64,000 nt of DNA, taken from assembly GCA_050250895.1 (NCBI GenBank), contig JBFWNU010000001.1, positions 1,192,008 to 1,256,007 on the forward strand, in the 5' to 3' direction. Positions 1 to 64,000 of the stretch are shown one piece after another; positions within the stretch are counted from its first letter, which is position 1; each line of letters opens with the position of its first letter. Source of the stretch: Vulcanimicrobiota bacterium. GTDB lineage: Bacteria; Vulcanimicrobiota; Xenobia; Xenobiales; JADMJV01. The position numbers and the translations under genes were made by a program. The notes under the pieces were generated by a model, which was not told where the DNA came from, ran no database searches, and saw only the letters and a list, made by a program, of their open reading frames with translations.

Positions 1-490
1 TGGCCATGAGGCAGGCGTCAAAGCCGATCAGTCCGAGCTTCTTGCCAGTCTTGGCCTGAGCGTCCGAGATTCCCTCGTGAATCTCCTTGAGACTCATCCA
101 GGAGCCGCCACTGTAGTCCTGAGCGGCGCCTTTCCAGCCGTCTCCGTGGTCCGAGATGACCAGGAAGTAGTTCTCGGCGGGGTAGTTCTTCATGCCCCAC
201 TCGATGAATTCGCTCAGCTTCTTGGGGTCGGCCATGTCGGTCGAGCCCAGGCTCTGAATCACGGGCGAGTTGAGCTTTCCACGCTCGCCGTCGCGCTGAA
301 TGTGGAGCCGTTCGGCGCCTTTGGAGCCGCCATGGTCAAACTGGACCACCACATCCATCTGGTCGTCGGACCCTGCCAACTCCATCTCGTCGACATCCGA
401 GTGCATGAAGCTCTTGAGGTCGTTATCCGAGGCGGAGTAGACCAGGACACAAAGTTTTTTGGGTTGTTGTAAAGCCGGGCTGATCTGCAT
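1..490 (-). CDS. Clostripain-family (peptidase C11) cysteine protease, 3'-truncated by window edge
   Basis: Not in ORF track because it runs off the edge. Manual translation from ATG 490: MQISPALQQPKKLCVLVYSASDNDLKSFMHSDVDEMELAGS...YPAENYFLVISDHGDGWKG...LGLIGFDACLMA. The DHG and FDACLM motifs give the C11 His/Cys dyad. Confidence 0.85.
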   Translation of the reverse strand, partial: MQISPALQQPKKLCVLVYSASDNDLKSFMHSDVDEMELAGSDDQMDVVVQFDHGGSKGAERLHIQRDGERGKLNSPVIQSLGSTDMADPKKLSEFIEWGMKNYPAENYFLVISDHGDGWKGAAQDYSGGSWMSLKEIHEGISDAQAKTGKKLGLIGFDACLMA

Positions 491-597
491 AACAACGGCA
501 GTTTATCTCTCGTTGGCGCGCGATTCCTTGCCGTCTTGTTACAACATCTTCTGCGAGCGGAGGCCTTGGGGTGGGGGAGGGTGAAGAACCCCCGCCC

Positions 598-3132
598 ATG
601 AGAGTCAAGATTCAAGCTCCGCTATCCGGGGTCGTGGTGCCGCTTGAGCAAGTGCCCGATCCAGTGTTTTCTCAGAAGATGGTTGGTGATGGATTGGCCA
701 TCGACCCTATCGATCAGCGTCTGGTGGCGCCCTTTGACGGCAAGGTGGTGCAGTTGCATCCGGCCCAGCATGCGGTCACTCTATGCAGTGGCGACGGGCT
801 CGAACTGCTGATGCATGTAGGCCTGGACACGGTCAAACTCAAGGGTGAGGGCTTCACGGCCAAAGTGAAGTTGGGTGAGTCGGTCAAGGCCGGCGATGTG
901 CTCATCGAGTTTTCGGCCGATCAGATTGCTCGCCGAGCCAAGAGCCTCCTGACCATGGTCTTGATTACCAACGGAGCGATGGCCTCAGGCCTTCAGTATG
1001 GCAAAGGCATGGTGTCGGCTTCCAAAGACATGGTGCTCGAACTCGATTGGAAGCTCGAAGACGGCGGCTCGGCCGAAGACGGCGAAGAGGTCAGCTCGGA
1101 AGCTATCGTGGTGCCAAATCCTACCGGCCTCCACGCGCGTCCGGCCGCCGTGCTGGTCAATTTGACCCGCCGCTACGACGCCCAGGTGACGCTATGGAAG
1201 GGCGAAGAGAAGGCCAATGCCCGCAGTCTGGTGGCCATTCTTGGTCTCGAGATCGGCAACGGAGAGTCGGTAAGGTTGGTCGCCCGCGGCCCTGAGGCCC
1301 GCCAGGCCATCGCCGACCTGTCCAAGGAGGTGGCCGCAGGTCTGGGCGAAGAGGGAGCGGCCCCCGCCCCCGCTTCGACGGTGCTGGCCGAGCCGGTGGT
1401 GGCTCCGCGGGCTAAGTCCGAAAACCCTGACGAGTATCTGGGTGTGGGGGCCTCGGACGGCGTGGTGGTGGGCAACATCTTTCAACTGCGCCAGCAAGAG
1501 CTCGACGTTCCTAAAGAGAGCAAGCTGACCCCCCAGCAAGAAGATGTCGCCCTGCGCAAAGCCCTGGCCCAGGCCAAAGGCCAGCTCGAAGCCCTGGGAG
1601 CTCGCCTGCACGCTGAGGCTGAGCCGGCCAAGGCCGCCATCTTCGCGGCCCACCAGGAGCTGCTGGAAGACCCCGACCTGCTCGAGCCAGCCGAGGCGGC
1701 CATCGCCAAAGGCAACACGGCCGCCTACGCCTGGCAGCGCGCCTACACTACCCACTCTGAGCGGCTGGCCGCTTTGCGCAACGAGTTATTGGCGGCCCGC
1801 GCCAACGACCTGCGCGATGTCGGCCGGCGCGTGCTGGGCTTGATTCTGGGGACCGAGAGTGTCGAGGTAGTGGTGCCCGAGAAGACCATTTTGGTGGCCG
1901 AAGACCTGACTCCGTCAGACACCGCCACCCTCGACCGCGAGAAGGTGCTAGGTTTTGCTACCACCACGGGCGGAGCCACCTCCCACGTGGCCATTCTGGC
2001 CCGCTCGCTGGGCTTGCCAGCGGTGGCCGGCATCGATCCCCAGGCCCTCGAGGTGCCCAACGGGACCCGGGCTATCCTCAACGGCAACAAGGGAACCTTA
2101 CGCTGCAATCCGCCGGACGATGTGGTCGAGCAGATCGAGGGTCTGCGCCAGCGTCTGGCCGAGCGCCGAGCCGCCCAGCTCGAGAAGGCCCACGAACCGG
2201 CCCGCTGCAAGGACGGTCACCGGGTCGAGGTGGTGGTCAACATCGGCGGAGTCAGCGATGCTGAAGAATGCCTGGCCCTGGGGGCCGAGGGGGTCGGCCT
2301 GCTGCGCTCGGAGTTTCTCTTTCTCGAGCGGCCTTATCCCCCCACCGAGGCCGAGCAGTTCGACTGCTACAGCGCCATTGCCAAGGCCATCGGTCCGGAC
2401 AGGCCGATGGTGTTGCGCACCCTCGACGTGGGCGGCGACAAACCGCTAGCCTATTTGCCCATCCCCCACGAAGACAATCCTTTCCTGGGTCAGCGCGGCA
2501 TCCGGGTGCTGCTCAATCGCCCCGATGTCTTCCGTCCCCAGTTGCGAGCGGCGCTGCGGGCGGCCGAGTTCGGCAACATGCACATCATGTTTCCTATGGT
2601 GGCCAGCATGGCTGAGTGGCGAGCCGCCAAGGCCGCTCTCGAGGCCGAGCGCGAAGCCCTGGGCATCGCCCCGGTCAAGGTCGGTATCATGATCGAGATT
2701 CCGGCGGCCGCCCTGATCGCCGAGCAGTTCGCCAAAGAGGTCGACTTCTTCTCGATCGGTACCAACGACCTGACCCAATACACTCTGGCCATGGACCGCG
2801 GCCATCCCCAGTTGGCCGCCGACATCGACGGCCTCTCGCCGGCCGTGCTACGCCTCATCGAGCGCACCGTGGACGCGGCCCACACCTTCGGCAAGTGGGT
2901 CGGCGTGTGCGGTGGCATCGCTGGCGAAGCGGCCGCCGTGCCCATCCTGGTCGGTCTGGGCGTGGATGAACTGAGCGTCAGCCTACCGCTGGTGCCGGCC
3001 GTCAAAGCCAGGGTTCGCCAGTTTAGCTTTGAACAGTGCAAAGAGCTTGCCCAGAAGGCCCTGCGGCTCGAGTCCGCAGCGGCCGTGCGGGCCCTTTGTC
3101 CAGACCCGCTGGGGGAGGGAGACATCCAGTGA
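598..3132 (+). CDS. Multiphosphoryl transfer protein: PTS EIIA(Glc)-HPr-Enzyme I fusion
   Basis: EIIA ([21 protein letters not shown]), HPr (GLHARPA) and EI ([28 protein letters not shown]) motifs in one ORF. Start moved to ATG 598. Confidence 0.93.
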
Positions 3133-4943
3133 AAAACGCCTTCGGAACCCTACAAAAAATCGGAAAATCGCTCATGCTGCCCGTCTCGGTGCTGCCCGTG
3201 GCCGGCATCTTGCTCGGCCTGGGCGCTACCATGGGCAAGAAGCTGACGAAGCTCGCCGAGGCCGGTCAGGTCAGTCCTGGCCTGCAGAGTTTTCTCGGCC
3301 CGATTTTCAAGGTGATGGAACAGTCAGGGGATGCGATCTTCGGAAATCTTCCCCTGATTTTTGCTATAGGCGTTGCCCTTGGCTTAGCCGGTGGGGACGG
3401 TGTGGCCGCCCTGGCTGCGGTCGTAGGGTTTGTCGTCTTGATCGGCACGATGTCGGTGACCACGAGCCTTATGCACCTTGACCAAAAGTTGGTCAAGAGC
3501 GTCATGGGCATGGACACTATGGATACCGGTGTCTTCGGCGGGATCATGGTAGGGGCGCTGGCGGCCTGGCTGTTCAATCGTTACTACAAGATTCAATTGC
3601 CGCCGTATCTTGGGTTCTTCGCTGGCAAGCGCTTTGTACCGATCGTTACCGCCTTTGCCGCCATCGGGCTCGGGCTCGGCTTATCCACATTCTGGCCGTA
3701 CATCTCGGTCGCGATCCAACTGTTTTCGAACTGGGCCGCTGAGGAGAATACTCCGGTAGCCGTTTTTCTTTACGGTCTCGTGGAGCGGTCGCTAATCCCC
3801 TTCGGACTTCATCACATTTGGAACAATCCGTTCTTTTTTGAGATAGGTCGGTATGTTTCAGACTCTGGCGAAGTGGTGAAAGGCGACATCAATCGATTCT
3901 TCGCTGGGGACCCCACAGCGGGAATCCTGGGCGGGGCGTATCTCTTCAAGATGTGGGGGTTGCCAGCGGCTGCGATGGCGATTTGGCACACAGCCAAGCC
4001 TGAACGGCGTGTGCAGGTTGGCGGAATCATGATGTCGGCAGCTTTGACGTCATTCTTGACCGGCATTACGGAACCCATCGAATTTGCCTTCATGTTTGTG
4101 GCGCCGGGTCTCTACGCAGTCCACGCCTTGCTCGCCGCAACCTCGTTTACCGTCATGTATACGCTCGGTGGGCGCTTGGGTACGACCTTCTCCCACGGCC
4201 TGATCGATTACCTATTGGTCTATCCTCTGGCCACGAACTGGTGGCTGGTGTTAGTCCTGGGACCGATTTATGCCCTGATTTACTACAGTGTCTTCCGCTT
4301 TGCGATCCAGAAGTTCAACCTCAAGACTCCCGGTCGCGAAGACGAAACGCTCGACATGACCTCAGCCACCGACGAGGTGGCGCATGGCTTCACGCGCCAG
4401 TTGGTGCTGGCTTTCGGGGGCAAGAGCAACATCACGGCCCTCGATGCCTGCATCACCCGTCTGCGGGTGAGCGTGGCCGACCCGGCTAAGGTCGACTCGC
4501 CCAAGCTCAAGGCCCTGGGCGCCTCCGGCGTGGTGGTGGTCGGAGACAGCATGCAAGCGATCTTTGGACCCCTCTCCGAGAACCTCAAGACCGACATGGA
4601 GGAGTACCTCGCCGTGGCCGGCGACGATGCCGAACTGACCGAGGCTCCCGCTGGCGGCGTCGAGGTAGCCATGGAAGAGCGTCCTAAGTTGCGTGATCCC
4701 GGCGCTCCCGAGAAGGTCAAGGCCTGGATTAAGGCCCTGGGCGGCCGCGAGAACATCCGTGACGTCCAGCCGTGCGCCGAAACCCGCTTGCGTCTAACCC
4801 TGAACAAGGCGACTTTCGACCGCGAAGCCCTCACCGGTCACGGCGTAGCCGCGGCCGTGTCCTATTCCGACGAGACCGTGCATCTCATCGTTGGCCCCAA
4901 CGCCGATCAATACGGTATGGAGATGAAGGCCCAGCTGGCCTGA
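3129..4943 (+). CDS. ptsG: PTS glucose-family EIICB transporter with a second C-terminal EIIB-like domain
   Basis: GTG start overlaps upstream stop (GTGA). Motifs: [43 protein letters not shown]. Confidence 0.85.
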
Positions 4944-4996
4944 CGACACGTCTCGCTCTTCAGGTTTTTTTAAGGGCGGTGTCGCATGCTGGCGTT

Positions 4997-5659
4997 ATGA
5001 TCGCGACCAGTCTGATCTCTGTGCCGAAGGCCGACTTGCTTGGCCGGGCCTCTGGCTCATGGAAAGAAGACGAGATCGAGCAAAAACTGGCCGCGACTCC
5101 CGATGCTTTGCCCATCGACCAGTTCAGTTCGCTGGGCCTGGGAGTGCTCGACCTGGTCGGGAGCACCCGAAAAGAAGCCGACATCGGCGTGGCCCTGGTC
5201 GAACAGCTCGAGAATGTGCCCGAGAGCCGGGCCGCGGCCCGTCTTACGTTGGCCATGCTCGACCGCTTTCCCCGCTACCCCTCCAGCCAGGTCAAGGTGG
5301 TCCGGGCCATGTTGTCCAACCCCACCCCCCAGCGTCCTTCCGAGGTGATCGGCCTGGCCTTGCAACTGGTCGACGCCACCACCAACGACACTCGCGATAG
5401 CGCCGTTCGTGGGGCACTCGAGCTGATCAAGGTCGAGTATTTTCCCGAGGATGCAGAGCTAAAACAGCTGACGCGCTTTCAGAACACGACAGCCAGCGAG
5501 CACACTCTCGAGCTACTGCACCGCCTCAAGCGCCAGGCCGAATCGGTCGAGACCGTCTATGACCTGGTCGAGGGCAAGCCGCGCGGCGACATTGGGTTCG
5601 AGACCGAGGCTGACTGGATCGTCATCGGCGATGTCACCCTCGATCGCCAGGGAGGTTAG
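4997..5659 (+). CDS. Hypothetical helical protein
   Basis: Fills the gap between ptsG and the convergent FAAL. ATG 4997 is the first ATG after the ptsG stop. No recognised family. Confidence 0.6.
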   Translation: MIATSLISVPKADLLGRASGSWKEDEIEQKLAATPDALPIDQFSSLGLGVLDLVGSTRKEADIGVALVEQLENVPESRAAARLTLAMLDRFPRYPSSQVKVVRAMLSNPTPQRPSEVIGLALQLVDATTNDTRDSAVRGALELIKVEYFPEDAELKQLTRFQNTTASEHTLELLHRLKRQAESVETVYDLVEGKPRGDIGFETEADWIVIGDVTLDRQGG

Positions 5660-5661
5660 CG

Positions 5662-7410
<1,749 letters not shown>

Positions 7411-7595
7411 AGGTTACACCTCCTATTGGCGAAATCTACACCCGTTTCTGACCCATGTCAACCCGAACTTTTTTCACTGCCGTAACAGGCTGGCAACGAA
7501 TCGGGCGGTTGACCAGGGATCGTCCAACCGTGTCCAAATAAGCTTCCCAGGAACTCCGGGGCAGGGATGTAGCCTCGCGATGGGAATTTTTACGC

Positions 7596-8273
7596 GTGCC
7601 CAAGTTTCGCTTCAAAGTCTCCGATGCTCACGGCAAAATCAAGGCCGGTCAGGTGATTGCCCCCAGCCTTGACCAGGCCGAAGAGCGCCTTCGCAAGGCT
7701 GGCTACACGGTGCTCGAATGCACGGAGTCCGATGGCGCGAAGCTAGAAGTCCACGCCGGCCGCAAAGGGTCGGGCCCAACCATCGAGAGGGCCGAGAGCA
7801 AAGGCTATCAACCTTCCATCATCGATTTTATCGAAGATGTCGAGATGGAGCCGCAGCGGCGCAATTTCGGTCTGGTGGCGCTGGCCCTGGTGGGCCTGGT
7901 GGTGGCTATTCTCTATGGCGTGGCCCACAAGCGCGAAGTGGCTGCCAATGCCCCTCAAGAGCCCGAGTACGAGCAGATCAAATTGTCCATCGACGGTTCT
8001 CTTGAAGTGGTCGCGGGGAGCGTCGACGGGTCGAAGTTAGTGTTTCATTTTCCCGAAGTGCCGCTCGACCTTGAACGCGACGCCGAGGGTTTTGTCAACG
8101 CCCAGGGCGGGTTTCAGTTGCAGTATGAGTTCGCCAGTGCCAAGACGCCGACCTATTGCACTTTGACGGTCGAGAAGAAGGGCTACAAGACGGTCAACCT
8201 CGATCGTCAATTCCTCAAGGGCACCGACACGCTGGCGGTCAAGTTGCCGGCGGTTCGCTTACAGCCCGAGTAA
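7596..8273 (+). CDS. Single-pass membrane protein with PilC/GspF-like N-terminal domain
   Basis: N-terminus MPKFRFKVSDAHGKIKAGQVIAPSLDQAEERLRKAGY resembles the PilC/GspF first domain. One TM segment (FGLVALALVGLVVAILYGV) precedes a beta-rich C-terminus. Confidence 0.65.
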   Translation: MPKFRFKVSDAHGKIKAGQVIAPSLDQAEERLRKAGYTVLECTESDGAKLEVHAGRKGSGPTIERAESKGYQPSIIDFIEDVEMEPQRRNFGLVALALVGLVVAILYGVAHKREVAANAPQEPEYEQIKLSIDGSLEVVAGSVDGSKLVFHFPEVPLDLERDAEGFVNAQGGFQLQYEFASAKTPTYCTLTVEKKGYKTVNLDRQFLKGTDTLAVKLPAVRLQPE

Positions 8274-8275
8274 GC

Positions 8276-9373
8276 TTAAGCGCCCAGTTTGCCGATGTAA
8301 CTATACATTGGTATAAAGATCGACAGCACGACGAAGCCGACCACGCTTGCCACCATGCCTAGCAGCAGCGGTTCGAGCGCCGCGCTAAAAGCCTCGATCT
8401 TGAAATTGACCTCCTGGTCGTAGAAAGAAGCGACTCGTTCATACATCGGGGCCAGGTGCGAGGATTCTTCGCCTGCAGCCACCATCTGACAGAGGGTGGA
8501 GGGGTAGATGTCGGGCCGAGTGACCATATAGCTGGCCACCGACTCTCCCTCGAGGATGTTGTTGATCAGAGCCTTGGCGTCCCAGGCCAGCACAGGGCTA
8601 CCTGAGGCCTGGGCACCCAGGTTGAGACTCTTGGGAAGGTCGAGTCCGGCCGAGAGGAGCGCTCCCACCGCCGCGCAGTAGCGGGCGGTGGTGGCAAAGT
8701 GGAGCAGAGAGCCGATCACGGGAACCGCGAGTACGATGCGAAAGAGTTCCATGGCTCCCTTTTCGGTCTTGTAGATATCCCGCACAGCCCCAAAGCCGAG
8801 GCCAACGGCGGCCATTACCACCAGCCAGGCGCCCGGATTCTTGACCGCGTTGGTGATCGTTACCATGATTCGGGTCATCAGTGGTAACTCCATATCCATG
8901 TCGTTGAACACGGTGATGAAGCCGGGCAGCACCGAATAGAAGAGCATCAAGGTGAGAAACGCCGACAGGCCCAGCACGAAGGCGGGATAGGTCAGAGCAC
9001 TGCGGACCCGTTGAAACAGTTTGAAATCGCGTTCTTGCCAGTTGGCCAGACGCTCGAGCGATTCGTCGAGTTGACCGGTGCGCTCGCCGATGGCGGCCAT
9101 GGTGACGTAGACCCGGTTGAAGACTCTAGGAAAGCGGCTCAGGGTGTTGCTAAAGGTGTGGCCGTGCCCGATGCGCTCGGCGACGGTCGAGACCACTTCA
9201 CCAAAGTTAGGGTTCTCGCTCTGGTGCGAGAGGGTGTCCAGGGCGTGCAAGATGGGCACGCCGGTGCGAAGCATCGTGGCCAGTTGGCGGGTGAACAGGA
9301 CGACCAGGGCAGGTTTACACCTAACCTTGGCCATCCACGAATCATCGCCTTTGTCGCGCTCTACTCTGGCCAT
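8276..9373 (-). CDS. pilC: Type II secretion system F / type IV pilus platform protein PilC
   Basis: FTRQLATMLRTGVPI, GERTGQLD, ALTYP, AGEES, LEPLL, IFIPMY. Confidence 0.88.
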   Translation of the reverse strand: MARVERDKGDDSWMAKVRCKPALVVLFTRQLATMLRTGVPILHALDTLSHQSENPNFGEVVSTVAERIGHGHTFSNTLSRFPRVFNRVYVTMAAIGERTGQLDESLERLANWQERDFKLFQRVRSALTYPAFVLGLSAFLTLMLFYSVLPGFITVFNDMDMELPLMTRIMVTITNAVKNPGAWLVVMAAVGLGFGAVRDIYKTEKGAMELFRIVLAVPVIGSLLHFATTARYCAAVGALLSAGLDLPKSLNLGAQASGSPVLAWDAKALINNILEGESVASYMVTRPDIYPSTLCQMVAAGEESSHLAPMYERVASFYDQEVNFKIEAFSAALEPLLLGMVASVVGFVVLSIFIPMYSYIGKLGA

Positions 9374-9413
9374 CCCATGAAACTATTTCACCACGACGGC
9401 CGATATTCCTTAT

Positions 9414-10475
9414 TCAGCCGAGCGTCACGGGGCGCCGCCGGGGGCCCCAGTGGCCCGGCTGGTCGCGCAAGTGGCCGGCGATCCGACGGCCGCATCCCAA
9501 GCAGGCGCCGCCTCGGATGCGATAGGCACCCAGCTGATGCCAATCTCGCTCAATCACCACCTGTCCGCAGCCGGGGCAGTAGGTGGATTGGCTCTCCGGG
9601 TCGTGGATATTGCCGGTATAGACATAGTGAAGCCCGACCTCGATGGCCTGATGTCGGGCCCGGAGCACGGTTTCGGCCGGCGTTTTCGGGGTGTCCATCA
9701 TCTTGAAATCGGGATGAAAGGCGGTGAAGTGGAGGGGGACATCGGGCCCCAGGTGGGTGTTCACCCACTCACTGAGCTTCTGGACTTCGTCGGGAGAGTC
9801 ATTCTGGCCGGGAATGAGCAGGGTGGTGATCTCCACCCAGGCGTCGGTTTGATGGACCAGGTATTCCAGGGTCTCGAGCACGGGAGTCAACTGGCTAAAG
9901 CACAGCTTCTCATAGAACGTCTCGGTAAACGCTTTGAGGTCGACATTGACGGCGTCGAAGGGGCTAAAGAACTCCGACCGTGCCTCCTCGGTGATATAGC
10001 CGGCGGTGACGGCCACTGTCTTGATGCCTTGCTGCCGGCAGGCGCGAGCGGTGTCGATGGCATACTCGGCCCAGATGACGGGATCGTTATAAGTGAAGGC
10101 TACGCTGGTGCAGCCGTTGACCACGGCCGCGCGGGCGATCTGCTCGGGGCTGGCGGTGGCGCTGAGCTTCTCGATTTCGCGAGCCTTACTGATGTTCCAG
10201 TTCTGGCAGAAGCGACAGCCCAGGTTGCAGCCGGCGGTGCCGAACGACAGGACCGGCGTGCCCGGATAAAAGTGCGCCAGTGGTTTTTTTTCGATGGGAT
10301 CGATACAAAAGCCGGTGCTGCGGCCGTAGGTGGTCAAGACGAGGGCGTCGTCCTGTCGTTGGCGGACGAAGCAAAAGGCGCGCTGTCCCTCATTCAAACG
10401 GCAGTGACGAGGGCAAAGATTGCACTGCAGGCGCCCGTCGTCGAGCCTGGTCCACCAGCGGGCCGGGCTAGACAT
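9414..10475 (-). CDS. amrS: AmmeMemoRadiSam system radical SAM enzyme
   Basis: N-terminal CNLCPRHC...C, IDPIEKKPLAHFYPG, radical SAM motif GCNLGCRFCQN, C-terminal CPGC/CLGC. Confidence 0.88.
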   Translation of the reverse strand: MSSPARWWTRLDDGRLQCNLCPRHCRLNEGQRAFCFVRQRQDDALVLTTYGRSTGFCIDPIEKKPLAHFYPGTPVLSFGTAGCNLGCRFCQNWNISKAREIEKLSATASPEQIARAAVVNGCTSVAFTYNDPVIWAEYAIDTARACRQQGIKTVAVTAGYITEEARSEFFSPFDAVNVDLKAFTETFYEKLCFSQLTPVLETLEYLVHQTDAWVEITTLLIPGQNDSPDEVQKLSEWVNTHLGPDVPLHFTAFHPDFKMMDTPKTPAETVLRARHQAIEVGLHYVYTGNIHDPESQSTYCPGCGQVVIERDWHQLGAYRIRGGACLGCGRRIAGHLRDQPGHWGPRRRPVTLG

Positions 10476-11508
10476 TGAAGCGGATATTCAGAATCTCTCC
10501 GTCCACCACAATGTATTCTTTGCCCTCGACCCGGAGTTTTCCCTGGTTTTTGGCTTCACTGAGGCTGCCGCACTGCATGAAGGTGTCATAGTGAATCACC
10601 TCGGCGCGAATGAAGCCGCGCTGCAGGTCGCTGTGGATCTCTCCTGCCGCCTCAGGGGCGGTGGCCCCGATGTCGGTGGTCCAGGCCCGCACTTCGTCCT
10701 CACCCACGGTGAAGAAAGTCATCAAGCCCAGCTGTTGATAGCCGGCCCGCACCATTTGCGAGAGTCCGGTTTCTTCAATGCCCATGCTCTCCATGAACTC
10801 GGCCCGCTCTTCCTCTGGCAGTTGGCTGATTTCGGCCTCGAGCAGGGCGCAGGCGGCCAGGCTCTGGCTGTTGCGCGAGCGGGCGAATTCGTGCACGGCC
10901 GCCACCTTGTCGTCAGGGTTCTGCAGTTGCTCCTCGGATAGATTGGCGGCGAAGATCCGTGGCTTGAGCGACAATAGACCCAGACCCGAAAGAAGCTTCT
11001 TCTCTTCCTCGTTGAGGTCGGGTAGATCGGCGGCCCGGCCTTCGGCCAGGGGTCCCTGCAGCTTTTCGAGCACCTCTTGCTCGCCGGGCAGCAGCTTTTT
11101 CTTGCGCTCCAGTTTGCCCTCGACGATCTTGAGGTCGGCCAGCATCAGCTCCATCTCGAAGTCTTCCATATCCTGGGTGGGCTTGGCCGCTCCCAGATAG
11201 GGGTGGTCGAAGCAGCGCACCACTTCGACCAGCGCGGTGGCCGTGCGCAACTCCCCCAGGGCTTGGGCACCGAGGCCGCCGCTGCCTCCCCCCGGCATGT
11301 CGATGAAGTCGATCTGGGTGGGGGTGGTCTTCTTGGGGTTGAAGATGGCCGACAGGGCCCCCACTCTGGGGTCGGGTACGGCTGCCCGGGCCCGGGGGGC
11401 GCCGCCGCCCTTCTTGTGTTGTTCTTCGCTTCCCAGAGCGGTGAGAGCCGAAAAGAAGGTCGATTTGCCGGCCTGAGCCAGGCCGGTGATTCCGATTGCT
11501 AGTGACAT
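10468..11508 (-). CDS. ychF: Redox-regulated ATPase YchF (Obg family)
   Basis: GLAQAGKST P-loop, VPDPR, FFTVGEDEVRAW, APEAAGEIHSDLQRGFIRAEV, EGKEYIVVDG. Start moved to ATG 11508. Confidence 0.9.
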   Translation of the reverse strand: MSLAIGITGLAQAGKSTFFSALTALGSEEQHKKGGGAPRARAAVPDPRVGALSAIFNPKKTTPTQIDFIDMPGGGSGGLGAQALGELRTATALVEVVRCFDHPYLGAAKPTQDMEDFEMELMLADLKIVEGKLERKKKLLPGEQEVLEKLQGPLAEGRAADLPDLNEEEKKLLSGLGLLSLKPRIFAANLSEEQLQNPDDKVAAVHEFARSRNSQSLAACALLEAEISQLPEEERAEFMESMGIEETGLSQMVRAGYQQLGLMTFFTVGEDEVRAWTTDIGATAPEAAGEIHSDLQRGFIRAEVIHYDTFMQCGSLSEAKNQGKLRVEGKEYIVVDGEILNIRFNV

Positions 11509-11595
11509 GGTGGGCGGGGGTTTCCCGGCTGCGGATTGCATCCCTGCCATCGGTTTGAAAGGGCCGGATAACGGGCAAGCCGAATGGGTCGCGTC

Positions 11596-14500
11596 ATGTG
11601 TGGAATCGCTGGAATCGTATACCATCCGCAAGCGGAGTTTAATTTTGACGGAAATGGCTTTCGGCAATCGCTAACCAGGCTGACTGAGGTCCGGCCTGGT
11701 TCGTGCCAGCCTCAGGATTGCCTTACCCTGGTCGCAGAGCTTGAGCAGGCGGCTGCCGCTCTCAAGGAATTTCCGGCGATCTCCCGTCTGTATCAAGAAA
11801 TCGGCCTGCGCGATCTGCTGCGCCAGGCCGCCCAACAGCTGGGCGATTGGGAAGAGACCTGCACCCGCGCCCTGGTGGCCGGCGGCGCGAACTTCAGCTC
11901 GGATGTGGTCGAGCAGTGGAACGCCATCTGGGTCCGCTGTCGCGATCTGGCCTGGGGACTCGAAGTAGATGCCCTCTCGTGCGTCCACCGCATGGAACGC
12001 TTGCTGGCCGAACAGGCCAAGCTCGGTCCTCGCCAACTCTTCGAGGCCTGGAAGCTGGCCGTAGTGCTCGAGAATATCGGGCGGATGGAAGTGCGCGGCC
12101 GTGACTCGCTCGGGATCTCTCTCACCGTTACGGTTTCTCGGCCCGACTACGAGACTTTTCGTCGCTCGCTGATTAGCGACGGCCTCGACGAGACTTTTCA
12201 AGAGCGCCTTGGCATCCGCGACTTCGTCAACGGCGCCCTGTTGCTCGACGAGACCGGTCCCAGTCTGGTATTCACCTACAAGGTTGCCCAAGAGGTAGGC
12301 GCCCTGGGCGACAACGTCAACGCCCTGTACGCTCACATTTCGGCCGATCCCATCCTGTGGCAGATTACCGACCTCGATTCAGCCTCGACCGACCTCTTTT
12401 CCCACACCCGTTGGGCTTCTAACGGCATCATTTCTGAACCCAACTGCCACCCGGTGGACGAGGCGACCCTGACCAGGAACGGTGTGGTTAAAGTCAACCC
12501 GGCTCCCCACCGGGTGACGGTATGCCTCAACGGCGACGTCGACAACTATCAAGAACTCTCCACCCGACTGGCGGCCGAAACCAACCGCATCATCAGTTCG
12601 CGAGTGAGCACCGACAGCAAGATCATTCCGGTGCTCGTCGATCACCATTTTCGCCAGACCCAGGATATGCGCGAAGCCTTCTGTCGCGCCGTGAGCGAGT
12701 GCGAGGGCTCGATCGCCATCGTGATGCAGAATAGCGGTGAGCCCGGCCGCACTTATCTGGCCTTGCGAGGCTCGGGGCAATCGCTGTTCGTGGGTTTGAT
12801 GCGGGGCGGCTATGTTTTCGCCTCAGAACTCTACGGAGTGGTCGAGCAAACCAGCCACTTCTTGCGTATGGACGGAACCGGCGAGCGGGAGGCCGGCCGG
12901 CCCGAAACCGCTGGCCAGGTGCTGGTGCTCGACCTCGATGGTCGAGGTGAGCTGGCGGCCGTGGGAGCCTGGTCTTTTGACGGACAGCCTATGAGTCTGA
13001 CCGACAAAGACGTCAAAACGGCCGAGATCACTACGCGCGACATCGACCGCAAGAACTTCACTCACTATCTTCACAAGGAGATTTCCGAGTCGCCCAATTC
13101 GGTGGCTCAGACCGTGCGCGGCAAGTTCGTGCTCGACAAAGACGGGCAGAACTACCAGGTTCGCATGAATCTGGGCGAGGCCGTCATGCCGGCCGAGATC
13201 CTTGAGCGCCTGCGTAGCGGCGCCATTCGCCGGGTCTATTGGATCGGCCAGGGAACGGCCGCCGTAGCCGGTCAAGCGGTGGCCAACATGATGGAGCGGC
13301 TTTTTGGCTCGCGTCTTTCGGTGCAGGCACTCAAAGCCACCGAGCTGTCGGGTTACTTGATGACCAGCTCGATGGACGATGCTCTCATCATCGCCATCTC
13401 GCAGTCGGGCACCACCACCGATACCAATCGGACCGTCGATATGGCTCGCGAACGCGGAGCCTCGGTCGTCGGCATCGTCAACCGCCGCAACTCTGACCTG
13501 GTCTACAAGGTCCAGGGTGTGCTCTACACCAGTGACGGCCGTGACATCGAGATGTCGGTGGCCTCGACCAAAGCCTTCTACAGCCAGGTAGTAGCCGGCT
13601 ATATCCTGACCTATCACATGGCCCTGGCTCTCGAGGTGGTCTCGCAAGAAGAGGTCTATTATGAGTTGGCCGAGCTGGCTCGCCTGCCCGACCTGATGAA
13701 GTCGGTGCTCGAGCGTCAAGAGACGGTGCGCGAGCTGGCCCGTAAGTTTGCCCCTACCCGGCGCGACTGGGCCGTGGTGGGTAGCGGCTCGACCCGCTCG
13801 GCCGCCAACGAGATTCGCATCAAACTGGCCGAGTTGTGTTACAAGTCGATCGCCACCGACCACATCGAAGATAAGAAGCACATCGACCTGTCGAGCGAGC
13901 CACTGACCCTGGTCTGCGCCGCCGGCCTGAGTCTGGTCGCCCTCAAAGACGCGGTCAAAGAGATTGCCATCTTCCGTTCCCACAAGTCGATTCCGATCGT
14001 GGTTTGCTCAGAAGGGTTCGATGCCTTCGAGGCCTATGCCGACGGGGTCGTCTATGTGCCCAAAGCCTCCGAGAACGCCTCGCTGCTGCTCAACGTAGTG
14101 GTGGGTCACCTGTGGGGTTACTACTGCGCCCTGGCCATCGATGAGGGAGCCGAGCGACTGCGCCAGGCGCGCGCCACCGCCGTGGAGTACATCACCGGCG
14201 ATGACGAGAGCTTCGGTAGCCGCTCGCTGCGCCGCATCATGGTTCAGGCTCGCCAGTTTCAGCACGACCTGGTGCAAGGCCGCTTCAACAGCAGCCTGTC
14301 GGTGCAGGTGGCCTCTGAGCTGACCTCGCTGCTGGGCTATCTGGGCGGGGCGCGCTCGCTGCGCCAGTTCAGCGAAGAGTTCCAGGCTCGGGGCACGCCG
14401 GCCGGATTGGCGGCCACCTTGATCACGGTGTTGTCGAAGGCGATTCATGAGCTGAGTCGTCCCATCGACGCCATCAAGCATCAGGCCAAGACCATCACGG

Positions 14501-15120
14501 TGGGCATCTCGCGTCTCGAAGAGAGCTTCGACGGAGCTTTGTTTGACGCCATTCGTGGCGTGGGGCTGGCGGTCGATGCCGTGCCCTACCGCGACGCCGT
14601 GCTGTTGCGAGCCCTGACCCCGGCCGTGCAAGAAGTCAGCGGCACCACCTGCTATCGAGTCGAGGGCTTGGGCCCGCTGGGCGAACCCGAACCTTCTTCG
14701 ACCGTGACGGTGTTGCGAAAAGAGGGCCTGGCTGCTGGCATCGTATCCCGAGCCGACAAGGGCTATCCATTGGTAGGCACCAAAGAGTGGGCGGTTCGTT
14801 CTTGCAGCCTGTACCTCGGTCGGGGCAGCCGCGACCGGCGCTCGATTGCCATCGTGCCCATCGTGCCTCGCGGACGGGTCGAGAAGCTGGTCTTGCTGCA
14901 CCTCAACTTCGACAAGGAGCTGCCCCTCGACAAGAAGGTGGCCGTCATGCGCGACTTTCGTCAGCGCTATGACGACCTGCGCAGCATGGTCACCGAGACC
15001 GACCTCGAGTGGCGCGACGAGTTTCTCGACTGGTTTACGGTCGAAGAGCTGTTGGCCCGCAGTATCAGGGAATTGAGCCGTTCGATCCTCAATCGCCTGA
15101 AAGCGCCCTCCCAGGCTTGA
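11596..15120 (+). CDS. glmS: Extended glutamine-fructose-6-phosphate aminotransferase (GlmS-like, 1174 aa)
   Basis: MCGIAG (Ntn Cys1), HTRWAS, NGDVDNY, SIS motifs ISQSGTTTDT and VASTKAF, AKTITV (catalytic Lys equivalent). Confidence 0.75.
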   Translation: MCGIAGIVYHPQAEFNFDGNGFRQSLTRLTEVRPGSCQPQDCLTLVAELEQAAAALKEFPAISRLYQEIGLRDLLRQAAQQLGDWEETCTRALVAGGANFSSDVVEQWNAIWVRCRDLAWGLEVDALSCVHRMERLLAEQAKLGPRQLFEAWKLAVVLENIGRMEVRGRDSLGISLTVTVSRPDYETFRRSLISDGLDETFQERLGIRDFVNGALLLDETGPSLVFTYKVAQEVGALGDNVNALYAHISADPILWQITDLDSASTDLFSHTRWASNGIISEPNCHPVDEATLTRNGVVKVNPAPHRVTVCLNGDVDNYQELSTRLAAETNRIISSRVSTDSKIIPVLVDHHFRQTQDMREAFCRAVSECEGSIAIVMQNSGEPGRTYLALRGSGQSLFVGLMRGGYVFASELYGVVEQTSHFLRMDGTGEREAGRPETAGQVLVLDLDGRGELAAVGAWSFDGQPMSLTDKDVKTAEITTRDIDRKNFTHYLHKEISESPNSVAQTVRGKFVLDKDGQNYQVRMNLGEAVMPAEILERLRSGAIRRVYWIGQGTAAVAGQAVANMMERLFGSRLSVQALKATELSGYLMTSSMDDALIIAISQSGTTTDTNRTVDMARERGASVVGIVNRRNSDLVYKVQGVLYTSDGRDIEMSVASTKAFYSQVVAGYILTYHMALALEVVSQEEVYYELAELARLPDLMKSVLERQETVRELARKFAPTRRDWAVVGSGSTRSAANEIRIKLAELCYKSIATDHIEDKKHIDLSSEPLTLVCAAGLSLVALKDAVKEIAIFRSHKSIPIVVCSEGFDAFEAYADGVVYVPKASENASLLLNVVVGHLWGYYCALAIDEGAERLRQARATAVEYITGDDESFGSRSLRRIMVQARQFQHDLVQGRFNSSLSVQVASELTSLLGYLGGARSLRQFSEEFQARGTPAGLAATLITVLSKAIHELSRPIDAIKHQAKTITVGISRLEESFDGALFDAIRGVGLAVDAVPYRDAVLLRALTPAVQEVSGTTCYRVEGLGPLGEPEPSSTVTVLRKEGLAAGIVSRADKGYPLVGTKEWAVRSCSLYLGRGSRDRRSIAIVPIVPRGRVEKLVLLHLNFDKELPLDKKVAVMRDFRQRYDDLRSMVTETDLEWRDEFLDWFTVEELLARSIRELSRSILNRLKAPSQA

Positions 15121-15145
15121 CCGACCAGGGTCAAGTCTCTATAAT
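15117..15145 (+). promoter_or_regulatory. Sigma70-type promoter of the tRNA operon
   Basis: TTGACC (15117-15122), 17-nt spacer, TATAAT (15140-15145), 9 nt upstream of the first tRNA. Confidence 0.85.
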
Positions 15146-15154
15146 GGGGTTCTT

Positions 15155-15227
15155 GGGCCTATAGCTCAGCGGTTAGAGCACCCGGCTCATAACCGGTCGG
15201 TCCCTGGTTCAAATCCAGGTGGGCCCA
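15155..15227 (+). tRNA. tRNA with CAT anticodon, most like tRNA-Ile2 (lysidine)
   Basis: Cloverleaf with acceptor GGGCCTA/TGGGCCC, anticodon loop CTCATAA and T-loop TTCAAAT. G1-C72 paired and no 3GC anticodon stem, so not the initiator. No encoded CCA. Confidence 0.85.
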
Positions 15228-15259
15228 TTTTCAGAAAACTAAATAAGAGTGACTTTCGT

Positions 15260-15333
15260 GGCCCGGTGGTCTAGCGGTGTAGGACGTCGGCCTTTCAAGC
15301 CGAAGATCGCGGGTTCAAATCCCGTCCGGGTCA
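15260..15333 (+). tRNA. tRNA-Glu (TTC)
   Basis: Acceptor GGCCCGG/CCGGGTC, anticodon arm TCGGC-CTTTCAA-GCCGA, T arm GGTTCAAATCC. Confidence 0.92.
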
Positions 15334-15344
15334 CTTTTTATTTT

Positions 15345-15418
15345 GGGCGGATAGCTCAGTTGGCTAGAGCATCTGGTTTACACCCAGGGGGTCGGGGGTT
15401 CAAGTCCCTCTCCGCCCA
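15345..15418 (+). tRNA. tRNA-Val (TAC)
   Basis: Acceptor GGGCGGA/TCCGCCC, anticodon arm TCTGG-TTTACAC-CCAGG, T arm GGTTCAAGTCC. Confidence 0.93.
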
Positions 15419-15426
15419 CTAGCCGC

Positions 15427-15453
15427 AAAACCCCGCAGTCACCGGGGTTTTTT
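15427..15453. terminator. Bidirectional intrinsic terminator
   Basis: AAAACCCCG-cagtcac-CGGGGTTTTTT between the tRNA operon and the convergent TPR gene. Confidence 0.8.
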
Positions 15454-16546
15454 ACTTTTCCAGCAGGCGACTGCGCAGTTCGAGAAACTCTGGCCTGGCT
15501 TCCAGCGCGATGGCTTTGTCCACATCCTCAAGAGCCGCCTCTTTGCGACCCAGAGCCTCGAGCACCTCGGCCCGGGCCACCAGACGCTCGGGCGACGATT
15601 CTAGTTCGATGGCGGCATCGAAGTCGCGCAAAGCCTCGGGCAGGCGTCCCAACCCGGCGTAGAAGCCGGCCCGCGAGGTGCGCACATCGGCCGAATCGGG
15701 GGCCAGACTGACGGCCTTGTCGAGGTCGTAGATGGCCCGCGAGACCCGGCCCAGGCGAGCCAGCAACTCGCCCCGAGCAGCATACACCAGGGGGCGACCG
15801 GGGTCGAGTTCGATGGCCTGATCGTAATCGGCCAGGGCCCGCTTGTCTTGCTGTAGCGCCTGATAGGCTTCGGCTCGGCCCGCATAAGTAAAGGGGTTGG
15901 TAGGATCCAGCGCGATAGCCCGGTCGAAGTCGGACAGGGCCGTGGCCGGGTCGTGGCTCAGGCGCAACTGCGCTCTGGTGTGATAGGCGGCGGCCAGATT
16001 GGGAGCCAGGGCCAGGGCCGCCTGGCAGTCTTCGAGAGCCTGGTTCAGTTGGCCGAGTTCGCCCCGGGCATAGGCCCGCCCGGCTAGAGCCAGGGCCAGT
16101 TGCGGATTGAGCGAGAGGGCCTGGCTGTGGCTGTCGGCCGCCTCTTGGAAGCGCCCCAGGTCAGAGAGTGCGTAGCCCCGGGCCAGCAACAGCTCGGGGT
16201 CGCCGGGCCGCACGACCATGGCTTGTTCGAGCGAGGCAAGGGCTTCGTCGGGGCGGTCCAGGCGGCCCAGGATTTCGGCTCGCAGGGCCAGGCTGTCGGC
16301 ATCCGCGGGTTGGGCGCTAAGCGAGCGGTCGAGTTGCTCGAGGGCCGGGCTGACCCGCCCCAACTGCAGCAAGATCGAGGCCATCTCGCGATGAGCCAAC
16401 CCTGGCTGGCGGTCGGCCAGGCGTTCGAACGCCTCGAAGGCCTGGGTGAGCTTGCCCGCCTGACGCAACCGATAGGCCTCGTCGAGCGGGGTTTGGGCCA
16501 ACCCCGGCAGAGCCAACAACATGATGAGCCACAGAATCCGGGCCAT
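15452..16546 (-). CDS. Secreted tetratricopeptide repeat protein
   Basis: Signal peptide (LLALPGLA-Q) followed by about 9-10 TPR units (A..D.D.AI.LDP). Confidence 0.85.
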   Translation of the reverse strand: MARILWLIMLLALPGLAQTPLDEAYRLRQAGKLTQAFEAFERLADRQPGLAHREMASILLQLGRVSPALEQLDRSLSAQPADADSLALRAEILGRLDRPDEALASLEQAMVVRPGDPELLLARGYALSDLGRFQEAADSHSQALSLNPQLALALAGRAYARGELGQLNQALEDCQAALALAPNLAAAYHTRAQLRLSHDPATALSDFDRAIALDPTNPFTYAGRAEAYQALQQDKRALADYDQAIELDPGRPLVYAARGELLARLGRVSRAIYDLDKAVSLAPDSADVRTSRAGFYAGLGRLPEALRDFDAAIELESSPERLVARAEVLEALGRKEAALEDVDKAIALEARPEFLELRSRLLEK

Positions 16547-16563
16547 CCTCAGATATTCTGGTT

Positions 16564-18456
16564 CTAGTGGACCTCAATCCTCTTGCTTTCGGCCGGGCGG
16601 CTCTCGTTGCCCTCGTCATCGACGGCGGTGACGAACACCCGATAGCTGCCGGGGCGGACCGGACCTGTCTCGAGACGGGTTTCTTCGGTGCGCAAGGGGA
16701 TTCGCAGCTTCTCTGCGGCGGGAACGCAATAGACCTTATAGCTCTCGGCTTCGACCTTATTCCAATGGATCACGAGGTGGTCGCCTTCCTGGGTCACGGC
16801 TAAGCCTTGCGGGGCGGCCGGCGGGGTGCGGTCCTTGGGCATACCATGCTCGGGCCACGACGGAGCCCCGGTCTGGCCGTCGCTGGTGACGCCGGTGACC
16901 ACTACCCAGTAGGTCTGGTTGTTTTGCAGGCCGCGCACCTCGGCCGGCGAGGATTTGACCGTGACCGTTTGGGTGGCCGTGAAAGGATCGGGACCGACCG
17001 TGACCCGGTAAGAGTCGGCCGTCAGGCTGTCGGCTTTCCAGCGAACCTCGAGACCCTGCTCGAGCGGTTTGAGCTCGACCTCGGTCACCTGCGAAGGGGT
17101 GGTTTCGTCGGGGGTGCGCAGGCTTTGGGTGAGCGCCTTCGTGGCCGCGCTGGGGGTCTTGCCCATCAGCCTGGCATAGGCGTGATAGGTGGTGGCCTTG
17201 TTAAGCCCGGTACCCTCGAAGGTGGTGGTGTTGCCCTCCTGCTTGACCCGGCGCAGTTGGGCCCGGGGCAGTTGTTGCCAGCGGTTGGTGGGTAAGCTGC
17301 GGTCCGTGATGCGAAAGTCGAAGATGACCTGGTCGCTCAGTGGGCTCGATTGGATCTCGACCTGATAGCGCCCGCCCCCCTGGGGAGTCACGGTCAACTT
17401 GTCCAGGTGGCCCTGGAAATTGCCGGGAGGGGTCCCCAGCAGGTCGGGATAGACCGTCTTGAGCGAGGGCTCCGAAAAGGCTCGCGTATAGGGAACGCCC
17501 TCCAACAACTGGTTCTGGTCATTGAGGAACAGAGCCAGGTCGGGCTGGTCGGGCGAGAGATATTCCAGGAAGAAAAGGTGGAAGGCACCCGTCCTGGCGG
17601 CCGGGCCTACGCTATCGTCGAGGGCTTGCACGTGCCAGCGCAGCCAGGGCGAGCGGTCGGCCCTTTCGGTGGCATAGTTCCACAAAGTGAGAAAGCTTTC
17701 GAACATGATGCCGTCGACAGCCTGGCCGTAGCCGGGGCCGTCATCGAGTAAGAACAGGCCACGGTTGGCGATCATGAATTGGTTCGGATAGCGCTCCCGC
17801 AGGGCTTTGACCAGTTCGAGCATGCCCGGCCGGGTGGCTCCGTACTCGCCCCAGGGCGAGGCGGTGTCGACGGTATCGAGAAAATAACCGTCGACCCCCA
17901 GGCCCTTGAGATAGTCGAACTTGTCAAACACGATACTGCGCCATTGGGGGTCGTCGGCTCGCACGTAGTAACTGCCCCACACGCCGTTCTCGTCCGGTAG
18001 GCCATCCTGGCCGGGCTCGGTGAGCGGCTGGCTGTCGTTGCCTTGCTCGACGAATCCGTCTTCGGTGAAGTGGTAGCGAACCTGGTCGAGGTACCGCAAC
18101 GGATAGTCGTTGTCGCTTGTCTGCCACGTCTGATGGAAATAGCTCGGTCCGGCCTGTTTCGGGCCGGGGGCGGGAGGGCCGGCCGGGACCTCGGGGTCTT
18201 CGCCGATCGAGACATACCCGATCACGATGGTCTTGCCGCCGTTCTTGAGAGCCTTCACCTTTTGCGGGGTCAGGTTCTCGCGTTCGTCGCCGGGGTGCAC
18301 GATGACCAGGTCAAAGCTGCGCAACCTGGCGATGGACTCGGGGTTCAAGTCACCGTAATAAACCATATAGGTCGCGGGCGGCCAACTGGGATGCGAGGGT
18401 TGGGCCCAGACGGGACCCAGCAGGAGCGCCAGCAGAAGAGGCAAGGCATATTTCAT
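16564..18456 (-). CDS. Secreted GH114/PelA-like TIM-barrel hydrolase with fibronectin type III domains
   Basis: Signal peptide, then YMVYYG..FDLVIVHP, IGYVSIGED, GVDGYFLDTVD, ANRG, MFESF. C-terminal FN3 repeats (GLQNNQTYWVVVT, YRVFVTAVDDEGNES). Confidence 0.75.
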   Translation of the reverse strand: MKYALPLLLALLLGPVWAQPSHPSWPPATYMVYYGDLNPESIARLRSFDLVIVHPGDERENLTPQKVKALKNGGKTIVIGYVSIGEDPEVPAGPPAPGPKQAGPSYFHQTWQTSDNDYPLRYLDQVRYHFTEDGFVEQGNDSQPLTEPGQDGLPDENGVWGSYYVRADDPQWRSIVFDKFDYLKGLGVDGYFLDTVDTASPWGEYGATRPGMLELVKALRERYPNQFMIANRGLFLLDDGPGYGQAVDGIMFESFLTLWNYATERADRSPWLRWHVQALDDSVGPAARTGAFHLFFLEYLSPDQPDLALFLNDQNQLLEGVPYTRAFSEPSLKTVYPDLLGTPPGNFQGHLDKLTVTPQGGGRYQVEIQSSPLSDQVIFDFRITDRSLPTNRWQQLPRAQLRRVKQEGNTTTFEGTGLNKATTYHAYARLMGKTPSAATKALTQSLRTPDETTPSQVTEVELKPLEQGLEVRWKADSLTADSYRVTVGPDPFTATQTVTVKSSPAEVRGLQNNQTYWVVVTGVTSDGQTGAPSWPEHGMPKDRTPPAAPQGLAVTQEGDHLVIHWNKVEAESYKVYCVPAAEKLRIPLRTEETRLETGPVRPGSYRVFVTAVDDEGNESRPAESKRIEVH

Positions 18457-18525
18457 GCCGGCTTGTTTTGAGCGAGGTTCCGATCCTCCTACCGACGAAT
18501 GGCGGCGCCCACAAAGGAGATTGCT

Positions 18526-18756
18526 ATGAAAGACAACATGACCAAGATTTTCCTGGGGGCGCTGGCCCTGCTGACCCTGTCCAACTTCCTGGCCGGCCCG
18601 GCCGTCAGTATCGCTCAGGGGGCGGGCGTGGCCCTGGCCCCGGCCACCTCGGCCGATGGCAACCCGGCCTGCTGGATCGCCGTCGGCAACAAACTCTACT
18701 TCGTGAGTAAGGATGACACCACCGTACTCAAGGTGAAAGCCTCGGGATCGTTGTAA
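18526..18756 (+). CDS. Small exported/membrane hypothetical protein
   Basis: AAGGAGA RBS before ATG 18526 and a hydrophobic N-terminus. Confidence 0.65.
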   Translation: MKDNMTKIFLGALALLTLSNFLAGPAVSIAQGAGVALAPATSADGNPACWIAVGNKLYFVSKDDTTVLKVKASGSL

Positions 18757-18795
18757 AAAGAGGTCTCGGCTCGACCAGTCGTCAATTCCCCTAGT

Positions 18796-19833
18796 ATGAA
18801 GAGGATTATTCTGGCTTTATTACTGGCTTTGACCGGCTGGGGCTGGTGCTACCAGCGGGAGATCGTGGTAGTGCCGGGGAGTGCCCCCGGCGCTGCCGAG
18901 GTAGCGTCCGAGTTGACCCGGCTTCTGGCCTCGGGACCACCCCTGACTCTGTTCGGCGAAGCCGTGTCCTGGAAGGTTCTCGGGCCTGGCCAGGGGCTGC
19001 TGACCCCCACCGACAGCACCCAGTTGGCGGTGGTTCGAGACGGTCAGGTGGTCGAGTGGCGCCACGAGGTGGACGAGCCTGGCTCGGCCCTGGGTTTGCT
19101 GACCTGGGCCTACGCCGACTCGACGACCACCGCCCCCACCATTCAACAGGCCGAGGTGGTGCCCTCGCGGGCTGGGCCGCTGGTGGCGGGCGACCATCTC
19201 GAGGTCAGCGCCGTGGCCTCTCCGGGGGCGACGGGTTCGGTCCGCATCGGGGGCCAGACCATCGAGTTAATCGAGATTGCCCCCGGCCTGTACCGGGGCA
19301 GCTATCCGGTGACGCCCGAAGACCGCACCGTGACCACCCCCGAGTTGACCCTGACCTGGCCTGACCAGCAAAGCCAGAGCCGCACCCTGACGACCGTCGA
19401 ATTCGCGGGTCTGCAGCGGCCGGCGGTCGAGTCGATTGAACAGGTTGGGGTCAGCACCTGGCTGGTCAAAGGCCGGGCTCCGGCCGGTTCTCAGGTGAAG
19501 GCGGCCTTCGTCATTCCCCTGGGCGGGCTGCTCTGGCAGGATGTGCTCAAGCGTAACTACGAGGTAGAGGCCGACGAGACCGGTCGTTTCGAGTTCCTTG
19601 CTCCTCTGGGCACCTTGACCAGTTCACCCACCGGCACGGTGGCCGTGACGGCCGTGGACCCGGCCGGCTATCAGGTGGTGGGCGAAGAGACCTCACACAA
19701 GTTCGTATCGCAAATTCGCTACGACTACTACAGCGCGCCGCCGTTCTATCCCAACCGCAGCTTCTATTACAATCGCTGGGGTTACGGCTATCCGATCTAT
19801 TACCGCCCTCGCCCCAACTGCCGCCGAAGGTAG
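18796..19833 (+). CDS. Secreted hypothetical protein with Ig-like segments and Tyr/Arg-rich tail
   Basis: Signal peptide, PGLYRGSYPV Ig-like motif, C-terminal YDYYSAPPFYPNRSFYYNRWGYGYPIYYRPRPNCRRR. Confidence 0.7.
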   Translation: MKRIILALLLALTGWGWCYQREIVVVPGSAPGAAEVASELTRLLASGPPLTLFGEAVSWKVLGPGQGLLTPTDSTQLAVVRDGQVVEWRHEVDEPGSALGLLTWAYADSTTTAPTIQQAEVVPSRAGPLVAGDHLEVSAVASPGATGSVRIGGQTIELIEIAPGLYRGSYPVTPEDRTVTTPELTLTWPDQQSQSRTLTTVEFAGLQRPAVESIEQVGVSTWLVKGRAPAGSQVKAAFVIPLGGLLWQDVLKRNYEVEADETGRFEFLAPLGTLTSSPTGTVAVTAVDPAGYQVVGEETSHKFVSQIRYDYYSAPPFYPNRSFYYNRWGYGYPIYYRPRPNCRRR

Positions 19834-20601
19834 CTACATTCCCTTGATGTTGTAGCCGGCGTCGATGTAGAGGGTCTCGCCGGTGACGCCCGAGGCCAGG
19901 TCTGACAGCAGGAAGACGGCCGTCTTGCCGACTTCGGACGCATCGACATTGCGCTGCAGAGGGGCGAGCTTGGCGGCGTGGCTCATCATGTCGTTGAAGC
20001 CGCGAATGCCTTTGGCAGAAAGGGTTTTGACCGGCCCCGCCGAGACCGCGTTGACGCGGATGTTATCCGGGCCAAGGTCATTGGCCAGGTAGCGCACGCT
20101 GGCTTCGAGGGCGGCTTTGGCCACGCCCATGACGTTGTAGTTCTGAACCACTTTTTGCGAGCCGTAATAGGTCAGGGTGATGATGCTGCCCCCCTCGGTC
20201 ATTAGGGGAGCAACGGCGCGGCTGAGGGCCACCAGCGAGTAGGCGCTCACCTCGAGAGCGGTGCGAAAACCTTCGCGTGACGTGTCGGCGAACCGGCCTT
20301 GAAGGTCTTCGCGCTGAGCGAAGGCCACGGCATGGACCAGAAAGTCGAGTTTGCCCCAGCTGCTCTTGAGGGTCTCGCAGACAGCCGCGATCTGCTGGTC
20401 GTCGTTGACATCACATGGCAGAACGTGGGGAGCGCCGAGTTGTTCAGCCAGCGGGCGAACACGCTTCTCGAGGGCCTCGTTGAGATAGGTGAAGGCGAGT
20501 TCGGCGCCCTGCTTGTGCGCCTCCTGGGCGATGGCCCAGGCGATGGAATTGGCATTGGCGACGCCAACGATCAAGCCTTTTTTATTTGCTAGCAAACTCA
20601 T
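19834..20601 (-). CDS. fabI: Enoyl-ACP reductase FabI
   Basis: GVANANSIAWAIA, SAYSLV, YNVMGVAKAALE, VNAVSAGPVKTL. Start moved to ATG 20601. Confidence 0.95.
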   Translation of the reverse strand: MSLLANKKGLIVGVANANSIAWAIAQEAHKQGAELAFTYLNEALEKRVRPLAEQLGAPHVLPCDVNDDQQIAAVCETLKSSWGKLDFLVHAVAFAQREDLQGRFADTSREGFRTALEVSAYSLVALSRAVAPLMTEGGSIITLTYYGSQKVVQNYNVMGVAKAALEASVRYLANDLGPDNIRVNAVSAGPVKTLSAKGIRGFNDMMSHAAKLAPLQRNVDASEVGKTAVFLLSDLASGVTGETLYIDAGYNIKGM

Positions 20602-20636
20602 AGCGACGACCCTTCGCAAAGGTCGCTATGAACCCT

Positions 20637-21134
20637 TCAGAAGTCGTCGGGGCCGGTGATCAGGAAGCCGCCGCCGAGGTTGATGGCTTCCAGGCATTCT
20701 TCCAGGTCGGGCAGGCGGCGAGGCTGAAGGGGCAGGTGCATCGGCTCGCCCATGGGACCTTCGAGCTCGATGATATGGTTGCCCTGGCGCTGGAGTCTGA
20801 CGCCAAGAATGCGGGTGGGGGCCACCGCTTGCAGGGGTGAAATCTGGATGAAGACGCCGGCCTTGTTGGCCTTTTCGAGCGCCTCATGCAGGCTCGGAGC
20901 GTCGAGGTCGTGGAAGGGGCCACGAAGCGTGTGCCAGGTGGCTTTGCCCGGTTGTTGCTCTTCGAGATAGACGACCTCTTCGGCGTCGACCCGAATCCAG
21001 TGGTCGGGTGACAGCTTCAGCATTCGGGGCTTCATCTTGACCCGGCCGCGGATTTCGAGCCCGGAGACGGTTTCTTCAAAAGAACCGAACCAGATTCGTC
21101 GTCCCGGGTGGCGGTCGGATTCGAATTTAAACAT
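20637..21134 (-). CDS. Stand-alone, divergent LytTR-like domain protein
   Basis: Pattern IRVDAEEVVYLE...WHT...SLHEALEK...FIQISPLQAV...ILGV...GNHIIEL...LPLQPRRLPDLEECL follows the LytTR consensus layout. GGAGAG RBS before ATG 21134. Confidence 0.55.
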   Translation of the reverse strand: MFKFESDRHPGRRIWFGSFEETVSGLEIRGRVKMKPRMLKLSPDHWIRVDAEEVVYLEEQQPGKATWHTLRGPFHDLDAPSLHEALEKANKAGVFIQISPLQAVAPTRILGVRLQRQGNHIIELEGPMGEPMHLPLQPRRLPDLEECLEAINLGGGFLITGPDDF

Positions 21135-21247
21135 GCTGCCCCCTCTCTCCACTAGATTGGCCGTTGCCAAGTCTATACAGTCTTGTCAAGTCAGGTCAAT
21201 ACCTTTTTGGGGAGGATTTCCTAGAAGATACAAGAGAATTGCGGCAA

Positions 21248-22618
21248 GTGTCATATCAAGCCTACCTGGATAGCCATCAAGATCGCTTTCTCGACGAACT
21301 CATCGAGTTCGTGAAGATCCCCAGTGTTTCTACCGATTCACGCTACAAAGCCGAGATTCGGCGAGCCGCCGAACTGGTCTCGGACCACTGTCGCCGTTCG
21401 GGCCTCGAGCCCCGCCTTCTCGAGACCCCGGGACACCCGGCCGTGGTGGCCCGTGGGCCGGTGGTCGAAGGCAAACCTCACCTGCTAATCTACGGACACT
21501 ACGACGTGCAGCCGGCCGAGGATGTCGAGTTGTGGCAGTCGGGACCGTTCGAGCCCGAGGTTCGCGACCACCGCCTCTATGGCCGCGGGGCCAGCGACAA
21601 TAAGGGCCAGATTCTTGCTCACCTGCTGGCTCTCGAGGCCCTTCATAACAATGGTGGACTGCCGGTCAATGTGACCGTGCTGGTCGAGGGCGAAGAAGAG
21701 ATCGGCAGCCCGAGCCTGCCGGCCCTGCTCGAAGAGCACCGGTCCGAGTTCCAGTGCGACCTGGCCCTGGTCTCGGATACCTCGACGGCGGTCAAGGGCT
21801 ATCCCACCGTCCACTACAGTTTGCGAGGTATCGTCATCTGCGAGGTCCAACTGAGGGTGGCCTCCCGAGATATTCACTCCGGCGTTTTTGGGGGAACCAC
21901 CGAAAATGCCGTCCGAGCGCTCACTCGTATGTGTGCCCGCCTGCATGACGACCAGTTGCGGGTGACGGTGCCCGGTTTTTATGATGATGTGCTCGAGCCC
22001 CAGCCGTGGGAGCTCGACAATCTTGACCGGCTGCCTTTCGACGAAGCAGCCTACCTGGAGTGGATCGGGGCCTCGGAGCCGATTGGAGAGGCCGGCTACA
22101 GCACCAATCAACGGCGCTGGTTCCGCCCGACCCTGGAGTGTAACGGCATCTATGGAGGTTATCAGGGCGAGGGCAGCAAGACTATCGTGCCCGCCCTGGC
22201 CGGCGCCAAGTTCAGTGCCCGCCTGGTGGCCAATCAAAAGCCGGACTATGTGCTGGGCTGTCTCAAGCGTTGGTTTGAAGAGAACTGTCCGGCGGGTTGT
22301 GAGTTGACCTTCCGTTCGGGGGATCAGGGGCCGCCCTATCTATTGAGTCGCGAAGGCGAGGGCGAACGGTATCTCGCCCTGGCCGGCCGGGCCATTTCGG
22401 CGGCCTTTGGCAAAGAGCCGCTCTTTTGTCGGCACGGTGGGGCGATTCCCATCGTGAGTGGGTTCGAGACCATTCTCGGGGTCAAGACACTCCTGATGGG
22501 CCTGGGCAGCCCCGACGATGCGATCCATTCTCACAACGAGAAGTTCGAACTGGCTAACTTTTTCGCGGGGATGAGGATGTCGGCGGAGTTTCTTTCCGGG
22601 TTGGCCTCACTATCTTGA
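21248..22618 (+). CDS. M20 family dipeptidase
   Basis: YGHYDVQP, RGASDNKG, EGEEEIGS, DIHSGVFGG, HSHNEK. GTG 21248 is the probable start. Confidence 0.9.
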   Translation: MSYQAYLDSHQDRFLDELIEFVKIPSVSTDSRYKAEIRRAAELVSDHCRRSGLEPRLLETPGHPAVVARGPVVEGKPHLLIYGHYDVQPAEDVELWQSGPFEPEVRDHRLYGRGASDNKGQILAHLLALEALHNNGGLPVNVTVLVEGEEEIGSPSLPALLEEHRSEFQCDLALVSDTSTAVKGYPTVHYSLRGIVICEVQLRVASRDIHSGVFGGTTENAVRALTRMCARLHDDQLRVTVPGFYDDVLEPQPWELDNLDRLPFDEAAYLEWIGASEPIGEAGYSTNQRRWFRPTLECNGIYGGYQGEGSKTIVPALAGAKFSARLVANQKPDYVLGCLKRWFEENCPAGCELTFRSGDQGPPYLLSREGEGERYLALAGRAISAAFGKEPLFCRHGGAIPIVSGFETILGVKTLLMGLGSPDDAIHSHNEKFELANFFAGMRMSAEFLSGLASLS

Positions 22619-23768
22619 AGGTCATGACTTCCCCGGCCGAGGTGCCCAGCACCACCAGGTTGTTGGCTGCCACGGGTCCGGCGGTGGGGGTAGCCGCCAG
22701 GGGCAAGTCGGCCAGTTCGCGGCCGCTCTGACTATCTAATAGGTGCAAGGATTGATCCGCCACCACCGCTACCCCCTCGAGGTTGGGGGTAAGGGCCACT
22801 GGCGAGGCCACCGAATCGAAGTGGCGAACCCAGCGCAGGGCGGCTGTGCGGGGGTCAAGGCACAGCACCTGGTGGCGGGTAGCCACCAGCAGGAGATTTT
22901 CGCTCATGACGGGCTGGCAGAGCGTCAACCCGCCCGGACTGTAAAGGCTCTGGGTGTCGGCTACCTGCAGGCGCCAGCCCTGGCTGCCCAGGGGCGGGTT
23001 CAGGGAGAGTGCATAAAGCTCGCCGCCCAGAGTCATCACGGCGAGCTGGCCGCCGGCCTGGCGCGGGGGCGTGATCAGATTGTGGCGGCTGGGAAAATTG
23101 ATCGACCGCGGCTCGCCCACCTGACGGAGTGCCAGCTCTCGCAGGCGATAGCGCTCGTAATGGCGAGGATTCTTGGTGGCCACTTTCCATAGTTCGCCGC
23201 GTTCGCTGGCTACGTATAGGAAAGTCCCGTTGAGCACGCTGGCGCTGAGAAAGCGGTCATCCCAGTTGAGGGGCAGACGAAAGCTGCTGAGCAACTTGCC
23301 ATCCAGGCTCAGGCGATGAAACCAGCCCCGCTCGTTAACGGCATAGATCGCTTCACTGTCGAAGGCGGGTCGTAAGGGGCCCTCGAGTTCTGGGCTTGAG
23401 GGGCCGTGACTCCAGAGCAGGTCGCCGGTGTCTACGCGTAGCGCCACCAGGGTCGGGGTGGAGGGTTTGAGCAGGAACGATCGACCCGCGATGGCCGGAT
23501 CGGTCTGGGGAGGAGCGCCGATTCTTCGCACCCACAGCGGTTGTCCCACGGCCGAGTTGAAGGCGGTCAAATCGTAAGAATGAGACGATCCGGCCAGGAT
23601 GATGCCTTGTTCTGTCAGGCTCAAGGTGGTGACCGGACCGCCCAGCCGGCTGGTCCAACCTGCTTCGAGGGTTTCGGCTTTGGCACCCGAGGTAAATGCT
23701 ATCAGCAGGAAGCCCAGCAGGGCGAGACAGCGTGACCTAGAATCTTTTTCATCACTTGCGGGTTTCAA
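22554..23768 (-). CDS. PQQ-like beta-propeller protein (BamB-like)
   Basis: Repeated 'TGDLLW', 'VGQPLW', 'TAALRW' Trp-docking motifs and a hydrophobic N-terminal segment. Divergent from bamA. Confidence 0.7.
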   Translation of the reverse strand: MKPASDEKDSRSRCLALLGFLLIAFTSGAKAETLEAGWTSRLGGPVTTLSLTEQGIILAGSSHSYDLTAFNSAVGQPLWVRRIGAPPQTDPAIAGRSFLLKPSTPTLVALRVDTGDLLWSHGPSSPELEGPLRPAFDSEAIYAVNERGWFHRLSLDGKLLSSFRLPLNWDDRFLSASVLNGTFLYVASERGELWKVATKNPRHYERYRLRELALRQVGEPRSINFPSRHNLITPPRQAGGQLAVMTLGGELYALSLNPPLGSQGWRLQVADTQSLYSPGGLTLCQPVMSENLLLVATRHQVLCLDPRTAALRWVRHFDSVASPVALTPNLEGVAVVADQSLHLLDSQSGRELADLPLAATPTAGPVAANNLVVLGTSAGEVMTFKIVRPTRKETPPTSSSPRKS

Positions 23769-23836
23769 GTTTGAAATCGGTTCGTCACTGACCGGTTGAA
23801 CCCTGGCGGGGTGCGATTCCGAACGTCTGCTCGGGC

Positions 23837-23865
23837 TTGATCCGAAGGAGTGTTAGCCATACAAT
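23837..23865 (+). promoter_or_regulatory. Putative sigma70 promoter of the bamA-skp-lpx operon
   Basis: TTGATC, 17-nt spacer, TACAAT, about 110 nt upstream of the bamA start (which has an AGGAGG RBS). Confidence 0.55.
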
Positions 23866-23977
23866 GGGCTTTCTTCTGAGGCAAAGGACAAACTGGGTAC
23901 CCGTCGAACGACGGCCAGTTCTCAAGCCCCTGCAGTAGCGACAACGGTTCGCTCTCTCGCAAAATAGGAGGAGCTTT

Positions 23978-26356
23978 ATGCGACGGCGTTTTCGCCTGGC
24001 TTTTGCAATATGGATGGTGATCTCTCTCGGTGGAGCAGGGCTTGTCCTGGCTCAAGAGGGTGATCCCGGTGACGCGGCCGACGCCGTCAGAGAAGCTCTC
24101 TCGACAGCCGGACGTGCCGTCGAGGTGGTGGCTCAGGCTGGTGAAGCCGAGGCGGCCAGAACTTTTCGGGTCTCGGGCAAGGTGATCGGTCTCTCGGAAG
24201 AGAGTCTGGCCATTCAGGCGCGCGACCAGAAGAACCACGAGTTCAAGCTGACCAGTCCGGCCCCCGAGGGCGTCCAGGAGGGCAGTGAGGTCACGGTGTT
24301 CTTCACGGTGGGTGAGGGCGGCGAATTCACGGCCAACCAGGTGGCTCCGCTGACTGGCGAAGCGCCGGCCGACGAATTGCCGACGGCGACGGCCGCCGCC
24401 GCTCCCGCTCCCGAAGCGGGTGAGGAGGAGGGCCCCCCTCCCAGTTCGGCTCCTGATGTCGACACCACGCCCAGCGAGCGGCAGGCTCCCCGGATCGTCA
24501 ATATCGAGGTCGAGGGCAACACTCAGATCCCCGATGAAGAGATTCTGCAAGTGGTCTCGACCCGTATTGGTGACCCCCTGCTCGAGCCCCGCATCCGCCG
24601 CGACATGCAGGCCATCTTCGATCTCGGTTACTTCACCGATGTTCGCCTGGATACGCCTTTAGCCCCGGGCGGTCTGCGTTTGATCTTCCGGGTGCTCGAG
24701 AATCCCGAGGTGAAATCGGTTTCGATTCAGGGCAACGAGGTGGTCGAGACCGCCAAGTTGCTCGAGTTGATGAAGACCCAGCCGGGCAAGATTCTCAACA
24801 CCCGCACCGTTCATTCCGATATTCAGAACATCAACAAGTATTACAACGAAGATCTGGGCTATCTGCTCTCGCCCACCCACGTGACCAATCTGACCTTCGA
24901 AGACGGTGTGCTGGTTTTGACCGTGCGCGACGGTATCGTGGTCAGCAAGGTCAACATTGAAGGCGTGACCGTCTACCCCGAAGAGAAAGTGGCCAGTCTG
25001 GTGCGGGTCCGCCCGGGCGAGCTCTTCAACCAGAAGACGCTCGACGAAGACCTGGCCAAGATCGCCGAACTCTACGAGCAGGATCAGTGGGTGCTCGAAA
25101 CCGTCGCTCCCACCGTGAATCCCGAGACCGGCGAGGTCTCCTTGCGCGTGCTCGAAGCTACGGTTGAAGAGATTCGCGTCGAGGGTAATATCAAGACCAA
25201 GACCGACACCGTGTTGCGCAACCTGCGCACCAAGCCGGGTCAGGTCCTCAACCGTCGCAAGTTCCAGAAAGACCTCGAGCGGCTCAACAACCTTGGCTAC
25301 TTCAAAAAGGTCGACCCCAGTCCTCAGCCCGGCGCCGAGCCCGGCAAGCTGATTCTGGTGCTCGACGTTGAAGAGCAGAAGACCGGCCTGGCTACCATCG
25401 GTATCGGTTATGCCGGCGGCGGTGCCGGCGGTGTCCGAGCCGGTGTGACCGGTGCCATTTCGTTCTCTGATCGCAACCTGTTCGGCGAGGGCAAATCGGC
25501 CTCCATCCAGTGGCAGCGTGGCGCTCAGATTTCCAGTCTCGGTGCCAGCTATTTCGACCCGGCCATCAACGACAATCAGGATTCCCTCGGTGTGTCGATC
25601 TTTCGCAACGAAGTCGACTCGCTGCGCCAACCGGTGCTGGTCAACGGCGTGCAAGAGTTCGCTTTCTACGATGACCGTCGCCTCGGCGGCTCGGTAACCT
25701 ACGGGCATCCGCTCACCGATGACTTGCGCCTGTTCGGCACGGTGCGCCACGAGACTATCGAGATTTTGCAAAGCTCGGGTTCGACCTTCACCCCGGTCGG
25801 TCTGGGCAAAGGAACGCTCAACTCGCTGGGCGCCTCGGCCCTCTACGACACCCGCGACGACATCTTTAACCCCCACGTGGGTAGCTACGCCAACGGGGCG
25901 GTCAATGTGGCCGGTTTCGGCGGCGACTTCAACTTTACTAAGTACACCATCGAAGGGCGCCATTATGTGCCCCTCGGAGATAACCATACCATCGCCCTGC
26001 GCGGCTGGGCCGGCGTGCTGTCCGGAGACGCTCCCATTTCGGAGTTCTTCTTCGCCGGCGGCCCCGACACGCTGCGTGGCTATCAGCAGAACCAGTTCTT
26101 CGGAACCCGCTTCCTGGTAGCTAACGCCGAATATCGCTTCCCCATCGGAAACATCAAGTTCCTCCGGGGCGCGGTCTTCGTCGACGCGGGCAACGCCTGG
26201 ACTCCCGGTGACTTCAACGACGGCAAGATCTACGTTGACGGCGGCGTCGGCTTGCGCATCACTTTCCCGGCCCTGGGCCTGGGCGTGATTCGCGTCGACT
26301 ATGCCTTCGGTGAAGATGGTGGCCGCACTCAGATCGGTATCGGTCAGTCCTTCTAG
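23978..26356 (+). CDS. bamA: Omp85-family outer membrane protein assembly factor BamA (3 POTRA)
   Basis: Three POTRA domains (IEVEGN..., IFDLGYF, LNNLGYF), NLFGEG, GGPDTLRGY, NAEYRFP, C-terminal GIGQSF. Confidence 0.9.
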   Translation: MRRRFRLAFAIWMVISLGGAGLVLAQEGDPGDAADAVREALSTAGRAVEVVAQAGEAEAARTFRVSGKVIGLSEESLAIQARDQKNHEFKLTSPAPEGVQEGSEVTVFFTVGEGGEFTANQVAPLTGEAPADELPTATAAAAPAPEAGEEEGPPPSSAPDVDTTPSERQAPRIVNIEVEGNTQIPDEEILQVVSTRIGDPLLEPRIRRDMQAIFDLGYFTDVRLDTPLAPGGLRLIFRVLENPEVKSVSIQGNEVVETAKLLELMKTQPGKILNTRTVHSDIQNINKYYNEDLGYLLSPTHVTNLTFEDGVLVLTVRDGIVVSKVNIEGVTVYPEEKVASLVRVRPGELFNQKTLDEDLAKIAELYEQDQWVLETVAPTVNPETGEVSLRVLEATVEEIRVEGNIKTKTDTVLRNLRTKPGQVLNRRKFQKDLERLNNLGYFKKVDPSPQPGAEPGKLILVLDVEEQKTGLATIGIGYAGGGAGGVRAGVTGAISFSDRNLFGEGKSASIQWQRGAQISSLGASYFDPAINDNQDSLGVSIFRNEVDSLRQPVLVNGVQEFAFYDDRRLGGSVTYGHPLTDDLRLFGTVRHETIEILQSSGSTFTPVGLGKGTLNSLGASALYDTRDDIFNPHVGSYANGAVNVAGFGGDFNFTKYTIEGRHYVPLGDNHTIALRGWAGVLSGDAPISEFFFAGGPDTLRGYQQNQFFGTRFLVANAEYRFPIGNIKFLRGAVFVDAGNAWTPGDFNDGKIYVDGGVGLRITFPALGLGVIRVDYAFGEDGGRTQIGIGQSF

Positions 26357-26421
26357 GAAGAAACGGAAAAGGGATAGCGACCCTCCCCCTGGGGAGGGTC
26401 TGAATTGGAGGCAAACTCCTG

Positions 26422-27321
26422 ATGTCAAATCAGCTCAAGAAACAAAATTTGCTGCGCGGCGGGTTGCTGTCGGTGATGCTGGCTCTGGTGGCCCTTGGCC
26501 TGACCGGTTGCCCGGGCGCCACCAAAGCTCCCGTCGACAAGGTAGTCTCGCTCGACGAGCAGGCCATCTATGATCTGCCGGCCTTCAAAAAGGCCGAAGA
26601 GGACCTCAAGAAGTGGGTCGAAGACGAGCGCAAGAAGCTCGAGAAGAAAGCCGAAGGCAAGAACGATGAAGAGCGAAACCAGCTTGCCGCGCAGTTTCAG
26701 GTCGACGTCCAGAAGAAGACCAACGAGACCCTGCAGCCCCTGAAGGTCAAGGCCGAGGCGGCCGTGGCCAAGGTGGCTCGCGACCAGGGTGCGCTGGTGG
26801 TGCTCGACAAGAAGATCGTGGTCTATGGCGTGAAAGAGGTCACCGAAGACGTGACCAAGTTGCTCGAAAGTGGCGAAGAGATCAAACTGCCCGAAGAGCA
26901 AGACACCCAGGGCGCTCCCATCGGTTATTTCGACCAGGCGGTGGTGCGTAGTCTCAAAGTCTTCCAGGAGGCCGACCTCGAGCTGGCCCAGTATCGCAAC
27001 CAGTTGCTGATGGACCTCAAGAAAGAACTCAACGGCAAAGAGCCGAGCCCGTCCGAGGCCCAGGCCATTCAACGCAATTTGAGCCTCAAGCTCGAAGCCT
27101 TCCAGGAGCAGAAGATGGCTCCCTTGATCAAGGCGGTCAACGACTCGGTCAAAGAAGTGGCCGAGACCCAGGGCCTGTCGCTGGTCCTCGACAAGCAGCA
27201 TGTGATGTATGGTGGCAAGAACATGACCGAGGAAGTGGTCGACGCCTTCCTCAAGAAGGTGGCCCAGCCCGCTGGCGGAGAGACCCCGGCCGGCGAGGCA
27301 ACCCCCAAAGGCGGTGAGTAA
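26422..27321 (+). CDS. Tandem two-domain Skp/OmpH-like lipoprotein
   Basis: Lipobox LTGC. Two OmpH-type ends (VAKVARDQGALVVLDKKIVVYG; VKEVAETQGLSLVLDKQHVMYGGKNMTEEV). Confidence 0.8.
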   Translation: MSNQLKKQNLLRGGLLSVMLALVALGLTGCPGATKAPVDKVVSLDEQAIYDLPAFKKAEEDLKKWVEDERKKLEKKAEGKNDEERNQLAAQFQVDVQKKTNETLQPLKVKAEAAVAKVARDQGALVVLDKKIVVYGVKEVTEDVTKLLESGEEIKLPEEQDTQGAPIGYFDQAVVRSLKVFQEADLELAQYRNQLLMDLKKELNGKEPSPSEAQAIQRNLSLKLEAFQEQKMAPLIKAVNDSVKEVAETQGLSLVLDKQHVMYGGKNMTEEVVDAFLKKVAQPAGGETPAGEATPKGGE

Positions 27322-28712
27322 TGATGGCCCGCCCGTGGAAGGGTTTGCTGATGGGGGCGGCTCTGCTAGGGGGATTGACCCTGGCGCTGCCCGCTCAGAC
27401 GACCCAGAAAGATAGTGAAGAGCCCTTGAAGTTGGCCGTGGTCGACTACAAGGTGCTGATCAAAGCCCACCCCGATTTCGACAAGTTGCAGCAGCTCGAC
27501 GAGCAGTTGCGCCTGCTCGAGGGCCAAAAAGCCCAGGTCGAACGCGAGGCCAAGTCCAAGCTGTTCGACAACGCCAAGGACAAGATGGCCAAAGCCGTGG
27601 CCGAGGGGCGTTCCAAGCTCGAGGCCGAGAAGGCCGCCATCGAAAGCGAACTGGCCAACCTGTCGGCCCATTTGGGCCAGCAAATGGCGGCCGAGATGCA
27701 GGGCTTGCAAGCTGGCTATGAAGATCAGATCAAAAAGAAGATCGAAGAGCTGACCGGGGGGGCTCGGCCCGAGGCTCCCAGCGCTCCCGATCTCAACCAG
27801 TCGATGAACGCCCAGGATAAGGAGTTCATGGAGAATCTGGGGCTGATTCGCGAGCGCAACCTGGCCGCCCGCCGGCTCGAGCTAGAGAAGCGCCTGACCT
27901 CCGAACTCGAGGCGGAAAGGTCTCGCCTCGACGCTGAGCTGGGGGCCTATGAAGACCAGCTCAATGCCCAGTATCAGAGCGAGAAGCTCAATCTGCAGCT
28001 GCAGGTGCAGAATTCGGCTGACGAGGAAGAGCGCAAAGCGGCCGAAGCCCGTCTGGGCGAGATTTCGAACGAGATCGCCGATAAGAAGCAGGCCCGTCGG
28101 GCCGAGATCGATTCGGGTTTCGGTTCGTTCCGCTCGGAAAAGCAGCAGGCTGTCCAGTCAGAACTGGCCACTTATCAGCGGGAACTCGACTCCGAAGTGC
28201 GCCAGAAGATGGTGGGTCGGGGCGGCCACTCGCCCGCTCCTCAGAATCCCCCTGCGGCTGCCAACGTCGACCGCGAGATCAAAGAGCGGATTGCTCAGGT
28301 TCAGGCCTCTCTGCAGGCCGAGCTCGAGAGCAAGAAAGCGGCTCTGCGCTCGCGCATGGAGGCCGAGTCGGCCACCGCTAGGGCCCGCCTCGAGGCCAAG
28401 CAGAAAGAGGTCGAAGCCCAGATTTACGCGGCCGAAGAACGCATCAAGAAGGAAATGGAAAAGCGCATGAGCGAGCTGCCCGACGAGCTGAAGAAACAGC
28501 TCGAAGGGGTCAACAAGCAGATTGAAGAGGTGACTGCCCAGCGGGATTCTCTCTATGAGCAGATGCGCGGCGATCTCAATGCCAAGGTCGAGAAGGTGGC
28601 GGTCCAGCAGAAAGTGCCCATGGTCATCGGCGATTTTATCGTCAATCGCACCTGCGAGGATCTGACCGACCGCGCCATGGTGGCCGTGAAGCAGATGGAG
28701 AGTACCCCATGA
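27321..28712 (+). CDS. Skp/OmpH-like protein with very long coiled-coil insertion
   Basis: Signal peptide. N-terminal KLAVVDYKVLIKAHP and C-terminal VEKVAVQQKVPMVI...DLTD flank about 350 aa of heptad-rich helix. Confidence 0.7.
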   Translation: MMARPWKGLLMGAALLGGLTLALPAQTTQKDSEEPLKLAVVDYKVLIKAHPDFDKLQQLDEQLRLLEGQKAQVEREAKSKLFDNAKDKMAKAVAEGRSKLEAEKAAIESELANLSAHLGQQMAAEMQGLQAGYEDQIKKKIEELTGGARPEAPSAPDLNQSMNAQDKEFMENLGLIRERNLAARRLELEKRLTSELEAERSRLDAELGAYEDQLNAQYQSEKLNLQLQVQNSADEEERKAAEARLGEISNEIADKKQARRAEIDSGFGSFRSEKQQAVQSELATYQRELDSEVRQKMVGRGGHSPAPQNPPAAANVDREIKERIAQVQASLQAELESKKAALRSRMEAESATARARLEAKQKEVEAQIYAAEERIKKEMEKRMSELPDELKKQLEGVNKQIEEVTAQRDSLYEQMRGDLNAKVEKVAVQQKVPMVIGDFIVNRTCEDLTDRAMVAVKQMESTP

Positions 28713-29170
28713 AAAGCCTGTTCCGCTTCGTGCTGATGGGTTTGGCGGTGGTGTTGCTGGCGGGCTGTCAGCCCACCCAGACAAAGATCACGGTGGGCAA
28801 GATCGATACGGCCACTCTGCTGCAGAGCGACCCCGAGTATCAGGATCTGGCCACCAAGTACCTTCGCGAGCAGACCGACGTGAAGCGCGATTTTCTCGAA
28901 AGTTTGCGCAAGGCCGAGTCCGAGAGCCAGAGAACTTCCGCCAAGAACAAATACGGTGAAGCCCAGAAGGCTCTGGACAAGAAGTGGTCCGAAAAGACCC
29001 GCGAATTTCTCGAAACGCGCCACTCGGCCATCCGCACTTCGGTCGAAGAGATCTCCAAGGCCAAGAACATCGACATGGTACTCATCGACAGCAAGATGTA
29101 TCCCACCATCGAGTGGGGCGCCATCGACATCACTCAAGACGTTCAGCTCAAGCTGACTCAACAGAAATGA
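28709..29170 (+). CDS. Skp/OmpH-like lipoprotein
   Basis: Lipobox LAGC, VGKIDTATLL, VEEISKAKNIDMVLID...DITQDV. Confidence 0.8.
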   Translation: MKSLFRFVLMGLAVVLLAGCQPTQTKITVGKIDTATLLQSDPEYQDLATKYLREQTDVKRDFLESLRKAESESQRTSAKNKYGEAQKALDKKWSEKTREFLETRHSAIRTSVEEISKAKNIDMVLIDSKMYPTIEWGAIDITQDVQLKLTQQK

Positions 29171-29598
29171 AGAGACTGCTAACTTGCCTGTTGGTGGCCC
29201 TGGTCGCCACCGCCTGCGCCCAGAAGGACCGTCCCCTCAAGGTCGGGGTGCTCGACACCGTGCGAGCGCTCGAGAGCCAGCCCGAGGTGGCCGGTTTTCG
29301 CATGGAGTGGGCTCAGGAGGTGGGCGAGATCTATCTGCGACTTCAGAAGGTCAAGACCCCGGAGTCCTATCAGGATCTGAGCAAGAACGTCATGAAGCGC
29401 AATGAAGAGTGGCGCAAAGAGGTCGACCAGTTCCTCAACAAGTCGGTGGAAGTGGTGCGAGCGCAAGCGGTCGAGGTGGCCAAGGAGAAAGACCTCGACA
29501 TCGTGGTGCTCGACACCAGTTTCATGAACTCGGTCCAGTATTACAACGGGGAAGATATCACTCTGGACGTTATCGTCAAGATGAAGAATAAGAGCTAG
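29167..29598 (+). CDS. Skp/OmpH-like lipoprotein
   Basis: ATG 29167 overlaps upstream stop (ATGA). Lipobox-like ATAC, KVGVLDTVRAL, VAKEKDLDIVVLD...DITLDVI. Confidence 0.8.
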   Translation: MKRLLTCLLVALVATACAQKDRPLKVGVLDTVRALESQPEVAGFRMEWAQEVGEIYLRLQKVKTPESYQDLSKNVMKRNEEWRKEVDQFLNKSVEVVRAQAVEVAKEKDLDIVVLDTSFMNSVQYYNGEDITLDVIVKMKNKS

Positions 29599-29601
29599 TC
29601 T

Positions 29602-30291
29602 GTGCGTCATCCTCAGAGTGTGGTGGATACGGCCGCCGTCCTGGCCGACGATGTAGTGGTTGGGCCGGGGGCGGTGGTCGAGGCCGAAGCCGAGTTGGCC
29701 GAAGGCGTGGTCGTCGAATCCTGTGCCTATGTGGGACCACGAGTCAAGGTCGGCGCTCGCAGTCGCATCGCCAGCGGGGCGATTCTGCTAGAGGACACCC
29801 GGGTAGGTGCCGATTGCGTGATCGAGGCCGGCGCCGTGCTCGGTTGTCGCGGGTTTGGCTATGTCGAGGATGGTGGCCAGCACCTGCCCATTCCCCAGGT
29901 GGGCCGAGTCGTCTTGGAGGATGGGGTCACCATCGGGTCCGGCAGTTGTCTTGATCGAGCCACCACCGGAGAAACGCGCATCGGCAAGAAGAGTCGCCTG
30001 GGCACACTGGTGCAGGTGGCCCACAACGTTCGACTGGGCGAAGAAGTCGAGGTGGGGTCGCACTGCGGGTTGGCTGGCAGCGGCACCATCGGCAGCCGCA
30101 GCCGCCTGGGACACATGGTCGGCACCATCGGCCACTCTGAACTGGGCGAACAATGTCAGGTCGAAGATTTCGCCGGAGTCACGCGCACCAAGGTTCCGGC
30201 CGGGTCCTGCCTGGCCGGCTTTCCGGCCCGCACCCGGGCTGAGCTAGAAGAGATTCAGCGAGCCCTTTCTGAGTTGGGTGGGCGTGCGTGA
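29602..30291 (+). CDS. lpxD: LpxD-like acyltransferase, catalytic beta-helix only (no N-terminal uridine-binding domain)
   Basis: Hexapeptide repeats, GCRGFGY, IPQVGRV, DRAT, VQVAHNV (catalytic His). Only 229 aa. Confidence 0.75.
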   Translation: MRHPQSVVDTAAVLADDVVVGPGAVVEAEAELAEGVVVESCAYVGPRVKVGARSRIASGAILLEDTRVGADCVIEAGAVLGCRGFGYVEDGGQHLPIPQVGRVVLEDGVTIGSGSCLDRATTGETRIGKKSRLGTLVQVAHNVRLGEEVEVGSHCGLAGSGTIGSRSRLGHMVGTIGHSELGEQCQVEDFAGVTRTKVPAGSCLAGFPARTRAELEEIQRALSELGGRA

Positions 30292-32030
30292 AAATCCGGC
30301 TGGCTGTCACCTGTCTCTGGTTGTTGGCTCTGAGCCTGCCCGGGCTGGCCCAGGACGTGAGTGTAGGGGGTCGGGTCATCATGCGACTCGACACCAAGGA
30401 GGCGGCCGACGCCGTCACCGCTCGGATCGAGAAGTTGCTTTCCCAGGGCGCCGACCCCGAACAGATCAAAGCCCGCAAAGACGGAGAGGTCTTCTCCGTC
30501 TTCTGGGGCGAGGAACGGATCGTGACGGCCACGGCCGCCCTGGCCAGCGCCAACAAGAGTAGCAGCCAGAGCCTGGCCATTCGCTGGGCCGAGCAGCTCT
30601 ACGACACGGTTGGACCGGGGTTGCTCAGGGTGAAGCCGACCAGCGCCGTGTTGCCGGTCGGGGGCACGCTCGAGCTCGAGGTAGGAGGCTTAGCCGAGGG
30701 GCCGATCAGCGCCGAGGGGGGCAACGGGGTGGTGGCGGTCGATATCGACGACACCGGTATGGTGATCCTTCGGGGGCTGGCGGTGGGGCGTACCAAGGTG
30801 GTGCTAAAGCGCGGCCAGGGTCGAGTCGGAGTTCCGGTCCACGTCAAGGATTGGGCCGGCTACCCTCCCGATCGGGTCACCCTGAAGGTGACCGGCAACC
30901 CAGCTCCCGGACAGATGGTAGCCGAAGCGGGTCTGCAAGCCCTGTGGGCCCAGACCCGGGTCAATCCCGGTTGCCGGGTGCGCTTTGACGGTGGCCTGCC
31001 CGACATCCCCTCGGTGCCAAGCGGGCAGAACATGAAGTTCTCGCTGGCCATCAAGATTTCGGGCGGAGACGACTATTACCCGGTGGTGCGACGGGTGCCC
31101 ATCGAAGTGCAGTCCCTGCAGCTCGAGCCGGTCGAACCCAACTTGTTGTTGGTGAGCAATCGCCCCGAACGCGTCGACAAGGATGGAGTCCTGCTGGAGT
31201 ATACGTTTTCCAAGCAAGAGCCGTGTCGGCTGATGTACTCTCACCTCAACGAGACGCGTGGACGGCGTAATCTGTGGGTCAACCTGCAGAATCCGACGGC
31301 CGGCCCGGTCGAGGTGTTGATCGGTTGGACCTATGCCGGGCCCAACCGCAACGAGGTACATACCGGCCACTCGGCAGCGGTGCGCTTTCTCGACCAGCTG
31401 GGCAAGGGAGCCGGCTACGTCATCACGCTGGCCCCTCGCGAGACTTACGAGCTAGCCTATCATGATATGGGCACCCAGGACCTGGTCAGCGGTTTCGTTA
31501 ACCTTCGCATCCTCGAAGGCGAGAAACTGCGGGCCGAGGTGATCTCGGCGCTGGCTCCTTCGCGCAACGACAGTCGCAACATGGAGCGGCTGGGCGGGCC
31601 GTTTAACCCCTTCAAGATTCATCCCCACGGCGTTTTTGCCCAGCCCTGGTTCGAAGAGTGGGTCGACTTCAAGCCCGGAGACGAACCGGTGTCGGTGCCC
31701 TATGGCAAGAGCCCGTGGCTCATCGACTTCGAAACTGGCCTGCCGAACACCGGTAACTTCGGGGTGATTTATCGCTATAATTTCGTGGTTACCAACCCCA
31801 CTCGCCAGAGCCGCCAATTTCGACTGATCTTCAACCCGGTCTCGGGACCGGGCGCGGGGACCTTCCTGGTCGACGATCAGGTGGTCGAGGCCGACTTTCG
31901 CCGCAAAGGGGTTCCTGCCACCATCTATCAGTTCACCGTTGGGCCCGGCCAGGAGCGGACCGTCAAGTTGGTGACCGTGCCCGAGGCTTCGTCGAACTAT
32001 CCGGCTCAGGTGGAGATCACCGATCAATGA
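30288..32030 (+). CDS. Secreted multidomain hypothetical protein embedded in the lpx operon
   Basis: Signal peptide, overlaps both neighbours by 4 nt. Ig-like middle region, then LLVSNRPERV..GVL and GNFGVIY segments. Confidence 0.75.
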   Translation: MKIRLAVTCLWLLALSLPGLAQDVSVGGRVIMRLDTKEAADAVTARIEKLLSQGADPEQIKARKDGEVFSVFWGEERIVTATAALASANKSSSQSLAIRWAEQLYDTVGPGLLRVKPTSAVLPVGGTLELEVGGLAEGPISAEGGNGVVAVDIDDTGMVILRGLAVGRTKVVLKRGQGRVGVPVHVKDWAGYPPDRVTLKVTGNPAPGQMVAEAGLQALWAQTRVNPGCRVRFDGGLPDIPSVPSGQNMKFSLAIKISGGDDYYPVVRRVPIEVQSLQLEPVEPNLLLVSNRPERVDKDGVLLEYTFSKQEPCRLMYSHLNETRGRRNLWVNLQNPTAGPVEVLIGWTYAGPNRNEVHTGHSAAVRFLDQLGKGAGYVITLAPRETYELAYHDMGTQDLVSGFVNLRILEGEKLRAEVISALAPSRNDSRNMERLGGPFNPFKIHPHGVFAQPWFEEWVDFKPGDEPVSVPYGKSPWLIDFETGLPNTGNFGVIYRYNFVVTNPTRQSRQFRLIFNPVSGPGAGTFLVDDQVVEADFRRKGVPATIYQFTVGPGQERTVKLVTVPEASSNYPAQVEITDQ

Positions 32031-32851
32031 GTCGGCGCCAGGCCACCCTCGAGGCTCCTTTCGAGTTGACTGGAGTGGGCGTACACACGGGCGTGGATTG
32101 TCGCCTTCGCTTGCGCCCCGGTGGCGTCGACGAGGGCTTTCGCCTGATCCATCGGGGCCACACCTTTCCTGCTCACGTGCGTCTGGTCAGCGAGTGCACC
32201 CGCTCCACCAAGGTCGGGTTGGCCGAGTACGCCGTCTCGACTGTAGAACATCTGCTGGCGGCCGCCGCGGCCTCTCAACTCGACAACCTGGTGATCGAGG
32301 TCGAGGGCGGTGAGGTTCCCATCTTAGATGGCTCGGCGCTGCCTTTCTTTGAAGAATTCTCGCGGGCGGGCCGGGTCGAGCAGGGTAAGCCGGTCGAGCC
32401 GCTCGTGCTGGATCGTCCCGTCTGGGTAGGACAGGGCGATGCCATGGTGCTGGCCCGTCCACACCATCGGCTCGAACTCGAGTACCTGATCTACTATCCC
32501 CATCCTATGGTGGGTTGTCAGCAGGTGACCTTCGTCCCTGAAGAAGACAGCTTTCTAGAGCAACTGGCCCCGGCTAGAACTTTTGCGCTCTGGGAGGAGG
32601 TTCAGCCTCTGTTTGAAAGTGGGCTGGCCAAAGGTGGTGACCTGAGCAACGCTCTGGTGATCTATCAAGACCGGTATTCGAGCCCTTTGCGCCTGGACGA
32701 CGAGCCAGTCCGCCACAAGTGCCTCGATCTGTTGGGGGATCTGGCTCTGCTGGGTCGACCCCTGCAAGCCAGGGTCACGGCGGTTCGTGCCGGCCATCGT
32801 CTGCACGTCGCCCTGGCCAGAAAGATACTTCAGGAGATTGAGCATGCTTGA
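32027..32851 (+). CDS. lpxC: UDP-3-O-acyl-N-acetylglucosamine deacetylase LpxC
   Basis: GVGVHTG, TVEHLLAA, EVPILDGSA, ARTF, HKCLDLLGDL, AGH. Confidence 0.95.
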   Translation: MSRRQATLEAPFELTGVGVHTGVDCRLRLRPGGVDEGFRLIHRGHTFPAHVRLVSECTRSTKVGLAEYAVSTVEHLLAAAAASQLDNLVIEVEGGEVPILDGSALPFFEEFSRAGRVEQGKPVEPLVLDRPVWVGQGDAMVLARPHHRLELEYLIYYPHPMVGCQQVTFVPEEDSFLEQLAPARTFALWEEVQPLFESGLAKGGDLSNALVIYQDRYSSPLRLDDEPVRHKCLDLLGDLALLGRPLQARVTAVRAGHRLHVALARKILQEIEHA

Positions 32852-33266
32852 CGGAATCGCCATCCAGGAGAAGATCCCCCACCGCTATCCTTTCTTTCTG
32901 CTCGATGGCGTCGTTGAGCAGAGCCCCGAGCGGATCGTGGGTTTCAAGAACGTCACCGTCAACGAGCCCCACTTTCAGGGGCATTTTCCCAACGCTCCCG
33001 TCATGCCCGGTGTGTTGGTGCTCGAGGCTTTGCTGCAATTGGCCTGGGTGAAGTTCGCGGCCGAGGGCGGCATTCGACTGGCCAGGATACGTAAGCTGCG
33101 ATTCCGTCGTCCCACCGTGCCGGGTGATCGGCTCGAGCTCGAGGTGGATATCGTCTCTCGTGACGGCGATTCGGCGGAACTAAAGGTGTTGGCGCGGGTT
33201 GAAGATCAAGTCTCGGCCACCGGCTCGGTCTGGGTAAAGGTGGGTCGAGAAGTCGTTGGAGCCTAG
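32844..33266 (+). CDS. fabZ: 3-hydroxyacyl-ACP dehydratase FabZ
   Basis: IPHRYPFFLLD, KNVTVNE, GHFP..PVMPGVL. Start moved to ATG 32844. Confidence 0.92.
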   Translation: MLDGIAIQEKIPHRYPFFLLDGVVEQSPERIVGFKNVTVNEPHFQGHFPNAPVMPGVLVLEALLQLAWVKFAAEGGIRLARIRKLRFRRPTVPGDRLELEVDIVSRDGDSAELKVLARVEDQVSATGSVWVKVGREVVGA

Positions 33267-33344
33267 AGAGGAAGCCCAAAGAGGACTACCAAGTCGGGCG
33301 GCGAACGTCAAGGCCAGGCTGCTTGCAGATTTTTTTTCAAGTAG

Positions 33345-33373
33345 TTGCGTGTCCCCGATGGCTGTGTTATAAA
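33345..33373 (+). promoter_or_regulatory. Putative internal sigma70 promoter for gnnA-like/lpxA/lpxB
   Basis: TTGCGT, 17-nt spacer, TATAAA with extended -10 TG, inside a 300-bp intergenic gap. Confidence 0.55.
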
Positions 33374-33402
33374 CCAGTAAATCTGTGAGAAGAGTTTCGT
33401 GG

Positions 33403-33558
33403 ACGCGAGGGGGTGGCGATTTGGGGTTGCCACCCCGAATGCGTAGGTCGGTAAAGCTGGGGAAAGCTTCAGCTGAACCGATGAGAACCTTGAGGCTTCC
33501 ACTCGGAAGCTCCGGAGCGTCAAGTTTCCGGCTGGCCGTTGGGCCAGGGGGAAGGAGG
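33403..33558 (+). ncRNA. Candidate structured cis-regulatory leader RNA (five consecutive hairpins)
   Basis: Hairpins at 33403-33444, 33448-33481, 33492-33512, 33512-33531 and 33532-33547, directly before the AAGGAGG RBS (33552-33558). Confidence 0.45.
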
Positions 33559-33566
33559 CATAGGTC

Positions 33567-34541
33567 TTGGAACCAGTTAGAGTGGGGGTTGTAGGAATTG
33601 GGAACATGGGCGTCCATCACGCTCGCGTTTACTCAGAGCTTCCTCAGACTGAGCTGGTAGGGGTAATCGATATTAACGAAGCCCGTGGTAAGCTCTGCTC
33701 CGAGCAGTACAGCACCAACTTCTCCAGCGATTACAGAAGTCTCTTTGAGCGAGAAGTTCAGGCTGTTAATATCGTCGTTCCCACCAGTTTGCATTTTCCG
33801 CTAGCGGTGGACTTTTTGCAGCATCACGTCCACGTTCTCGTCGAAAAGCCGATTACGGTGGATCTGATTCAGGCCAAGCGTCTGGTCGATCTCTCGAAGA
33901 AAAAACATTGTATCCTCCAGGTGGGTCACCTGGAGCGCTTCAATCCGGCCGTCCGTAAGCTACGCGAAGTGCTCGGGCGGCCGGTTTATCTAGAGTCAAG
34001 ACGGATCTCGTACCCGACCAACCGCAACCTGGATGTTGGGGTAGTGTGGGACCTGATGATTCACGACCTGGACATCCTCATCAACTTGGTAAAGTCGCCG
34101 GTGGTGGAGATTCACGCCATGGGCGTCTCGGTCTATTCCGACTTCGAAGATGTGGCCCAGGTTCACCTACTGTTCAAGAACGGAGTGGCGGCCAGTTTGC
34201 TGGCCTCGCGTATCAGTGGCGAAAAGCAGCGCAGTCTGAAGGTCACCGAAGACACCGGCCGCACTCTGAATCTCGACTTCATCAACCAGACGCTGCAAGC
34301 CATGCGGCCGCCCCGCAACGGACGGCCGATTCCGCCCGAGTTCTTGCCGGTGGAAAAAGATGAGCCTTTGCGCCTGGAACTATCGCACTTTGCCGATTGC
34401 GTGGCCAATCACAAGACTCCCCTGGTGACGGGTGATGACGGTAAGCGGGCCCTGGAGTTGGCGATGCAGGTCCTGGCCCGGATGAAAATGGTTAAGTCCA
34501 AGGCTCCGCTGGGTAAAGAACTGATAGCTTTGGCGGGGTAA
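33567..34541 (+). CDS. Gfo/Idh/MocA oxidoreductase, GnnA-like UDP-GlcNAc 3-dehydrogenase
   Basis: GVVGIGNMG, VEKPI, VGHLERFNPA, DLMIHDLDI. Lies immediately upstream of lpxA-lpxB. Confidence 0.8.
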   Translation: MEPVRVGVVGIGNMGVHHARVYSELPQTELVGVIDINEARGKLCSEQYSTNFSSDYRSLFEREVQAVNIVVPTSLHFPLAVDFLQHHVHVLVEKPITVDLIQAKRLVDLSKKKHCILQVGHLERFNPAVRKLREVLGRPVYLESRRISYPTNRNLDVGVVWDLMIHDLDILINLVKSPVVEIHAMGVSVYSDFEDVAQVHLLFKNGVAASLLASRISGEKQRSLKVTEDTGRTLNLDFINQTLQAMRPPRNGRPIPPEFLPVEKDEPLRLELSHFADCVANHKTPLVTGDDGKRALELAMQVLARMKMVKSKAPLGKELIALAG

Positions 34542-34557
34542 GAGAGGAGCAGGCCGA

Positions 34558-35409
34558 ATGGCCACAATCCATCCTTCTGCACTGGTGAATCCGAAGGCGG
34601 AGATCGCTGACGATGTCGAGATCGGACCGTTCACCATCGTTGGTGAAAACGTCAAGATCGGCCGCGGCACGAAGATCCACTCTTCGGTGGTTCTCGATGG
34701 CTGGACCGAGATCGGTGAAGACAACGAGATCTATCCTGGTGCCGTTATCGGTGTCGCTCCTCAGGACCTGCGCTACAGTGGCGAGCGCGCCTACACCCGC
34801 ATCGGTCACCGCAACGTCATTCGCGAGTATGTCACCGTTCATCGCGCCTCGGACGAAGAGGGTCTGACCGCCATCGGCGATGACAACCTGATCATGGCCT
34901 ACACCCACGTGGCTCACAACTGCCTGCTGGGGAATCAGATCATCGTGGCCAATTCGGTCGGACTGGCTGGCCATGTCGAGATCGAAGATCAGGCCGTGCT
35001 GGGAGGCATGTGCGGCGTTCATCAGTTCGTGCGCGTGGGCCGGCTGGCGATGCTCGGCGGGATGGCCAAGGTCAGCCAGGATGTGCCTCCTTTTGCGATG
35101 GTCGACGGGCAACCGGCTCGCATTTTCGGCATGAACATCCGCGGCATGCAGCGGCGGGGCGTGACCAAAGAAGCCCGACTCGGTTTGAAGAATTGCTACC
35201 GGCTGATCTTGCGTTCGGGTCTGAACCTCAGCCAGGCTTTGAGCGCCGTTCGCGCCACCGTCGACAGCACGGACGAGGTGCGTCACTTGTTGAGATTTCT
35301 AGAGAGTCCCTCGCGGATGGGCGTGTGCATTCGCCAGCCCGACCACAAACGCGACAAGCAGGCCAACGGTCGGCCCCTGAAGGTCAAAGTCGAAGCCGCC
35401 GGAGGATAG
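34558..35409 (+). CDS. lpxA: Acyl-ACP--UDP-N-acetylglucosamine O-acyltransferase LpxA
   Basis: IHPSALV, PQDLRY, IREYVTVHR, HVAHNC, LAGHV, VHQFVRVG, QDVPPF. Confidence 0.95.
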   Translation: MATIHPSALVNPKAEIADDVEIGPFTIVGENVKIGRGTKIHSSVVLDGWTEIGEDNEIYPGAVIGVAPQDLRYSGERAYTRIGHRNVIREYVTVHRASDEEGLTAIGDDNLIMAYTHVAHNCLLGNQIIVANSVGLAGHVEIEDQAVLGGMCGVHQFVRVGRLAMLGGMAKVSQDVPPFAMVDGQPARIFGMNIRGMQRRGVTKEARLGLKNCYRLILRSGLNLSQALSAVRATVDSTDEVRHLLRFLESPSRMGVCIRQPDHKRDKQANGRPLKVKVEAAGG

Positions 35410-35428
35410 TGGCTCTCCCCCTTAGCTG

Positions 35429-36622
35429 ATGGCGCGAAAAATAGCGATCATGGCCGCCGAGCCTTCGGGGGATTTGCAGGGTGCGGCGCTGGCTCGCGAA
35501 CTTCGCCGACGAATCCCCTCGGTCGAACTCTTAGGAGTTGGCTGTGCCCGGTTGCGGGAGGCCGGGGTCCAGTTGATGTGTGATTCTTCCACCTGGGGGA
35601 CCATCGGTCCGAGCGAGGCGATCGCCCGCCTTCCCGCGCTTTACATGGCTTATCGCAAGATGCGCCACGTTTTGGTTCGCGAGCAGCCCGACTTGACGGT
35701 GGTCATCGATTCGCCGGCCATCCACATGCGTTTGACCGGTTATCTGCAAAGACAATCCATGCGCACTCTGTATTACTTTCCCCCCTCGGCCTGGACGCGC
35801 AACCCCAAGCGAATGCACGAGATCCACTGCCGGGTCTGCGGCGTGGTGGCCACCTTCGCCTATAACTATCAGACCTACTGTGATAACGGACTGCCAGTAG
35901 CCTACTATGGCCACCCCATGGTCGACCTGCTGGACCGGGCCCCTTCGGCGGCCGAATCGCGTCGTGCCCTGGGCCTTCCCGAAGCCCGGTATGTGGCCCT
36001 GATGCCGGGTAGCCGAACTCAGGAGGTCCGTCTATTGACGCCGATTCTGCTCGAGACGGCCCGGCGACTGAGGCGCCATCGACCGGACTTGAGGTTTCTG
36101 CTGCCGGCCGCCAGCGCCAAGATCGAGAAGCGTCTGCGCGATCTGATCGGACCCATTCCCGACTGGCTCACCCTGCTGTCGGGATCATCCCGCGAAGCTC
36201 TGCGCTGCTCTGAACTGGTGTTGATGTGCTCGGGCTCGGCCTCGCTCGAGGCGGCCGTGCTGGGGATTCCCCTGGCCATTTTTTACAAGTTCAATCAGGC
36301 CGACTATGCCCTGGCCCGCCTGCTACGCTGGCTGAATATTCTGAGGATCCAGCGCTTTGGACTGCCCAATCTGGTGCTCGACGAGGATGTCCTGCCCGAA
36401 CTGTTCCAGGATCAGGTCACTCCCGAGCGCCTCGAGCAAGAGGCCCTGCGGCTGCTCGAGCCGGGACCCTATCGTGACCACCACCTGCAACAACTGGCCC
36501 GGGTCCGTGAGGCCCTGGCTGGAGAAGGGTCCATTCCCAGGATTGCGGCCTTTGTCGACTATATCGCCCAGGGTTACGAGAGTCTGGAGGCCCTCGAGAA
36601 GGTCGATCGGGAGTTCGCCTGA
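35429..36622 (+). CDS. lpxB: Lipid-A-disaccharide synthase LpxB
   Basis: AAEPSGDLQGA, IDSP, PPSAW, GHPMVD, MPGSRTQEV, SGSASLE, GLPNLV, PELFQD. Confidence 0.9.
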   Translation: MARKIAIMAAEPSGDLQGAALARELRRRIPSVELLGVGCARLREAGVQLMCDSSTWGTIGPSEAIARLPALYMAYRKMRHVLVREQPDLTVVIDSPAIHMRLTGYLQRQSMRTLYYFPPSAWTRNPKRMHEIHCRVCGVVATFAYNYQTYCDNGLPVAYYGHPMVDLLDRAPSAAESRRALGLPEARYVALMPGSRTQEVRLLTPILLETARRLRRHRPDLRFLLPAASAKIEKRLRDLIGPIPDWLTLLSGSSREALRCSELVLMCSGSASLEAAVLGIPLAIFYKFNQADYALARLLRWLNILRIQRFGLPNLVLDEDVLPELFQDQVTPERLEQEALRLLEPGPYRDHHLQQLARVREALAGEGSIPRIAAFVDYIAQGYESLEALEKVDREFA

Positions 36623-37785
36623 TGGAGATCATCCTGACCGCTAACTCGCCGGGCGAGGTAGGTGCCTGGGTGCGGGCTACCGTAGCCGAGCTCAAAGCCA
36701 GCCATCCCGAGGTTCGTATCACCGTGGCCCTCGTGCCCTGCCCGTTTGCCACGGGGGCCGAAGCTCGTGTGGCCGAGTCTTTGCCCGGCGTCGACCGGGT
36801 GCTGCCCCCCTGGCACACCATGCTGGGCATTCTCGGGCTGCGCCGTTTACCAGCCTTTGAACGCCCGGCGGTGGTGGGATATCTGGGCGGAGAGTTGCTC
36901 CACGCCCTGGGTCTGGGTTGGCGGCTTGGATTGCCGACGGTGGGCTATCTGGTCAAACCGTCGTTTTGGGGCCGCTATTTCACCCGGATAGGCCTGGCCC
37001 GCGCCCAGGATCAGCCAGAGATGGGTGAGCTGGCACGTTTTTGCGGCGACTTGCGGGTCGACGGGGTGCAGCGCAACCTGCCCGGGTCGCCTCGCCACCA
37101 GGGTGGACCGGTTTTGGGCCTTTTTCCGGGATCGCGGGCTATCCACATGCGGGCCACCCTGGGGGTCTATCTGCGGGCGGCCGAGCTGATCGCGCAGCGG
37201 GTGCCCGACCTGAGGGTGATATTGGCACTGTCGCCATTTGTCGACCGCGCCAGCGTGGAGGCGGCCATGGTGCGGCCGCTCCTGCCTCTGCCGGTCAGTC
37301 GCGGCGAGTTTGTCGAGGACATGCTGATGACCCAGGGGGGGTTGTCGGTTGAAGTGCTCTGGGGCAAGCCCTACGAGGCGATCGAACGCCTGGACCTGGC
37401 CCTGTGCATTCCCGGCACCAACACGGCCGAGCTGGCCTGTGCCGGTAAGCCCTTCCTGGTCACCTTGCACCCTTTGGCCCAGGTTGGGGGCGGCGGGCTG
37501 TTTGGCTTGCTGGATCGCTTGCCTCTGGGTCCGCTCAAGCCCTATCTGCGGCTGCGCAAGCAGCGACGCCTGAGATTCACCGCTTATCCCAACTATCTGG
37601 CCAACGAGATGATCGCTCCCGAGGTCCTGGTGGCAGACGATCTCTCCAATCTTTGCGACCAATCCGTGGAGTTGCTTGAGAATCAAGAACACAGGAAGAG
37701 GATTGGGACACGGCTTCAGGAAGCTATGGGCCCTCCCGGGGCCGCACGCGCCCTGGCTGAGTTGATGGTGGAGACGGTTGCATAG
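36622..37785 (+). CDS. LpxB-like GT-B glycosyltransferase (second paralogue)
   Basis: TANSPGEVGAW, FPGSR, PGTNTAELA, AYPN. LpxB-type C-terminal half with a divergent N-terminus. Confidence 0.75.
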   Translation: MEIILTANSPGEVGAWVRATVAELKASHPEVRITVALVPCPFATGAEARVAESLPGVDRVLPPWHTMLGILGLRRLPAFERPAVVGYLGGELLHALGLGWRLGLPTVGYLVKPSFWGRYFTRIGLARAQDQPEMGELARFCGDLRVDGVQRNLPGSPRHQGGPVLGLFPGSRAIHMRATLGVYLRAAELIAQRVPDLRVILALSPFVDRASVEAAMVRPLLPLPVSRGEFVEDMLMTQGGLSVEVLWGKPYEAIERLDLALCIPGTNTAELACAGKPFLVTLHPLAQVGGGGLFGLLDRLPLGPLKPYLRLRKQRRLRFTAYPNYLANEMIAPEVLVADDLSNLCDQSVELLENQEHRKRIGTRLQEAMGPPGAARALAELMVETVA

Positions 37786-38359
37786 CTTTCGGGAATTTGT
37801 CTTTCGTTGGCGGGGGGGCCTGCTAGCTCCTCTGGCTCTCATTCTGTTGGTGGGGGGGCAGCCCACGCCCTCCTCGTTTGGCCTGGGGCTGTGGCTGGCC
37901 CTGATGGGCGAGAGCCTCCGTCTGTGGGCTATCGGCTACACCGGCGAGCCGACCCGTGGACAAGAACTGGAGGCCCCCGCTCTGGTCACGGCCGGGCCGT
38001 ATTCCTTGACTCGCAATCCACTTTATCTAGGGAATCTGTGCAACGGACTGGCGCTGGCTATGGCGGCTGCCGGGGGGCATACGGCTGGCGGTGCGGCTCT
38101 GCTCATCGCGATGGCCGCTTGCGGGTTGGCGTTTGTTTATGGTAGCATCATCCCGCTGGAAGAACAGTTCCTCGAGGAAAAATTTGGCCAGGTCTACCGG
38201 GAGTATAAGCAATCGGTGGCGGCCCTGATCCCCTGGAGCTTACGTTTGAAGCCTGGCTACGGCTCCTTTTCGTTGCGTCAAGCCTTGCTCTTCGAGCGAT
38301 CTTCGTTGCTATGGTGGGCCTCGATTTGGGGCATACTGTGGTTGAGGGTGGGACCGTAA
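37778..38359 (+). CDS. Isoprenylcysteine carboxyl methyltransferase (ICMT/PEMT) family membrane protein
   Basis: LRLWAIGY, LVTAGPYSLTRNPLYLGN, EEQFLEEKFGQVYREYKQSV. Confidence 0.88.
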   Translation: MHSFREFVFRWRGGLLAPLALILLVGGQPTPSSFGLGLWLALMGESLRLWAIGYTGEPTRGQELEAPALVTAGPYSLTRNPLYLGNLCNGLALAMAAAGGHTAGGAALLIAMAACGLAFVYGSIIPLEEQFLEEKFGQVYREYKQSVAALIPWSLRLKPGYGSFSLRQALLFERSSLLWWASIWGILWLRVGP

Positions 38360-38372
38360 GGAGTCGGAGTAG

Positions 38373-38873
38373 TTGAGTCGTAAGCGTCCGAAAATGGCCG
38401 GTGGGAAACGCCTACCCGGTGTCACTGCCGCCAAGAAGCCCCCTTCCAGGCGCCCCGCCAAGAAGGACACCCCTGAGGACAAGCTTCGTTTTCAGCGAAT
38501 CCTGGCCACCATCGGCTTCGGTTTCTGCGGCGCTCTAGCCGGCTTTCTTACCGGCGCCAACAAGTTGGCCACGCCTCCCCCCGAGGTGGCCGCCAACCCG
38601 TTGCTCAACCTCACCTGGATGGGGTTGACCGTGGGCTTCGAGAAGTTCCACCTGGCCCAGGGCATCGAAGGGCTGGTGCTGGGGGCGGTGATCGGCGCGA
38701 CCATGGGCTTTTCGGTTTTGATGCATCCCGGAGTCATGCTGGGATCATGGCTTGCTTCGGGCCTGCTGTTGGGCCTGGCCTGGAAATTCACCGGCAGTCT
38801 GGTAGTGGCGGCCGTGGCCTGGATGGCCGGCTTTTTGCCGTTCTTGCTGAGAGAGTTTTCTAAAGAGGAATAG
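38373..38873 (+). CDS. Hypothetical membrane protein
   Basis: Basic N-terminus followed by about 4 hydrophobic segments. GGAG RBS, in operon. Confidence 0.7.
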   Translation: MSRKRPKMAGGKRLPGVTAAKKPPSRRPAKKDTPEDKLRFQRILATIGFGFCGALAGFLTGANKLATPPPEVAANPLLNLTWMGLTVGFEKFHLAQGIEGLVLGAVIGATMGFSVLMHPGVMLGSWLASGLLLGLAWKFTGSLVVAAVAWMAGFLPFLLREFSKEE

Positions 38874-39586
38874 TGAGTTCGCTCACCATCGTTCACACCA
38901 ACGATCTCCACGGTTGCAGCCAACCCCTTGAGCGCCTGGCTGGCGAGGCCCGAAGTCAAGCGGTCTTGCTCGACTCGGGGGACGCGATCGCCGGTTCCAA
39001 CACGGCCTTCTATCTTCACGAACCCAACCTGGCCAGAATGTCGCAACTGGGCTACCGCGCCATGGCCATGGGAAACCGCGAGTTTCACTACTTGCGCCGG
39101 GTTCTGGCCATGCGCCGCAGGGAGCGAAACTTTCCTCTCTTGGCGGCCAACCTGGTGGACTTGCGCGGCCAGTCCCAAGGACTTTTCGAATCTCACCTAA
39201 GCCTCGAACTGGCGGGCCTGAAGCTGGCGATCTTCGGGGCTACCGTCGTTCAGTACCCGGTTGGCTCCGGCTGGGAGCGACTGACCGGCTTTCGCTTTCT
39301 CGACCCCGAGCTCTGTCTACCCCCCCTGGTCAGACGGCTGCGGGGCGACCATGACCTGGTGATCTTCTTATCCCATCTGGGTCTGGATGTCGATCGCCGG
39401 CTGGCACCACGGCTCGAGGTCGATCTGGTGCTGGGGGGCCATACCCACGATCTGCTGGAGCAGCCAGAGAAGGTCGGTCGCAGTTGGATCTTCCAGGGCG
39501 GAAGCCACGGTCGCTATTTTGGCCGGATTCACCTGGATATCGAGGACGACCTGAAGGTGGCCTACGAGCTGGTGGCCTGTTCGTGA
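38873..39586 (+). CDS. Calcineurin-like metallophosphoesterase (5'-nucleotidase N-domain only)
   Basis: HTNDLHG, DSGDA, GNREF, LSHLG, GGHTH. No signal peptide and no C-terminal nucleotidase domain. Confidence 0.85.
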   Translation: MSSLTIVHTNDLHGCSQPLERLAGEARSQAVLLDSGDAIAGSNTAFYLHEPNLARMSQLGYRAMAMGNREFHYLRRVLAMRRRERNFPLLAANLVDLRGQSQGLFESHLSLELAGLKLAIFGATVVQYPVGSGWERLTGFRFLDPELCLPPLVRRLRGDHDLVIFLSHLGLDVDRRLAPRLEVDLVLGGHTHDLLEQPEKVGRSWIFQGGSHGRYFGRIHLDIEDDLKVAYELVACS

Positions 39587-40710
39587 AGAGAGTGCTGCTG
39601 GTGTCCAACGGGGCGGGCGAGGATGCCATCGCAACCCGGGTGGCAACTCACTTCGAGGGGCTGCAGGCTGAGGCTTTGCCGCTGGTGGGGCTGGGTCAAG
39701 CCTATCAGGGCGGCTGTTCCGTAGTCGGCCCCCTGCGCCGGTTTGCCAGCGAGGGTCTGGTGCGAGAGTCGGCCGGCAACTTCCTGGCCGATCTCCGGCA
39801 GGGCCTGCTGGCCCACCACTTGCGCCAGTGGCGATTCCTTCGCTCCTGCCGCGGTCGGTATTCGGCCGTGATCGCGGTGGGCGACCTCTTTCCGGTGGTC
39901 ATGGCCGCGCTGGCCGGGCTTCGGCCACTGATTTTCGTGGGCACGGCCAAGTCGGTCTGGCATCATGCCTATTCTCGGCCCGAGCTATGGTTGCTGCGCT
40001 GGTTCACGAGCGCGAGCCTGACCCGCGACGAGCCCACCGCCGAGCAGTTGCGGGCAGCCGGGCTGAGGGCCGCCTGGGTGGGCAACGCCATGATGGACGA
40101 GTTGGCCACTACCGACCTGGAGTTGCCGCTGGCCGGGTTGCCGGGGTTGGCCATTTTTCCGGGCAGCCGTGAGGCGACCTATACCGACTTTCCCCGCCTG
40201 CTGGCGAGCTATCAGGCCCTGGTCGAGTCGGGTTGCCAGGTGCAAGCGCTGGTGGCTCTGGCCAGTTCGATCGATGCCGAGCGACTGGCGGCCACCTGCC
40301 CGGCCTGGAGCTATCGACCTGAGGGCGAGCGACTGGTGGGTCGGCTCGAGCGCTCGGGCTTTCCGCCTGTGTTGTTTTGCCGCGGGGCGCTGGGAGACAT
40401 GCTGGCCCACTGCCAGGTGGCCCTGGGTCAGGCCGGCACGGCCAACGAGCAGGCGGCCGGGGCCGGGCTGCCGGTGGTGGCCGCGGCCGAGGGCGGCGAG
40501 GCCAATCTGGGTTGGTATCGAGGGCGGCAGAAGGGTTTGCTGGGCGAGGCCCTCAAGGTGGTCGAGCCCGAGGGGGTGGTCAGCGAGTTGAGGACGCTCT
40601 TTCAGGAGCCGGACGAGCGCCAGCGCCGGGGCGAGATCGGGCGCCAGCGGATGGGCCCGCCGGGCGGTGCTCTGCGCATGGCCCGGGCCATCGAGCGGCT
40701 GGTCGAGTGA
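39583..40710 (+). CDS. Lipid-A-disaccharide synthase-related glycosyltransferase (third LpxB-fold protein)
   Basis: GTG 39583 overlaps upstream stop. VSNGAGED.IA, LPLVG.G..Y, AVGD, GTAKS, GNAMMD, FPGSR and AGTANEQ match the cyanobacterial-type LpxB-related family. Confidence 0.82.
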   Translation: MKRVLLVSNGAGEDAIATRVATHFEGLQAEALPLVGLGQAYQGGCSVVGPLRRFASEGLVRESAGNFLADLRQGLLAHHLRQWRFLRSCRGRYSAVIAVGDLFPVVMAALAGLRPLIFVGTAKSVWHHAYSRPELWLLRWFTSASLTRDEPTAEQLRAAGLRAAWVGNAMMDELATTDLELPLAGLPGLAIFPGSREATYTDFPRLLASYQALVESGCQVQALVALASSIDAERLAATCPAWSYRPEGERLVGRLERSGFPPVLFCRGALGDMLAHCQVALGQAGTANEQAAGAGLPVVAAAEGGEANLGWYRGRQKGLLGEALKVVEPEGVVSELRTLFQEPDERQRRGEIGRQRMGPPGGALRMARAIERLVE

Positions 40711-41510
40711 GAATCGCCAGCTTTCTGGGCTGCTTGCTAGGCGCCTGGGTGGTCACCTGGTTGGGGCTGGGCACGGTCTGGGGAGACCCCCTTTTGCTGC
40801 TGACCCCGTCACGGGCCAGCGAGCCCCAGCGCATCACCTATCTTCTGGTCCTGTTCGCGCTGGTCAGCACCGCCACGGCCTGGCGGTGGCGTTGCAGTGG
40901 CCCTGTCTGGCCGGGGTTCGGGCGGCCTGCTCTGTTCGGGCTGGGATTGCTGGTAGGGGTGGTCAGCTCGCTGGTTCACCGAGGCTTGTTGTTCGCGGCC
41001 GGAGCCTATCACCCGCCGGCCCTCACGCTCTGGTTTGCCTGGATCCTCGTGAGCGTCAGTGTGCTGGCGGTGCTGGAAGAATCGGTTTTTCGGGGCTACC
41101 TTTTTGGGGTGGTCTATCAGGATCACGGCCGAATGGCGGCCTATGTAGGGGTGGGGCTGTTCTTTGCGCTGGTTCACCTCTTTCGGCCCGGCGGTCTGGT
41201 TTTCAAGCTCTGTTATGCGGTGGGACTCTTGCTGACGGCCTGGGTGCTCAGCCGGGTAGTCGAGCACACTCGCTCGCTCTGGGCCGCGGCCGGACTGCAT
41301 GCGGGCTGGATCACCTTTAACGTCTTGGATGCGGGCAAAGCCGCCGTGGCCAGCCCCATGGCGGGCTATCAGGGTGAAGTGGTGTCGGGCTGGTTGGGCT
41401 GGTTGCTGCTGCTGGGCTTGCTCACTCTGGTGGAGCGGGTTTTTCCCGCCGGGCCAGCAGATTGCGCTCTTGACGAGCCTCCAGAGCCCGTCGGCGCATC
41501 TCTTGCTTGA
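40707..41510 (+). CDS. CPBP (CAAX/Abi) family intramembrane metalloprotease
   Basis: EESVFRGY, FFALVH, SLWAAAGLHAGW, multiple TM segments. GTG 40707. Confidence 0.85.
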   Translation: MRIASFLGCLLGAWVVTWLGLGTVWGDPLLLLTPSRASEPQRITYLLVLFALVSTATAWRWRCSGPVWPGFGRPALFGLGLLVGVVSSLVHRGLLFAAGAYHPPALTLWFAWILVSVSVLAVLEESVFRGYLFGVVYQDHGRMAAYVGVGLFFALVHLFRPGGLVFKLCYAVGLLLTAWVLSRVVEHTRSLWAAAGLHAGWITFNVLDAGKAAVASPMAGYQGEVVSGWLGWLLLLGLLTLVERVFPAGPADCALDEPPEPVGASLA

Positions 41511-42354
41511 GCGGAATGGCCGGCTGACCCAGATAAGGCCCGGCCGCCTCGAGGCGTCCACTGGCGATGGCCCGTCCGCCTACCTGGATCATCGAGCCCA
41601 GTTCGGCCCGGGCCGCCACCATCGACTGGCCGGCGGTAATCACGTAGTCACCCAGCCTGGCGCCCGGCCCCACCAGCGACTTGGACACGAAGATGCAGTG
41701 CTTGCCGGTCTTCACGCCGGCCTCGACGGTGACCAGGTTGTCGATCTTGGTGCCTTCCCCCACCTGGGCCCCGGCCATTACCCGCGAACGTCCACCCACA
41801 TCCACCCGCGCTCCGAGACTGGCTCCTTCGCCGACATGGCTGCCGGCTTCGAGCAGGCATTCGGGCCCAAGCTGGGCGCCGGCTCCCAGGCTCACCCCGG
41901 GATTCAAGCGGCAACCCGGGCCAAGCCGGGCTCCGGCCCCCACCGCCACGCGCGCCACCAGTTCGACTCTCGCTTCGAGCACGGCCCCGGCCTCGACCAC
42001 GCACCAGGGGCCGATCCAGCAACTGTCGTCGACCTGGGCCTCGGCGTGGACAAAGCTGGTGGGATGGCGACCGGGGGGGTGAGGTCGGTGAGGATGGAAG
42101 AAGGCCAGGGCTTTGGCGAAGGCCACGCGCGGTTTGGCCACCACGATGGCCGGCTTGTCGGCCGGGGCGCTTTGACAGAGAACCGCTGCGGCCGGGCTCT
42201 GGCAAGCCCGCTCGAGGCTCTGGGCATCTTCGGCGAAGGTCAGGGTGGAGGCGTCGGCCTGCTCGACCCCGGCGACTCGCTCGATGGCCAGATGCTCGGG
42301 ACCGGACACGGTTCCGCCCACCAGGGCGGCAAGTTCAGCCAGCGTTGCGGACAT
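41422..42354 (-). CDS. LpxD-like protein with N-terminal uridine-binding domain but lacking the catalytic His
   Basis: MSATLAELAALVGG...IERVAGVEQA...LTF and VAKPRVAFAKAL (LpxD N-domain), hexapeptide repeats, KIDNLVTVEAGV in place of KIDNLVQIAHNV. Start moved to ATG 42354. Confidence 0.72.
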   Translation of the reverse strand: MSATLAELAALVGGTVSGPEHLAIERVAGVEQADASTLTFAEDAQSLERACQSPAAAVLCQSAPADKPAIVVAKPRVAFAKALAFFHPHRPHPPGRHPTSFVHAEAQVDDSCWIGPWCVVEAGAVLEARVELVARVAVGAGARLGPGCRLNPGVSLGAGAQLGPECLLEAGSHVGEGASLGARVDVGGRSRVMAGAQVGEGTKIDNLVTVEAGVKTGKHCIFVSKSLVGPGARLGDYVITAGQSMVAARAELGSMIQVGGRAIASGRLEAAGPYLGQPAIPLKQEMRRRALEARQERNLLARREKPAPPE

Positions 42355-42409
42355 CGGGGCCGGTTCGGGCTGGCAGGTCCGGGCCCTGCCTGGATTGAAA
42401 AACTTTAGT

Positions 42410-43399
42410 GTGGACGCGGTTTTGTCGGTGCAAGACCTGGTGGTGCAGTTTGCCACTCGCGAGGCCACCGTGACGGCTGTCCGGGGGGTCAGCTTTTCCA
42501 TCGGCCGGGGCGAGACGCTGGCCCTGGTGGGCGAGTCCGGTTCGGGAAAGACGGTCACTTCGCTGGCCGTGATGGGTCTGCTCGAACCGCCGGGGCGGGT
42601 CGCCTCGGGCAATCTGGTTTTCGAAGGACGCTCGCTGCTGGGTCTTAGCGAGCGAGAGTATCGCGGCTTGCGCGGGTCGCGCCTGGCCATGATTTTTCAG
42701 GATCCGATGACCTCGCTCAATCCGGTCATGAAGGTGGGTAAGCAAGTGGGCGAGGTGCTGCGCCTTCATCGTGGGCTTGCTCAGCCGCGTCAGCGGGTGG
42801 TCGAACTGTTCGCCGAGGTCTCGCTACCCGACCCCGATCAGCTTTTTGACGCCTATCCCCACCAGCTTTCCGGAGGCATGCGCCAGCGCGTCATGATCGC
42901 CATGGCCCTGGCCTGCGACCCGGCTCTGCTGGTGGCCGACGAGCCCACTACGGCCCTTGACGTGACGGTGCAGGCTCAGATCCTCGAGTTAGTCAGGGCC
43001 CTGCAGGCCAAACACCAGATGGCCGTGCTGCTGGTGACCCACGACATGGGAGTGGTAGCCAGCGTGGCCGACCGGACCGCCGTCATGTATGGTGGCTGCC
43101 TGGTCGAAGACGGCCCCACCAACCAGCTTTTTGAACAGCCGCGCCACCCCTACACCCGAGGGCTACTGGCTTCGGTGCCCCGGCTCGACCGCGAGCCCGA
43201 GCGCCTGGATCCCATCCCTGGACAGCCCCCCAGCTTGCTGTCCCCCCCTCCCGGCTGCCCCTTTGAACCCCGTTGTGCCCTGGCTCGTAGCGACTGCAAG
43301 GCACGGTTGCCGGAGCTGGCGGAGGTGGCCGAAGGGCGTTGGAGTCGCTGTTTGTTCTGGGAGGAGGTCGAGACGCTTGTCCCCGCTGCTCGAGGTTGA
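42410..43399 (+). CDS. Peptide ABC transporter ATP-binding protein (OppD/DppD type)
   Basis: [43 protein letters not shown]-terminal Cys cluster. Confidence 0.92.
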
Positions 43400-44330
43400 G
43401 GGTCTTTCGGTAACCTTTCGTTCCGGCGGTCTGCTGCGCCCTACCCGCGAGCTGCGCGCGGTCGACGATGTCTCATTGTGGCTCGAGCCGGGCGAGACGC
43501 TGGGTCTGGTGGGCGAATCCGGCAGCGGAAAGTCGACCACCGCCAGGGCTATCCTGCGATTGGTGCCGGCCAGCGGCGGAACGGTGCATTTTGCCGGCCA
43601 ACCTGTCTTCGCCCTCAGGGGTCAGGACCTGCGAGCTTTTCGCCGCCGGGCCCAGTTTGTTTTCCAGGACCCCTATTCCAGTCTCAACCCGCGCCAGACC
43701 ATCGGTTCGATTCTGGCCGAGCCGTTGGTGATTCACGGGTTGGCGCGCGGCCCGGAACTCAGCGCCAGAGTGGATGAGCTGATGGCCAAAGTCGGCCTCT
43801 CGCCCGACATGAAAAGTCGCTATCCTCACCAGTTCTCGGGGGGCCAGCGCCAACGGATCGGCATCGCTCGCGCCCTGGCCAGCGGCCCCGAACTGGTGGT
43901 GGCAGACGAGCCAGTCTCGGCCCTCGATGTCTCGATCCAGGCCCAGGTGCTCAATCTCCTCAGCCAACTACAGCAGGAGTACGGTCTTGCCGTTTTGATG
44001 ATCTCTCACGATCTGGCCGTCATCCGCCAGATCTGCCACCGGGTGGCCGTGATGTTCCTCGGCCGCATCGTCGAGATGGGACCCGTCGAGCAGGTCTGCC
44101 GCTCTCCCCGCCATCCTTACACCCGCGCTCTGCTCGACGCGGTGCCCTCGTTTTCCGGCTTTCAGGTCAACGCCCAGGCCAGTGCCCCGGTCGATCGTCG
44201 CCAACCCGGTTGCCGCTACGCTCCCCGGTGTCCCCTGGCAACCGAGGTTTGTAGGCAAGAGATTCCACCCCTGGCGGAGAAATTGCCTGGTAGAGTGGTG
44301 GCTTGTCACCACCTTCCTGAGGAAAGTTGA
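43377..44330 (+). CDS. Peptide ABC transporter ATP-binding protein (OppF/DppF type)
   Basis: [43 protein letters not shown]. Confidence 0.92.
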
Positions 44331-44334
44331 GTAT

Positions 44335-46320
44335 ATGATGCAACCATTCTTGCGCTGGGGGACGATTGCCCTACTCACGGTGATGATGGCGGCCGGAGCA
44401 GGTGCCCAGCCCGGTAAGTCGCTGTTGCGGGTCGACAACCGCTTCCTGGACTCTCCCGGGAGTGAACGCTATCCTCAGGCCCGGGCCCTGATTTTGCTCG
44501 ATGACATCGAGTTCAATCTCTCCCCGGATGGCTCGGTGGACTTTAGCGAGCACGACGCTATCAAAGTTCTCACGGAAGACGGTGTGAAAGAACAGAGCGA
44601 ACTGGTTCGCATCTATGATTCGCGACTCGAGGGCTACGAATTGCGCGCCGCCCGCGTCATTAGCGCCGACGGGGCCGTCAGCGAGGTTCCCAAGAGCGAA
44701 GTGAGCGACGAGGCCCTGTTCAAGAGTTCCCAAGCCTACAGCGCCTATCGCAAATTCAAAGTGAACTTTCCCGGGGTCAAGCCGGGCATGGTAGTCGAGT
44801 TCGACATCGTCACCCACCGCAAGCCCCGCCGCGACAAAGCCTGGTGGGCCACCAGTTACGTCCAGAATCCGAGCCCGATTCTCTCTTCTACTTTCACGGC
44901 CCGGCTACCGGCTGGCACACCCCTGAACTGGTCTACGCCGGGGCTGGGCAGGCTCGAGCCCGAGAAGGCGACGGCCGACGGCACGGATATCTATCGGTGG
45001 GCGGTCAAGGACCAGCTCGCTCTCGAGCCCGAGCCCTCCATGCCTACCGTTTTGCAGGCCCTCAATCGCATCGAGATCTCTTCCTTTCAAGACTGGAAGA
45101 GTGTCGGTCAGTGGATCGACCAGGGTTGGCATCTTCAGGTCTCTCCTACCTCCAAAGTGGCTCTGAAAGCGGCCGGCTTGTTGCCGGTCGGCGGCACCGC
45201 TCACGACCGCGTCCAGTCGATTCTCGGCTGGGTCGAAAAAGAAAAAGAAGTGGTCGACTTTCTCAACGACGACTTCTTCCCTCGGGACCCTTCGCTGGTG
45301 GTCGACGAGCCGGTGCTGGCCAATCTCGACGTGGCTTCGTTGCTGGGTGCGATGTTGACCTTTGCCGGCTATCAGGTCGAGCCGGTGGTGACCTTCCCCG
45401 AACCGACCAATCGGCAGGGCGACGAGTTGCCCATGCCGTCGAAGATGGACGAGGTGGTGCTGCGCGTCACCGATGTAGCCGCCCATAAGACCTGGTGGAT
45501 CTCGCCGGAGCATCCCGGCGAAGTCTCCCTGTCCCCCCCCAGCGGGTTTCAGGGCGCCAGCGCCCTGGTGCTCGGCCGGGCTGAAGGTCTGGTCGATCTC
45601 GAGCGGGGCGAGGCCGACGAGAATCGTCAGGAGGTTCGGGTCGAAGCTCGGGTCGACCTCAACGGTCGCACCGAGATCGGTCTGTGGATCGGTCAGTACG
45701 GCGACTCGGGAACGCTCTGGCGCGAGGCCGCGCGCTCTTTGTCCGAGGCCAATCGGCGGGTGCGCGAACGCAATCTAGACAATCTTTTTGCTCGCCTGGC
45801 TCGCAGTATCTCGCCGCGGGCCCAGGTCCACGACCGCTATTTCGACCTGGCTCCCGACCCGGGGGCCGGCTTCGACATGTCGGCCACGCTGATCATCCCG
45901 GGTTATGTGGTCAAGGAGGGCAACGAGTTTGCCCTGCCACTGCCGGTGCAGTCCAACGAGCGACTTCGCGAACTGCTGGGCCAGGGTCTCAACCGGCGCT
46001 ATCCCATCCGCTTTGATCACCCGTTCCGCGACGAGACGCGGGTCCACGTGTTGCTGCCCGAAGGGTCGACCATCACGGCTCTGCCGCCGACTGTCTCCAT
46101 CGACACCCCGGCCGCCTCCTTCATCTCGCATACTCGAACCGCCAACGGCGAGGCGTGGTATTATAGCCGTTTGACCGTCAAGAAGCCATGGGTGTCCATC
46201 GACGAGCTGGAACCTCTGCTCGAGGTGGCCAAAAACATGGCCGAGTCCCAACAGTCGATGTTGAAGTTCACCCCGCCCGCCGGGGCCACCACCGAGATCG
46301 AGAGCGAGGAAGACCTCTGA
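44335..46320 (+). CDS. DUF3857/transglutaminase-like domain secreted protein, catalytic residues apparently lost
   Basis: Signal peptide, DUF3857-like N-domain (IKVLTEDG, FPGVKPGMVVEF), DUF3858-like C-terminus (RRYPI..., LPEG...LPP). Confidence 0.7.
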   Translation: MMQPFLRWGTIALLTVMMAAGAGAQPGKSLLRVDNRFLDSPGSERYPQARALILLDDIEFNLSPDGSVDFSEHDAIKVLTEDGVKEQSELVRIYDSRLEGYELRAARVISADGAVSEVPKSEVSDEALFKSSQAYSAYRKFKVNFPGVKPGMVVEFDIVTHRKPRRDKAWWATSYVQNPSPILSSTFTARLPAGTPLNWSTPGLGRLEPEKATADGTDIYRWAVKDQLALEPEPSMPTVLQALNRIEISSFQDWKSVGQWIDQGWHLQVSPTSKVALKAAGLLPVGGTAHDRVQSILGWVEKEKEVVDFLNDDFFPRDPSLVVDEPVLANLDVASLLGAMLTFAGYQVEPVVTFPEPTNRQGDELPMPSKMDEVVLRVTDVAAHKTWWISPEHPGEVSLSPPSGFQGASALVLGRAEGLVDLERGEADENRQEVRVEARVDLNGRTEIGLWIGQYGDSGTLWREAARSLSEANRRVRERNLDNLFARLARSISPRAQVHDRYFDLAPDPGAGFDMSATLIIPGYVVKEGNEFALPLPVQSNERLRELLGQGLNRRYPIRFDHPFRDETRVHVLLPEGSTITALPPTVSIDTPAASFISHTRTANGEAWYYSRLTVKKPWVSIDELEPLLEVAKNMAESQQSMLKFTPPAGATTEIESEEDL

Positions 46321-47198
46321 TCGAAGTTTTGGCTCCGGCCAAGGTCAACCTCACTCTCGAGATCGAGGCTCTTCTCCCCAACGGTTACCATCAACTCGAT
46401 ACCATCTTCAGCTGGTTGGAGCTGGCTGACCGCGTGGTGGTCGAGAAGGCTCCCCGCCTCGAGCTCGTCATGGAGGGCGAGGTGGGTGGTCTGGAGGTTC
46501 CCCACGACGAGTCTAACCTGGCGGTGCGGGCCGCCCGCGCCCTCGAACAGTTGGTCCGACGTGCCTTGCCCGTCAAGATCTGGTTGCGAAAGCTGTTGCC
46601 CGCCGGGGGTGGCCTGGGGGGCGGTAGCGCCGACGCGGCCGCCGTGCTGTGGGGGATGGACAGCCTGTTCGAATTGGGCCTGGGTCTGGCGGGCTTGAGT
46701 CCGGTAGCCTCGGCGCTGGGAGCCGATGTCTCCTTCGGGTTGGTGGGTGGGACAGCCAGAGGACGAGGGATCGGGGACCGCCTCGAGCCTTTGGCCAGCC
46801 CCGGTCGGGTGCCGGTGGTCTTGCTCTGTCCCCCCTTCGGATGCCCCACCCCGACCGTCTACAAGCTGTGGGACGAGTTTCAGCCGCGCCCGGCCCGGGG
46901 GACCACCCAGCGGTTGGCTCGAGCCCTCGCCCAGGGTGAAGTCAATCTGGTCGATTTTCTGGGCAACGACTTGCAGCCGGCGGCCGAGCGCCTGCGCCCC
47001 GAATTGACCGGGTTGCGGCAGGCGATGCTCGAGGCGGGCTGTCAGCAAGCGATGGTTTCAGGCAGCGGCTCCACCCTTTTCGGTCTGCTGGGTTCGGGCG
47101 AGGATCCCGAGGTGGTGGTGGGGAAGCTTCGGGCTCACGGTCAGGTGCTCACGACTCACCTGGCCGCCGAAACGCGAGCCAAGCATGAGTTTTCCTGA
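46317..47198 (+). CDS. ispE: 4-diphosphocytidyl-2C-methyl-D-erythritol kinase IspE
   Basis: APAKVNLTLEI, GYHQLDT, NLAVRAA, GGGLGGGSADAA, GADV, NDLQ, SGSGST. Start codon uncertain (CTG 46317). Confidence 0.92.
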   Translation: MIEVLAPAKVNLTLEIEALLPNGYHQLDTIFSWLELADRVVVEKAPRLELVMEGEVGGLEVPHDESNLAVRAARALEQLVRRALPVKIWLRKLLPAGGGLGGGSADAAAVLWGMDSLFELGLGLAGLSPVASALGADVSFGLVGGTARGRGIGDRLEPLASPGRVPVVLLCPPFGCPTPTVYKLWDEFQPRPARGTTQRLARALAQGEVNLVDFLGNDLQPAAERLRPELTGLRQAMLEAGCQQAMVSGSGSTLFGLLGSGEDPEVVVGKLRAHGQVLTTHLAAETRAKHEFS

Positions 47199-47973
47199 CA
47201 AAGTCGAAGTGGTGCTGCTAGCCGGTGGGCAGTTCAAGGATCTGCCGCCCGACGAGCCGGTTCCGTCAAGCAAAGGTTTGCTGCCCATCGGCGGCAGGCC
47301 GATGGCGGCCCGCACCCTGGACGCTCTGGTTGGCAGTGAGCGGGTCGGCCGGGTGATCATGGTGACTCCTCATTCGGTCGAGGAGTTCTCTGATCCGGCC
47401 TGGGAGGGGGTGGACCACCTCGCTCCCGCCGGCGAGCGGCTGATCGATTCTTTTCGCTCAGGGATGGAGAACGTGCTTGATCCGAGTATTCCAGCCATGG
47501 TGGTGGCCGGCGACTTGCCGTTCTTGACGGCCCGAGCCGTGGACGACTTTGTCGAACGCTGCAGCCAGCGCCCCGAGGCCGCCGTTTGGTATGGCTTCTT
47601 GAGCAGAGAGACTTGTGAGGCGGGCTTTCCGGGCATCCCCCACACCTGGGCCAGGCTGGCCTCGGGGACCTACTGCGGGGGCGGATTTTTCATGAGCCGG
47701 CCCGATTGTCTGAATACGCTCTATGCTTCGCTCACCGCCCTGACCTACGCCCGCAAGAATCCACTCAAGCTGGCTTCGTTGTTGGGCTGGGGGACGATTC
47801 TTGCTTTCTTGTTGCGGCGGCTCACCATCCCCGCCGCCGAGGCAGCCGTCGGTCGCCTGCTGGGCGGGCTCACCTGCGCCGGCATCGAGTCGCCCTACGC
47901 CGAAGTCGCATTCAATATCGATGATCAAGTTTCGCTCGCTGAAGCCAGAAGACGATTGGAGGGACCAAAATGA
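47185..47973 (+). CDS. MobA-like NTP-transferase domain protein
   Basis: VVLLAGG...KGLLPIGGRPM, AGDLPFL, FNIDD. Confidence 0.8.
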   Translation: MSFPDKVEVVLLAGGQFKDLPPDEPVPSSKGLLPIGGRPMAARTLDALVGSERVGRVIMVTPHSVEEFSDPAWEGVDHLAPAGERLIDSFRSGMENVLDPSIPAMVVAGDLPFLTARAVDDFVERCSQRPEAAVWYGFLSRETCEAGFPGIPHTWARLASGTYCGGGFFMSRPDCLNTLYASLTALTYARKNPLKLASLLGWGTILAFLLRRLTIPAAEAAVGRLLGGLTCAGIESPYAEVAFNIDDQVSLAEARRRLEGPK

Positions 47974-48341
47974 TCGTTTCTACCGACAAGGCCCCGGCAG
48001 CGATCGGGCCTTATTCTCAAGCTGTCCAGACCAACGGGTTCGTTTTTTGCTCGGGCCAGATAGCCCTGAAACCCGGTGGCGAAGGTCTGGTGGGCGAGAG
48101 CGCCGCCGAGCAGGTCGAACAGGTCATGGCCAATCTCAAGGCCGTGCTCGACGCGGCCGGATCGGGCCTGGACAAGATCGTAAAGACCACCATCTATCTG
48201 GTCGATCTCAACGATTTCTCGAGTGTCAACGAAGCCTACGGGCAGTATTTCCCCAGCCAACCGCCCGCTCGAGCCACGGTCGAGGTCAGCCGTCTACCGC
48301 GAGGTGCCCGGGTCGAAATAGACGCTATCGCCGCCATCTGA
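47970..48341 (+). CDS. ridA: RidA/YjgF family enamine deaminase
   Basis: APAAIGPYSQA, SGQI, VNEAY, PPARATVEV..LP....VEIDAIA. Confidence 0.93.
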   Translation: MIVSTDKAPAAIGPYSQAVQTNGFVFCSGQIALKPGGEGLVGESAAEQVEQVMANLKAVLDAAGSGLDKIVKTTIYLVDLNDFSSVNEAYGQYFPSQPPARATVEVSRLPRGARVEIDAIAAI

Positions 48342-48476
48342 GGGCCGCGCGACGGGGGAGGATTTTGCTTTCGAACCCGTGAACTCAGGACGGCTTGCGC
48401 AGTCTCCCTGGAGAAAGATAGACGGTGACGCGCGACCCTTACCAGTAGGGCCATTGCATTTAGGGAGGGACATTCT

Positions 48477-50555
48477 GTGAACAATTACTCTACGGACAAG
48501 ATTCGTAATTTCGGGCTGTTTGGTCACCAGGGTTCAGGTAAGACCTCCCTGGCCGAAGCGCTCATCCATGTTTGCGGGGCCAGTGATCGTCTCGGTAAAG
48601 TCGACGACGGCAACAGTCAGATGGACTTCGATGCCGACGAGATCGACCGAAAGATGAGCATCTTCGGAGCCCTCGCTCCACTCGAATACGATAGCCATAA
48701 GCTCAACTGCCTCGACACTCCGGGCTTCTTCGACTTTGTGGCCGAGGTAGTGTCGGCCCTTCGCGTCTCTGAGGGAGCGGTGCTGGTCGCCTCGGGTAAC
48801 AGCCCCGTAGAGGTCGGTCTCGAGCAGGTCTGGGATATGGCCGAGCAGCGCAAGATGCCGCGCATCTTGTTCGTCAACAAGATGGACAAAGAGAACGCCG
48901 ATTTCCAGAGGCTTCTCGATGATTGCCAGGACAAACTCACCGGCAGCCGCGTGATTCCTCTGCAGTTGCCCATCGGCGCAGCCGACACGTTCACGGGGGT
49001 GGTCAACCTGGTCACCAAAAAGGCTTACAAGTTCGGCGACAAAGGCGAGGCCACCGAGATCGACATCCCCGCCGACCTGGCCGATCAGGTCGAGAGCTGG
49101 TCCGAGAAGCTGACCGAAGAGGCGGCCGAGTCCTCGGAAGAACTGATGGAGAAATACTTCGAGACCATGGAACTCACCGATCAGGAGATTCGCGATGGTC
49201 TCAACAAGCGGATCCAGGCGGGTCTCGTGGTTCCGGCTCTGTGCGGCTCGGCCACCAAGATGTTTGGGATCAAGTTCTTGATGAACGCCATCATCCAGTA
49301 CGTGCCCCATCCCGGTCTGGGTGAGGACGTGGTCGGTACCCACCCGGACGACGGTAGCGAGTTGACCCGCAAGCGCAATTCCAGCGCTCCCTTGAGCGCC
49401 CTGGTCTTCAAGACCACCACGGACGCCTACGTCGGTAAGTTGTCTTATCTCAAGATCGAAAGCGGTGTGATGAAAGGTGAGGGAACGCTGCTCAACCCCC
49501 GCTCCGAAAAGGATGAGAAAATCGCGGGCCTGTTCACCATGCAGGGCAAAAAGCAGATCCCGATCAAGGAAGTCCAGGCCGGAGACATCGCCGTGGTAGC
49601 CAAGCTGGCTACTACCGAGACCGGCGACACGCTCTGTGATTCGGACAACCCTATCAGGTTGCGTCCGATCGAGTTTCCGACGCCTTACTATTCTCAGGCC
49701 ATCTTTCCCAAGTCCAAGGGCGACGAAGACAAGCTCTCGAGCGCCCTGTCGCGCATTTTGCAAGAGGTTCCGACCATGTCGGTGCGCCGCGACTCCGAGG
49801 TCAAGCAGACGATTCTCACCGCCATTGGCGACCTTCAGGTGGCCCTGACGGTGGCCCGGCTCAAGCGGGCCGGCGTAGAGGTCGAGCTGGCCAATCCCAA
49901 GGTTCCCTACAAAGAGACCATTCGCAAGGCGGTCAAGAAGCAGGGTCGTCACAAAAAGCAGACCGGTGGTCGCGGCCAGTTCGCCGATGTCTGGCTCGAG
50001 GTCGCTCCCGGTCCCGAGGGCTCCGGATTCGAGTTCGTCGACTCGATCGTGGGCGGCGTGGTGCCCAAGAACTACATTCCCGGTGTCGAGAAGGGTGTCC
50101 GCAAAGCCATCTCTGAGGGAGTTCTGGCCGGCTACGAGGTGCTTGACGTGAGGGTCACGCTCTACGACGGCTCTTACCACCCGGTCGATTCGTCGGACAT
50201 GGCGTTTCAGATTGCCGGCGGTATGGCTTTCAAGTCGGCCGTGGCCGAGGCGAGCCCAGCCTTGCTCGAGCCCTACGTGAACATTGAAGTTCGGGTGCCC
50301 GAGAACTACATGGGCGACGTGATTGGCGATCTCAACGCTAAGCGCGGAAAAGTGTTAGGAATGGAGCCGATCGGAGGCGGATTTTCGCTGGTCAAGGCCC
50401 AAGCGCCGATGGCCGAGATGATGCGCTATTCGATCGACCTTCGTTCGATTACTCAAGGGCGGGGCAGTTTCTCGATGGAATTTTGCCATTACGAGCAGGC
50501 CCCACCCCCGGTTGTCGAAGCTGTTGTAGCGGCCTCGAAGGCCGAGGACGAGTAG
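48477..50555 (+). CDS. fusA: Elongation factor G paralogue (EF-G2 type)
   Basis: Full five-domain EF-G (DTPG, NKMD, KKQTGGRGQF, DGSYHPVDSS, LRSITQGRG). G1 is GHQGSGKTS rather than AHIDAGKTT, and the gene is outside the str operon. Confidence 0.88.
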   Translation: MNNYSTDKIRNFGLFGHQGSGKTSLAEALIHVCGASDRLGKVDDGNSQMDFDADEIDRKMSIFGALAPLEYDSHKLNCLDTPGFFDFVAEVVSALRVSEGAVLVASGNSPVEVGLEQVWDMAEQRKMPRILFVNKMDKENADFQRLLDDCQDKLTGSRVIPLQLPIGAADTFTGVVNLVTKKAYKFGDKGEATEIDIPADLADQVESWSEKLTEEAAESSEELMEKYFETMELTDQEIRDGLNKRIQAGLVVPALCGSATKMFGIKFLMNAIIQYVPHPGLGEDVVGTHPDDGSELTRKRNSSAPLSALVFKTTTDAYVGKLSYLKIESGVMKGEGTLLNPRSEKDEKIAGLFTMQGKKQIPIKEVQAGDIAVVAKLATTETGDTLCDSDNPIRLRPIEFPTPYYSQAIFPKSKGDEDKLSSALSRILQEVPTMSVRRDSEVKQTILTAIGDLQVALTVARLKRAGVEVELANPKVPYKETIRKAVKKQGRHKKQTGGRGQFADVWLEVAPGPEGSGFEFVDSIVGGVVPKNYIPGVEKGVRKAISEGVLAGYEVLDVRVTLYDGSYHPVDSSDMAFQIAGGMAFKSAVAEASPALLEPYVNIEVRVPENYMGDVIGDLNAKRGKVLGMEPIGGGFSLVKAQAPMAEMMRYSIDLRSITQGRGSFSMEFCHYEQAPPPVVEAVVAASKAEDE

Positions 50556-50571
50556 AAGTTCGGATGAGGAG

Positions 50572-52113
50572 ATGACCTTGAAGAGCAATAAGTTTATCAC
50601 GATACTAGTCGCTTTCTTGTTGGCCTGGGCCTTCATAAGCGGCTGCGATACCGGCGGCAACGGCGGTAATGACACAGAAGGTGCCACCAACGTCGGCAAC
50701 AATCCCGGCGGGGGAGTTGCGGCCGGGGCGGCAGGCGGCGCCGGCGGAACGACCGCAGGAGCCGGGGCCGGTGGAACCTCCACCGGCGGTCTGACCGGTC
50801 CCATTGGAAGTGGCGGCGCAGGTGCCGGGGCTGCCGGAGGCGGCACTACGGCTGGCGGCGGAACCACTGCTGGCGCAGCCGGCGGCGGGACGACGGGTGG
50901 AACCAGCGGCGGCGCCGCAGGTACGACCACCGGCGGCGCGACCAATGCCACCCAGCTTTATAATGGCGAGAATCGCCCCGCGAAGTCCGCATTTCGGGCT
51001 GGCGCGAACCGCGTCTTCTACACCTTTGGCTTCCAGAACGGAGCCAACGGTGGAGTCAAGATGTTCAATCAGGTGGATGCTATCGCCATGGGCTTGAACT
51101 TGCCGGTGCCGACTATCCTGACCCGCAACGGGGCCACCGGCAACACGACCTCGGTATTGACCCGTCCCTTCGATATCGCTATCAACCCGGCCAACGGCAA
51201 CCTCTACGTGTCGACCGGCTTCGGCGGCGGCACCGGTCAGGGTCGCATCGTGAGAGTCAGCGGAATCAACCTGGCTACCGGAGCGGCCACTTTCGACGAG
51301 CTGGTCGTGGGCTTGAACAATCCGGGCTACGTCTTTTATGATGCAGTCAACGATACGCTCTATTGGACCGAATATGCCGCTTCTGGTACCGGTTCGGCCG
51401 TCAAACGCATGGATAACCCTGATGGTGCGGTGGCCACTCGTGTCGCTCTACCCATCACCACCAACGTCAACTTCCCGGCGGGCGTGGTGGCGACTACAAG
51501 CTTCATCTATGTGTGCGAGAATGGACCCGCCGGCCGGCTGCTGCGGCTACCGATTAACCTGACCGGTCTGACCTTACCGCTCAATGTGGATACGGCTCCT
51601 CAGGTGACCAATATCCTGCCGGCGGCCGGCCAGCAGGCCCTCAACCGGCCCCTCGAGGTGGTCTCTGACGGCAGTGCCGATGGCGTAGTGTTTACCGATG
51701 GCGCCTTCTTTGACCCTACGACTTTCAATCCGACCGCCACCAACAACGGCTCCTTGCGGCACATTCGCAACGGCCAGACGGTTTCGCGCCTGTTGGTGAC
51801 CAACAACGTGGGTCTTGGAGCGCTGTCGGCGATGCCGTTCGCGAGCGGTTCTACCGAGGCGTTCTTCGCTGACCTCTCCAACGCTGCCCCCGGTAGCACT
51901 TTCCGTCGGACGTTCGACCGGACGGTGGACGCGGTTTCCATCGCTGGCGCTGCCGCGACCACGGCCGCCGGTCCTTTGCAGCGACTGGACACCGGCAGAA
52001 CCCTCGTGCTCGACACTCTGACCGTCGATACCACCGGCAACTCTGCCTTCCCGTTACTCATCTTCGCGACCCAGGGTGCCCCGCCTAACGGCGACATCTT
52101 CGTCAAGCAGTAA
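50572..52113 (+). CDS. Lipoprotein with Gly/Thr/Ala-rich linker and beta-propeller-like domain
   Basis: Lipobox ISGC, low-complexity linker, then repeats such as LTRPFDIAINPANGNLYVS, LNNPGYV..D...LYWTE, NFPAGVV. Confidence 0.75.
   Translation: MTLKSNKFITILVAFLLAWAFISGCDTGGNGGNDTEGATNVGNNPGGGVAAGAAGGAGGTTAGAGAGGTSTGGLTGPIGSGGAGAGAAGGGTTAGGGTTAGAAGGGTTGGTSGGAAGTTTGGATNATQLYNGENRPAKSAFRAGANRVFYTFGFQNGANGGVKMFNQVDAIAMGLNLPVPTILTRNGATGNTTSVLTRPFDIAINPANGNLYVSTGFGGGTGQGRIVRVSGINLATGAATFDELVVGLNNPGYVFYDAVNDTLYWTEYAASGTGSAVKRMDNPDGAVATRVALPITTNVNFPAGVVATTSFIYVCENGPAGRLLRLPINLTGLTLPLNVDTAPQVTNILPAAGQQALNRPLEVVSDGSADGVVFTDGAFFDPTTFNPTATNNGSLRHIRNGQTVSRLLVTNNVGLGALSAMPFASGSTEAFFADLSNAAPGSTFRRTFDRTVDAVSIAGAAATTAAGPLQRLDTGRTLVLDTLTVDTTGNSAFPLLIFATQGAPPNGDIFVKQ
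50700..50950 (+). repeat. Coding low-complexity repeat (GGGTTAG-like units)
   Basis: Imperfect GGCGGC-rich repeats encoding GAAGGGTTAGGGTTAGAAGGGTTGG. Confidence 0.7.
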
Positions 52114-52129
52114 GTAACTAAATAGCAAC

Positions 52130-52162
52130 AAAAAAAGAGGAGCCACCGGCTCCTCTTTTTTT
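52130..52162. terminator. Intrinsic terminator after the lipoprotein gene
   Basis: AAAAAAAGAGGAGCC-acc-GGCTCCTCTTTTTTT. Confidence 0.88.
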
Positions 52163-52355
52163 CTTTCCGCGGGTTTTGTCCTAAGCCATAAGGGTCTGGC
52201 CTTTAAGGGGAATTTCAGGGATGACCTTGAGGCGTTTGGTGGTTTGGCAACATCCTGTTAACAAACATGACTTCTCGCGCGGTTAGGGGGGTGGTAAGAT
52301 AACTAAGGCTGAAGTCCGCAAAGCGGCTCTCGGCTCCCAGGAGGATAATGGAATA

Positions 52356-52838
52356 ATGGATGCAGGCAATTTCTCAAAGATTAATAACGTAGGCTTTACG
52401 CCGAAAGCTCCGGTCCGCAAGGCCGAGACGCAGTCAGACGGGCTTCCCGCCGATCAGGTTACGATCGGCGCGGCCCCCGTGGCTAACGAAGGCAAAGATG
52501 TAAGCACGGTCGGCGCTCCTAAAGGCCCCGTTGTCGCTGATGGAGCTGATCGCGTTGCCGCCACCAGTCACACCCCCGGGGTAGATGGTGGTTTCATCAT
52601 CGCCGGTGTTAGCCAATCCAGCGGCACCGAGCGCATCAAGTTCGATGTGGCCGGTGCCAACGGCGTCAACGGTAGCACCCAGCTCTTCTGTGAGCACGGT
52701 CGGTGCGTGGCCGATATCAGTCCTCTTGCTTCGCTTCAGAAGCCCGTCGAGAACTGGCAATTGGCGCCGGCCGAGGGAATGATCGGCGTGGGCGCATCAG
52801 AAGGCGCCGGGTTCTACGGCACTCACTACTCGATCTAG
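52356..52838 (+). CDS. Hypothetical protein (monocistronic)
   Basis: AGGAGG upstream, flanked by two terminators. No recognised family. Confidence 0.7.
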   Translation: MDAGNFSKINNVGFTPKAPVRKAETQSDGLPADQVTIGAAPVANEGKDVSTVGAPKGPVVADGADRVAATSHTPGVDGGFIIAGVSQSSGTERIKFDVAGANGVNGSTQLFCEHGRCVADISPLASLQKPVENWQLAPAEGMIGVGASEGAGFYGTHYSI

Positions 52839-52851
52839 ACAGCTTAGAGCA

Positions 52852-52893
52852 AAGAAAGAACGGCCACCCCGACCGGGAGGGCCGTTTTTCTTT
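52852..52893. terminator. Bidirectional intrinsic terminator
   Basis: AAGAAAGAACGGCC...GGCCGTTTTTCTTT between convergent genes. Confidence 0.75.
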
Positions 52894-52902
52894 GGGGTCA
52901 GG

Positions 52903-53979
52903 CTATTTCAGAGCCGTTGCGCGGCCCACGGCCGCAATGGTCCCGCCCCCGAGCACCTCGTTGCGGAAATAGAAGACGGCTGCCTGGCCAGGGCTCAAGG
53001 CTCGCTGGGCCCGATCGAACAAGACTCGAACAAAACCGACGTCACTTTCCAGGTTGGCCAGGTCTCCTGGATGGGTCGACCGGTACTGAACCCGAGCTCG
53101 GGCCGGAGGAGCCGGGGCGATCCAGTTGAGTTCGTCCACCACCATCTCGCCCTCGAGCAGTTCCTCAGAGTCTCCCACTACGAGAGTGTTATCGACGACG
53201 TTGAGGGCCAGCACGTAGCGAGGGCGATCGGAATGGATGCCCAAACCTTTGCGCTGACCGACGGTGTAATAGGGTAGGCCCCGATGCTCGCCCAGCGGCT
53301 TGCCGCTCGAATCGACGATGGCTCCCGGCTCGGTCTGACCCAGCTGCTTCGAGAGAAACCCGGCGGTATCTCCATCGGGGATAAAGCACAGGTCCATGCT
53401 CTCCTTCTTGTCGGCCACCCCCAGTTCCAGGTCGCGAGCAAGTTGGCGTATCTCGGCCTTGGTATAGCCACCCAGGGGAAACTCGATATGGCGCAACTGC
53501 TCTTGAGTGAGCGAGGCCAGCACATAACTCTGGTCCTTCTTGCGATCTTTGCCTCGCAACAAACGGCAGCGGTCGGCCGCCTTGCGGATGCGAGCATAAT
53601 GGCCGGTGATCACCCGGTCGGCCCCCAGTTCTCGAGCCCGCTCGAGCAGATGGTCGAACTTGATGTGCTGGTTGCACCGCCGACAAGGGTTGGGCGTGCG
53701 TCCCTGGCGGTACTCCTCGACGAAGTCGTCGATGACGTGCTTTTGAAATTCCTGACGCAGATTGAACACATAGTGAGGAATATCTAGCTTCCAGGCGACT
53801 TTCTCGGCGTCGGTCACATCCCAAACCGAACAACAACCGCGACCCGAGGGGGCGGCCTGGCTTTCGCTGGGCGAGAGCGTCATGGTCACCCCGATCACTT
53901 CGTGTCCGGCCTTCTTCATCAGGGCTGCCGCCACCGACGAATCGACCCCTCCGCTCATGGCTACAACAACGCGGCTCAC
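52903..53979 (-). CDS. mnmA: tRNA-specific 2-thiouridylase MnmA
   Basis: [56 protein letters not shown] 53979 overlaps the upstream stop. Confidence 0.95.
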
Positions 53980-55100
53980 GCGACTCTTCCTTTCCTTCCC
54001 AGGCGTACCTGTTCGACTGCCTGCTCCACCAGGCGGGCAGCTTCGTCGATCTCGTGGCTGGTGGTGGCCCAGCCGGGTGAAAACCGGATCAGGCCTGAGG
54101 CCTGGACATCGCTGTACCCCATCGACAGCAACACCTTCGAAGGCTCGATGCTGTGCGACGAGCAAGCCGAGCCTGACGAGGCGGCCAGGCCGCTTAGATC
54201 GAGTCGGGCCAACATCGGCTCGGCCGGCACCTCTTCGAAAATCCAGGCCGAAATGTGGTCGGCACGGTCTGTCCCTCCCCCCAGCAAATGTCCGCCGGCC
54301 AACCCGGAAAGCCGGGACTCGAGCTGTTGGCGCAGGCGGGCGATGCGGGCCTGCTCGGGTTGCGAGCGCAGCCCCAACACCAGGGCTAGACTGGCGGCCG
54401 CAATGAGATTGGGCGTGCCGGCCCGACGCGAATCTTCCTGCGCTCCTCCGATCAACATGGGGGCCACTCGTAGCCCTTGCCGCAGGTATAGACAGCCTGC
54501 TGGGACCCCCCCCAGCTTGTGCCCGGAGAGGGTCATCAAATCAGCTCCACAGCTGGCTTTGAGCGGTTCTTGCACGGCGTCGACATGGAGCAGCGTGCCG
54601 TGCTCATGGCAGACGGCGGCTAGCTCTGAGATGGGCTGGCGCGTGCCCACTTCGTTGTTGGCCGCCATCACCGAAACCAGGACCGTCTCGGGCTTTAACA
54701 GGGCCGCCACCTGGTCGGGATCGACCCGACCCTGGCGGTCGACGGGGATGGCCTCGACGACGTAGCCCAGCCCTTCGAGGCTGGCGGCATAGTCGCGCAC
54801 GGCCGGGTGTTCCACCGCGCTATACAGCAGGTGGGCACCGGACGGACCCAGGCGCATGGTGCCCCCCAGGGCCAGGGCGTTGGCCTCGGTGGCTCCCGAG
54901 GTGAAGACGATCTCTTCGACTTGAGCGCCGAGATGGCGGGCACAGTCTTCCCGAGCTTGTTCAAGCACCATGCGGGCCGCCCGGCCCTGCCGATGCAGGC
55001 TCGAGGGGTTGCCCAGGCCACGCTCCATCAGTTCACGGACCAGCGTCTTGACCTCGGGCCGTAGTGGGGCTGTGGCCGCATAATCGAGATAGATTGCCAT
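53976..55100 (-). CDS. Cysteine desulfurase (IscS/NifS class I)
   Basis: [47 protein letters not shown]. Confidence 0.92.
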
Positions 55101-55108
55101 CCTGGGGC

Positions 55109-55137
55109 ATGCTAGCGTCAAGGCGGTTGGATGTCAA
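55109..55137 (-). promoter_or_regulatory. Sigma70 promoter, probably leaderless, for desulfurase-mnmA
   Basis: TTGACA (55137-55132), 17-nt spacer, TAGCAT (55114-55109), 8 nt before ATG 55100. No RBS. Confidence 0.65.
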
Positions 55138-55175
55138 ACAAAGGAGGCGAATTGCAGCTCAAGAAGGTTGCGTAG

Positions 55176-56387
55176 ATGCCAAAGTCTGATGCTCCCCCGC
55201 AGCTACCTCCGGCTGTGCTCGAGCAGGCCCGCGAGACCGGTCTGCTCGACACCGACCCGGAAGAGGCTTTCGACCGCCTGGCCGCTCTGGCCAGCCGCCT
55301 GGCCGGTGCGCCCACGGCCTTGCTGACGATTCTCGACAAGGACCGTCAGTTCTTCAAAGCCCAGATTGGCCTTCAAGAGCCGTGGCAGACGCGTCGGCAG
55401 ACGCCCTGGAGCCATTCCTTCTGCAAGTTTGTGGCCGCCACCAATGAGCCTCTGGTGGTGAGTGACGCTCGTGATCATCCCTGGCTGGCCGAGAACGGGG
55501 CCATCACCGATTTGGGAGTGATCGCCTACTGCGGCGTGCCGCTCACCCGTCCTTGCGGGACGCCGGTGGGCGCCCTGTGCGTCATCGATAGCGAGCCGCG
55601 AAGCTGGCATGAAGAGTTGCCTGAGCTTCTCGGCGAATTGGCCCGTAGCGCCATGACCGAGGTCGAACTGCGCAAGCAGAGTCAAGCTCTGTTGGAGTTG
55701 ACCCAGCGCCAGAATGAGGTTTTGGGCACCGTAGCTCACGATCTTCGCACCCCTCTGACGGTAGTTGAAGCATTTAGCCGGATGCTGCTGGATCCGCGTT
55801 TCGGACTCGAGGATCAACCGCGCTCGATGGTCGAAGCGGTGCGGCGTAGTGGCTCTTTCATGGTGCGTCTGGTGGATGACCTGTTGGATCTCGAGGCGCT
55901 CAAATCGGGTAGGGTCAACCTCAACCTGGAACGGGTCAATCTGGGCACGCTGGTGGTGGGGGTGGTCGAGTTGCAGTCGGTGGCGGCCGCGCTCAAAGAG
56001 GTGAAGATTTCCTTTGAAGGTCACCCCAAGCCGGTGTGGGTACAGGGCGACCCGCGCAAGCTGGAACAAGTGGTGCAGAACCTGATGGCCAACGCTATCA
56101 AGTTCTCACCAGCCGGGAGCGAGGTGACGGTGAGCCTTTCGGCTGATCCAACCAGGGCGCTGTTGCGGGTGCGCGACCAGGGGCCTGGTATTCCGCCCCA
56201 AGACCACTTGAAGGTCTTCGAGCCGTTTGCCAAGAGTGCGGCCGTTCCCACCGGCGGTGAAAAAAGCACCGGCCTTGGCCTGACCATCGTCAAACGCCTG
56301 GTCGAGGCCCACCAGGGCCAGGTTGGTGTCGAGAGTGGCGGAAGCGGCGCCGCCTTTTGGGTCGAGCTGCCCCGAGCTAAACGGTAG
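55176..56387 (+). CDS. GAF-domain sensor histidine kinase
   Basis: GAF (LLDTDPEEAFDRL, HSFC, YCGVPL, GALCVID), H-box AHDLRTPL, NAIKFS, DQGPGI, TGLGL. Confidence 0.93.
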   Translation: MPKSDAPPQLPPAVLEQARETGLLDTDPEEAFDRLAALASRLAGAPTALLTILDKDRQFFKAQIGLQEPWQTRRQTPWSHSFCKFVAATNEPLVVSDARDHPWLAENGAITDLGVIAYCGVPLTRPCGTPVGALCVIDSEPRSWHEELPELLGELARSAMTEVELRKQSQALLELTQRQNEVLGTVAHDLRTPLTVVEAFSRMLLDPRFGLEDQPRSMVEAVRRSGSFMVRLVDDLLDLEALKSGRVNLNLERVNLGTLVVGVVELQSVAAALKEVKISFEGHPKPVWVQGDPRKLEQVVQNLMANAIKFSPAGSEVTVSLSADPTRALLRVRDQGPGIPPQDHLKVFEPFAKSAAVPTGGEKSTGLGLTIVKRLVEAHQGQVGVESGGSGAAFWVELPRAKR

Positions 56388-57552
56388 CCGTGGAGGCCGC
56401 CGCCAGAGCCTGTTCTAGATCGGCCTTGAGATCCTCGTAGGCTTCAATCCCCACCGAGATCCGGATCAAACCGTCGTCGATGCCCATTTCGGCGCGACGC
56501 TCAGGAGGGATGCTGGCGTGGGTCATGATGGCCGGGTGTTCGATGAGAGACTCGACTCCGCCCAGGCTCTCGGCTAAAAAGAAGAGCCTGGTCGATTCGA
56601 GCAGTCGCCGGGCCGCCTCGAGGCCGCCCTTGACCACGAACGAAATCATGCCTCCGAAGCCGCTCATCTGCGTGCACGCCAGTTGATGCTGGGGGTGCGA
56701 GGCCAAACCCGGGTAGATGACCTTTTCCACGGCCGGATGGGCCTCGAGGTCGGCGGCCAGGCGGCTGGCGTTGGCCTGATGGGCCTGCATGCGCACGGCC
56801 AGTGTCTTGACGCCGCGCAGGGTCAACCAGCAGTCGAAGGGGCCGGGAATGGCGCCTACCGACTTCTGATGGAATTTCATGGTCTCGTGGATCTCCGGGT
56901 TATCGGTCACCAGTACGCCGCCGATGACGTCAGAGTGACCGCCCAGGTACTTGGTGGCCGAATGCACGACGATGTCGGCTCCCAGTTGGAGAGGTTGTTG
57001 GAAATAGGGGGTCATGAAGGTGTTGTCGACCACCAGATAGAGGCCGTGCTCGCGGGTGAGCCTGGCGATGGCTGCGATATCGGTGAGCTTTAACAGCGGA
57101 TTGGTGGGGGTCTCGAGCCACACCATGCGGGTGTTGGGCCCGATGGCCTGTTTGACCTGGTTGGGGTCGGACGTGTTCACGAAGGTGGTGGCGATGTTGA
57201 ACTTATCCATCACCCGGGTGAAATAGCGATAGGTGCCCCCGTAGACATCGTCGGACACCACCAGATGATCCCCACTCTTGAGCAGGTACATGCAGTTGTT
57301 GATGGCCGCCATGCCCGACCCGAAGGCCACCCCGAAGCGACCCCCTTCGAGAGCTGCCAGGCAGGTCTCGTAGGCTTTGCGGGTCGGATTGTCGGTGCGG
57401 GCGTAGTCGTAGCCCTGGCGTGGCTTGCCCAGCCCCTCTTGCACGTAGGTCGAGGTTTGAAAGATCGGCACCACCACCGCGCCGGTGACCGGCTCGGGCT
57501 CCTGGCCGGCGTGGATCGCCAGGGTCTCGGGTCGCAGGTTACCTGAATGCAT
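56377..57552 (-). CDS. Cystathionine gamma-synthase/lyase family PLP enzyme
   Basis: PIFQTSTY, YAR..NPT, DVYGGT, ETPTNP, DNTF, HSATKYLGGHSD, AESLGGVESL. Confidence 0.93.
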   Translation of the reverse strand: MHSGNLRPETLAIHAGQEPEPVTGAVVVPIFQTSTYVQEGLGKPRQGYDYARTDNPTRKAYETCLAALEGGRFGVAFGSGMAAINNCMYLLKSGDHLVVSDDVYGGTYRYFTRVMDKFNIATTFVNTSDPNQVKQAIGPNTRMVWLETPTNPLLKLTDIAAIARLTREHGLYLVVDNTFMTPYFQQPLQLGADIVVHSATKYLGGHSDVIGGVLVTDNPEIHETMKFHQKSVGAIPGPFDCWLTLRGVKTLAVRMQAHQANASRLAADLEAHPAVEKVIYPGLASHPQHQLACTQMSGFGGMISFVVKGGLEAARRLLESTRLFFLAESLGGVESLIEHPAIMTHASIPPERRAEMGIDDGLIRISVGIEAYEDLKADLEQALAAASTATV

Positions 57553-57850
57553 AGGACATGAACAAGGACAGCAGCAAGAAACCGATAGCCAGTACGTTGG
57601 TCACGGTGTCGATGGTATCATCGGCACTCTTTTTGCCACGGAATGAGCTTTCGCTGGGGCCCATCATCGAGCCGCTGAGGCCTTCTGACTTGGTGGTGCG
57701 GGTGACGATGGCCACCATCAGCGCGATGCAGACGAGGACGTAGACAACGGCCACGACTTTCTGGCCGGCCGAATAGCCCACCACCGATTCGGTCACATTG
57801 ACCACCTGCAGATTGGTATTCTGCGCCAGCAGCATAAGTGAAGTCCACAT
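57539..57850 (-). CDS. secG: Preprotein translocase subunit SecG
   Basis: Two TM segments with a K-S-EGLSG loop, in the conserved position after tpiA. Confidence 0.7.
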   Translation of the reverse strand: MWTSLMLLAQNTNLQVVNVTESVVGYSAGQKVVAVVYVLVCIALMVAIVTRTTKSEGLSGSMMGPSESSFRGKKSADDTIDTVTNVLAIGFLLLSLFMSYAFR

Positions 57851-57852
57851 GG

Positions 57853-58632
57853 TTAGGAAACAACCTCCTCGGCTTGGTGGTGGACGATGCGGCCAAAGCT
57901 ATCGGCTTTGAGGCTCGCGCCGCCAACCAGGGCGCCGTCAATATTGGGTTTGGCCATCAGATGGTCGACATTGTCGGGTTTGACGCTGCCGCCATACAGG
58001 ATGCGAATCTGGCCGGCGATACGCTCGCCATACAGATCGGCCAGGGCTTGCCGAAGAGCCGCCATGGCTTGTTCGGCGTCCTCGGGGGTGGCGTTCTTGC
58101 CCGTCCCGATGGCCCACACCGGCTCGTAGGCTATCACCATTTTCGAGCCCGCGTCAAGACTGATGCCTGAAAGTCCGCCTTTGAGCTGACCCACGATGAC
58201 CTCGAGAGTCTTGCCCGCCTCGCGCTGTTCGAGGGTTTCGCCCACGCACAGCACCGGCACCAGGCCGTGGTTCAGAGCCGCCCCGACTTTCTTGCAGCAG
58301 GTCTCGTCACTTTCGTGAAATAACGCCCGGCGCTCGGAGTGGCCGATGAGCACGTGGGTGCACCCGATGTCTCGCAGCATGGGGGCCGAGACCTCGCCGG
58401 TGAAGGCGCCCCACTCTTCCCAATGCAGGTTCTGGGCCCCCAGGAAGAAGTTCATCTGGTTGGCCACTTTGGCGCCCACCTCTTGCAGCAGGTGGAAGGG
58501 CGGGCAGATCAGCACTTCGCGATCGGCCAGCTTGGGACAGGCGGCCAGCAACTCGTCGAGCATGTTGCCCGCCTCGCGGCGGGTCATATGCATCTTCCAG
58601 TTGGCTGCCATCAAAGGGGTACGGGTCATCAT
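57853..58632 (-). CDS. tpiA: Triosephosphate isomerase
   Basis: ANWKM, GAFTGEVS, IGHSERR, AYEPVWAIGTG, YGGSV, LVGGASL. Confidence 0.97.
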   Translation of the reverse strand: MMTRTPLMAANWKMHMTRREAGNMLDELLAACPKLADREVLICPPFHLLQEVGAKVANQMNFFLGAQNLHWEEWGAFTGEVSAPMLRDIGCTHVLIGHSERRALFHESDETCCKKVGAALNHGLVPVLCVGETLEQREAGKTLEVIVGQLKGGLSGISLDAGSKMVIAYEPVWAIGTGKNATPEDAEQAMAALRQALADLYGERIAGQIRILYGGSVKPDNVDHLMAKPNIDGALVGGASLKADSFGRIVHHQAEEVVS

Positions 58633-58638
58633 TCTCTC

Positions 58639-59835
58639 CTAATTTGCAATCGCCTGACGGGATTTGAGGGCAGCCACTCCGGGCAGCTCTTTGCCCTCCA
58701 TGAACTCGAGCGAAGCTCCGCCGCCGGTCGAGACGTGGGTAATCTGGTCGGCCAGGTTCATCTGACGCAGGGCCGCGGCCGAGTCGCCACCGCCGATACA
58801 AGAGACGGCACCCGAGCCGGCCACGGCGCGAGCGACTTCGAAGGTGCCCTGGTCAAAAGGCGGCACCTCGAACACGCCCATCGGTCCGTTCCAGAAAATG
58901 GTGCCGGCTGCCTGGCACTTTTCGCGGAAGGTGGCGATGGTCTTCGTTCCGATATCGAGCCCCATCGAGTCCGCCGGAATGGCCTCGATGCCGACCTCTT
59001 TGCGCTCTTGACCGGCGTCGAGATTGGGAGCCACGGCCACGTCTACCGGAAGCAAGAAGGTGGTTTCGTGTTCTTTGGCCTTGGCCAAAAGGTTGCGGGG
59101 CAGCTCGAGATCGGCTTCGCACAACGACTTGCCGATATCATGGCCCTGGGCCTTCAAGAACGAGAAGGCCATTCCGCCACCCACCAGCAGGGTGTCGGCT
59201 TTTTCGATCAGACAGTCGAGCACGCCCAGCTTATCAGAGACCTTGGCCCCACCCAGAACGGCCACGAAGGGCCGCTTGGGCGAGGTCAGCAGGCTGCCCA
59301 GCGCCTCGAGTTCGGAAGCCATCAAGAGGCCAGCCACTGCTGGCAGAAACTCGGTGACTCCGACCGTCGAGGCGTGGGCCCGGTGGGCCGCGCCGAAAGC
59401 GTCGTTGACATACACTTCGCCGAATTGGGCCAGAGCCTTGGCGAAGTCCGGATCGTTCTTCTTTTCACCGGGATGAAAACGCAGGTTTTCGAGCAGCAGA
59501 ACCCGGCCGGGCCCTAACTCGGCCACCATCTTCTCGACCTTGTCTCCAATGCAGTCCGGGGCCATGGCCACGGGTTGGCCCAACAGCTCGCTCAGTCGCT
59601 CGGCCACGGGGGCCAGCGACAGTTTGGGGTCGGGCGTGCCCTTAGGGCGACCCAGATGGGACATCAACACCAGGGTGGCGTTGCGCTCCAACAGATAGCG
59701 AAGGGTGGGCAGGGCGGCCACGATGCGATTGTCGTCTTTGACTTTGCCGTCTTTGACGGGGCAGTTGAAGTCGACACGCACCAGCACACGCTTGCCGTCG
59801 AGATTGAGATCGCGGATGGTGGCTCGAGTGATCAT
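58639..59835 (-). CDS. pgk: Phosphoglycerate kinase
   Basis: RVDFN, SHLGRP, LLENLRF, NDAFGAAHRAH, GGAKVSDK, WNGPMGVFE, STGGGASLE. Confidence 0.97.
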   Translation of the reverse strand: MITRATIRDLNLDGKRVLVRVDFNCPVKDGKVKDDNRIVAALPTLRYLLERNATLVLMSHLGRPKGTPDPKLSLAPVAERLSELLGQPVAMAPDCIGDKVEKMVAELGPGRVLLLENLRFHPGEKKNDPDFAKALAQFGEVYVNDAFGAAHRAHASTVGVTEFLPAVAGLLMASELEALGSLLTSPKRPFVAVLGGAKVSDKLGVLDCLIEKADTLLVGGGMAFSFLKAQGHDIGKSLCEADLELPRNLLAKAKEHETTFLLPVDVAVAPNLDAGQERKEVGIEAIPADSMGLDIGTKTIATFREKCQAAGTIFWNGPMGVFEVPPFDQGTFEVARAVAGSGAVSCIGGGDSAAALRQMNLADQITHVSTGGGASLEFMEGKELPGVAALKSRQAIAN

Positions 59836-59836
59836 G

Positions 59837-60856
59837 TTAGGCGGTCACCACCAGCTTGCGGCTGGCCATGAAGTTGAGCAGGTCGGCTACCCGGTTGGAG
59901 TAGCCCCACTCGTTGTCATACCAGGTGACGCACTTGACCATGTTGCCCATGGCCATGGTCGAGTCCATGTCGATGATGGACGAGGCCGGATTGCCTTTGA
60001 AGTCCATCGATACCAGCGGCTCGTTGCACACCTGCAGGATGCCTTTGAGCGCGCCATTGGCGGCGGCGGTGAAGGCTTCTTTGACCTGCTCGGTGGTGAC
60101 CTGGGCGTTCACGGTGCAGACGAAGTCGACGATGCTGACGGTCGGCGTCGGTACGCGCATGGCCATGCCGTCGAACTTGCCTTTCAGGTCGGGAATGACC
60201 AGGGCCACGGCTTTGGCGGCTCCGGTGCTGGTGGGGATGATGTTGAGAGCGGCGGCCCGAGCCCGGCGCATGTCGCTGTGGGGCAGGTCCAGGATCCGCT
60301 GGTCGTTGGTGTAGGCGTGAATGGTGGTCATGAAGCCCTGCTGGATGCCCCACTTGTCGTGGAGGACTTTGGCCGGGGGAGCCAGGCAGTTGGTGGTGCA
60401 GGACGCGTTGGAGATGATGTGGTGCTTATCGGGGTCATACTGGTCGTGGTTGACACCGAGCACCACGGTCAGGTCCTCGCCCTTAGCGGGAGCGCTGATG
60501 ACGACCTTCTTGGCGCCGGCCTGCATGTGCTTGCTGGCCCCGTCGCGACTGGTGAAGATACCGGTGGACTCGAGCACCATCTGGGCACCCATGTCGCCCC
60601 AGGGAAGGTTGGCGGGGTCGCGCTCGGCCAGAACTTTGATCTTCTTGCCGTTGATGACCAGGTGGTCACCGTCGACCGAAACGTCACCGTCGAACTTGCC
60701 ATAGTTGCTGTCATATTTGAACAGGTGGGCGTTCATCTCGGTGGAAACGAGGTCGTTGATCGCGACCACTTCGAGATCAGGATAGTTGTCCATGATCGCC
60801 TTGAGACTCTGACGGCCGATGCGGCCGAATCCGTTGATACCAATTTTGGTGGCCAT
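59837..60856 (-). CDS. gap: Type I glyceraldehyde-3-phosphate dehydrogenase
   Basis: [37 protein letters not shown]. Confidence 0.97.
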
Positions 60857-60956
60857 AATTTCCTCCTCAAACCCTTTGGGCCGCCTCGGCGGCCATTGCC
60901 CCGAATTTACCCGGGGGGAACAGGGCTTAAACCGGTTGCGCAGCGGTTTTCGGGGC

Positions 60957-61592
60957 CTAGAGGAGCTTGGCCACCATGATGGCCAGAGCCACCAGGCCGA
61001 TGGAGAAACCGGTGCTCACCACCAGGACCCCGCCCAGTAGGACGCCGGCCAGCACCATGGGGCTCTGGCGCTCGATCCAGGCCGTCTCGCAGACGCGGCC
61101 TGGAGGCTCGGCCTCGATGGTATCGAGCAGGTCGGCCATGCGTTCCATGGCCTGGCGCACATCCTCGATGGGAACGCCCGTCGGCGGGAGCATTCGGGTG
61201 ACGGTCAGGTGCTCGGGCCAGAGTCTGACCCCCCCGGTCGGCAGGGGCTGGTCAGCCAGGAGTCTCTCGGCCCAATCAGGCTCGGCCGCCCACGCCTCGA
61301 TGCCTTCGGGAGCCTTGCATGGACGGGTTCCGAACCAGCGATTGGTTTTGGCCAACCAGGCCTGAAACTTGCCGCCCCGGGGGGCCAGCACCAACCGCGA
61401 TTTGACCGGGGTGTCCATGATGATCTCTAGCTTGAGCCCCACCACGCTGCGGTTTCGCACTTCGCCGCCGCTGGTGCGAGTGCGAGCCGAGCAGTGGATG
61501 CGAGTGAACCGGCCGCGATAGTCACCCTCATAGTTGAGTCCGGCCAATCCCTGGCGGGGCTCCAGGCCTATTTCGTCGAGGGCATGCTTCAT
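60957..61592 (-). CDS. Hypothetical protein with C-terminal membrane anchor
   Basis: Overlaps the upstream gene by 4 nt. Hydrophobic C-terminal 30 aa. Confidence 0.6.
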
Positions 61593-61978
61593 TCGGGAGT
61601 GGGAAAATCGCTGGGCTTGAGAGCCAGAAATCCGTCCTGGTTGAGTTGGGGGAAGCCGGCTTCGGCTCCTGCCTCGGTGTAATCTCCGGCCGCCTTGAGC
61701 AGAAATCCGTCCTCGGTCTTGGAGTAGCCGAAGTCCTGGCCCGACGGGTCTTTGGGCAATTCCTCGAGGTAGGTCTTTTCACTGTTGGGCTTTTTTTCCA
61801 GCAGTTTGGCCAGGTTGTCGGGATAGCCCGAGTGGTCGACCGAGTACAGCTCGAGAGCGTTGAAGACGGCCTTCATTCGGTCCTGGCAGGTCTTGAGTTC
61901 GGTGGCGCCCATTTTCGGCTTGGAGCCGCAGCCGGTGAAGACCAGGGCAAGCCCTAGCATAAGGAGCAGTTTTCGCAT
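61589..61978 (-). CDS. GspG-like pseudopilin head domain on a lipoprotein signal peptide
   Basis: MRKLLLMLGLALVFTGC lipobox. ALELYSVDHSGYP..L..L...YLEELPKDPSG..F.Y is the GspG C-terminal pattern. Confidence 0.7.
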   Translation of the reverse strand: MRKLLLMLGLALVFTGCGSKPKMGATELKTCQDRMKAVFNALELYSVDHSGYPDNLAKLLEKKPNSEKTYLEELPKDPSGQDFGYSKTEDGFLLKAAGDYTEAGAEAGFPQLNQDGFLALKPSDFPTPE

Positions 61979-62084
61979 TACTGCCCATTTAGCCAACGCT
62001 TGGCGCGGCCCTGCGAGGGAGCGCAATTGGTCGGCACAATTATTGTGTTAGACAGTCTTCGTGCTGACTTTTAGCATGGTGGAT

Positions 62085-62204
62085 ATGCAGAGAAATATCA
62101 CTTTGAGGAGGCCCGAGCGGGGGCTCTCAGGGCCCTGGAGGACGGGCTACACCTGGGTGGTAAGCCTCTCACTCGCGAGCCCTGGACCTGATGGCCTGGC
62201 CTGA
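62085..62204 (+). pseudogene. Probable internally deleted ribbon-helix-helix antitoxin remnant
   Basis: One frame starts MQRNITL. An overlapping frame reads EEARAGALRALEDGLHLGGKPLTRE. Upstream TAGACA-17-TAGCAT promoter lies 7 nt before the ATG. Confidence 0.45.
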
Positions 62205-62263
62205 CCGGGAGTTCACATTCTGTTCTCTTGCCGGTAACAGCCGGACGGCAACATGGTGGCGTT

Positions 62264-62608
62264 GTGAACACCATCGGTTGTGCTCAGACCAGCCGCACCT
62301 ATGCGGACCTGGATCGGGCTCTGCAGACTTACTACACCGTGCGCGGGGTCGACTATCCCATCGGCCTCGATGACCGCTTCCGCCATGCTAGCAGCGCCGA
62401 CCTTTTGAGCGACCCGCTCAGGGCCTGCGACAACCTCAAGCAGATCGCCAAGAACGTGGCCGTTTACGAGATGTTCAGCAGTGGCGACACAGTGGTCGAG
62501 AAGGCCACTTCGGTGGGCATGCCGGTGGACGTCTTCGAATCGGTGATGAACTTGCAAAAGAGCACCCTGGCGGTCGGCGACCTCAACGGTTGGAACCTGC
62601 TGGCTTGA
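62264..62608 (+). CDS. Hypothetical protein, possibly a gene fragment
   Basis: Open frame with host-like codon usage, start uncertain. Confidence 0.45.
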   Translation: MNTIGCAQTSRTYADLDRALQTYYTVRGVDYPIGLDDRFRHASSADLLSDPLRACDNLKQIAKNVAVYEMFSSGDTVVEKATSVGMPVDVFESVMNLQKSTLAVGDLNGWNLLA

Positions 62609-62615
62609 GGACGGG

Positions 62616-63005
62616 CTACCAATACACCCGCAAAGACTTGAAATGCCGGAAGGCAGCGTCACAACTGACCAGATAGTGGTTCCCATTGATCGCCTGGGCG
62701 GCTAATATGCGGTCGAAAGGGTCTGGGTGCTGACAGTCCCAGAGCCCGGCCAGCGCCGCGTCGTCTCCTCCGACCGTTAGTAACTTGGCGTTAAGTTTAG
62801 CCAGGGTCAGTTGCCAACTGTTCACCAGGGTGTCCGGCACGTTCAGTTTGCCGATTCGGATCTTGGTGGCGATTTCGAAAATCGAAATGCTCGACACAAG
62901 TAGCTCATTCTTGGGTTCGCTCAGTGTGATTCGAGCTGGCTCAGATAGTTTGAGAGGCTCAGCCACGGCCCAGAGTAGCGCGTGGGTATCGAGGAGGTAG
63001 CTCAT
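62616..63005 (-). CDS. vapC: PIN-domain (VapC-type) toxin
   Basis: YLLDTHALLW, SSISIFEI..K...GKL, HPDPFDRILAAQA, LVSCD. ATGA overlap with the antitoxin. Confidence 0.9.
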   Translation of the reverse strand: MSYLLDTHALLWAVAEPLKLSEPARITLSEPKNELLVSSISIFEIATKIRIGKLNVPDTLVNSWQLTLAKLNAKLLTVGGDDAALAGLWDCQHPDPFDRILAAQAINGNHYLVSCDAAFRHFKSLRVYW

Positions 63006-63232
63006 TCTCCTTCCCAAGCCCGCAACTCGTCCTCAGGCAGAGGGTCGAAGATTTCTTCTCCCACCGAGAACTGCCCGCTCATCCAACCGAGTTCTCGCTT
63101 AGGCTCAGGCTGAACAGGAACCAACCGAACGTAGGGTTTACCGGCCTTGGCTATAATGATCTCCTCGCCCTGGTGGGCGCGTTCCAGGAGGCGTGAAAGG
63201 TGGGTTTTCGCTTCGTGCACGTTGTACTGCAT
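63002..63232 (-). CDS. Phd/YefM family antitoxin
   Basis: NVHEAKTHLSRLLERAHQGEEIIIAKAGKPYVRLVP. Confidence 0.92.
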   Translation of the reverse strand: MQYNVHEAKTHLSRLLERAHQGEEIIIAKAGKPYVRLVPVQPEPKRELGWMSGQFSVGEEIFDPLPEDELRAWEGE

Positions 63233-63236
63233 GGGG

Positions 63237-63269
63237 TTAGTCTAGGCTTGCGGACTAAGGTTGTCAACC
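63237..63269 (-). promoter_or_regulatory. TA promoter with overlapping operator palindromes
   Basis: TTGACA (63267-63262), 17-nt spacer, TAGACT (63244-63239), 6 nt before ATG. Inverted repeats TTAGTC-N10-GACTAA and GGTTG-T-CAACC overlap it. Confidence 0.7.
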
Positions 63270-63316
63270 GGAGGGGTAATGTCCGGGCCACGCCTTGGTC
63301 TGAATCGCCCACCGCA

Positions 63317-64000
63317 TCACAGCACCAGCGAGGCGGCCCAGGCCGACAAGAGGCCCACCACGCCCAGAATAGTGGTCAGGGTGGTCCAACTCTGCAAGGT
63401 CTCGGTTTCGGAAAGGCCCAGGTATTCTTTGACCAGCCAGAAGCCGGAGTCGTTGAAGTGCGAGCAGGCAGTGGCGCCAGCTGCGATGGCGATGGTGAGA
63501 AGGGCCGGGTCGGCGTCGGGGATGGAGGGCAGGAGGGGGGCCACGAAACCGGCCGCGGTCAGCATGCTGACGGTGGCCGAGCCTTGCGACACGCGCACCA
63601 GCAAGGCCACCAGAAAGGCGAACAGCACGGGGGACAAGCCCAGGCCCATCACCGCCTGGGCCAACTCTTTGCCGATGCCCGTCTCACCCAGAATCTGTTT
63701 GAAGACCCCGCCAGCCCCGGTCACCAGGATGATCATGCCCACCGGTTCGAGACCGCGGGTAGCCGCCTCGCGCACCTGATCGAGGGTCTTGCCGCGTCCA
63801 ACTCCGAGGGTGAGAAAGGCAGCCAGGGTGGCCAGAATCAGGGCCGTGAAGGGGTGACCCAAGAACGAGAAGACGGTGGCCACGGTCGTGTCCGGCAGCA
63901 GGGCGGCCGAGGCGGTGTTGGCCACGATGAGCACCAGGGGAATGGCCACCAGGCCGAAGACCAGAGCGAACGACGGTAGCTCGGCGGGTTCTTCCTCGGG
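63317..64000 (-). CDS. GntP family gluconate:H+ permease, 5'-truncated by window edge
   Basis: ILVTGAGGVFKQIL, RVSQGSATV, SHFNDSGFW, ETLQSWT. Frame stays open to position 64000. Confidence 0.9.
   Translation of the reverse strand, partial: PEEEPAELPSFALVFGLVAIPLVLIVANTASAALLPDTTVATVFSFLGHPFTALILATLAAFLTLGVGRGKTLDQVREAATRGLEPVGMIILVTGAGGVFKQILGETGIGKELAQAVMGLGLSPVLFAFLVALLVRVSQGSATVSMLTAAGFVAPLLPSIPDADPALLTIAIAAGATACSHFNDSGFWLVKEYLGLSETETLQSWTTLTTILGVVGLLSAWAASLVL

Follow-up and report, generated by a model that had tools for sequence, protein, structure and literature searches.

A lipid A operon with a candidate replacement hydrolase and two complementary LpxDs in a soil bacterium

How could lipid A be made from an operon in which four textbook enzymes are missing, while a candidate replacement hydrolase, additional LpxB-like transferases and LpxD in two complementary defective copies are encoded? 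This question is raised by a stretch of 64,000 nucleotides (the window) from a soil bacterium, for which Eremiobacterota/Vulcanimicrobiota MAGs are the nearest named relatives. We think that the cluster probably encodes a Raetz pathway in shortened, Kdo-free form, typical of the whole phylum.

Gene order and conservation of the operon

Pfam and NCBIfam profile scans of the window (Table 1) bore out every gene named in a preliminary description of this DNA, namely lpxC, fabZ, lpxA, lpxB and the extra genes. The order on the plus strand within 29602-42354 is lpxD(short)-unk580-lpxC-fabZ-gnnA-lpxA-lpxB-GT387-methyltransferase-unk166-MPE-TIGR03492 glycosyltransferase-CPBP, and the second lpxD (the LpxDm gene) is convergent to this operon on the minus strand. 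The plus-strand genes mostly overlap by 1-8 bp, as had been claimed: the gaps are -4 bp (lpxDs to unk580), -4 (unk580 to lpxC), -65 (lpxC to fabZ, or -8 with the later fabZ start), 300 (fabZ to gnnA), 16 (gnnA to lpxA), 19 (lpxA to lpxB), -1 (lpxB to GT387), -8 (GT387 to methyltransferase), 13 (methyltransferase to unk166), -1 (unk166 to MPE), -4 (MPE to T3492) and -4 (T3492 to CPBP). The fabZ reading frame opens at 32787 (32787-33266), and its likely start is the ATG at 32844, in agreement with the family match; the true starts of T3492 and CPBP are GTG codons. Immediately 5' of the operon are bamA, the Skp/OmpH-like genes and a coiled-coil gene (23978-29598), the last of them stopping 3 bp short of the lpxDs start. 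A plus-strand reading frame at 41299-42408 without family match was rejected as spurious.

Table 1. Genes of the lpx operon and its 5' neighbours in the window, with the supporting matches
Feature	Position	Strand	Evidence
bamA	23978-26356	+	Pfam Omp85/POTRA match
Skp/OmpH-like gene (first of three)	26422-27321	+	Pfam OmpH match
Coiled-coil protein, 463 aa	27321-28712	+	
Skp/OmpH-like gene (second)	28709-29170	+	Pfam OmpH match
Skp/OmpH-like gene (third)	28984-29598	+	Pfam OmpH match
LpxDs	29602-30291	+	LpxD left-handed beta-helix; NF002060 205.6 bits, profile positions 105-321 of 345
unk580, predicted secreted 580-aa protein	30288-32030	+	N-terminal hydrophobic segment
lpxC	32027-32851	+	PF03331 283 bits; TIGR00325 227.8 bits (cut-off 187)
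fabZ	32844-33266	+	NF000582 130 bits (cut-off 113)
GnnA-like UDP-GlcNAc 3-dehydrogenase (Gfo/Idh/MocA)	33567-34541	+	NF040723 268 bits, below cut-off (450)
lpxA	34558-35409	+	NF003657 360.6 bits (cut-off 226)
lpxB	35429-36622	+	TIGR00215 224.4 bits (cut-off 190)
GT387, divergent GT19/LpxB-like glycosyltransferase	36622-37785	+	TIGR03492 40.5 bits, LpxB 34.5 bits, both below cut-off
PEMT/ICMT-family membrane methyltransferase, distantly LmtA-like	37778-38359	+	PF04191 32 bits
unk166	38373-38873	+	Three predicted TM helices (hydropathy)
MPE (metallophosphoesterase)	38873-39586	+	Stand-alone UshA/5'-nucleotidase-type catalytic domain, GNRE instead of GNHE
T3492, TIGR03492 "lipid-A-disaccharide synthase-related" GT19 glycosyltransferase	39583-40710	+	243.3 bits (cut-off 219.2)
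CPBP/Rce1-like intramembrane protease homologue	40707-41510	+	PF02517 46 bits; five hydrophobic segments
LpxDm	41422-42354	-	PF04613 (LpxD N-domain) 44.9 bits on the protein, 49 bits in genome search

Synteny comparison revealed that linkage of the extra genes to lpx genes is conserved in relatives. The core conserved across the phylum is lpxD-lpxC-fabZ-lpxA-lpxB-MPE-TIGR03492, which stands bare in five small genomes; among 54 MPE loci, 31 include one or more of the canonical lpx genes, and T3492 is found in 36. With the MPE profile, 150 of 151 genomes of the phylum gave a match; this is an upper bound because the profile also matches full-length 5'-nucleotidase paralogues, and about 148 read as the true short form. 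Of the extra genes, which had been supposed to fill or replace missing steps, only those of MPE and the TIGR03492 transferase are present in every cluster form. The genes gnnA, GT387, the methyltransferase, unk580, unk166 and CPBP are confined to some lineages and are therefore accessories rather than general replacements.

Two lpxD genes with complementary defects

Both of the incomplete LpxD genes that had been noticed bracketing the cluster were found, and their defects are complementary. LpxDs, which aligns with residues 102-308 of E. coli LpxD, has the GFGY..IPQVG loop and the catalytic His (VAHNV; His239 conserved) and lacks the N-terminal uridine-binding domain. LpxDm has this domain, while its GFG..IPQ loop is deleted and its catalytic His replaced. 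The same defects were seen in 13 of 13 LpxDm and 5 of 5 LpxDs sequences examined. These complementary losses suggest that LpxD activity belongs to an LpxDs-LpxDm heteromer, in which LpxDs would supply the catalytic His and the substrate loop, and LpxDm the uridine-binding domain. The complex model scored 0.90 against 0.01 for the best control, passing a mark that 116 of 157 solved complexes reach, compared with 2 of 215 mismatched pairs, though this pass may only mirror resemblance to solved LpxD homotrimers. Partner pLDDT was 93, and at least 97% of contacts agreed between runs.

It is possible, though we are doubtful, that LpxDs is a self-sufficient homotrimer and LpxDm a catalytically dead paralogue, for example with a regulatory, scaffolding or other UDP-sugar-binding role. 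Here the two genes are at the two ends of the cluster on different strands, in one relative they are separated by 24 kb, and in four of five relatives LpxDm gives barely any match to the Pfam N-domain. On the other hand, each protein has lost exactly what the other keeps, and they occur together, whereas single-LpxD lineages retain the loop, the catalytic His and the uridine-binding domain together. Moreover, LpxDm has an orthologue in 10 of 10 related genomes with 34-45% identity over the full length, and loop 82-98 of LpxDs contacts the LpxDm N-domain in the complex model.

Missing enzymes and a candidate for the LpxH step

The preliminary description had reported lpxH, lpxI, lpxK and waaA missing from the window, where lpxL is also absent. 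Profile searches of the whole genome (99.64% complete, 17 contigs) extended this result: LpxK, WaaA, LpxH, LpxI_C and LpxL gave no match, and KdsA only DAHP-synthase-like matches below cut-off (120.6 bits vs 314). With LpxK, WaaA, LpxH and LpxI_C, the same searches picked up matches in E. coli, Caulobacter and Bacteroides as controls. Across a sample of 81 genomes from the phylum, neither LpxH nor LpxI exceeded the cut-off (0/81 each), nor did WaaA (0/81, with one 19.8-bit match), and LpxK gave three weak matches, one marginally over cut-off. Similarly, in 61 genomes of a second phylum, Armatimonadota, LpxB was found in 59 and short-form MPE in 48, with LpxH and LpxI over cut-off in none (0/61 each); 13 of the 61 have LpxB and no short-form MPE, and in the loci fetched there the neighbours of MPE were not lpx genes. 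A search of 41 phylum genomes for Pfam LptD was negative, which is of little weight because its control match was limited to two proteobacteria.

MPE has neither signal peptide nor TM helix. Its metal ligands are all invariant, and its GNRE, kept in 34 of 36 aligned members, aligns with GNHEF of 5'-nucleotidase, whereas three other 5'-nucleotidase-like paralogues in the genome keep GNHE/GNHD. The model (pLDDT 96) matches the N-terminal catalytic domain of T. thermophilus 5'-nucleotidase (Z 27.2) and UshA (Z 25.8) with 28-30% identity, which places MPE in the UshA/5'-nucleotidase branch and not among LpxH relatives. UshA, named UDP-sugar hydrolase, cleaves the pyrophosphate of UDP-sugars; unlike these enzymes, MPE is without the C-terminal nucleotide/substrate-binding domain and has Arg for the catalytic His. 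This Arg is shared with LpxH, the motif of which is GNRD. Like LpxH, MPE is a dimetal phosphoesterase of about 240 aa that has the full set of metal ligands, is cytoplasmic and is encoded among lpx genes. However, MPE has no sequence match to TIGR01854, its fold matches LpxH with Z only 10.7 over 156 residues, and its model has no helical lid of the kind by which LpxH holds the acyl chains, and no element that obviously binds lipid. In an LpxH structure paper this His-to-Arg change is described as occurring "only in LpxH", with the Arg binding the lipid X phosphate (PMC5016852).

On balance, we favor MPE as a convergent UDP-2,3-diacylglucosamine pyrophosphatase and candidate replacement of LpxH. 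It would cleave the pyrophosphate to UMP and lipid X in the cytoplasm, standing in for LpxH/LpxI/LpxG, and the GNH-to-GNR change would hold the sugar-1-phosphate like Arg80 in LpxH. In Chlamydia, LpxG is described as a third metallophosphoesterase that was recruited independently to this reaction (PMC4807358), so enzymes for the LpxH step have arisen on more than one occasion. LpxG keeps GNHD and an N-terminal TM helix (PMC4807358), whereas MPE has neither and did not match the LpxG model at E up to 0.01.

The main caveat is a membrane-anchored YaeI/LpxG-like phosphoesterase encoded elsewhere in the genome (contig C4, 525417-526562), which could do the LpxH step in a plain cyanobacterial-type four-enzyme route, leaving MPE and the extra genes to another envelope function. 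It matches the LpxG model and keeps GNHD and N-terminal hydrophobic helices, as described for LpxG (PMC4807358). We regard this route as unlikely, since both scores are under the curated cut-offs, with the better one as YaeI (LpxG 100.8 bits, E 9e-29, cut-off 350; YaeI 129.6 bits, cut-off 188). Moreover, E. coli with YaeI still needs LpxH. The neighbours of the C4 gene (ABC-2 transporter, MOSC protein, Imm33-like protein and methyltransferase) are not LPS-related, and the gene directly after lpxB across the phylum is that of MPE.

Still less probable is that MPE acts later than or beside the pathway, either as a cytoplasmic disaccharide 1-phosphatase giving phosphate-free lipid A or as a UDP/UDP-sugar hydrolase serving the LpxB-like transferases. 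No gene pair is conserved better than MPE-T3492, cyanobacterial LPS is reported without phosphate (PMC3087551), and Arg for the catalytic His is compatible with binding any phosphate monoester. However, the acceptor of LpxB must still come from UDP-diacylglucosamine, and the cluster retains no hydrolase besides MPE; nucleotide pyrophosphates are also what UshA-type enzymes cleave. The lipid A 1-phosphatases known to us are periplasmic PAP2 enzymes. That canonical LpxH/I, LpxK and WaaA are present but too divergent for the family models or in unassembled sequence is very improbable: remote members can escape profile searches and the weak LpxK-like matches are in line with this, but the genome is nearly complete, the same searches found the controls, and the absence recurs in both phyla.

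Proposed pathway and accessory genes

LpxA, LpxC and LpxD would give UDP-2,3-diacyl-GlcN(3N), and after the MPE step LpxB, which keeps E15, S17, D98, PGSR and E281 of the E. coli enzyme, would join donor and acceptor. Without 4'-kinase and Kdo transferase, T3492 (and GT387 where present) may add the first sugar(s) to the disaccharide, with 6'-OH as the likely site because the acceptor chemistry is the same as that of LpxB. Both transferases share the GT-B fold family of LpxB (GT19), with equivalents of E15, the PGSR pyrophosphate loop and T277/E281, and T3492 also of D98. The invariants are E13, D101, PGSR193-196 and T286..E289 in T3492, and PGE12, GSR170-172 and PGT266..E270 in the GT387 family (P169 in at least 90%). 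However, their pairwise similarity to the LpxB of the window is near noise, and they form separate conserved families. The TIGR03492 family also has matches in the Deinococcus radiodurans control, so the acceptor of T3492 need not be lipid A.

The closest known system is the four-enzyme pathway of Cyanobacteria and Dictyoglomi (Opiyo et al. 2010, PMC3087551), which has only lpxA, lpxC, lpxD and lpxB of the nine Raetz genes, in the order lpxD-lpxC-fabZ-lpxA-lpxB, without lpxH, lpxK and waaA. LPS without Kdo is reported in those organisms, and the lipid X step is not assigned to an enzyme in that paper. The cluster here differs in continuing with the conserved MPE and TIGR03492 transferase, and in this lineage also in gnnA, a second LpxB-like gene, the methyltransferase and the split LpxD. 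A cultured member of the phylum is reported to have a Gram-negative envelope with 27.5% iso-3-hydroxy fatty acids (PMC9758169).

Judged only by family resemblance, the product would be a diamino-sugar-based, Kdo-free, glycosylated and methylated lipid A. Leptospira lipid A is GlcN3N-based and methylated at the 1-phosphate, and a GnnA-type dehydrogenase and an ICMT-family methyltransferase lie beside lpx genes in both organisms. Unlike this cluster, Leptospira has LpxK and WaaA, and the methyltransferase here scores only 49 bits with LmtA (TIGR04571), far under the cut-off of 325; it may methylate the 1-phosphate as LmtA does. The best solved relative of the GnnA-like protein is 7bvj (E 1.5e-51, full length), called GnnA in one preprint. 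The cluster contains no gnnB-type aminotransferase gene, and four DegT-type genes lie elsewhere in the genome; GnnA with an unlinked aminotransferase could optionally convert UDP-GlcNAc to UDP-GlcNAc3N.

The unk580 gene is kept between lpxD and lpxC in relatives, and its protein has 58 invariant columns in a 16-sequence alignment. In its model (pLDDT 86), the sole part with a match among solved folds is a Big_2/Ig-like domain at 111-190 (Z 11.6). unk166 gave no family match in the Pfam and NCBIfam scans, and it adjoins MPE in UBP9-type loci.

Layout of the cluster and its conservation in the phylum

The window corresponds to positions 1192008-1256007 of contig C1 of its genome (9.5 Mb in 17 contigs, 99.64% complete), and its G+C content is about 62%. 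The six-frame listing of open reading frames, together with Pfam and NCBIfam scans, confirmed the gene list of the preliminary description, and LpxA, LpxC and LpxB each scored above the NCBIfam equivalog cut-off. The genes of the operon are joined by overlaps of 1-8 bp or separated by gaps shorter than 20 bp, with a single exception. A plus-strand frame (41299-42408) overlapping lpxDm, the second LpxD-like gene, matched no family.

Genes of the lpx array, with positions in the window
Gene	Position	Strand	Remark
bamA, three Skp-like genes, coiled-coil protein		+	head of array, before lpxDs
lpxDs	29602-30291	+	short LpxD
unk580	30288-32030	+	
lpxC	32027-32851	+	
fabZ	32844-33266	+	
gnnA-like	33567-34541	+	
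lpxA	34558-35409	+	
lpxB	35429-36622	+	
GT387	36622-37785	+	LpxB-like glycosyltransferase
PEMT/ICMT methyltransferase	37778-38359	+	
unk166	38373-38873	+	
MPE	38873-39586	+	metallophosphoesterase
T3492	39583-40710	+	TIGR03492 glycosyltransferase
CPBP protease homologue	40707-41510	+	
lpxDm	41422-42354	-	second LpxD-like gene, convergent

The region between bamA and lpxD (26422-29598) is an unusually expanded chaperone block, composed of three Skp/OmpH-like genes and a 463-residue coiled-coil protein, the latter with a weak apolipoprotein-like match. Immediately 3' of the cluster (42245-46320) are OppD/OppF-type ABC ATPases and a 712-residue DUF3857 protein, and at many related loci, too, oppD/F-like matches are found a few kb or less from the metallophosphoesterase gene (MPE).

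With regard to the rest of the canonical pathway, whole-genome six-frame family searches, which were positive in named control genomes, gave no match for LpxK, WaaA (N-domain), LpxH, LpxI_C or the LpxL/M late acyltransferases (PF03279) in the window's own genome. KdsA was represented there only by DAHP-synthase-like matches below the cut-off (best 120.6 bits against 314), and PF02348, which includes KdsB, by two partial matches only (68 and 24 bits). Among 81 genomes of the phylum, neither LpxH nor LpxI_C was matched in any, WaaA was above cut-off in none (one match of 19.8 bits), and LpxK gave weak matches in three, one of them marginally above cut-off. Since these enzymes are missing in the phylum sample too, their absence is a phylum trait and not an assembly gap, and the lack of canonical lpxH or lpxI, lpxK and waaA noticed in the window holds for the whole genome and for the 81-genome sample. 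In addition, the Pfam model of the LPS exporter LptD matched none of 41 phylum genomes including the window's own, its controls being positive in E. coli and Caulobacter only; LptD of this phylum may be too divergent for the model.

To describe the gene neighborhood, species-representative genomes were scanned with MPE, which gave 54 loci, and the proteins of the window were placed on them by tblastn (E up to 1e-8). At least one canonical lpx gene adjoins MPE at 31 of the 54 loci, and T3492 is present at 36; MPE stands alone at 18, most of them labelled Armatimonadota and the others WS1 or Bacteroidota. The near-complete order lpxDs-unk580-lpxC-fabZ-gnnA-lpxA-lpxB-GT387-methyltransferase-MPE-T3492 was found at about a dozen loci. 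Moreover, five small genomes from other families of the phylum keep a reduced order, lpxD-lpxC-fabZ-lpxA-lpxB-MPE-T3492, so that MPE and T3492 are part of a conserved core, while gnnA, GT387, the methyltransferase, unk580, unk166 and the CPBP gene are accessories of some lineages. Thus the proposed linkage of the extra genes to lpx genes is conserved, but as core components only MPE and T3492 stand, the other six being lineage-restricted. An MPE profile (E up to 1e-10) matched 150 of 151 phylum genomes (the unpublished genome G127 included), but it also matches full-length 5'-nucleotidase paralogues with up to about 200 bits, and by our own reading true short-form orthologues are present in about 148 of the 151 (no short form in one genome, probably just a paralogue in another, and a third not listed).

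Among named relatives, those closest to the window's proteins come from MAGs labelled Eremiobacteraeota or Vulcanimicrobiota, and the commonest taxa for MPE in an Atlas look-up were Vulcanimicrobiota and Armatimonadota. Several MAGs labelled Burkholderiales, Synergistia, Melainabacteria or Riflebacteria (L010, L011, L018, L022, L023 and L029) bear the lpx cluster of this phylum. One of them, the 'Melainabacteria'-labelled L023, falls in the same phylum as the window and its record label looks wrong; a search for MPE in Cyanobacteria that was centred on a MAG so labelled accordingly covered the phylum sample again. Open frames of 560-640 residues that resembled an MPE-T3492 fusion turned out to be stop-to-stop artefacts of high G+C content, the two genes lying in different frames.

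The pathway has a clear precedent. Retention of only four Raetz enzymes in some diderm phyla has been known since 2010; for Cyanobacteria and Dictyoglomi, passages of a published paper describe a four-enzyme pathway in which the genes are clustered in the same order as here and the LPS is free of Kdo (PMC3087551). The cluster of the window falls within the cyanobacterial-type pathway as defined in those passages. The sole cultured member of the phylum is reported in part of its description to have a Gram-negative envelope in thin sections and fatty acids including 16.5% iso-C14:0-3OH and 11% iso-C13:0-3OH (PMC9758169), which fits with a lipid A-like molecule. At the genomic level, the initial interpretation as a non-canonical lipid A pathway encoded in one cluster survives its own tests, and the product is predicted to be a GlcN3N-containing, Kdo-free, methylated and glycosylated lipid A. 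In PMC and bioRxiv, with subscription journals outside the search, we found no paper assigning a gene to lipid X formation or core attachment in four-enzyme lineages, and none on TIGR03492 or a split LpxD.

The cluster offers concrete candidates, conserved across the phylum, for lipid X formation and for core attachment without Kdo. Our joint reading, which as a whole we regard as tentative and rather doubtful, is that one operon of diderm Terrabacteria lacking LpxH/I/G, LpxK and WaaA would encode (1) a UDP-2,3-diacylglucosamine pyrophosphatase of a fourth class, which arose independently from the catalytic domain of UshA/5'-nucleotidase and converged on the diagnostic His-to-Arg replacement of LpxH; (2) a TIGR03492 GT19 paralogue of LpxB in the place of WaaA, glycosylating the 6'-OH of the unphosphorylated lipid A disaccharide; and (3) an obligate heteromeric LpxD made of a catalytic-only and a uridine-domain-only paralogue. 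The result is also relevant to the differences between terrabacterial outer membranes and the proteobacterial model.

Candidate hydrolases for lipid X formation

MPE consists of 237 residues without any hydrophobic segment, the N-terminus included. Its closest solved relatives by sequence (phmmer, E 6e-14) are the N-terminal domains of 5'-nucleotidase, SoxB and UshA, and NCBIfam (E up to 0.01) returned UshA-type families only, neither LpxH (TIGR01854) nor LpxG. An AlphaFold model built from 36 sequences (pLDDT 96.1) retrieved CD73/UshA in Foldseek (E 6e-20), and it superposed on the 5'-nucleotidase of T. thermophilus with Z 27.2 (227 residues, 2.2 A) and on E. coli UshA with Z 25.8, against Z 10.7 over 156 residues for LpxH, which ranked 41. 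The end of MPE (residue 237) aligns to residue 305 of the 507-residue 2z1a chain. As judged from sequence and model, MPE belongs to the UDP-sugar-hydrolase branch as a catalytic domain standing alone: it shares the N-terminal dimetal catalytic domain with UshA/5'-nucleotidase, but the C-terminal nucleotide-binding domain, the secretion signal and the catalytic His of that family are all missing.

The metal ligands D11, H13, D37, N68, H168 and H192 are invariant, and in the GNHE motif Arg takes the place of the catalytic His (GNRE) in 34 of the 36 aligned members, the two others being the most distant and Bacteroidota-labelled. The three other 5'-nucleotidase-like genes of the genome retain GNHE or GNHD. 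According to passages of the LpxH structure paper, this His-to-Arg swap occurs only in LpxH, where the Arg forms a bidentate salt bridge to the phosphate of lipid X (PMC5016852). MPE thus shares with LpxH the Arg in place of the GNH catalytic His, but shares neither the TIGR01854 match nor the lidded LpxH-like fold.

LpxB requires an acceptor derived from UDP-diacylglucosamine, and the cluster retains no hydrolase other than MPE. For these reasons we favor, with somewhat better than even confidence, that MPE is a convergent UDP-2,3-diacylglucosamine pyrophosphatase. The pattern in Armatimonadota lends this partial support: among 61 genomes, LpxB is present in 59, LpxI in none and LpxH above cut-off in none (two weak matches), and the short-form MPE is found in 48 by our reading of score and frame length. 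On the other hand, in the loci fetched from Armatimonadota MPE is not linked to lpx genes, 13 LpxB-positive genomes of that phylum are without the short form, and the MPE model has neither lid nor lipid groove.

A fair alternative emerged when the genome's remaining 18 metallophosphoesterase genes were scanned: the LpxH step may be performed by a YaeI/LpxG-like phosphoesterase at 525417-526562 of contig C4. This protein carries N-terminal hydrophobic helices, which would anchor it in the membrane, and a GNHD motif, and it matches YaeI (129.6 bits) and LpxG (100.8 bits, the best among all 19 metallophosphoesterases), both below the cut-offs of 188 and 350, respectively; however, its neighbors have no connection to LPS. 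A second, weaker match to LpxG scored 41.9 bits. LpxG is said to have been found by a complementation screen in E. coli lpxH, and such a screen is directly applicable to the present candidates. LpxH is an antibiotic target. If the pyrophosphatase reading of MPE is true, convergent replacement of His by Arg in an unrelated branch of metallophosphoesterases would give independent support for the role proposed for the Arg in LpxH.

Two complementary LpxD paralogues

A single complete LpxD, with both uridine-binding domain and catalytic His, was not found in the genome; there are two complementary partial paralogues instead. The short LpxD at the operon start (LpxDs) aligns with residues 102-308 of E. 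coli LpxD and keeps the position of His239 (VAHNV); with only 3 bp between its start and the end of the preceding gene, it has no N-terminal uridine-binding domain. The minus-strand paralogue (LpxDm) has the N-domain, and lpxDm is the sole place in the genome matching the Pfam model of it, but a 19-residue segment (GFG..IPQxG) is missing and Ala, preceded by Glu, occupies the His position. Loop and catalytic His are missing in all 13 LpxDm sequences, with a variable residue at the His position, and kept in all five LpxDs sequences, while lineages whose cluster has just one LpxD (nine sequences: L019, L022, L035, L055 and L098-L102) retain N-domain, loop and His.

By protein search, all 10 genomes examined from the family and order to which the window belongs yielded a full-length LpxDm orthologue (34-45% identity), and a second, LpxDs-like match came from most of them. 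The Pfam N-domain model was above cut-off in one and weak in another of five relatives, which is therefore a matter of its sensitivity. Homologues retrieved with LpxDm were mostly canonical LpxDs of many phyla. The distribution of domain, loop and His over the two proteins is what one would expect if a duplicated gene had lost complementary parts in its two copies, and it suggests that the two proteins act as a heteromer.

Complex prediction with both alignments scored the LpxDs-LpxDm pair at 0.90 in three runs against 0.01 for the best control. Of 157 solved complexes, 116 attained the mark, as did 2 of 215 mismatched pairs. The pLDDT of the partner was 93, contacts agreed by at least 97% between runs, and the loop of LpxDs (residues 82-98) was set against the N-domain of LpxDm. 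LpxD homotrimers are among the solved structures, so this pass may only mirror that likeness. If true, the split LpxD would be a clean example from nature of how the two copies of a duplicated, essential trimeric enzyme can lose complementary parts.

Extra transferases and accessory genes

T3492 scored 243.3 bits against the curated TIGR03492 cut-off of 219.2. In 18 sequences, E13, D101, PGSR and T286..E289 are invariant, equivalent to E15, D98, PGSR and T277/E281 of LpxB, and the divergent LpxB-like protein GT387 retains the E, the GT..E and the GSR, before which at least 90% of sequences have P. Judging from these residues, T3492 and GT387 are probably both active as UDP-sugar transferases. 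They may take the place of WaaA, because WaaA is absent and the acceptor group of LpxB itself is the 6-OH of diacylglucosamine. However, the Synechococcus, Deinococcus and Bacteroides controls were positive for TIGR03492 as well, two of them above cut-off, and the acceptor may therefore be something other than lipid A. In one lineage (L019-L022) the same components are arranged differently, with a tandem pair of T3492 paralogues and a complete LpxD placed between lpxB and GT387.

The GnnA-like dehydrogenase matched NF040723, an archaeal model, with 268 bits, below the cut-off of 450, and its best solved relative is 7bvj (E 1.5e-51), which is called GnnA in a passage of one preprint. No GnnB-type aminotransferase is encoded in the cluster, and four strong DegT-family genes are located elsewhere in the genome. 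The methyltransferase scored 49 bits against the LmtA (TIGR04571) cut-off of 325 and has only the ICMT/PEMT superfamily in common with LmtA. The secreted unk580 protein (580 residues) is strongly conserved, with a fixed position between lpxD and lpxC. Foldseek gave TM values of 0.09-0.15 only, and VIA-align detected only a Big_2 domain and a weak C-terminal sandwich, the remainder having no solved fold match. Its relatives are found in Armatimonadota and Vulcanimicrobiota, with distant likeness to the cyanobacterial DUF3370.

Follow-up and report, generated by a model that had tools for sequence, protein, structure and literature searches.

The gene at positions 38873-39586 on the forward strand of the window (the whole 64,000-nucleotide stretch of DNA that we analysed) encodes a stand-alone metallophosphoesterase of the 5'-nucleotidase type, in which an arginine takes the place of the catalytic histidine. 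We propose, with a probability of roughly one half, that this GNRE protein is a fourth kind of UDP-2,3-diacylglucosamine pyrophosphatase, of independent evolutionary origin, working with the product of the adjoining TIGR03492 gene; on sequence grounds it would be the best candidate for the missing lipid A step in the phylum. Lipid X formation, the step in question, is essential to lipid A synthesis and is a current antibiotic target. Three classes of enzyme, LpxH, LpxI and LpxG, are named for it up to 2026 (PMC13018214, cited here from excerpts, as are PMC3087551, PMC5016852, PMC4807358 and PMC5007114 below), and cyanobacteria and Dictyoglomi, which have LpxA, LpxC, LpxD and LpxB and no known lipid X enzyme, have posed a puzzle since 2010 (PMC3087551). 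The excerpts of the literature on lpxH or lpxI with Armatimonadetes contain no proposal of a fourth class, and a search for diacylglucosamine in connection with Terrabacteria returned no paper. One member of the phylum, Vulcanimicrobium alpinus, is in culture (PMC9758169).

A phosphoesterase gene within a lipid A cluster

The cluster includes, on the forward strand, lpxC (32027-32851; PF03331, 283 bits) and an ORF that we name a FabZ-like dehydratase from its translation and its conserved position in related loci (32787-33266), and continues with a GFO/IDH/MocA oxidoreductase resembling UDP-GlcNAc 3-dehydrogenase (GnnA-like; 33567-34541; NF040723, 268.3 bits, cut-off 450), lpxA (34558-35409; NF003657, 360.6 bits against 226) and lpxB, the lipid A disaccharide synthase gene (35429-36622; PF02684, 231.2 bits; TIGR00215, 224.4 bits against 190.25). 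Three further forward-strand genes lead up to the phosphoesterase: a third GT19-like paralogue of 387 residues (36622-37785), with weak matches to LpxB (23.3 bits) and TIGR03492 (40.5 bits) and a counterpart in 34 of 80 related loci; a PEMT/ICMT-family membrane methyltransferase (37778-38359; PEMT, 32.3 bits), of which a PEMT-type counterpart is found in 41 of the 80; and, directly upstream, a 166-residue membrane protein without a family match (38373-38873), which has three to four hydrophobic segments and resembles an ORF in 27 of the 80. The methyltransferase bears a weak likeness to LmtA of Leptospira, a lipid A 1-phosphate methyltransferase (TIGR04571, 49 bits, cut-off 325), which we regard as a lead only. 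Downstream, also on the forward strand, lies a GT19-like gene of the TIGR03492 family, 'lipid-A-disaccharide synthase-related protein' (39583-40710; 243.3 and 241.6 bits in two scans, against 219.2), and beyond it, on the reverse strand, lpxD (41422-42690; NF002060, 174.8 bits, and TIGR01853, 152.8 bits, both under their cut-offs), the true start of which is probably further downstream because the match begins at ORF residue 113.

The phosphoesterase gene overlaps both of its neighbours in the lpxB block, as the first-pass annotation had described. Its GTG start shares one base with the TAG of the upstream gene (38871-38873), and at the 3' end its TGA (39584-39586) runs, within GTGA, into a GTG at 39583 that is likely to be the start of the TIGR03492 gene. 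Four DNA sequencing runs, all from one study, contained this DNA in small shares, and no RNA run was listed.

An arginine-bearing clade of the 5'-nucleotidase family

A Pfam scan of the 237-residue protein returned PF00149 (Metallophos; 46.5 bits, E = 7.5e-12, cut-off 21.5) as its sole domain, with residues 5-193 aligned to profile positions 2-190 of 191. The motifs read from the translation are HTNDLHG, SGDAIAGSNT, MGNREFHY, LSHLG and GGHTHD; block III, G67-N68-R69-E70-F71 (GNREF), is encoded at 39071-39085 on the forward strand, and the codon of Arg69, the residue standing where GNH(D/E) has its catalytic His, is cgc at 39077-39079. Neither a signal peptide nor a membrane segment was found in the phosphoesterase (the maximum Kyte-Doolittle mean over 19 residues is 1.43), which is accordingly predicted to be a soluble, cytoplasmic protein. 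The initial description of a single-domain calcineurin-like phosphoesterase with a GNREF motif and no signal peptide is thereby borne out.

The best partial NCBIfam matches were to SoxB (103.3 bits, cut-off 550), UshA-like proteins (81 bits, cut-off 275) and UshA (74.6 bits, cut-off 600), all so far below the curated cut-offs that the protein belongs to none of these three families. By sequence its closest solved relative is Escherichia coli UshA (E = 3e-26), in which the His of IGNHEF aligns with Arg69. The AF2 model (pLDDT 95.1) superposes on the N-domains of 5'-nucleotidases with VIA Z of 26-28 and rmsd of 2.1-2.9 Å over 225-233 residues, and Foldseek gives TMq 0.83 to a 5'-nucleotidase-type structure. 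The phosphoesterase corresponds to the catalytic N-terminal domain of UshA/5'-nucleotidase family proteins and lacks their C-terminal domain, and the nucleotidase scaffold suggested at first pass is upheld by both the sequence and the fold comparison. Structures of E. coli UshA are deposited as 'Protein UshA' and '5'-nucleotidase', and the source databases label relatives of the phosphoesterase 5'-nucleotidase or cyclic-nucleotide phosphodiesterase.

The search for homologues yielded 801 at E ≤ 1e-3. Arg69 is kept in all 29 aligned homologues and in all 27 divergent ones, and D11, H13, D37, N68, H168, H190 and H192 are invariant in the close and the divergent alignments, all five of the metal-ligand blocks being kept; because every metal ligand is invariant, we set aside the reading of the protein as a pseudoenzyme. 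Some members (P0317 and P0316) have GNRD in place of GNRE, and in the GNRE family His or Asn occupies the position of the Asp in GNHEFD. Among the best 150 representatives, all 70 short relatives (≤300 residues) have GNRE and none has GNH(D/E), which is found in 78 of the 80 longer ones (>300 residues). In a tree of 150 rows, a branch with SH-aLRT support of 100 separates the 72 GNR rows from the rest; the short GNR(E/D) proteins form one clade, separate from the GNH 5'-nucleotidases. Precomputed Pfam annotation of the 120 longer relatives listed shows PF00149 alone, with no PF02872, only in two fusions to TIGR03492.

The known lipid X enzymes in the genome and the phylum

The genome is 99.64% complete and has LpxA, LpxC, LpxD and LpxB. 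Searches of it found none of LpxH, LpxI, LpxK and WaaA (no LpxI_C match exceeded 13 bits), and in a sample of 201 genomes of the phylum they found LpxH and LpxI_C in none. LpxB is present in 199 of the 201, as is the GNRE family, which extends to all 80 genera of the sample; the two genomes that lack it are also without TIGR03492 and have only weak matches to LpxB. Among 50 GNRE-carrying genomes, none has an LpxG match over the family cut-off, and 23 are also without a weak YaeI/LpxG-like match (E ≤ 1e-5). These counts agree with the profile that the first-pass annotation had anticipated, with the gene family present and lpxH, lpxI and lpxG absent, and with its premise that neither lpxH nor lpxI lies elsewhere in the genome. 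No orthologue bore the name of a monoderm lineage, the few names available being Eremiobacterota, Armatimonadota and WS1. The phylum-wide co-occurrence may go back to one event in evolution, so that the 201 genomes cannot be treated as independent.

The TIGR03492 partner and a divergent subfamily

The tightest genomic linkage of the phosphoesterase is to TIGR03492, not to LpxB, a point that the first-pass annotation had missed. A TIGR03492 ORF adjoins the phosphoesterase gene in 79 of the 80 related loci, an adjacency kept across 21 families of the phylum, and within 8 kb are found lpxA (63 of 80 loci), lpxB (61), fabZ (59) and lpxD (52), the commonest order being lpxD-fabZ-lpxA-lpxB-MPE-TIGR03492 (with MPE the metallophosphoesterase). 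Two natural fusions of MPE and TIGR03492 occur (P0136, 650 residues, and P0402, 640 residues); twelve other long open frames suspected of being fusions were each two genes in different frames. Three loci (L040, L045 and L047) carry the pair with neither lpxA nor lpxB within 8 kb. A complex prediction for the TIGR03492 protein and the phosphoesterase scored 0.00, a result that weighs neither way.

The TIGR03492 protein keeps the PGSR pyrophosphate motif of LpxB (aligned with LpxB P198-R201; pyrophosphate-binding residues from PMC5785501). Matches to TIGR03492 over cut-off are also found in Deinococcus radiodurans and Synechococcus elongatus, and its Atlas clusters are commonest in Bacillota, Cyanobacteriota and Margulisiibacteriota. 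To our knowledge, D. radiodurans makes no lipid A. LpxI is reported for the diderm Firmicutes Negativicutes and Halanaerobiales (PMC5007114); given this and the occurrence of TIGR03492 in D. radiodurans, S. elongatus and Bacillota, the job of TIGR03492 is not tied to the missing step. Synergistota-labelled proteins in which LpxK is joined to a TIGR03492-like domain point beyond LpxB, to later steps. A literature search for TIGR03492 by name returned no paper.

A divergent subfamily, labelled Armatimonadota and gathered with a narrow alignment (A3), shows the order KdsD (313 bits), KdsC (158 bits), MPE and PMT_2 membrane glycosyltransferase, with both Kds scores over cut-off, an LPS context in which no TIGR03492 gene adjoins. 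Of 37 divergent metagenome loci flanked by 1.5 kb or more on each side, 16 have a neighbour linked to LPS and 21 do not; an M28 peptidase adjoins several of the latter.

Proposed function and alternative explanations

We infer that the GNRE protein may act as a cytoplasmic dinuclear-metal pyrophosphatase, which would release UMP and lipid X from UDP-2,3-diacylglucosamine or the GlcN3N analogue of this substrate. Its origin would lie in the N-terminal catalytic domain of a UDP-sugar hydrolase/5'-nucleotidase of the UshA type, in an ancestor that lost the C-terminal nucleotide-binding domain and exchanged the catalytic His of GNHE for Arg. A metal-bound hydroxide would attack the alpha-phosphate, and Arg69 would hold the sugar 1-phosphate (the beta-phosphate) in a clamp, in the manner of Arg80 in LpxH. 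Its probable partner is the adjacent TIGR03492 glycosyltransferase, on which it would work or to which it would hand over; the site that binds the UDP-diacyl-sugar would come from this LpxB-like protein. In a bolder form of the proposal, which we advance tentatively and hold to be rather unlikely, the phosphoesterase and the TIGR03492 paralogue would be a two-part enzyme, fused in some lineages, and as such a fourth class of lipid X synthase, with the former disaccharide synthase as the part that binds UDP-2,3-diacylglucosamine and the nucleotidase-derived domain as the part that cuts its pyrophosphate.

The first-pass suggestion that a nucleotidase-derived enzyme replaces LpxH or LpxI is sustained in part. 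Each of its premises that can be addressed from sequence held. Gene context, co-occurrence, ancestry and the LpxH-like arginine all point the same way; counting against a role in lipid X formation are the TIGR03492 linkage, which is tighter than that to LpxB, the 21 of 37 divergent loci without an LPS neighbour and, as judged from the predicted model, the missing LpxH-type insertion.

The close coupling to TIGR03492 allows a different reading, doubtful in our estimate and still deserving of weight, in which the phosphoesterase serves that glycosyltransferase at some other or later point of glycolipid synthesis (for example, by trimming a diphosphate-linked head group or by hydrolysing UDP-sugar or UDP) and another, unrecognised enzyme forms lipid X. 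The 79 adjacent loci and two fusions, the three loci in which the pair stands apart from lpxA and lpxB, the presence of TIGR03492 outside the 'missing LpxH' situation, its link to LpxK and its retention of the motif with which active GT19 enzymes bind the pyrophosphate of UDP would all suit such a role. The lipid X step would then be left without any candidate in 201 genomes, however, except for YaeI-like proteins that stand, in this genome, in an unrelated context and are absent from the 23 genomes noted above; moreover, the divergent subfamily occurs in an LPS context with no adjoining TIGR03492, and the exchange of His for Arg is in keeping with a diphosphate substrate (PMC5016852).

Two such YaeI/LpxG-like phosphoesterases are encoded in the genome (100.8 and 41.9 bits to LpxG, cut-off 350), and their presence counts against the GNRE candidate. 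The better of them (L193:5418-6563, on contig C4 of genome G000; 129.6 bits to YaeI, cut-off 188) has a long N-terminal extension before a Metallophos match that starts at residue 146, and LpxG is an established enzyme of the lipid X step (PMC4807358), so that a membrane-anchored protein of this kind might form lipid X, with the GNRE protein as an accessory. We consider this improbable: the scores are far under both cut-offs, the same search model weakly matches proteins of the controls Bacillus subtilis and Lactococcus lactis, nearly half of the GNRE-carrying genomes examined (the same 23 of 50) have no such match, and the neighbouring genes (ABC-2 transporter, MOSC and methyltransferase) have no relation to LPS. 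We give equally little credence to a housekeeping role, as a cytoplasmic nucleotide or UDP-sugar pyrophosphatase or a 5'-nucleotidase that has come to lie in the cluster incidentally; the UshA/5'-nucleotidase ancestry, the database labels of the relatives and the 21 well-flanked divergent loci without LPS neighbours agree with it, but the substrate-binding PF02872 is missing and the catalytic His replaced, and the TIGR03492 adjacency across 21 families, together with the fusions, argues against an incidental position.

If the GNRE protein does form lipid X, the gap at this step would be closed for at least this phylum. It would also provide a second independent case of the His-to-Arg exchange, testing what that residue does, and would hint at what the uncharacterised TIGR03492 family does. 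A two-part enzyme would be the native solution of the short lipid A pathway of Eremiobacterota (LpxA, LpxC, LpxD and LpxB, without LpxK and WaaA) and may bear, in addition, on Armatimonadota and on the unexplained four-enzyme pathway of cyanobacteria.

Comparison with known enzymes

NCBIfam names the UshA family 'bifunctional UDP-sugar hydrolase/5'-nucleotidase UshA', a name that implies cleavage of the same type of UDP-sugar bond. The N-terminal domain of UshA and the 5'-nucleotidases is homologous to the GNRE protein and closest to it by sequence and by fold, whereas the GNRE protein has neither the C-terminal 5_nucleotid_C domain (PF02872) nor a signal peptide, carries Arg in place of the catalytic His and belongs to a separate clade.

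LpxI (PF06230) resembles our candidate in being an alternative enzyme of the lipid X step and in its comparable genomic position, the Caulobacter lpxI lying between lpxA and lpxB (PMC3087551); it is an unrelated protein family with another catalytic mechanism (PMC4807358), and the GNRE protein has no LpxI_C. The likeness to LpxG of Chlamydia (NF033458) is closer, in that a metallophosphoesterase, calcineurin-like as the first-pass annotation had stated, fills the lipid X step where LpxH and LpxI are absent (PMC4807358). LpxG, however, is a YaeI-like protein with GNHD and a membrane helix at its N terminus, whereas the GNRE protein is without a membrane helix and without a match to NF033458 at E ≤ 0.01 (cut-off 350 bits).

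LpxH differs in several respects. The GNRE protein has no match to TIGR01854 at E ≤ 0.01 (cut-off 190.35 bits) and is not an orthologue; hhalign to E. coli LpxH gave a probability of 0.88% and E = 0.063, which is not significant and brings only GNREF and GNRDF into register. LpxH was not among the best 50 structure matches listed, nor among the Foldseek matches listed, with which a shared core fold is still compatible. The helical insertion domain of LpxH buries the acyl chains (PMC5016852); the GNRE model has no such lipid-binding insertion, 225-231 of its 237 residues aligning to a plain 5'-nucleotidase N-domain, and the protein stands on the 5'-nucleotidase branch, paired with a GT19 paralogue. 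The two are nevertheless alike in being cytoplasmic members of the metallophosphoesterase superfamily, encoded by organisms whose LpxB needs lipid X, and in having Arg for the block III His (GNRE or GNRD here, GNRD in LpxH). That exchange, which the first-pass annotation had rightly ascribed to LpxH, is reported as unique to it (PMC3087551, PMC5016852), and Arg80 of LpxH forms a bidentate salt bridge to the phosphate of lipid X (PMC5016852); the reaction that we propose for the GNRE protein, and the part that its arginine would play in it, are the same.

The phosphoesterase gene and its neighbourhood

The phosphoesterase is encoded by an ORF of 237 amino acids (aa) at 38873-39586 (+). One Metallophos domain (Pfam, 46.5 bits) covers nearly the full length of the protein, and analysis of the 237-aa sequence detected no signal peptide or membrane segment. 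The sequence keeps all five metallophosphoesterase blocks (HTNDLHG, SGDAIAG, MGNREF, SHLG and GGHTHD), the third being GNRE and not GNH(D/E). In NCBIfam, SoxB, UshA-like and UshA N-terminal domains match in part only, each with a score far short of its cut-off. The GTG start shares one base with the TAG stop of the upstream membrane-protein gene, and the TGA stop overlaps a GTG at 39583, where the following gene presumably starts. The first-pass annotation had described a single-domain protein without signal peptide, carrying GNREF and overlapping both neighbours inside the lpxB block, and this description holds, with LpxA and LpxB encoded upstream in the same block.

Pfam and NCBIfam assignments show this to be an outer-membrane and lipid A block. 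In gene order, it runs from a BamB-like gene (minus strand) through BamA and Skp/OmpH to a 463-aa ORF (27321-28712, +; no NCBIfam match, and in Pfam only a sub-threshold Apolipoprotein match), a 204-aa ORF (28984-29598, +; no NCBIfam or Pfam match), a short LpxD-like acyltransferase of 229 aa (29602-30291, +; 205.6 bits against a cut-off of 207, covering only positions 105-321 of the 345-position model) and a 580-aa ORF (30288-32030, +; no NCBIfam or Pfam match). LpxC and FabZ follow, then a UDP-GlcNAc 3-dehydrogenase-like (GnnA-like) GFO/IDH/MocA oxidoreductase (33567-34541, +; 268 bits against a cut-off of 450), LpxA and LpxB. Directly after lpxB, with a one-base overlap, lies a weak GT19-like paralogue of 387 aa (36622-37785, +), followed by a PEMT/ICMT-family membrane methyltransferase (37778-38359, +), the small membrane protein, the phosphoesterase, a TIGR03492 'lipid-A-disaccharide synthase-related protein' (39583-40710, +; 243 bits, over the cut-off), a CPBP protease and, as the second LpxD-like gene in the window, LpxD in a 422-aa ORF (41422-42690, -) whose match begins at residue 113. 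Downstream of the cluster, 44182-46320 (+) encodes a DUF3857-domain protein (712 aa; 94.4 bits).

The lipid X step in the genome and the phylum

LpxB requires lipid X, and organisms with LpxA, LpxC, LpxD and LpxB therefore need a UDP-2,3-diacylglucosamine pyrophosphatase. The known LpxH and LpxI had been presumed missing, and neither was found elsewhere in the window's genome (9.5 Mb in 17 contigs, completeness 99.64%): LpxH has no match there and LpxI_C none except a 13-bit chance match. LpxK and WaaA are likewise without a match in this genome. The genome has 19 Metallophos matches, including the phosphoesterase; none of the other 18 proteins has Arg in block III, and their NCBIfam classes are Pnkp-like, SbcD (three), full-length UshA-like (two), YfcE-type and unassigned. 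The remaining two of the 18 are YaeI-like and also give weak scores with the LpxG model (100.8 and 41.9 bits; cut-off 350); the gene for the better-scoring one lies amid ABC-2 transporter, MOSC and methyltransferase genes.

We examined the phyletic pattern in two samples, the 50 genomes behind the related loci (chosen as carriers) and 201 genomes sampled evenly from the phylum, 171 of them at least 90% complete. The phosphoesterase family is present in 199/201 genomes (80/80 genera, 21 families) and LpxB in 199/201, and the profile against lpxH, lpxI and lpxG absence fits the first-pass proposal: LpxH and LpxI_C were each found in 0/50 and 0/201 genomes, and LpxG over cut-off in 0/50 (27 of the 50 have weak YaeI-like matches and 23 have none). 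LpxK occurs in 1/50, marginally over cut-off. Two unpublished genomes, G177 and G227, are counted among the 201; leaving them out gives 197/199 for the family and for LpxB and 0/199 for LpxH and LpxI_C. Neither of the two genomes that lack the family has TIGR03492, and their LpxB matches are weak; because both are fragmented MAGs, the absence looks like an assembly gap. All the sampled genomes are kin, so the phylum-wide pattern may reflect one evolutionary event.

Conservation of the genomic context

A pattern scan with one genome per species returned 377 relatives; the best 80 loci of these were kept, and every ORF in them was compared with the window's proteins by BLAST (some loci end at contig ends). 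A TIGR03492-like ORF adjoins the phosphoesterase gene in 79/80 loci, and a second comparison found one in the remaining locus, L070; in 73 loci the near-full-length TIGR03492 ORF begins at most about 100 bases from the phosphoesterase end. Within 8 kb, lpxA is found in 63, lpxB in 61, fabZ in 59 and lpxD in 52 of the 80 loci, and the order in the small-genome class is lpxD-fabZ-lpxA-lpxB-phosphoesterase-TIGR03492. Labels are mostly Eremiobacterota, Vulcanimicrobiota, Xenobia or UBP9; the few others are doubtful because the synteny is shared. Loci with Burkholderiales, Rhodospirillales or Janthinobacterium titles (L020, L023, L025, L027, L038, L042, L048, L067, L070 and L087) have the lipid A cluster in the Eremiobacterota arrangement and look like mislabelled MAGs, and the genome behind one Burkholderiales-labelled locus places close to the window's genus.

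The GnnA-like oxidoreductase between fabZ and lpxA (29/80 related loci) may indicate that the lipid A backbone contains 2,3-diamino-glucose, and the GT19-like paralogue (34/80) might be a core glycosyltransferase, given that the genome has no WaaA. The PEMT/ICMT methyltransferase (41/80) weakly resembles LmtA, the lipid A 1-phosphate methyltransferase of Leptospira (49 bits; cut-off 325). As a lead only, methylation of the lipid A 1-phosphate is a possible role for it, and this would fit a retained 1-phosphate.

A metagenome scan with the alignment of the divergent, Armatimonadota-type subfamily returned another 80 loci, 13 of which have the Eremiobacterota arrangement. In another group, probably of the Armatimonadota-type subfamily, KdsD (TIGR00393, 313 bits) and KdsC (TIGR01670, 158 bits), both over cut-off, precede the phosphoesterase, with a PMT_2/LIC_10190-like membrane protein of about 630 aa downstream; this arrangement is conserved in L107, L105, L111, L112, L114 and L118. 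Within 3 kb, a KdsC-like ORF is found in 11, a KdsD-like ORF in 9, a PMT_2 protein in 18 and an M28 peptidase in 13 of these 80 loci. In 37 of them the gene is flanked by 1.5 kb or more on each side: LPS-linked neighbours occur in 16 of the 37 and are absent from 21, which include one GNHE non-member. A tie to LPS genes is thus seen again in a second arrangement, but not everywhere. In a GNRESH subgroup (L133, L134, L138, L139, L142, L146, L149 and L167) the gene follows one for an M28 peptidase-domain protein of about 650-730 aa; a GFO/IDH/MocA oxidoreductase is near, on the opposite strand, in 5/8, and no LPS genes were found within 3 kb in the eight loci.

Fold, family and origin

An AlphaFold2 model of the phosphoesterase (29-row alignment, mean pLDDT 95.1) superposes on the N-terminal domains of CD73, Thermus 5'-nucleotidase, E. 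coli UshA, NadN and SoxB (Foldseek, VIA-align; TMq about 0.83, Z 24-28, rmsd 2.1-3.2 A over 225-233 residues). The closest solved relative by sequence is E. coli UshA (E 3e-26), with MGNRE aligned to IGNHEF, and the catalytic centre differs only in having Arg for His. By predicted fold and sequence matches, then, the protein is a stand-alone 5'-nucleotidase catalytic domain, akin to LpxH at the superfamily level only: hhalign against E. coli LpxH gave a probability of 0.9%, GNREF nonetheless lying in register with GNRDF.

Homologues at E <= 1e-3 number 801 in a 90%-clustered collection, the few named ones being Eremiobacterota MAGs, and Arg69 (the Arg of GNREF) is invariant in 29/29 aligned sequences. 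Searching 1.84 billion representatives with a profile yielded 1065 matches at E <= 1e-30; among the best 150 of these, GNRE is found in 70/70 proteins of at most 300 aa and GNH(D/E) in 78 of the 80 longer ones, the exceptions being one fusion protein and one GNQE protein. The best 150 representatives and six added proteins, less six rows whose domain match fell short of 170 profile positions, were used for a quick maximum-likelihood tree (unrooted; 150 N-domain rows; 265 columns, motif column included), in which a branch with SH-aLRT 100 separates all 72 GNR rows (70 short proteins and 2 fusions) from the rest; this is compatible with a single origin for C-domain loss and the His-to-Arg change. 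The Arg is also found in 27/27 divergent members, at 31-39% identity; the named ones are Armatimonadota (five names) and candidate division WS1 (one name), two Armatimonadota-type sequences have GNRD, and the nearest ESM Atlas clusters are from Vulcanimicrobiota and Armatimonadota.

The proposed TIGR03492 partner

Public collections hold two natural phosphoesterase-TIGR03492 fusions, each from one contig: P0136 (650 aa; phosphoesterase 3-227, TIGR03492 262-646) and P0402 (640 aa; 3-236 and 245-617). Among 120 longer relatives listed, only these two have PF00149 as the sole precomputed Pfam domain, without 5_nucleotid_C. The invariant PGSR of TIGR03492 proteins aligns with P198-G199-S200-R201 of E. 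coli LpxB, described in passages of PMC5785501 as a pyrophosphate-binding motif; the N-terminal catalytic base is unaligned. TIGR03492 extends beyond this phylum: two control genomes, those of Synechococcus elongatus and Deinococcus radiodurans, also have matches over the cut-off. Its Atlas clusters are commonest in Cyanobacteriota, Bacillota and Margulisiibacteriota, and its structural neighbours include an LpxK fusion of 752 aa in Synergistota-labelled proteins. The function of this LpxB paralogue may be a separate finding.

Proposed function and comparison with known enzymes

The pathway need, an ancestor family (UshA/5'-nucleotidase) that includes a UDP-sugar hydrolase, and the LpxH-like Arg together lead us to propose cleavage of UDP-2,3-diacylglucosamine. 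Most likely, a dinuclear metal site would activate water for attack on the alpha-phosphate, with the sugar 1-phosphate held by Arg69, giving UMP and lipid X. Loss of the C-domain would remove the usual nucleotide clamp, with no lipid-binding insertion in its place, and the adjacent or fused TIGR03492 protein would be the natural candidate for holding the acylated UDP-sugar.

The Arg motif that the first-pass annotation gave for LpxH is documented: passages of two papers (PMC3087551; PMC5016852) report the block III His-to-Arg change as unique to LpxH, in which Arg80 binds the lipid X phosphate through a bidentate salt bridge. The papers searched, up to a 2026 one on diderm Firmicutes (PMC13018214), still give three enzyme classes for the lipid X step, and we found no description of the present family in the article texts searched on TIGR03492 or on this step in Terrabacteria and Armatimonadetes. 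The phosphoesterase is outside LpxH, LpxG and LpxI by family membership tests, and within the 5'-nucleotidase family it is an atypical, truncated member without the C-domain. On the proposed reading it would work as LpxH does, with Arg in block III, and we rate it, from sequence comparison, as a putative third independent metallophosphoesterase lineage recruited to the lipid X step, in which the Arg would be convergent.
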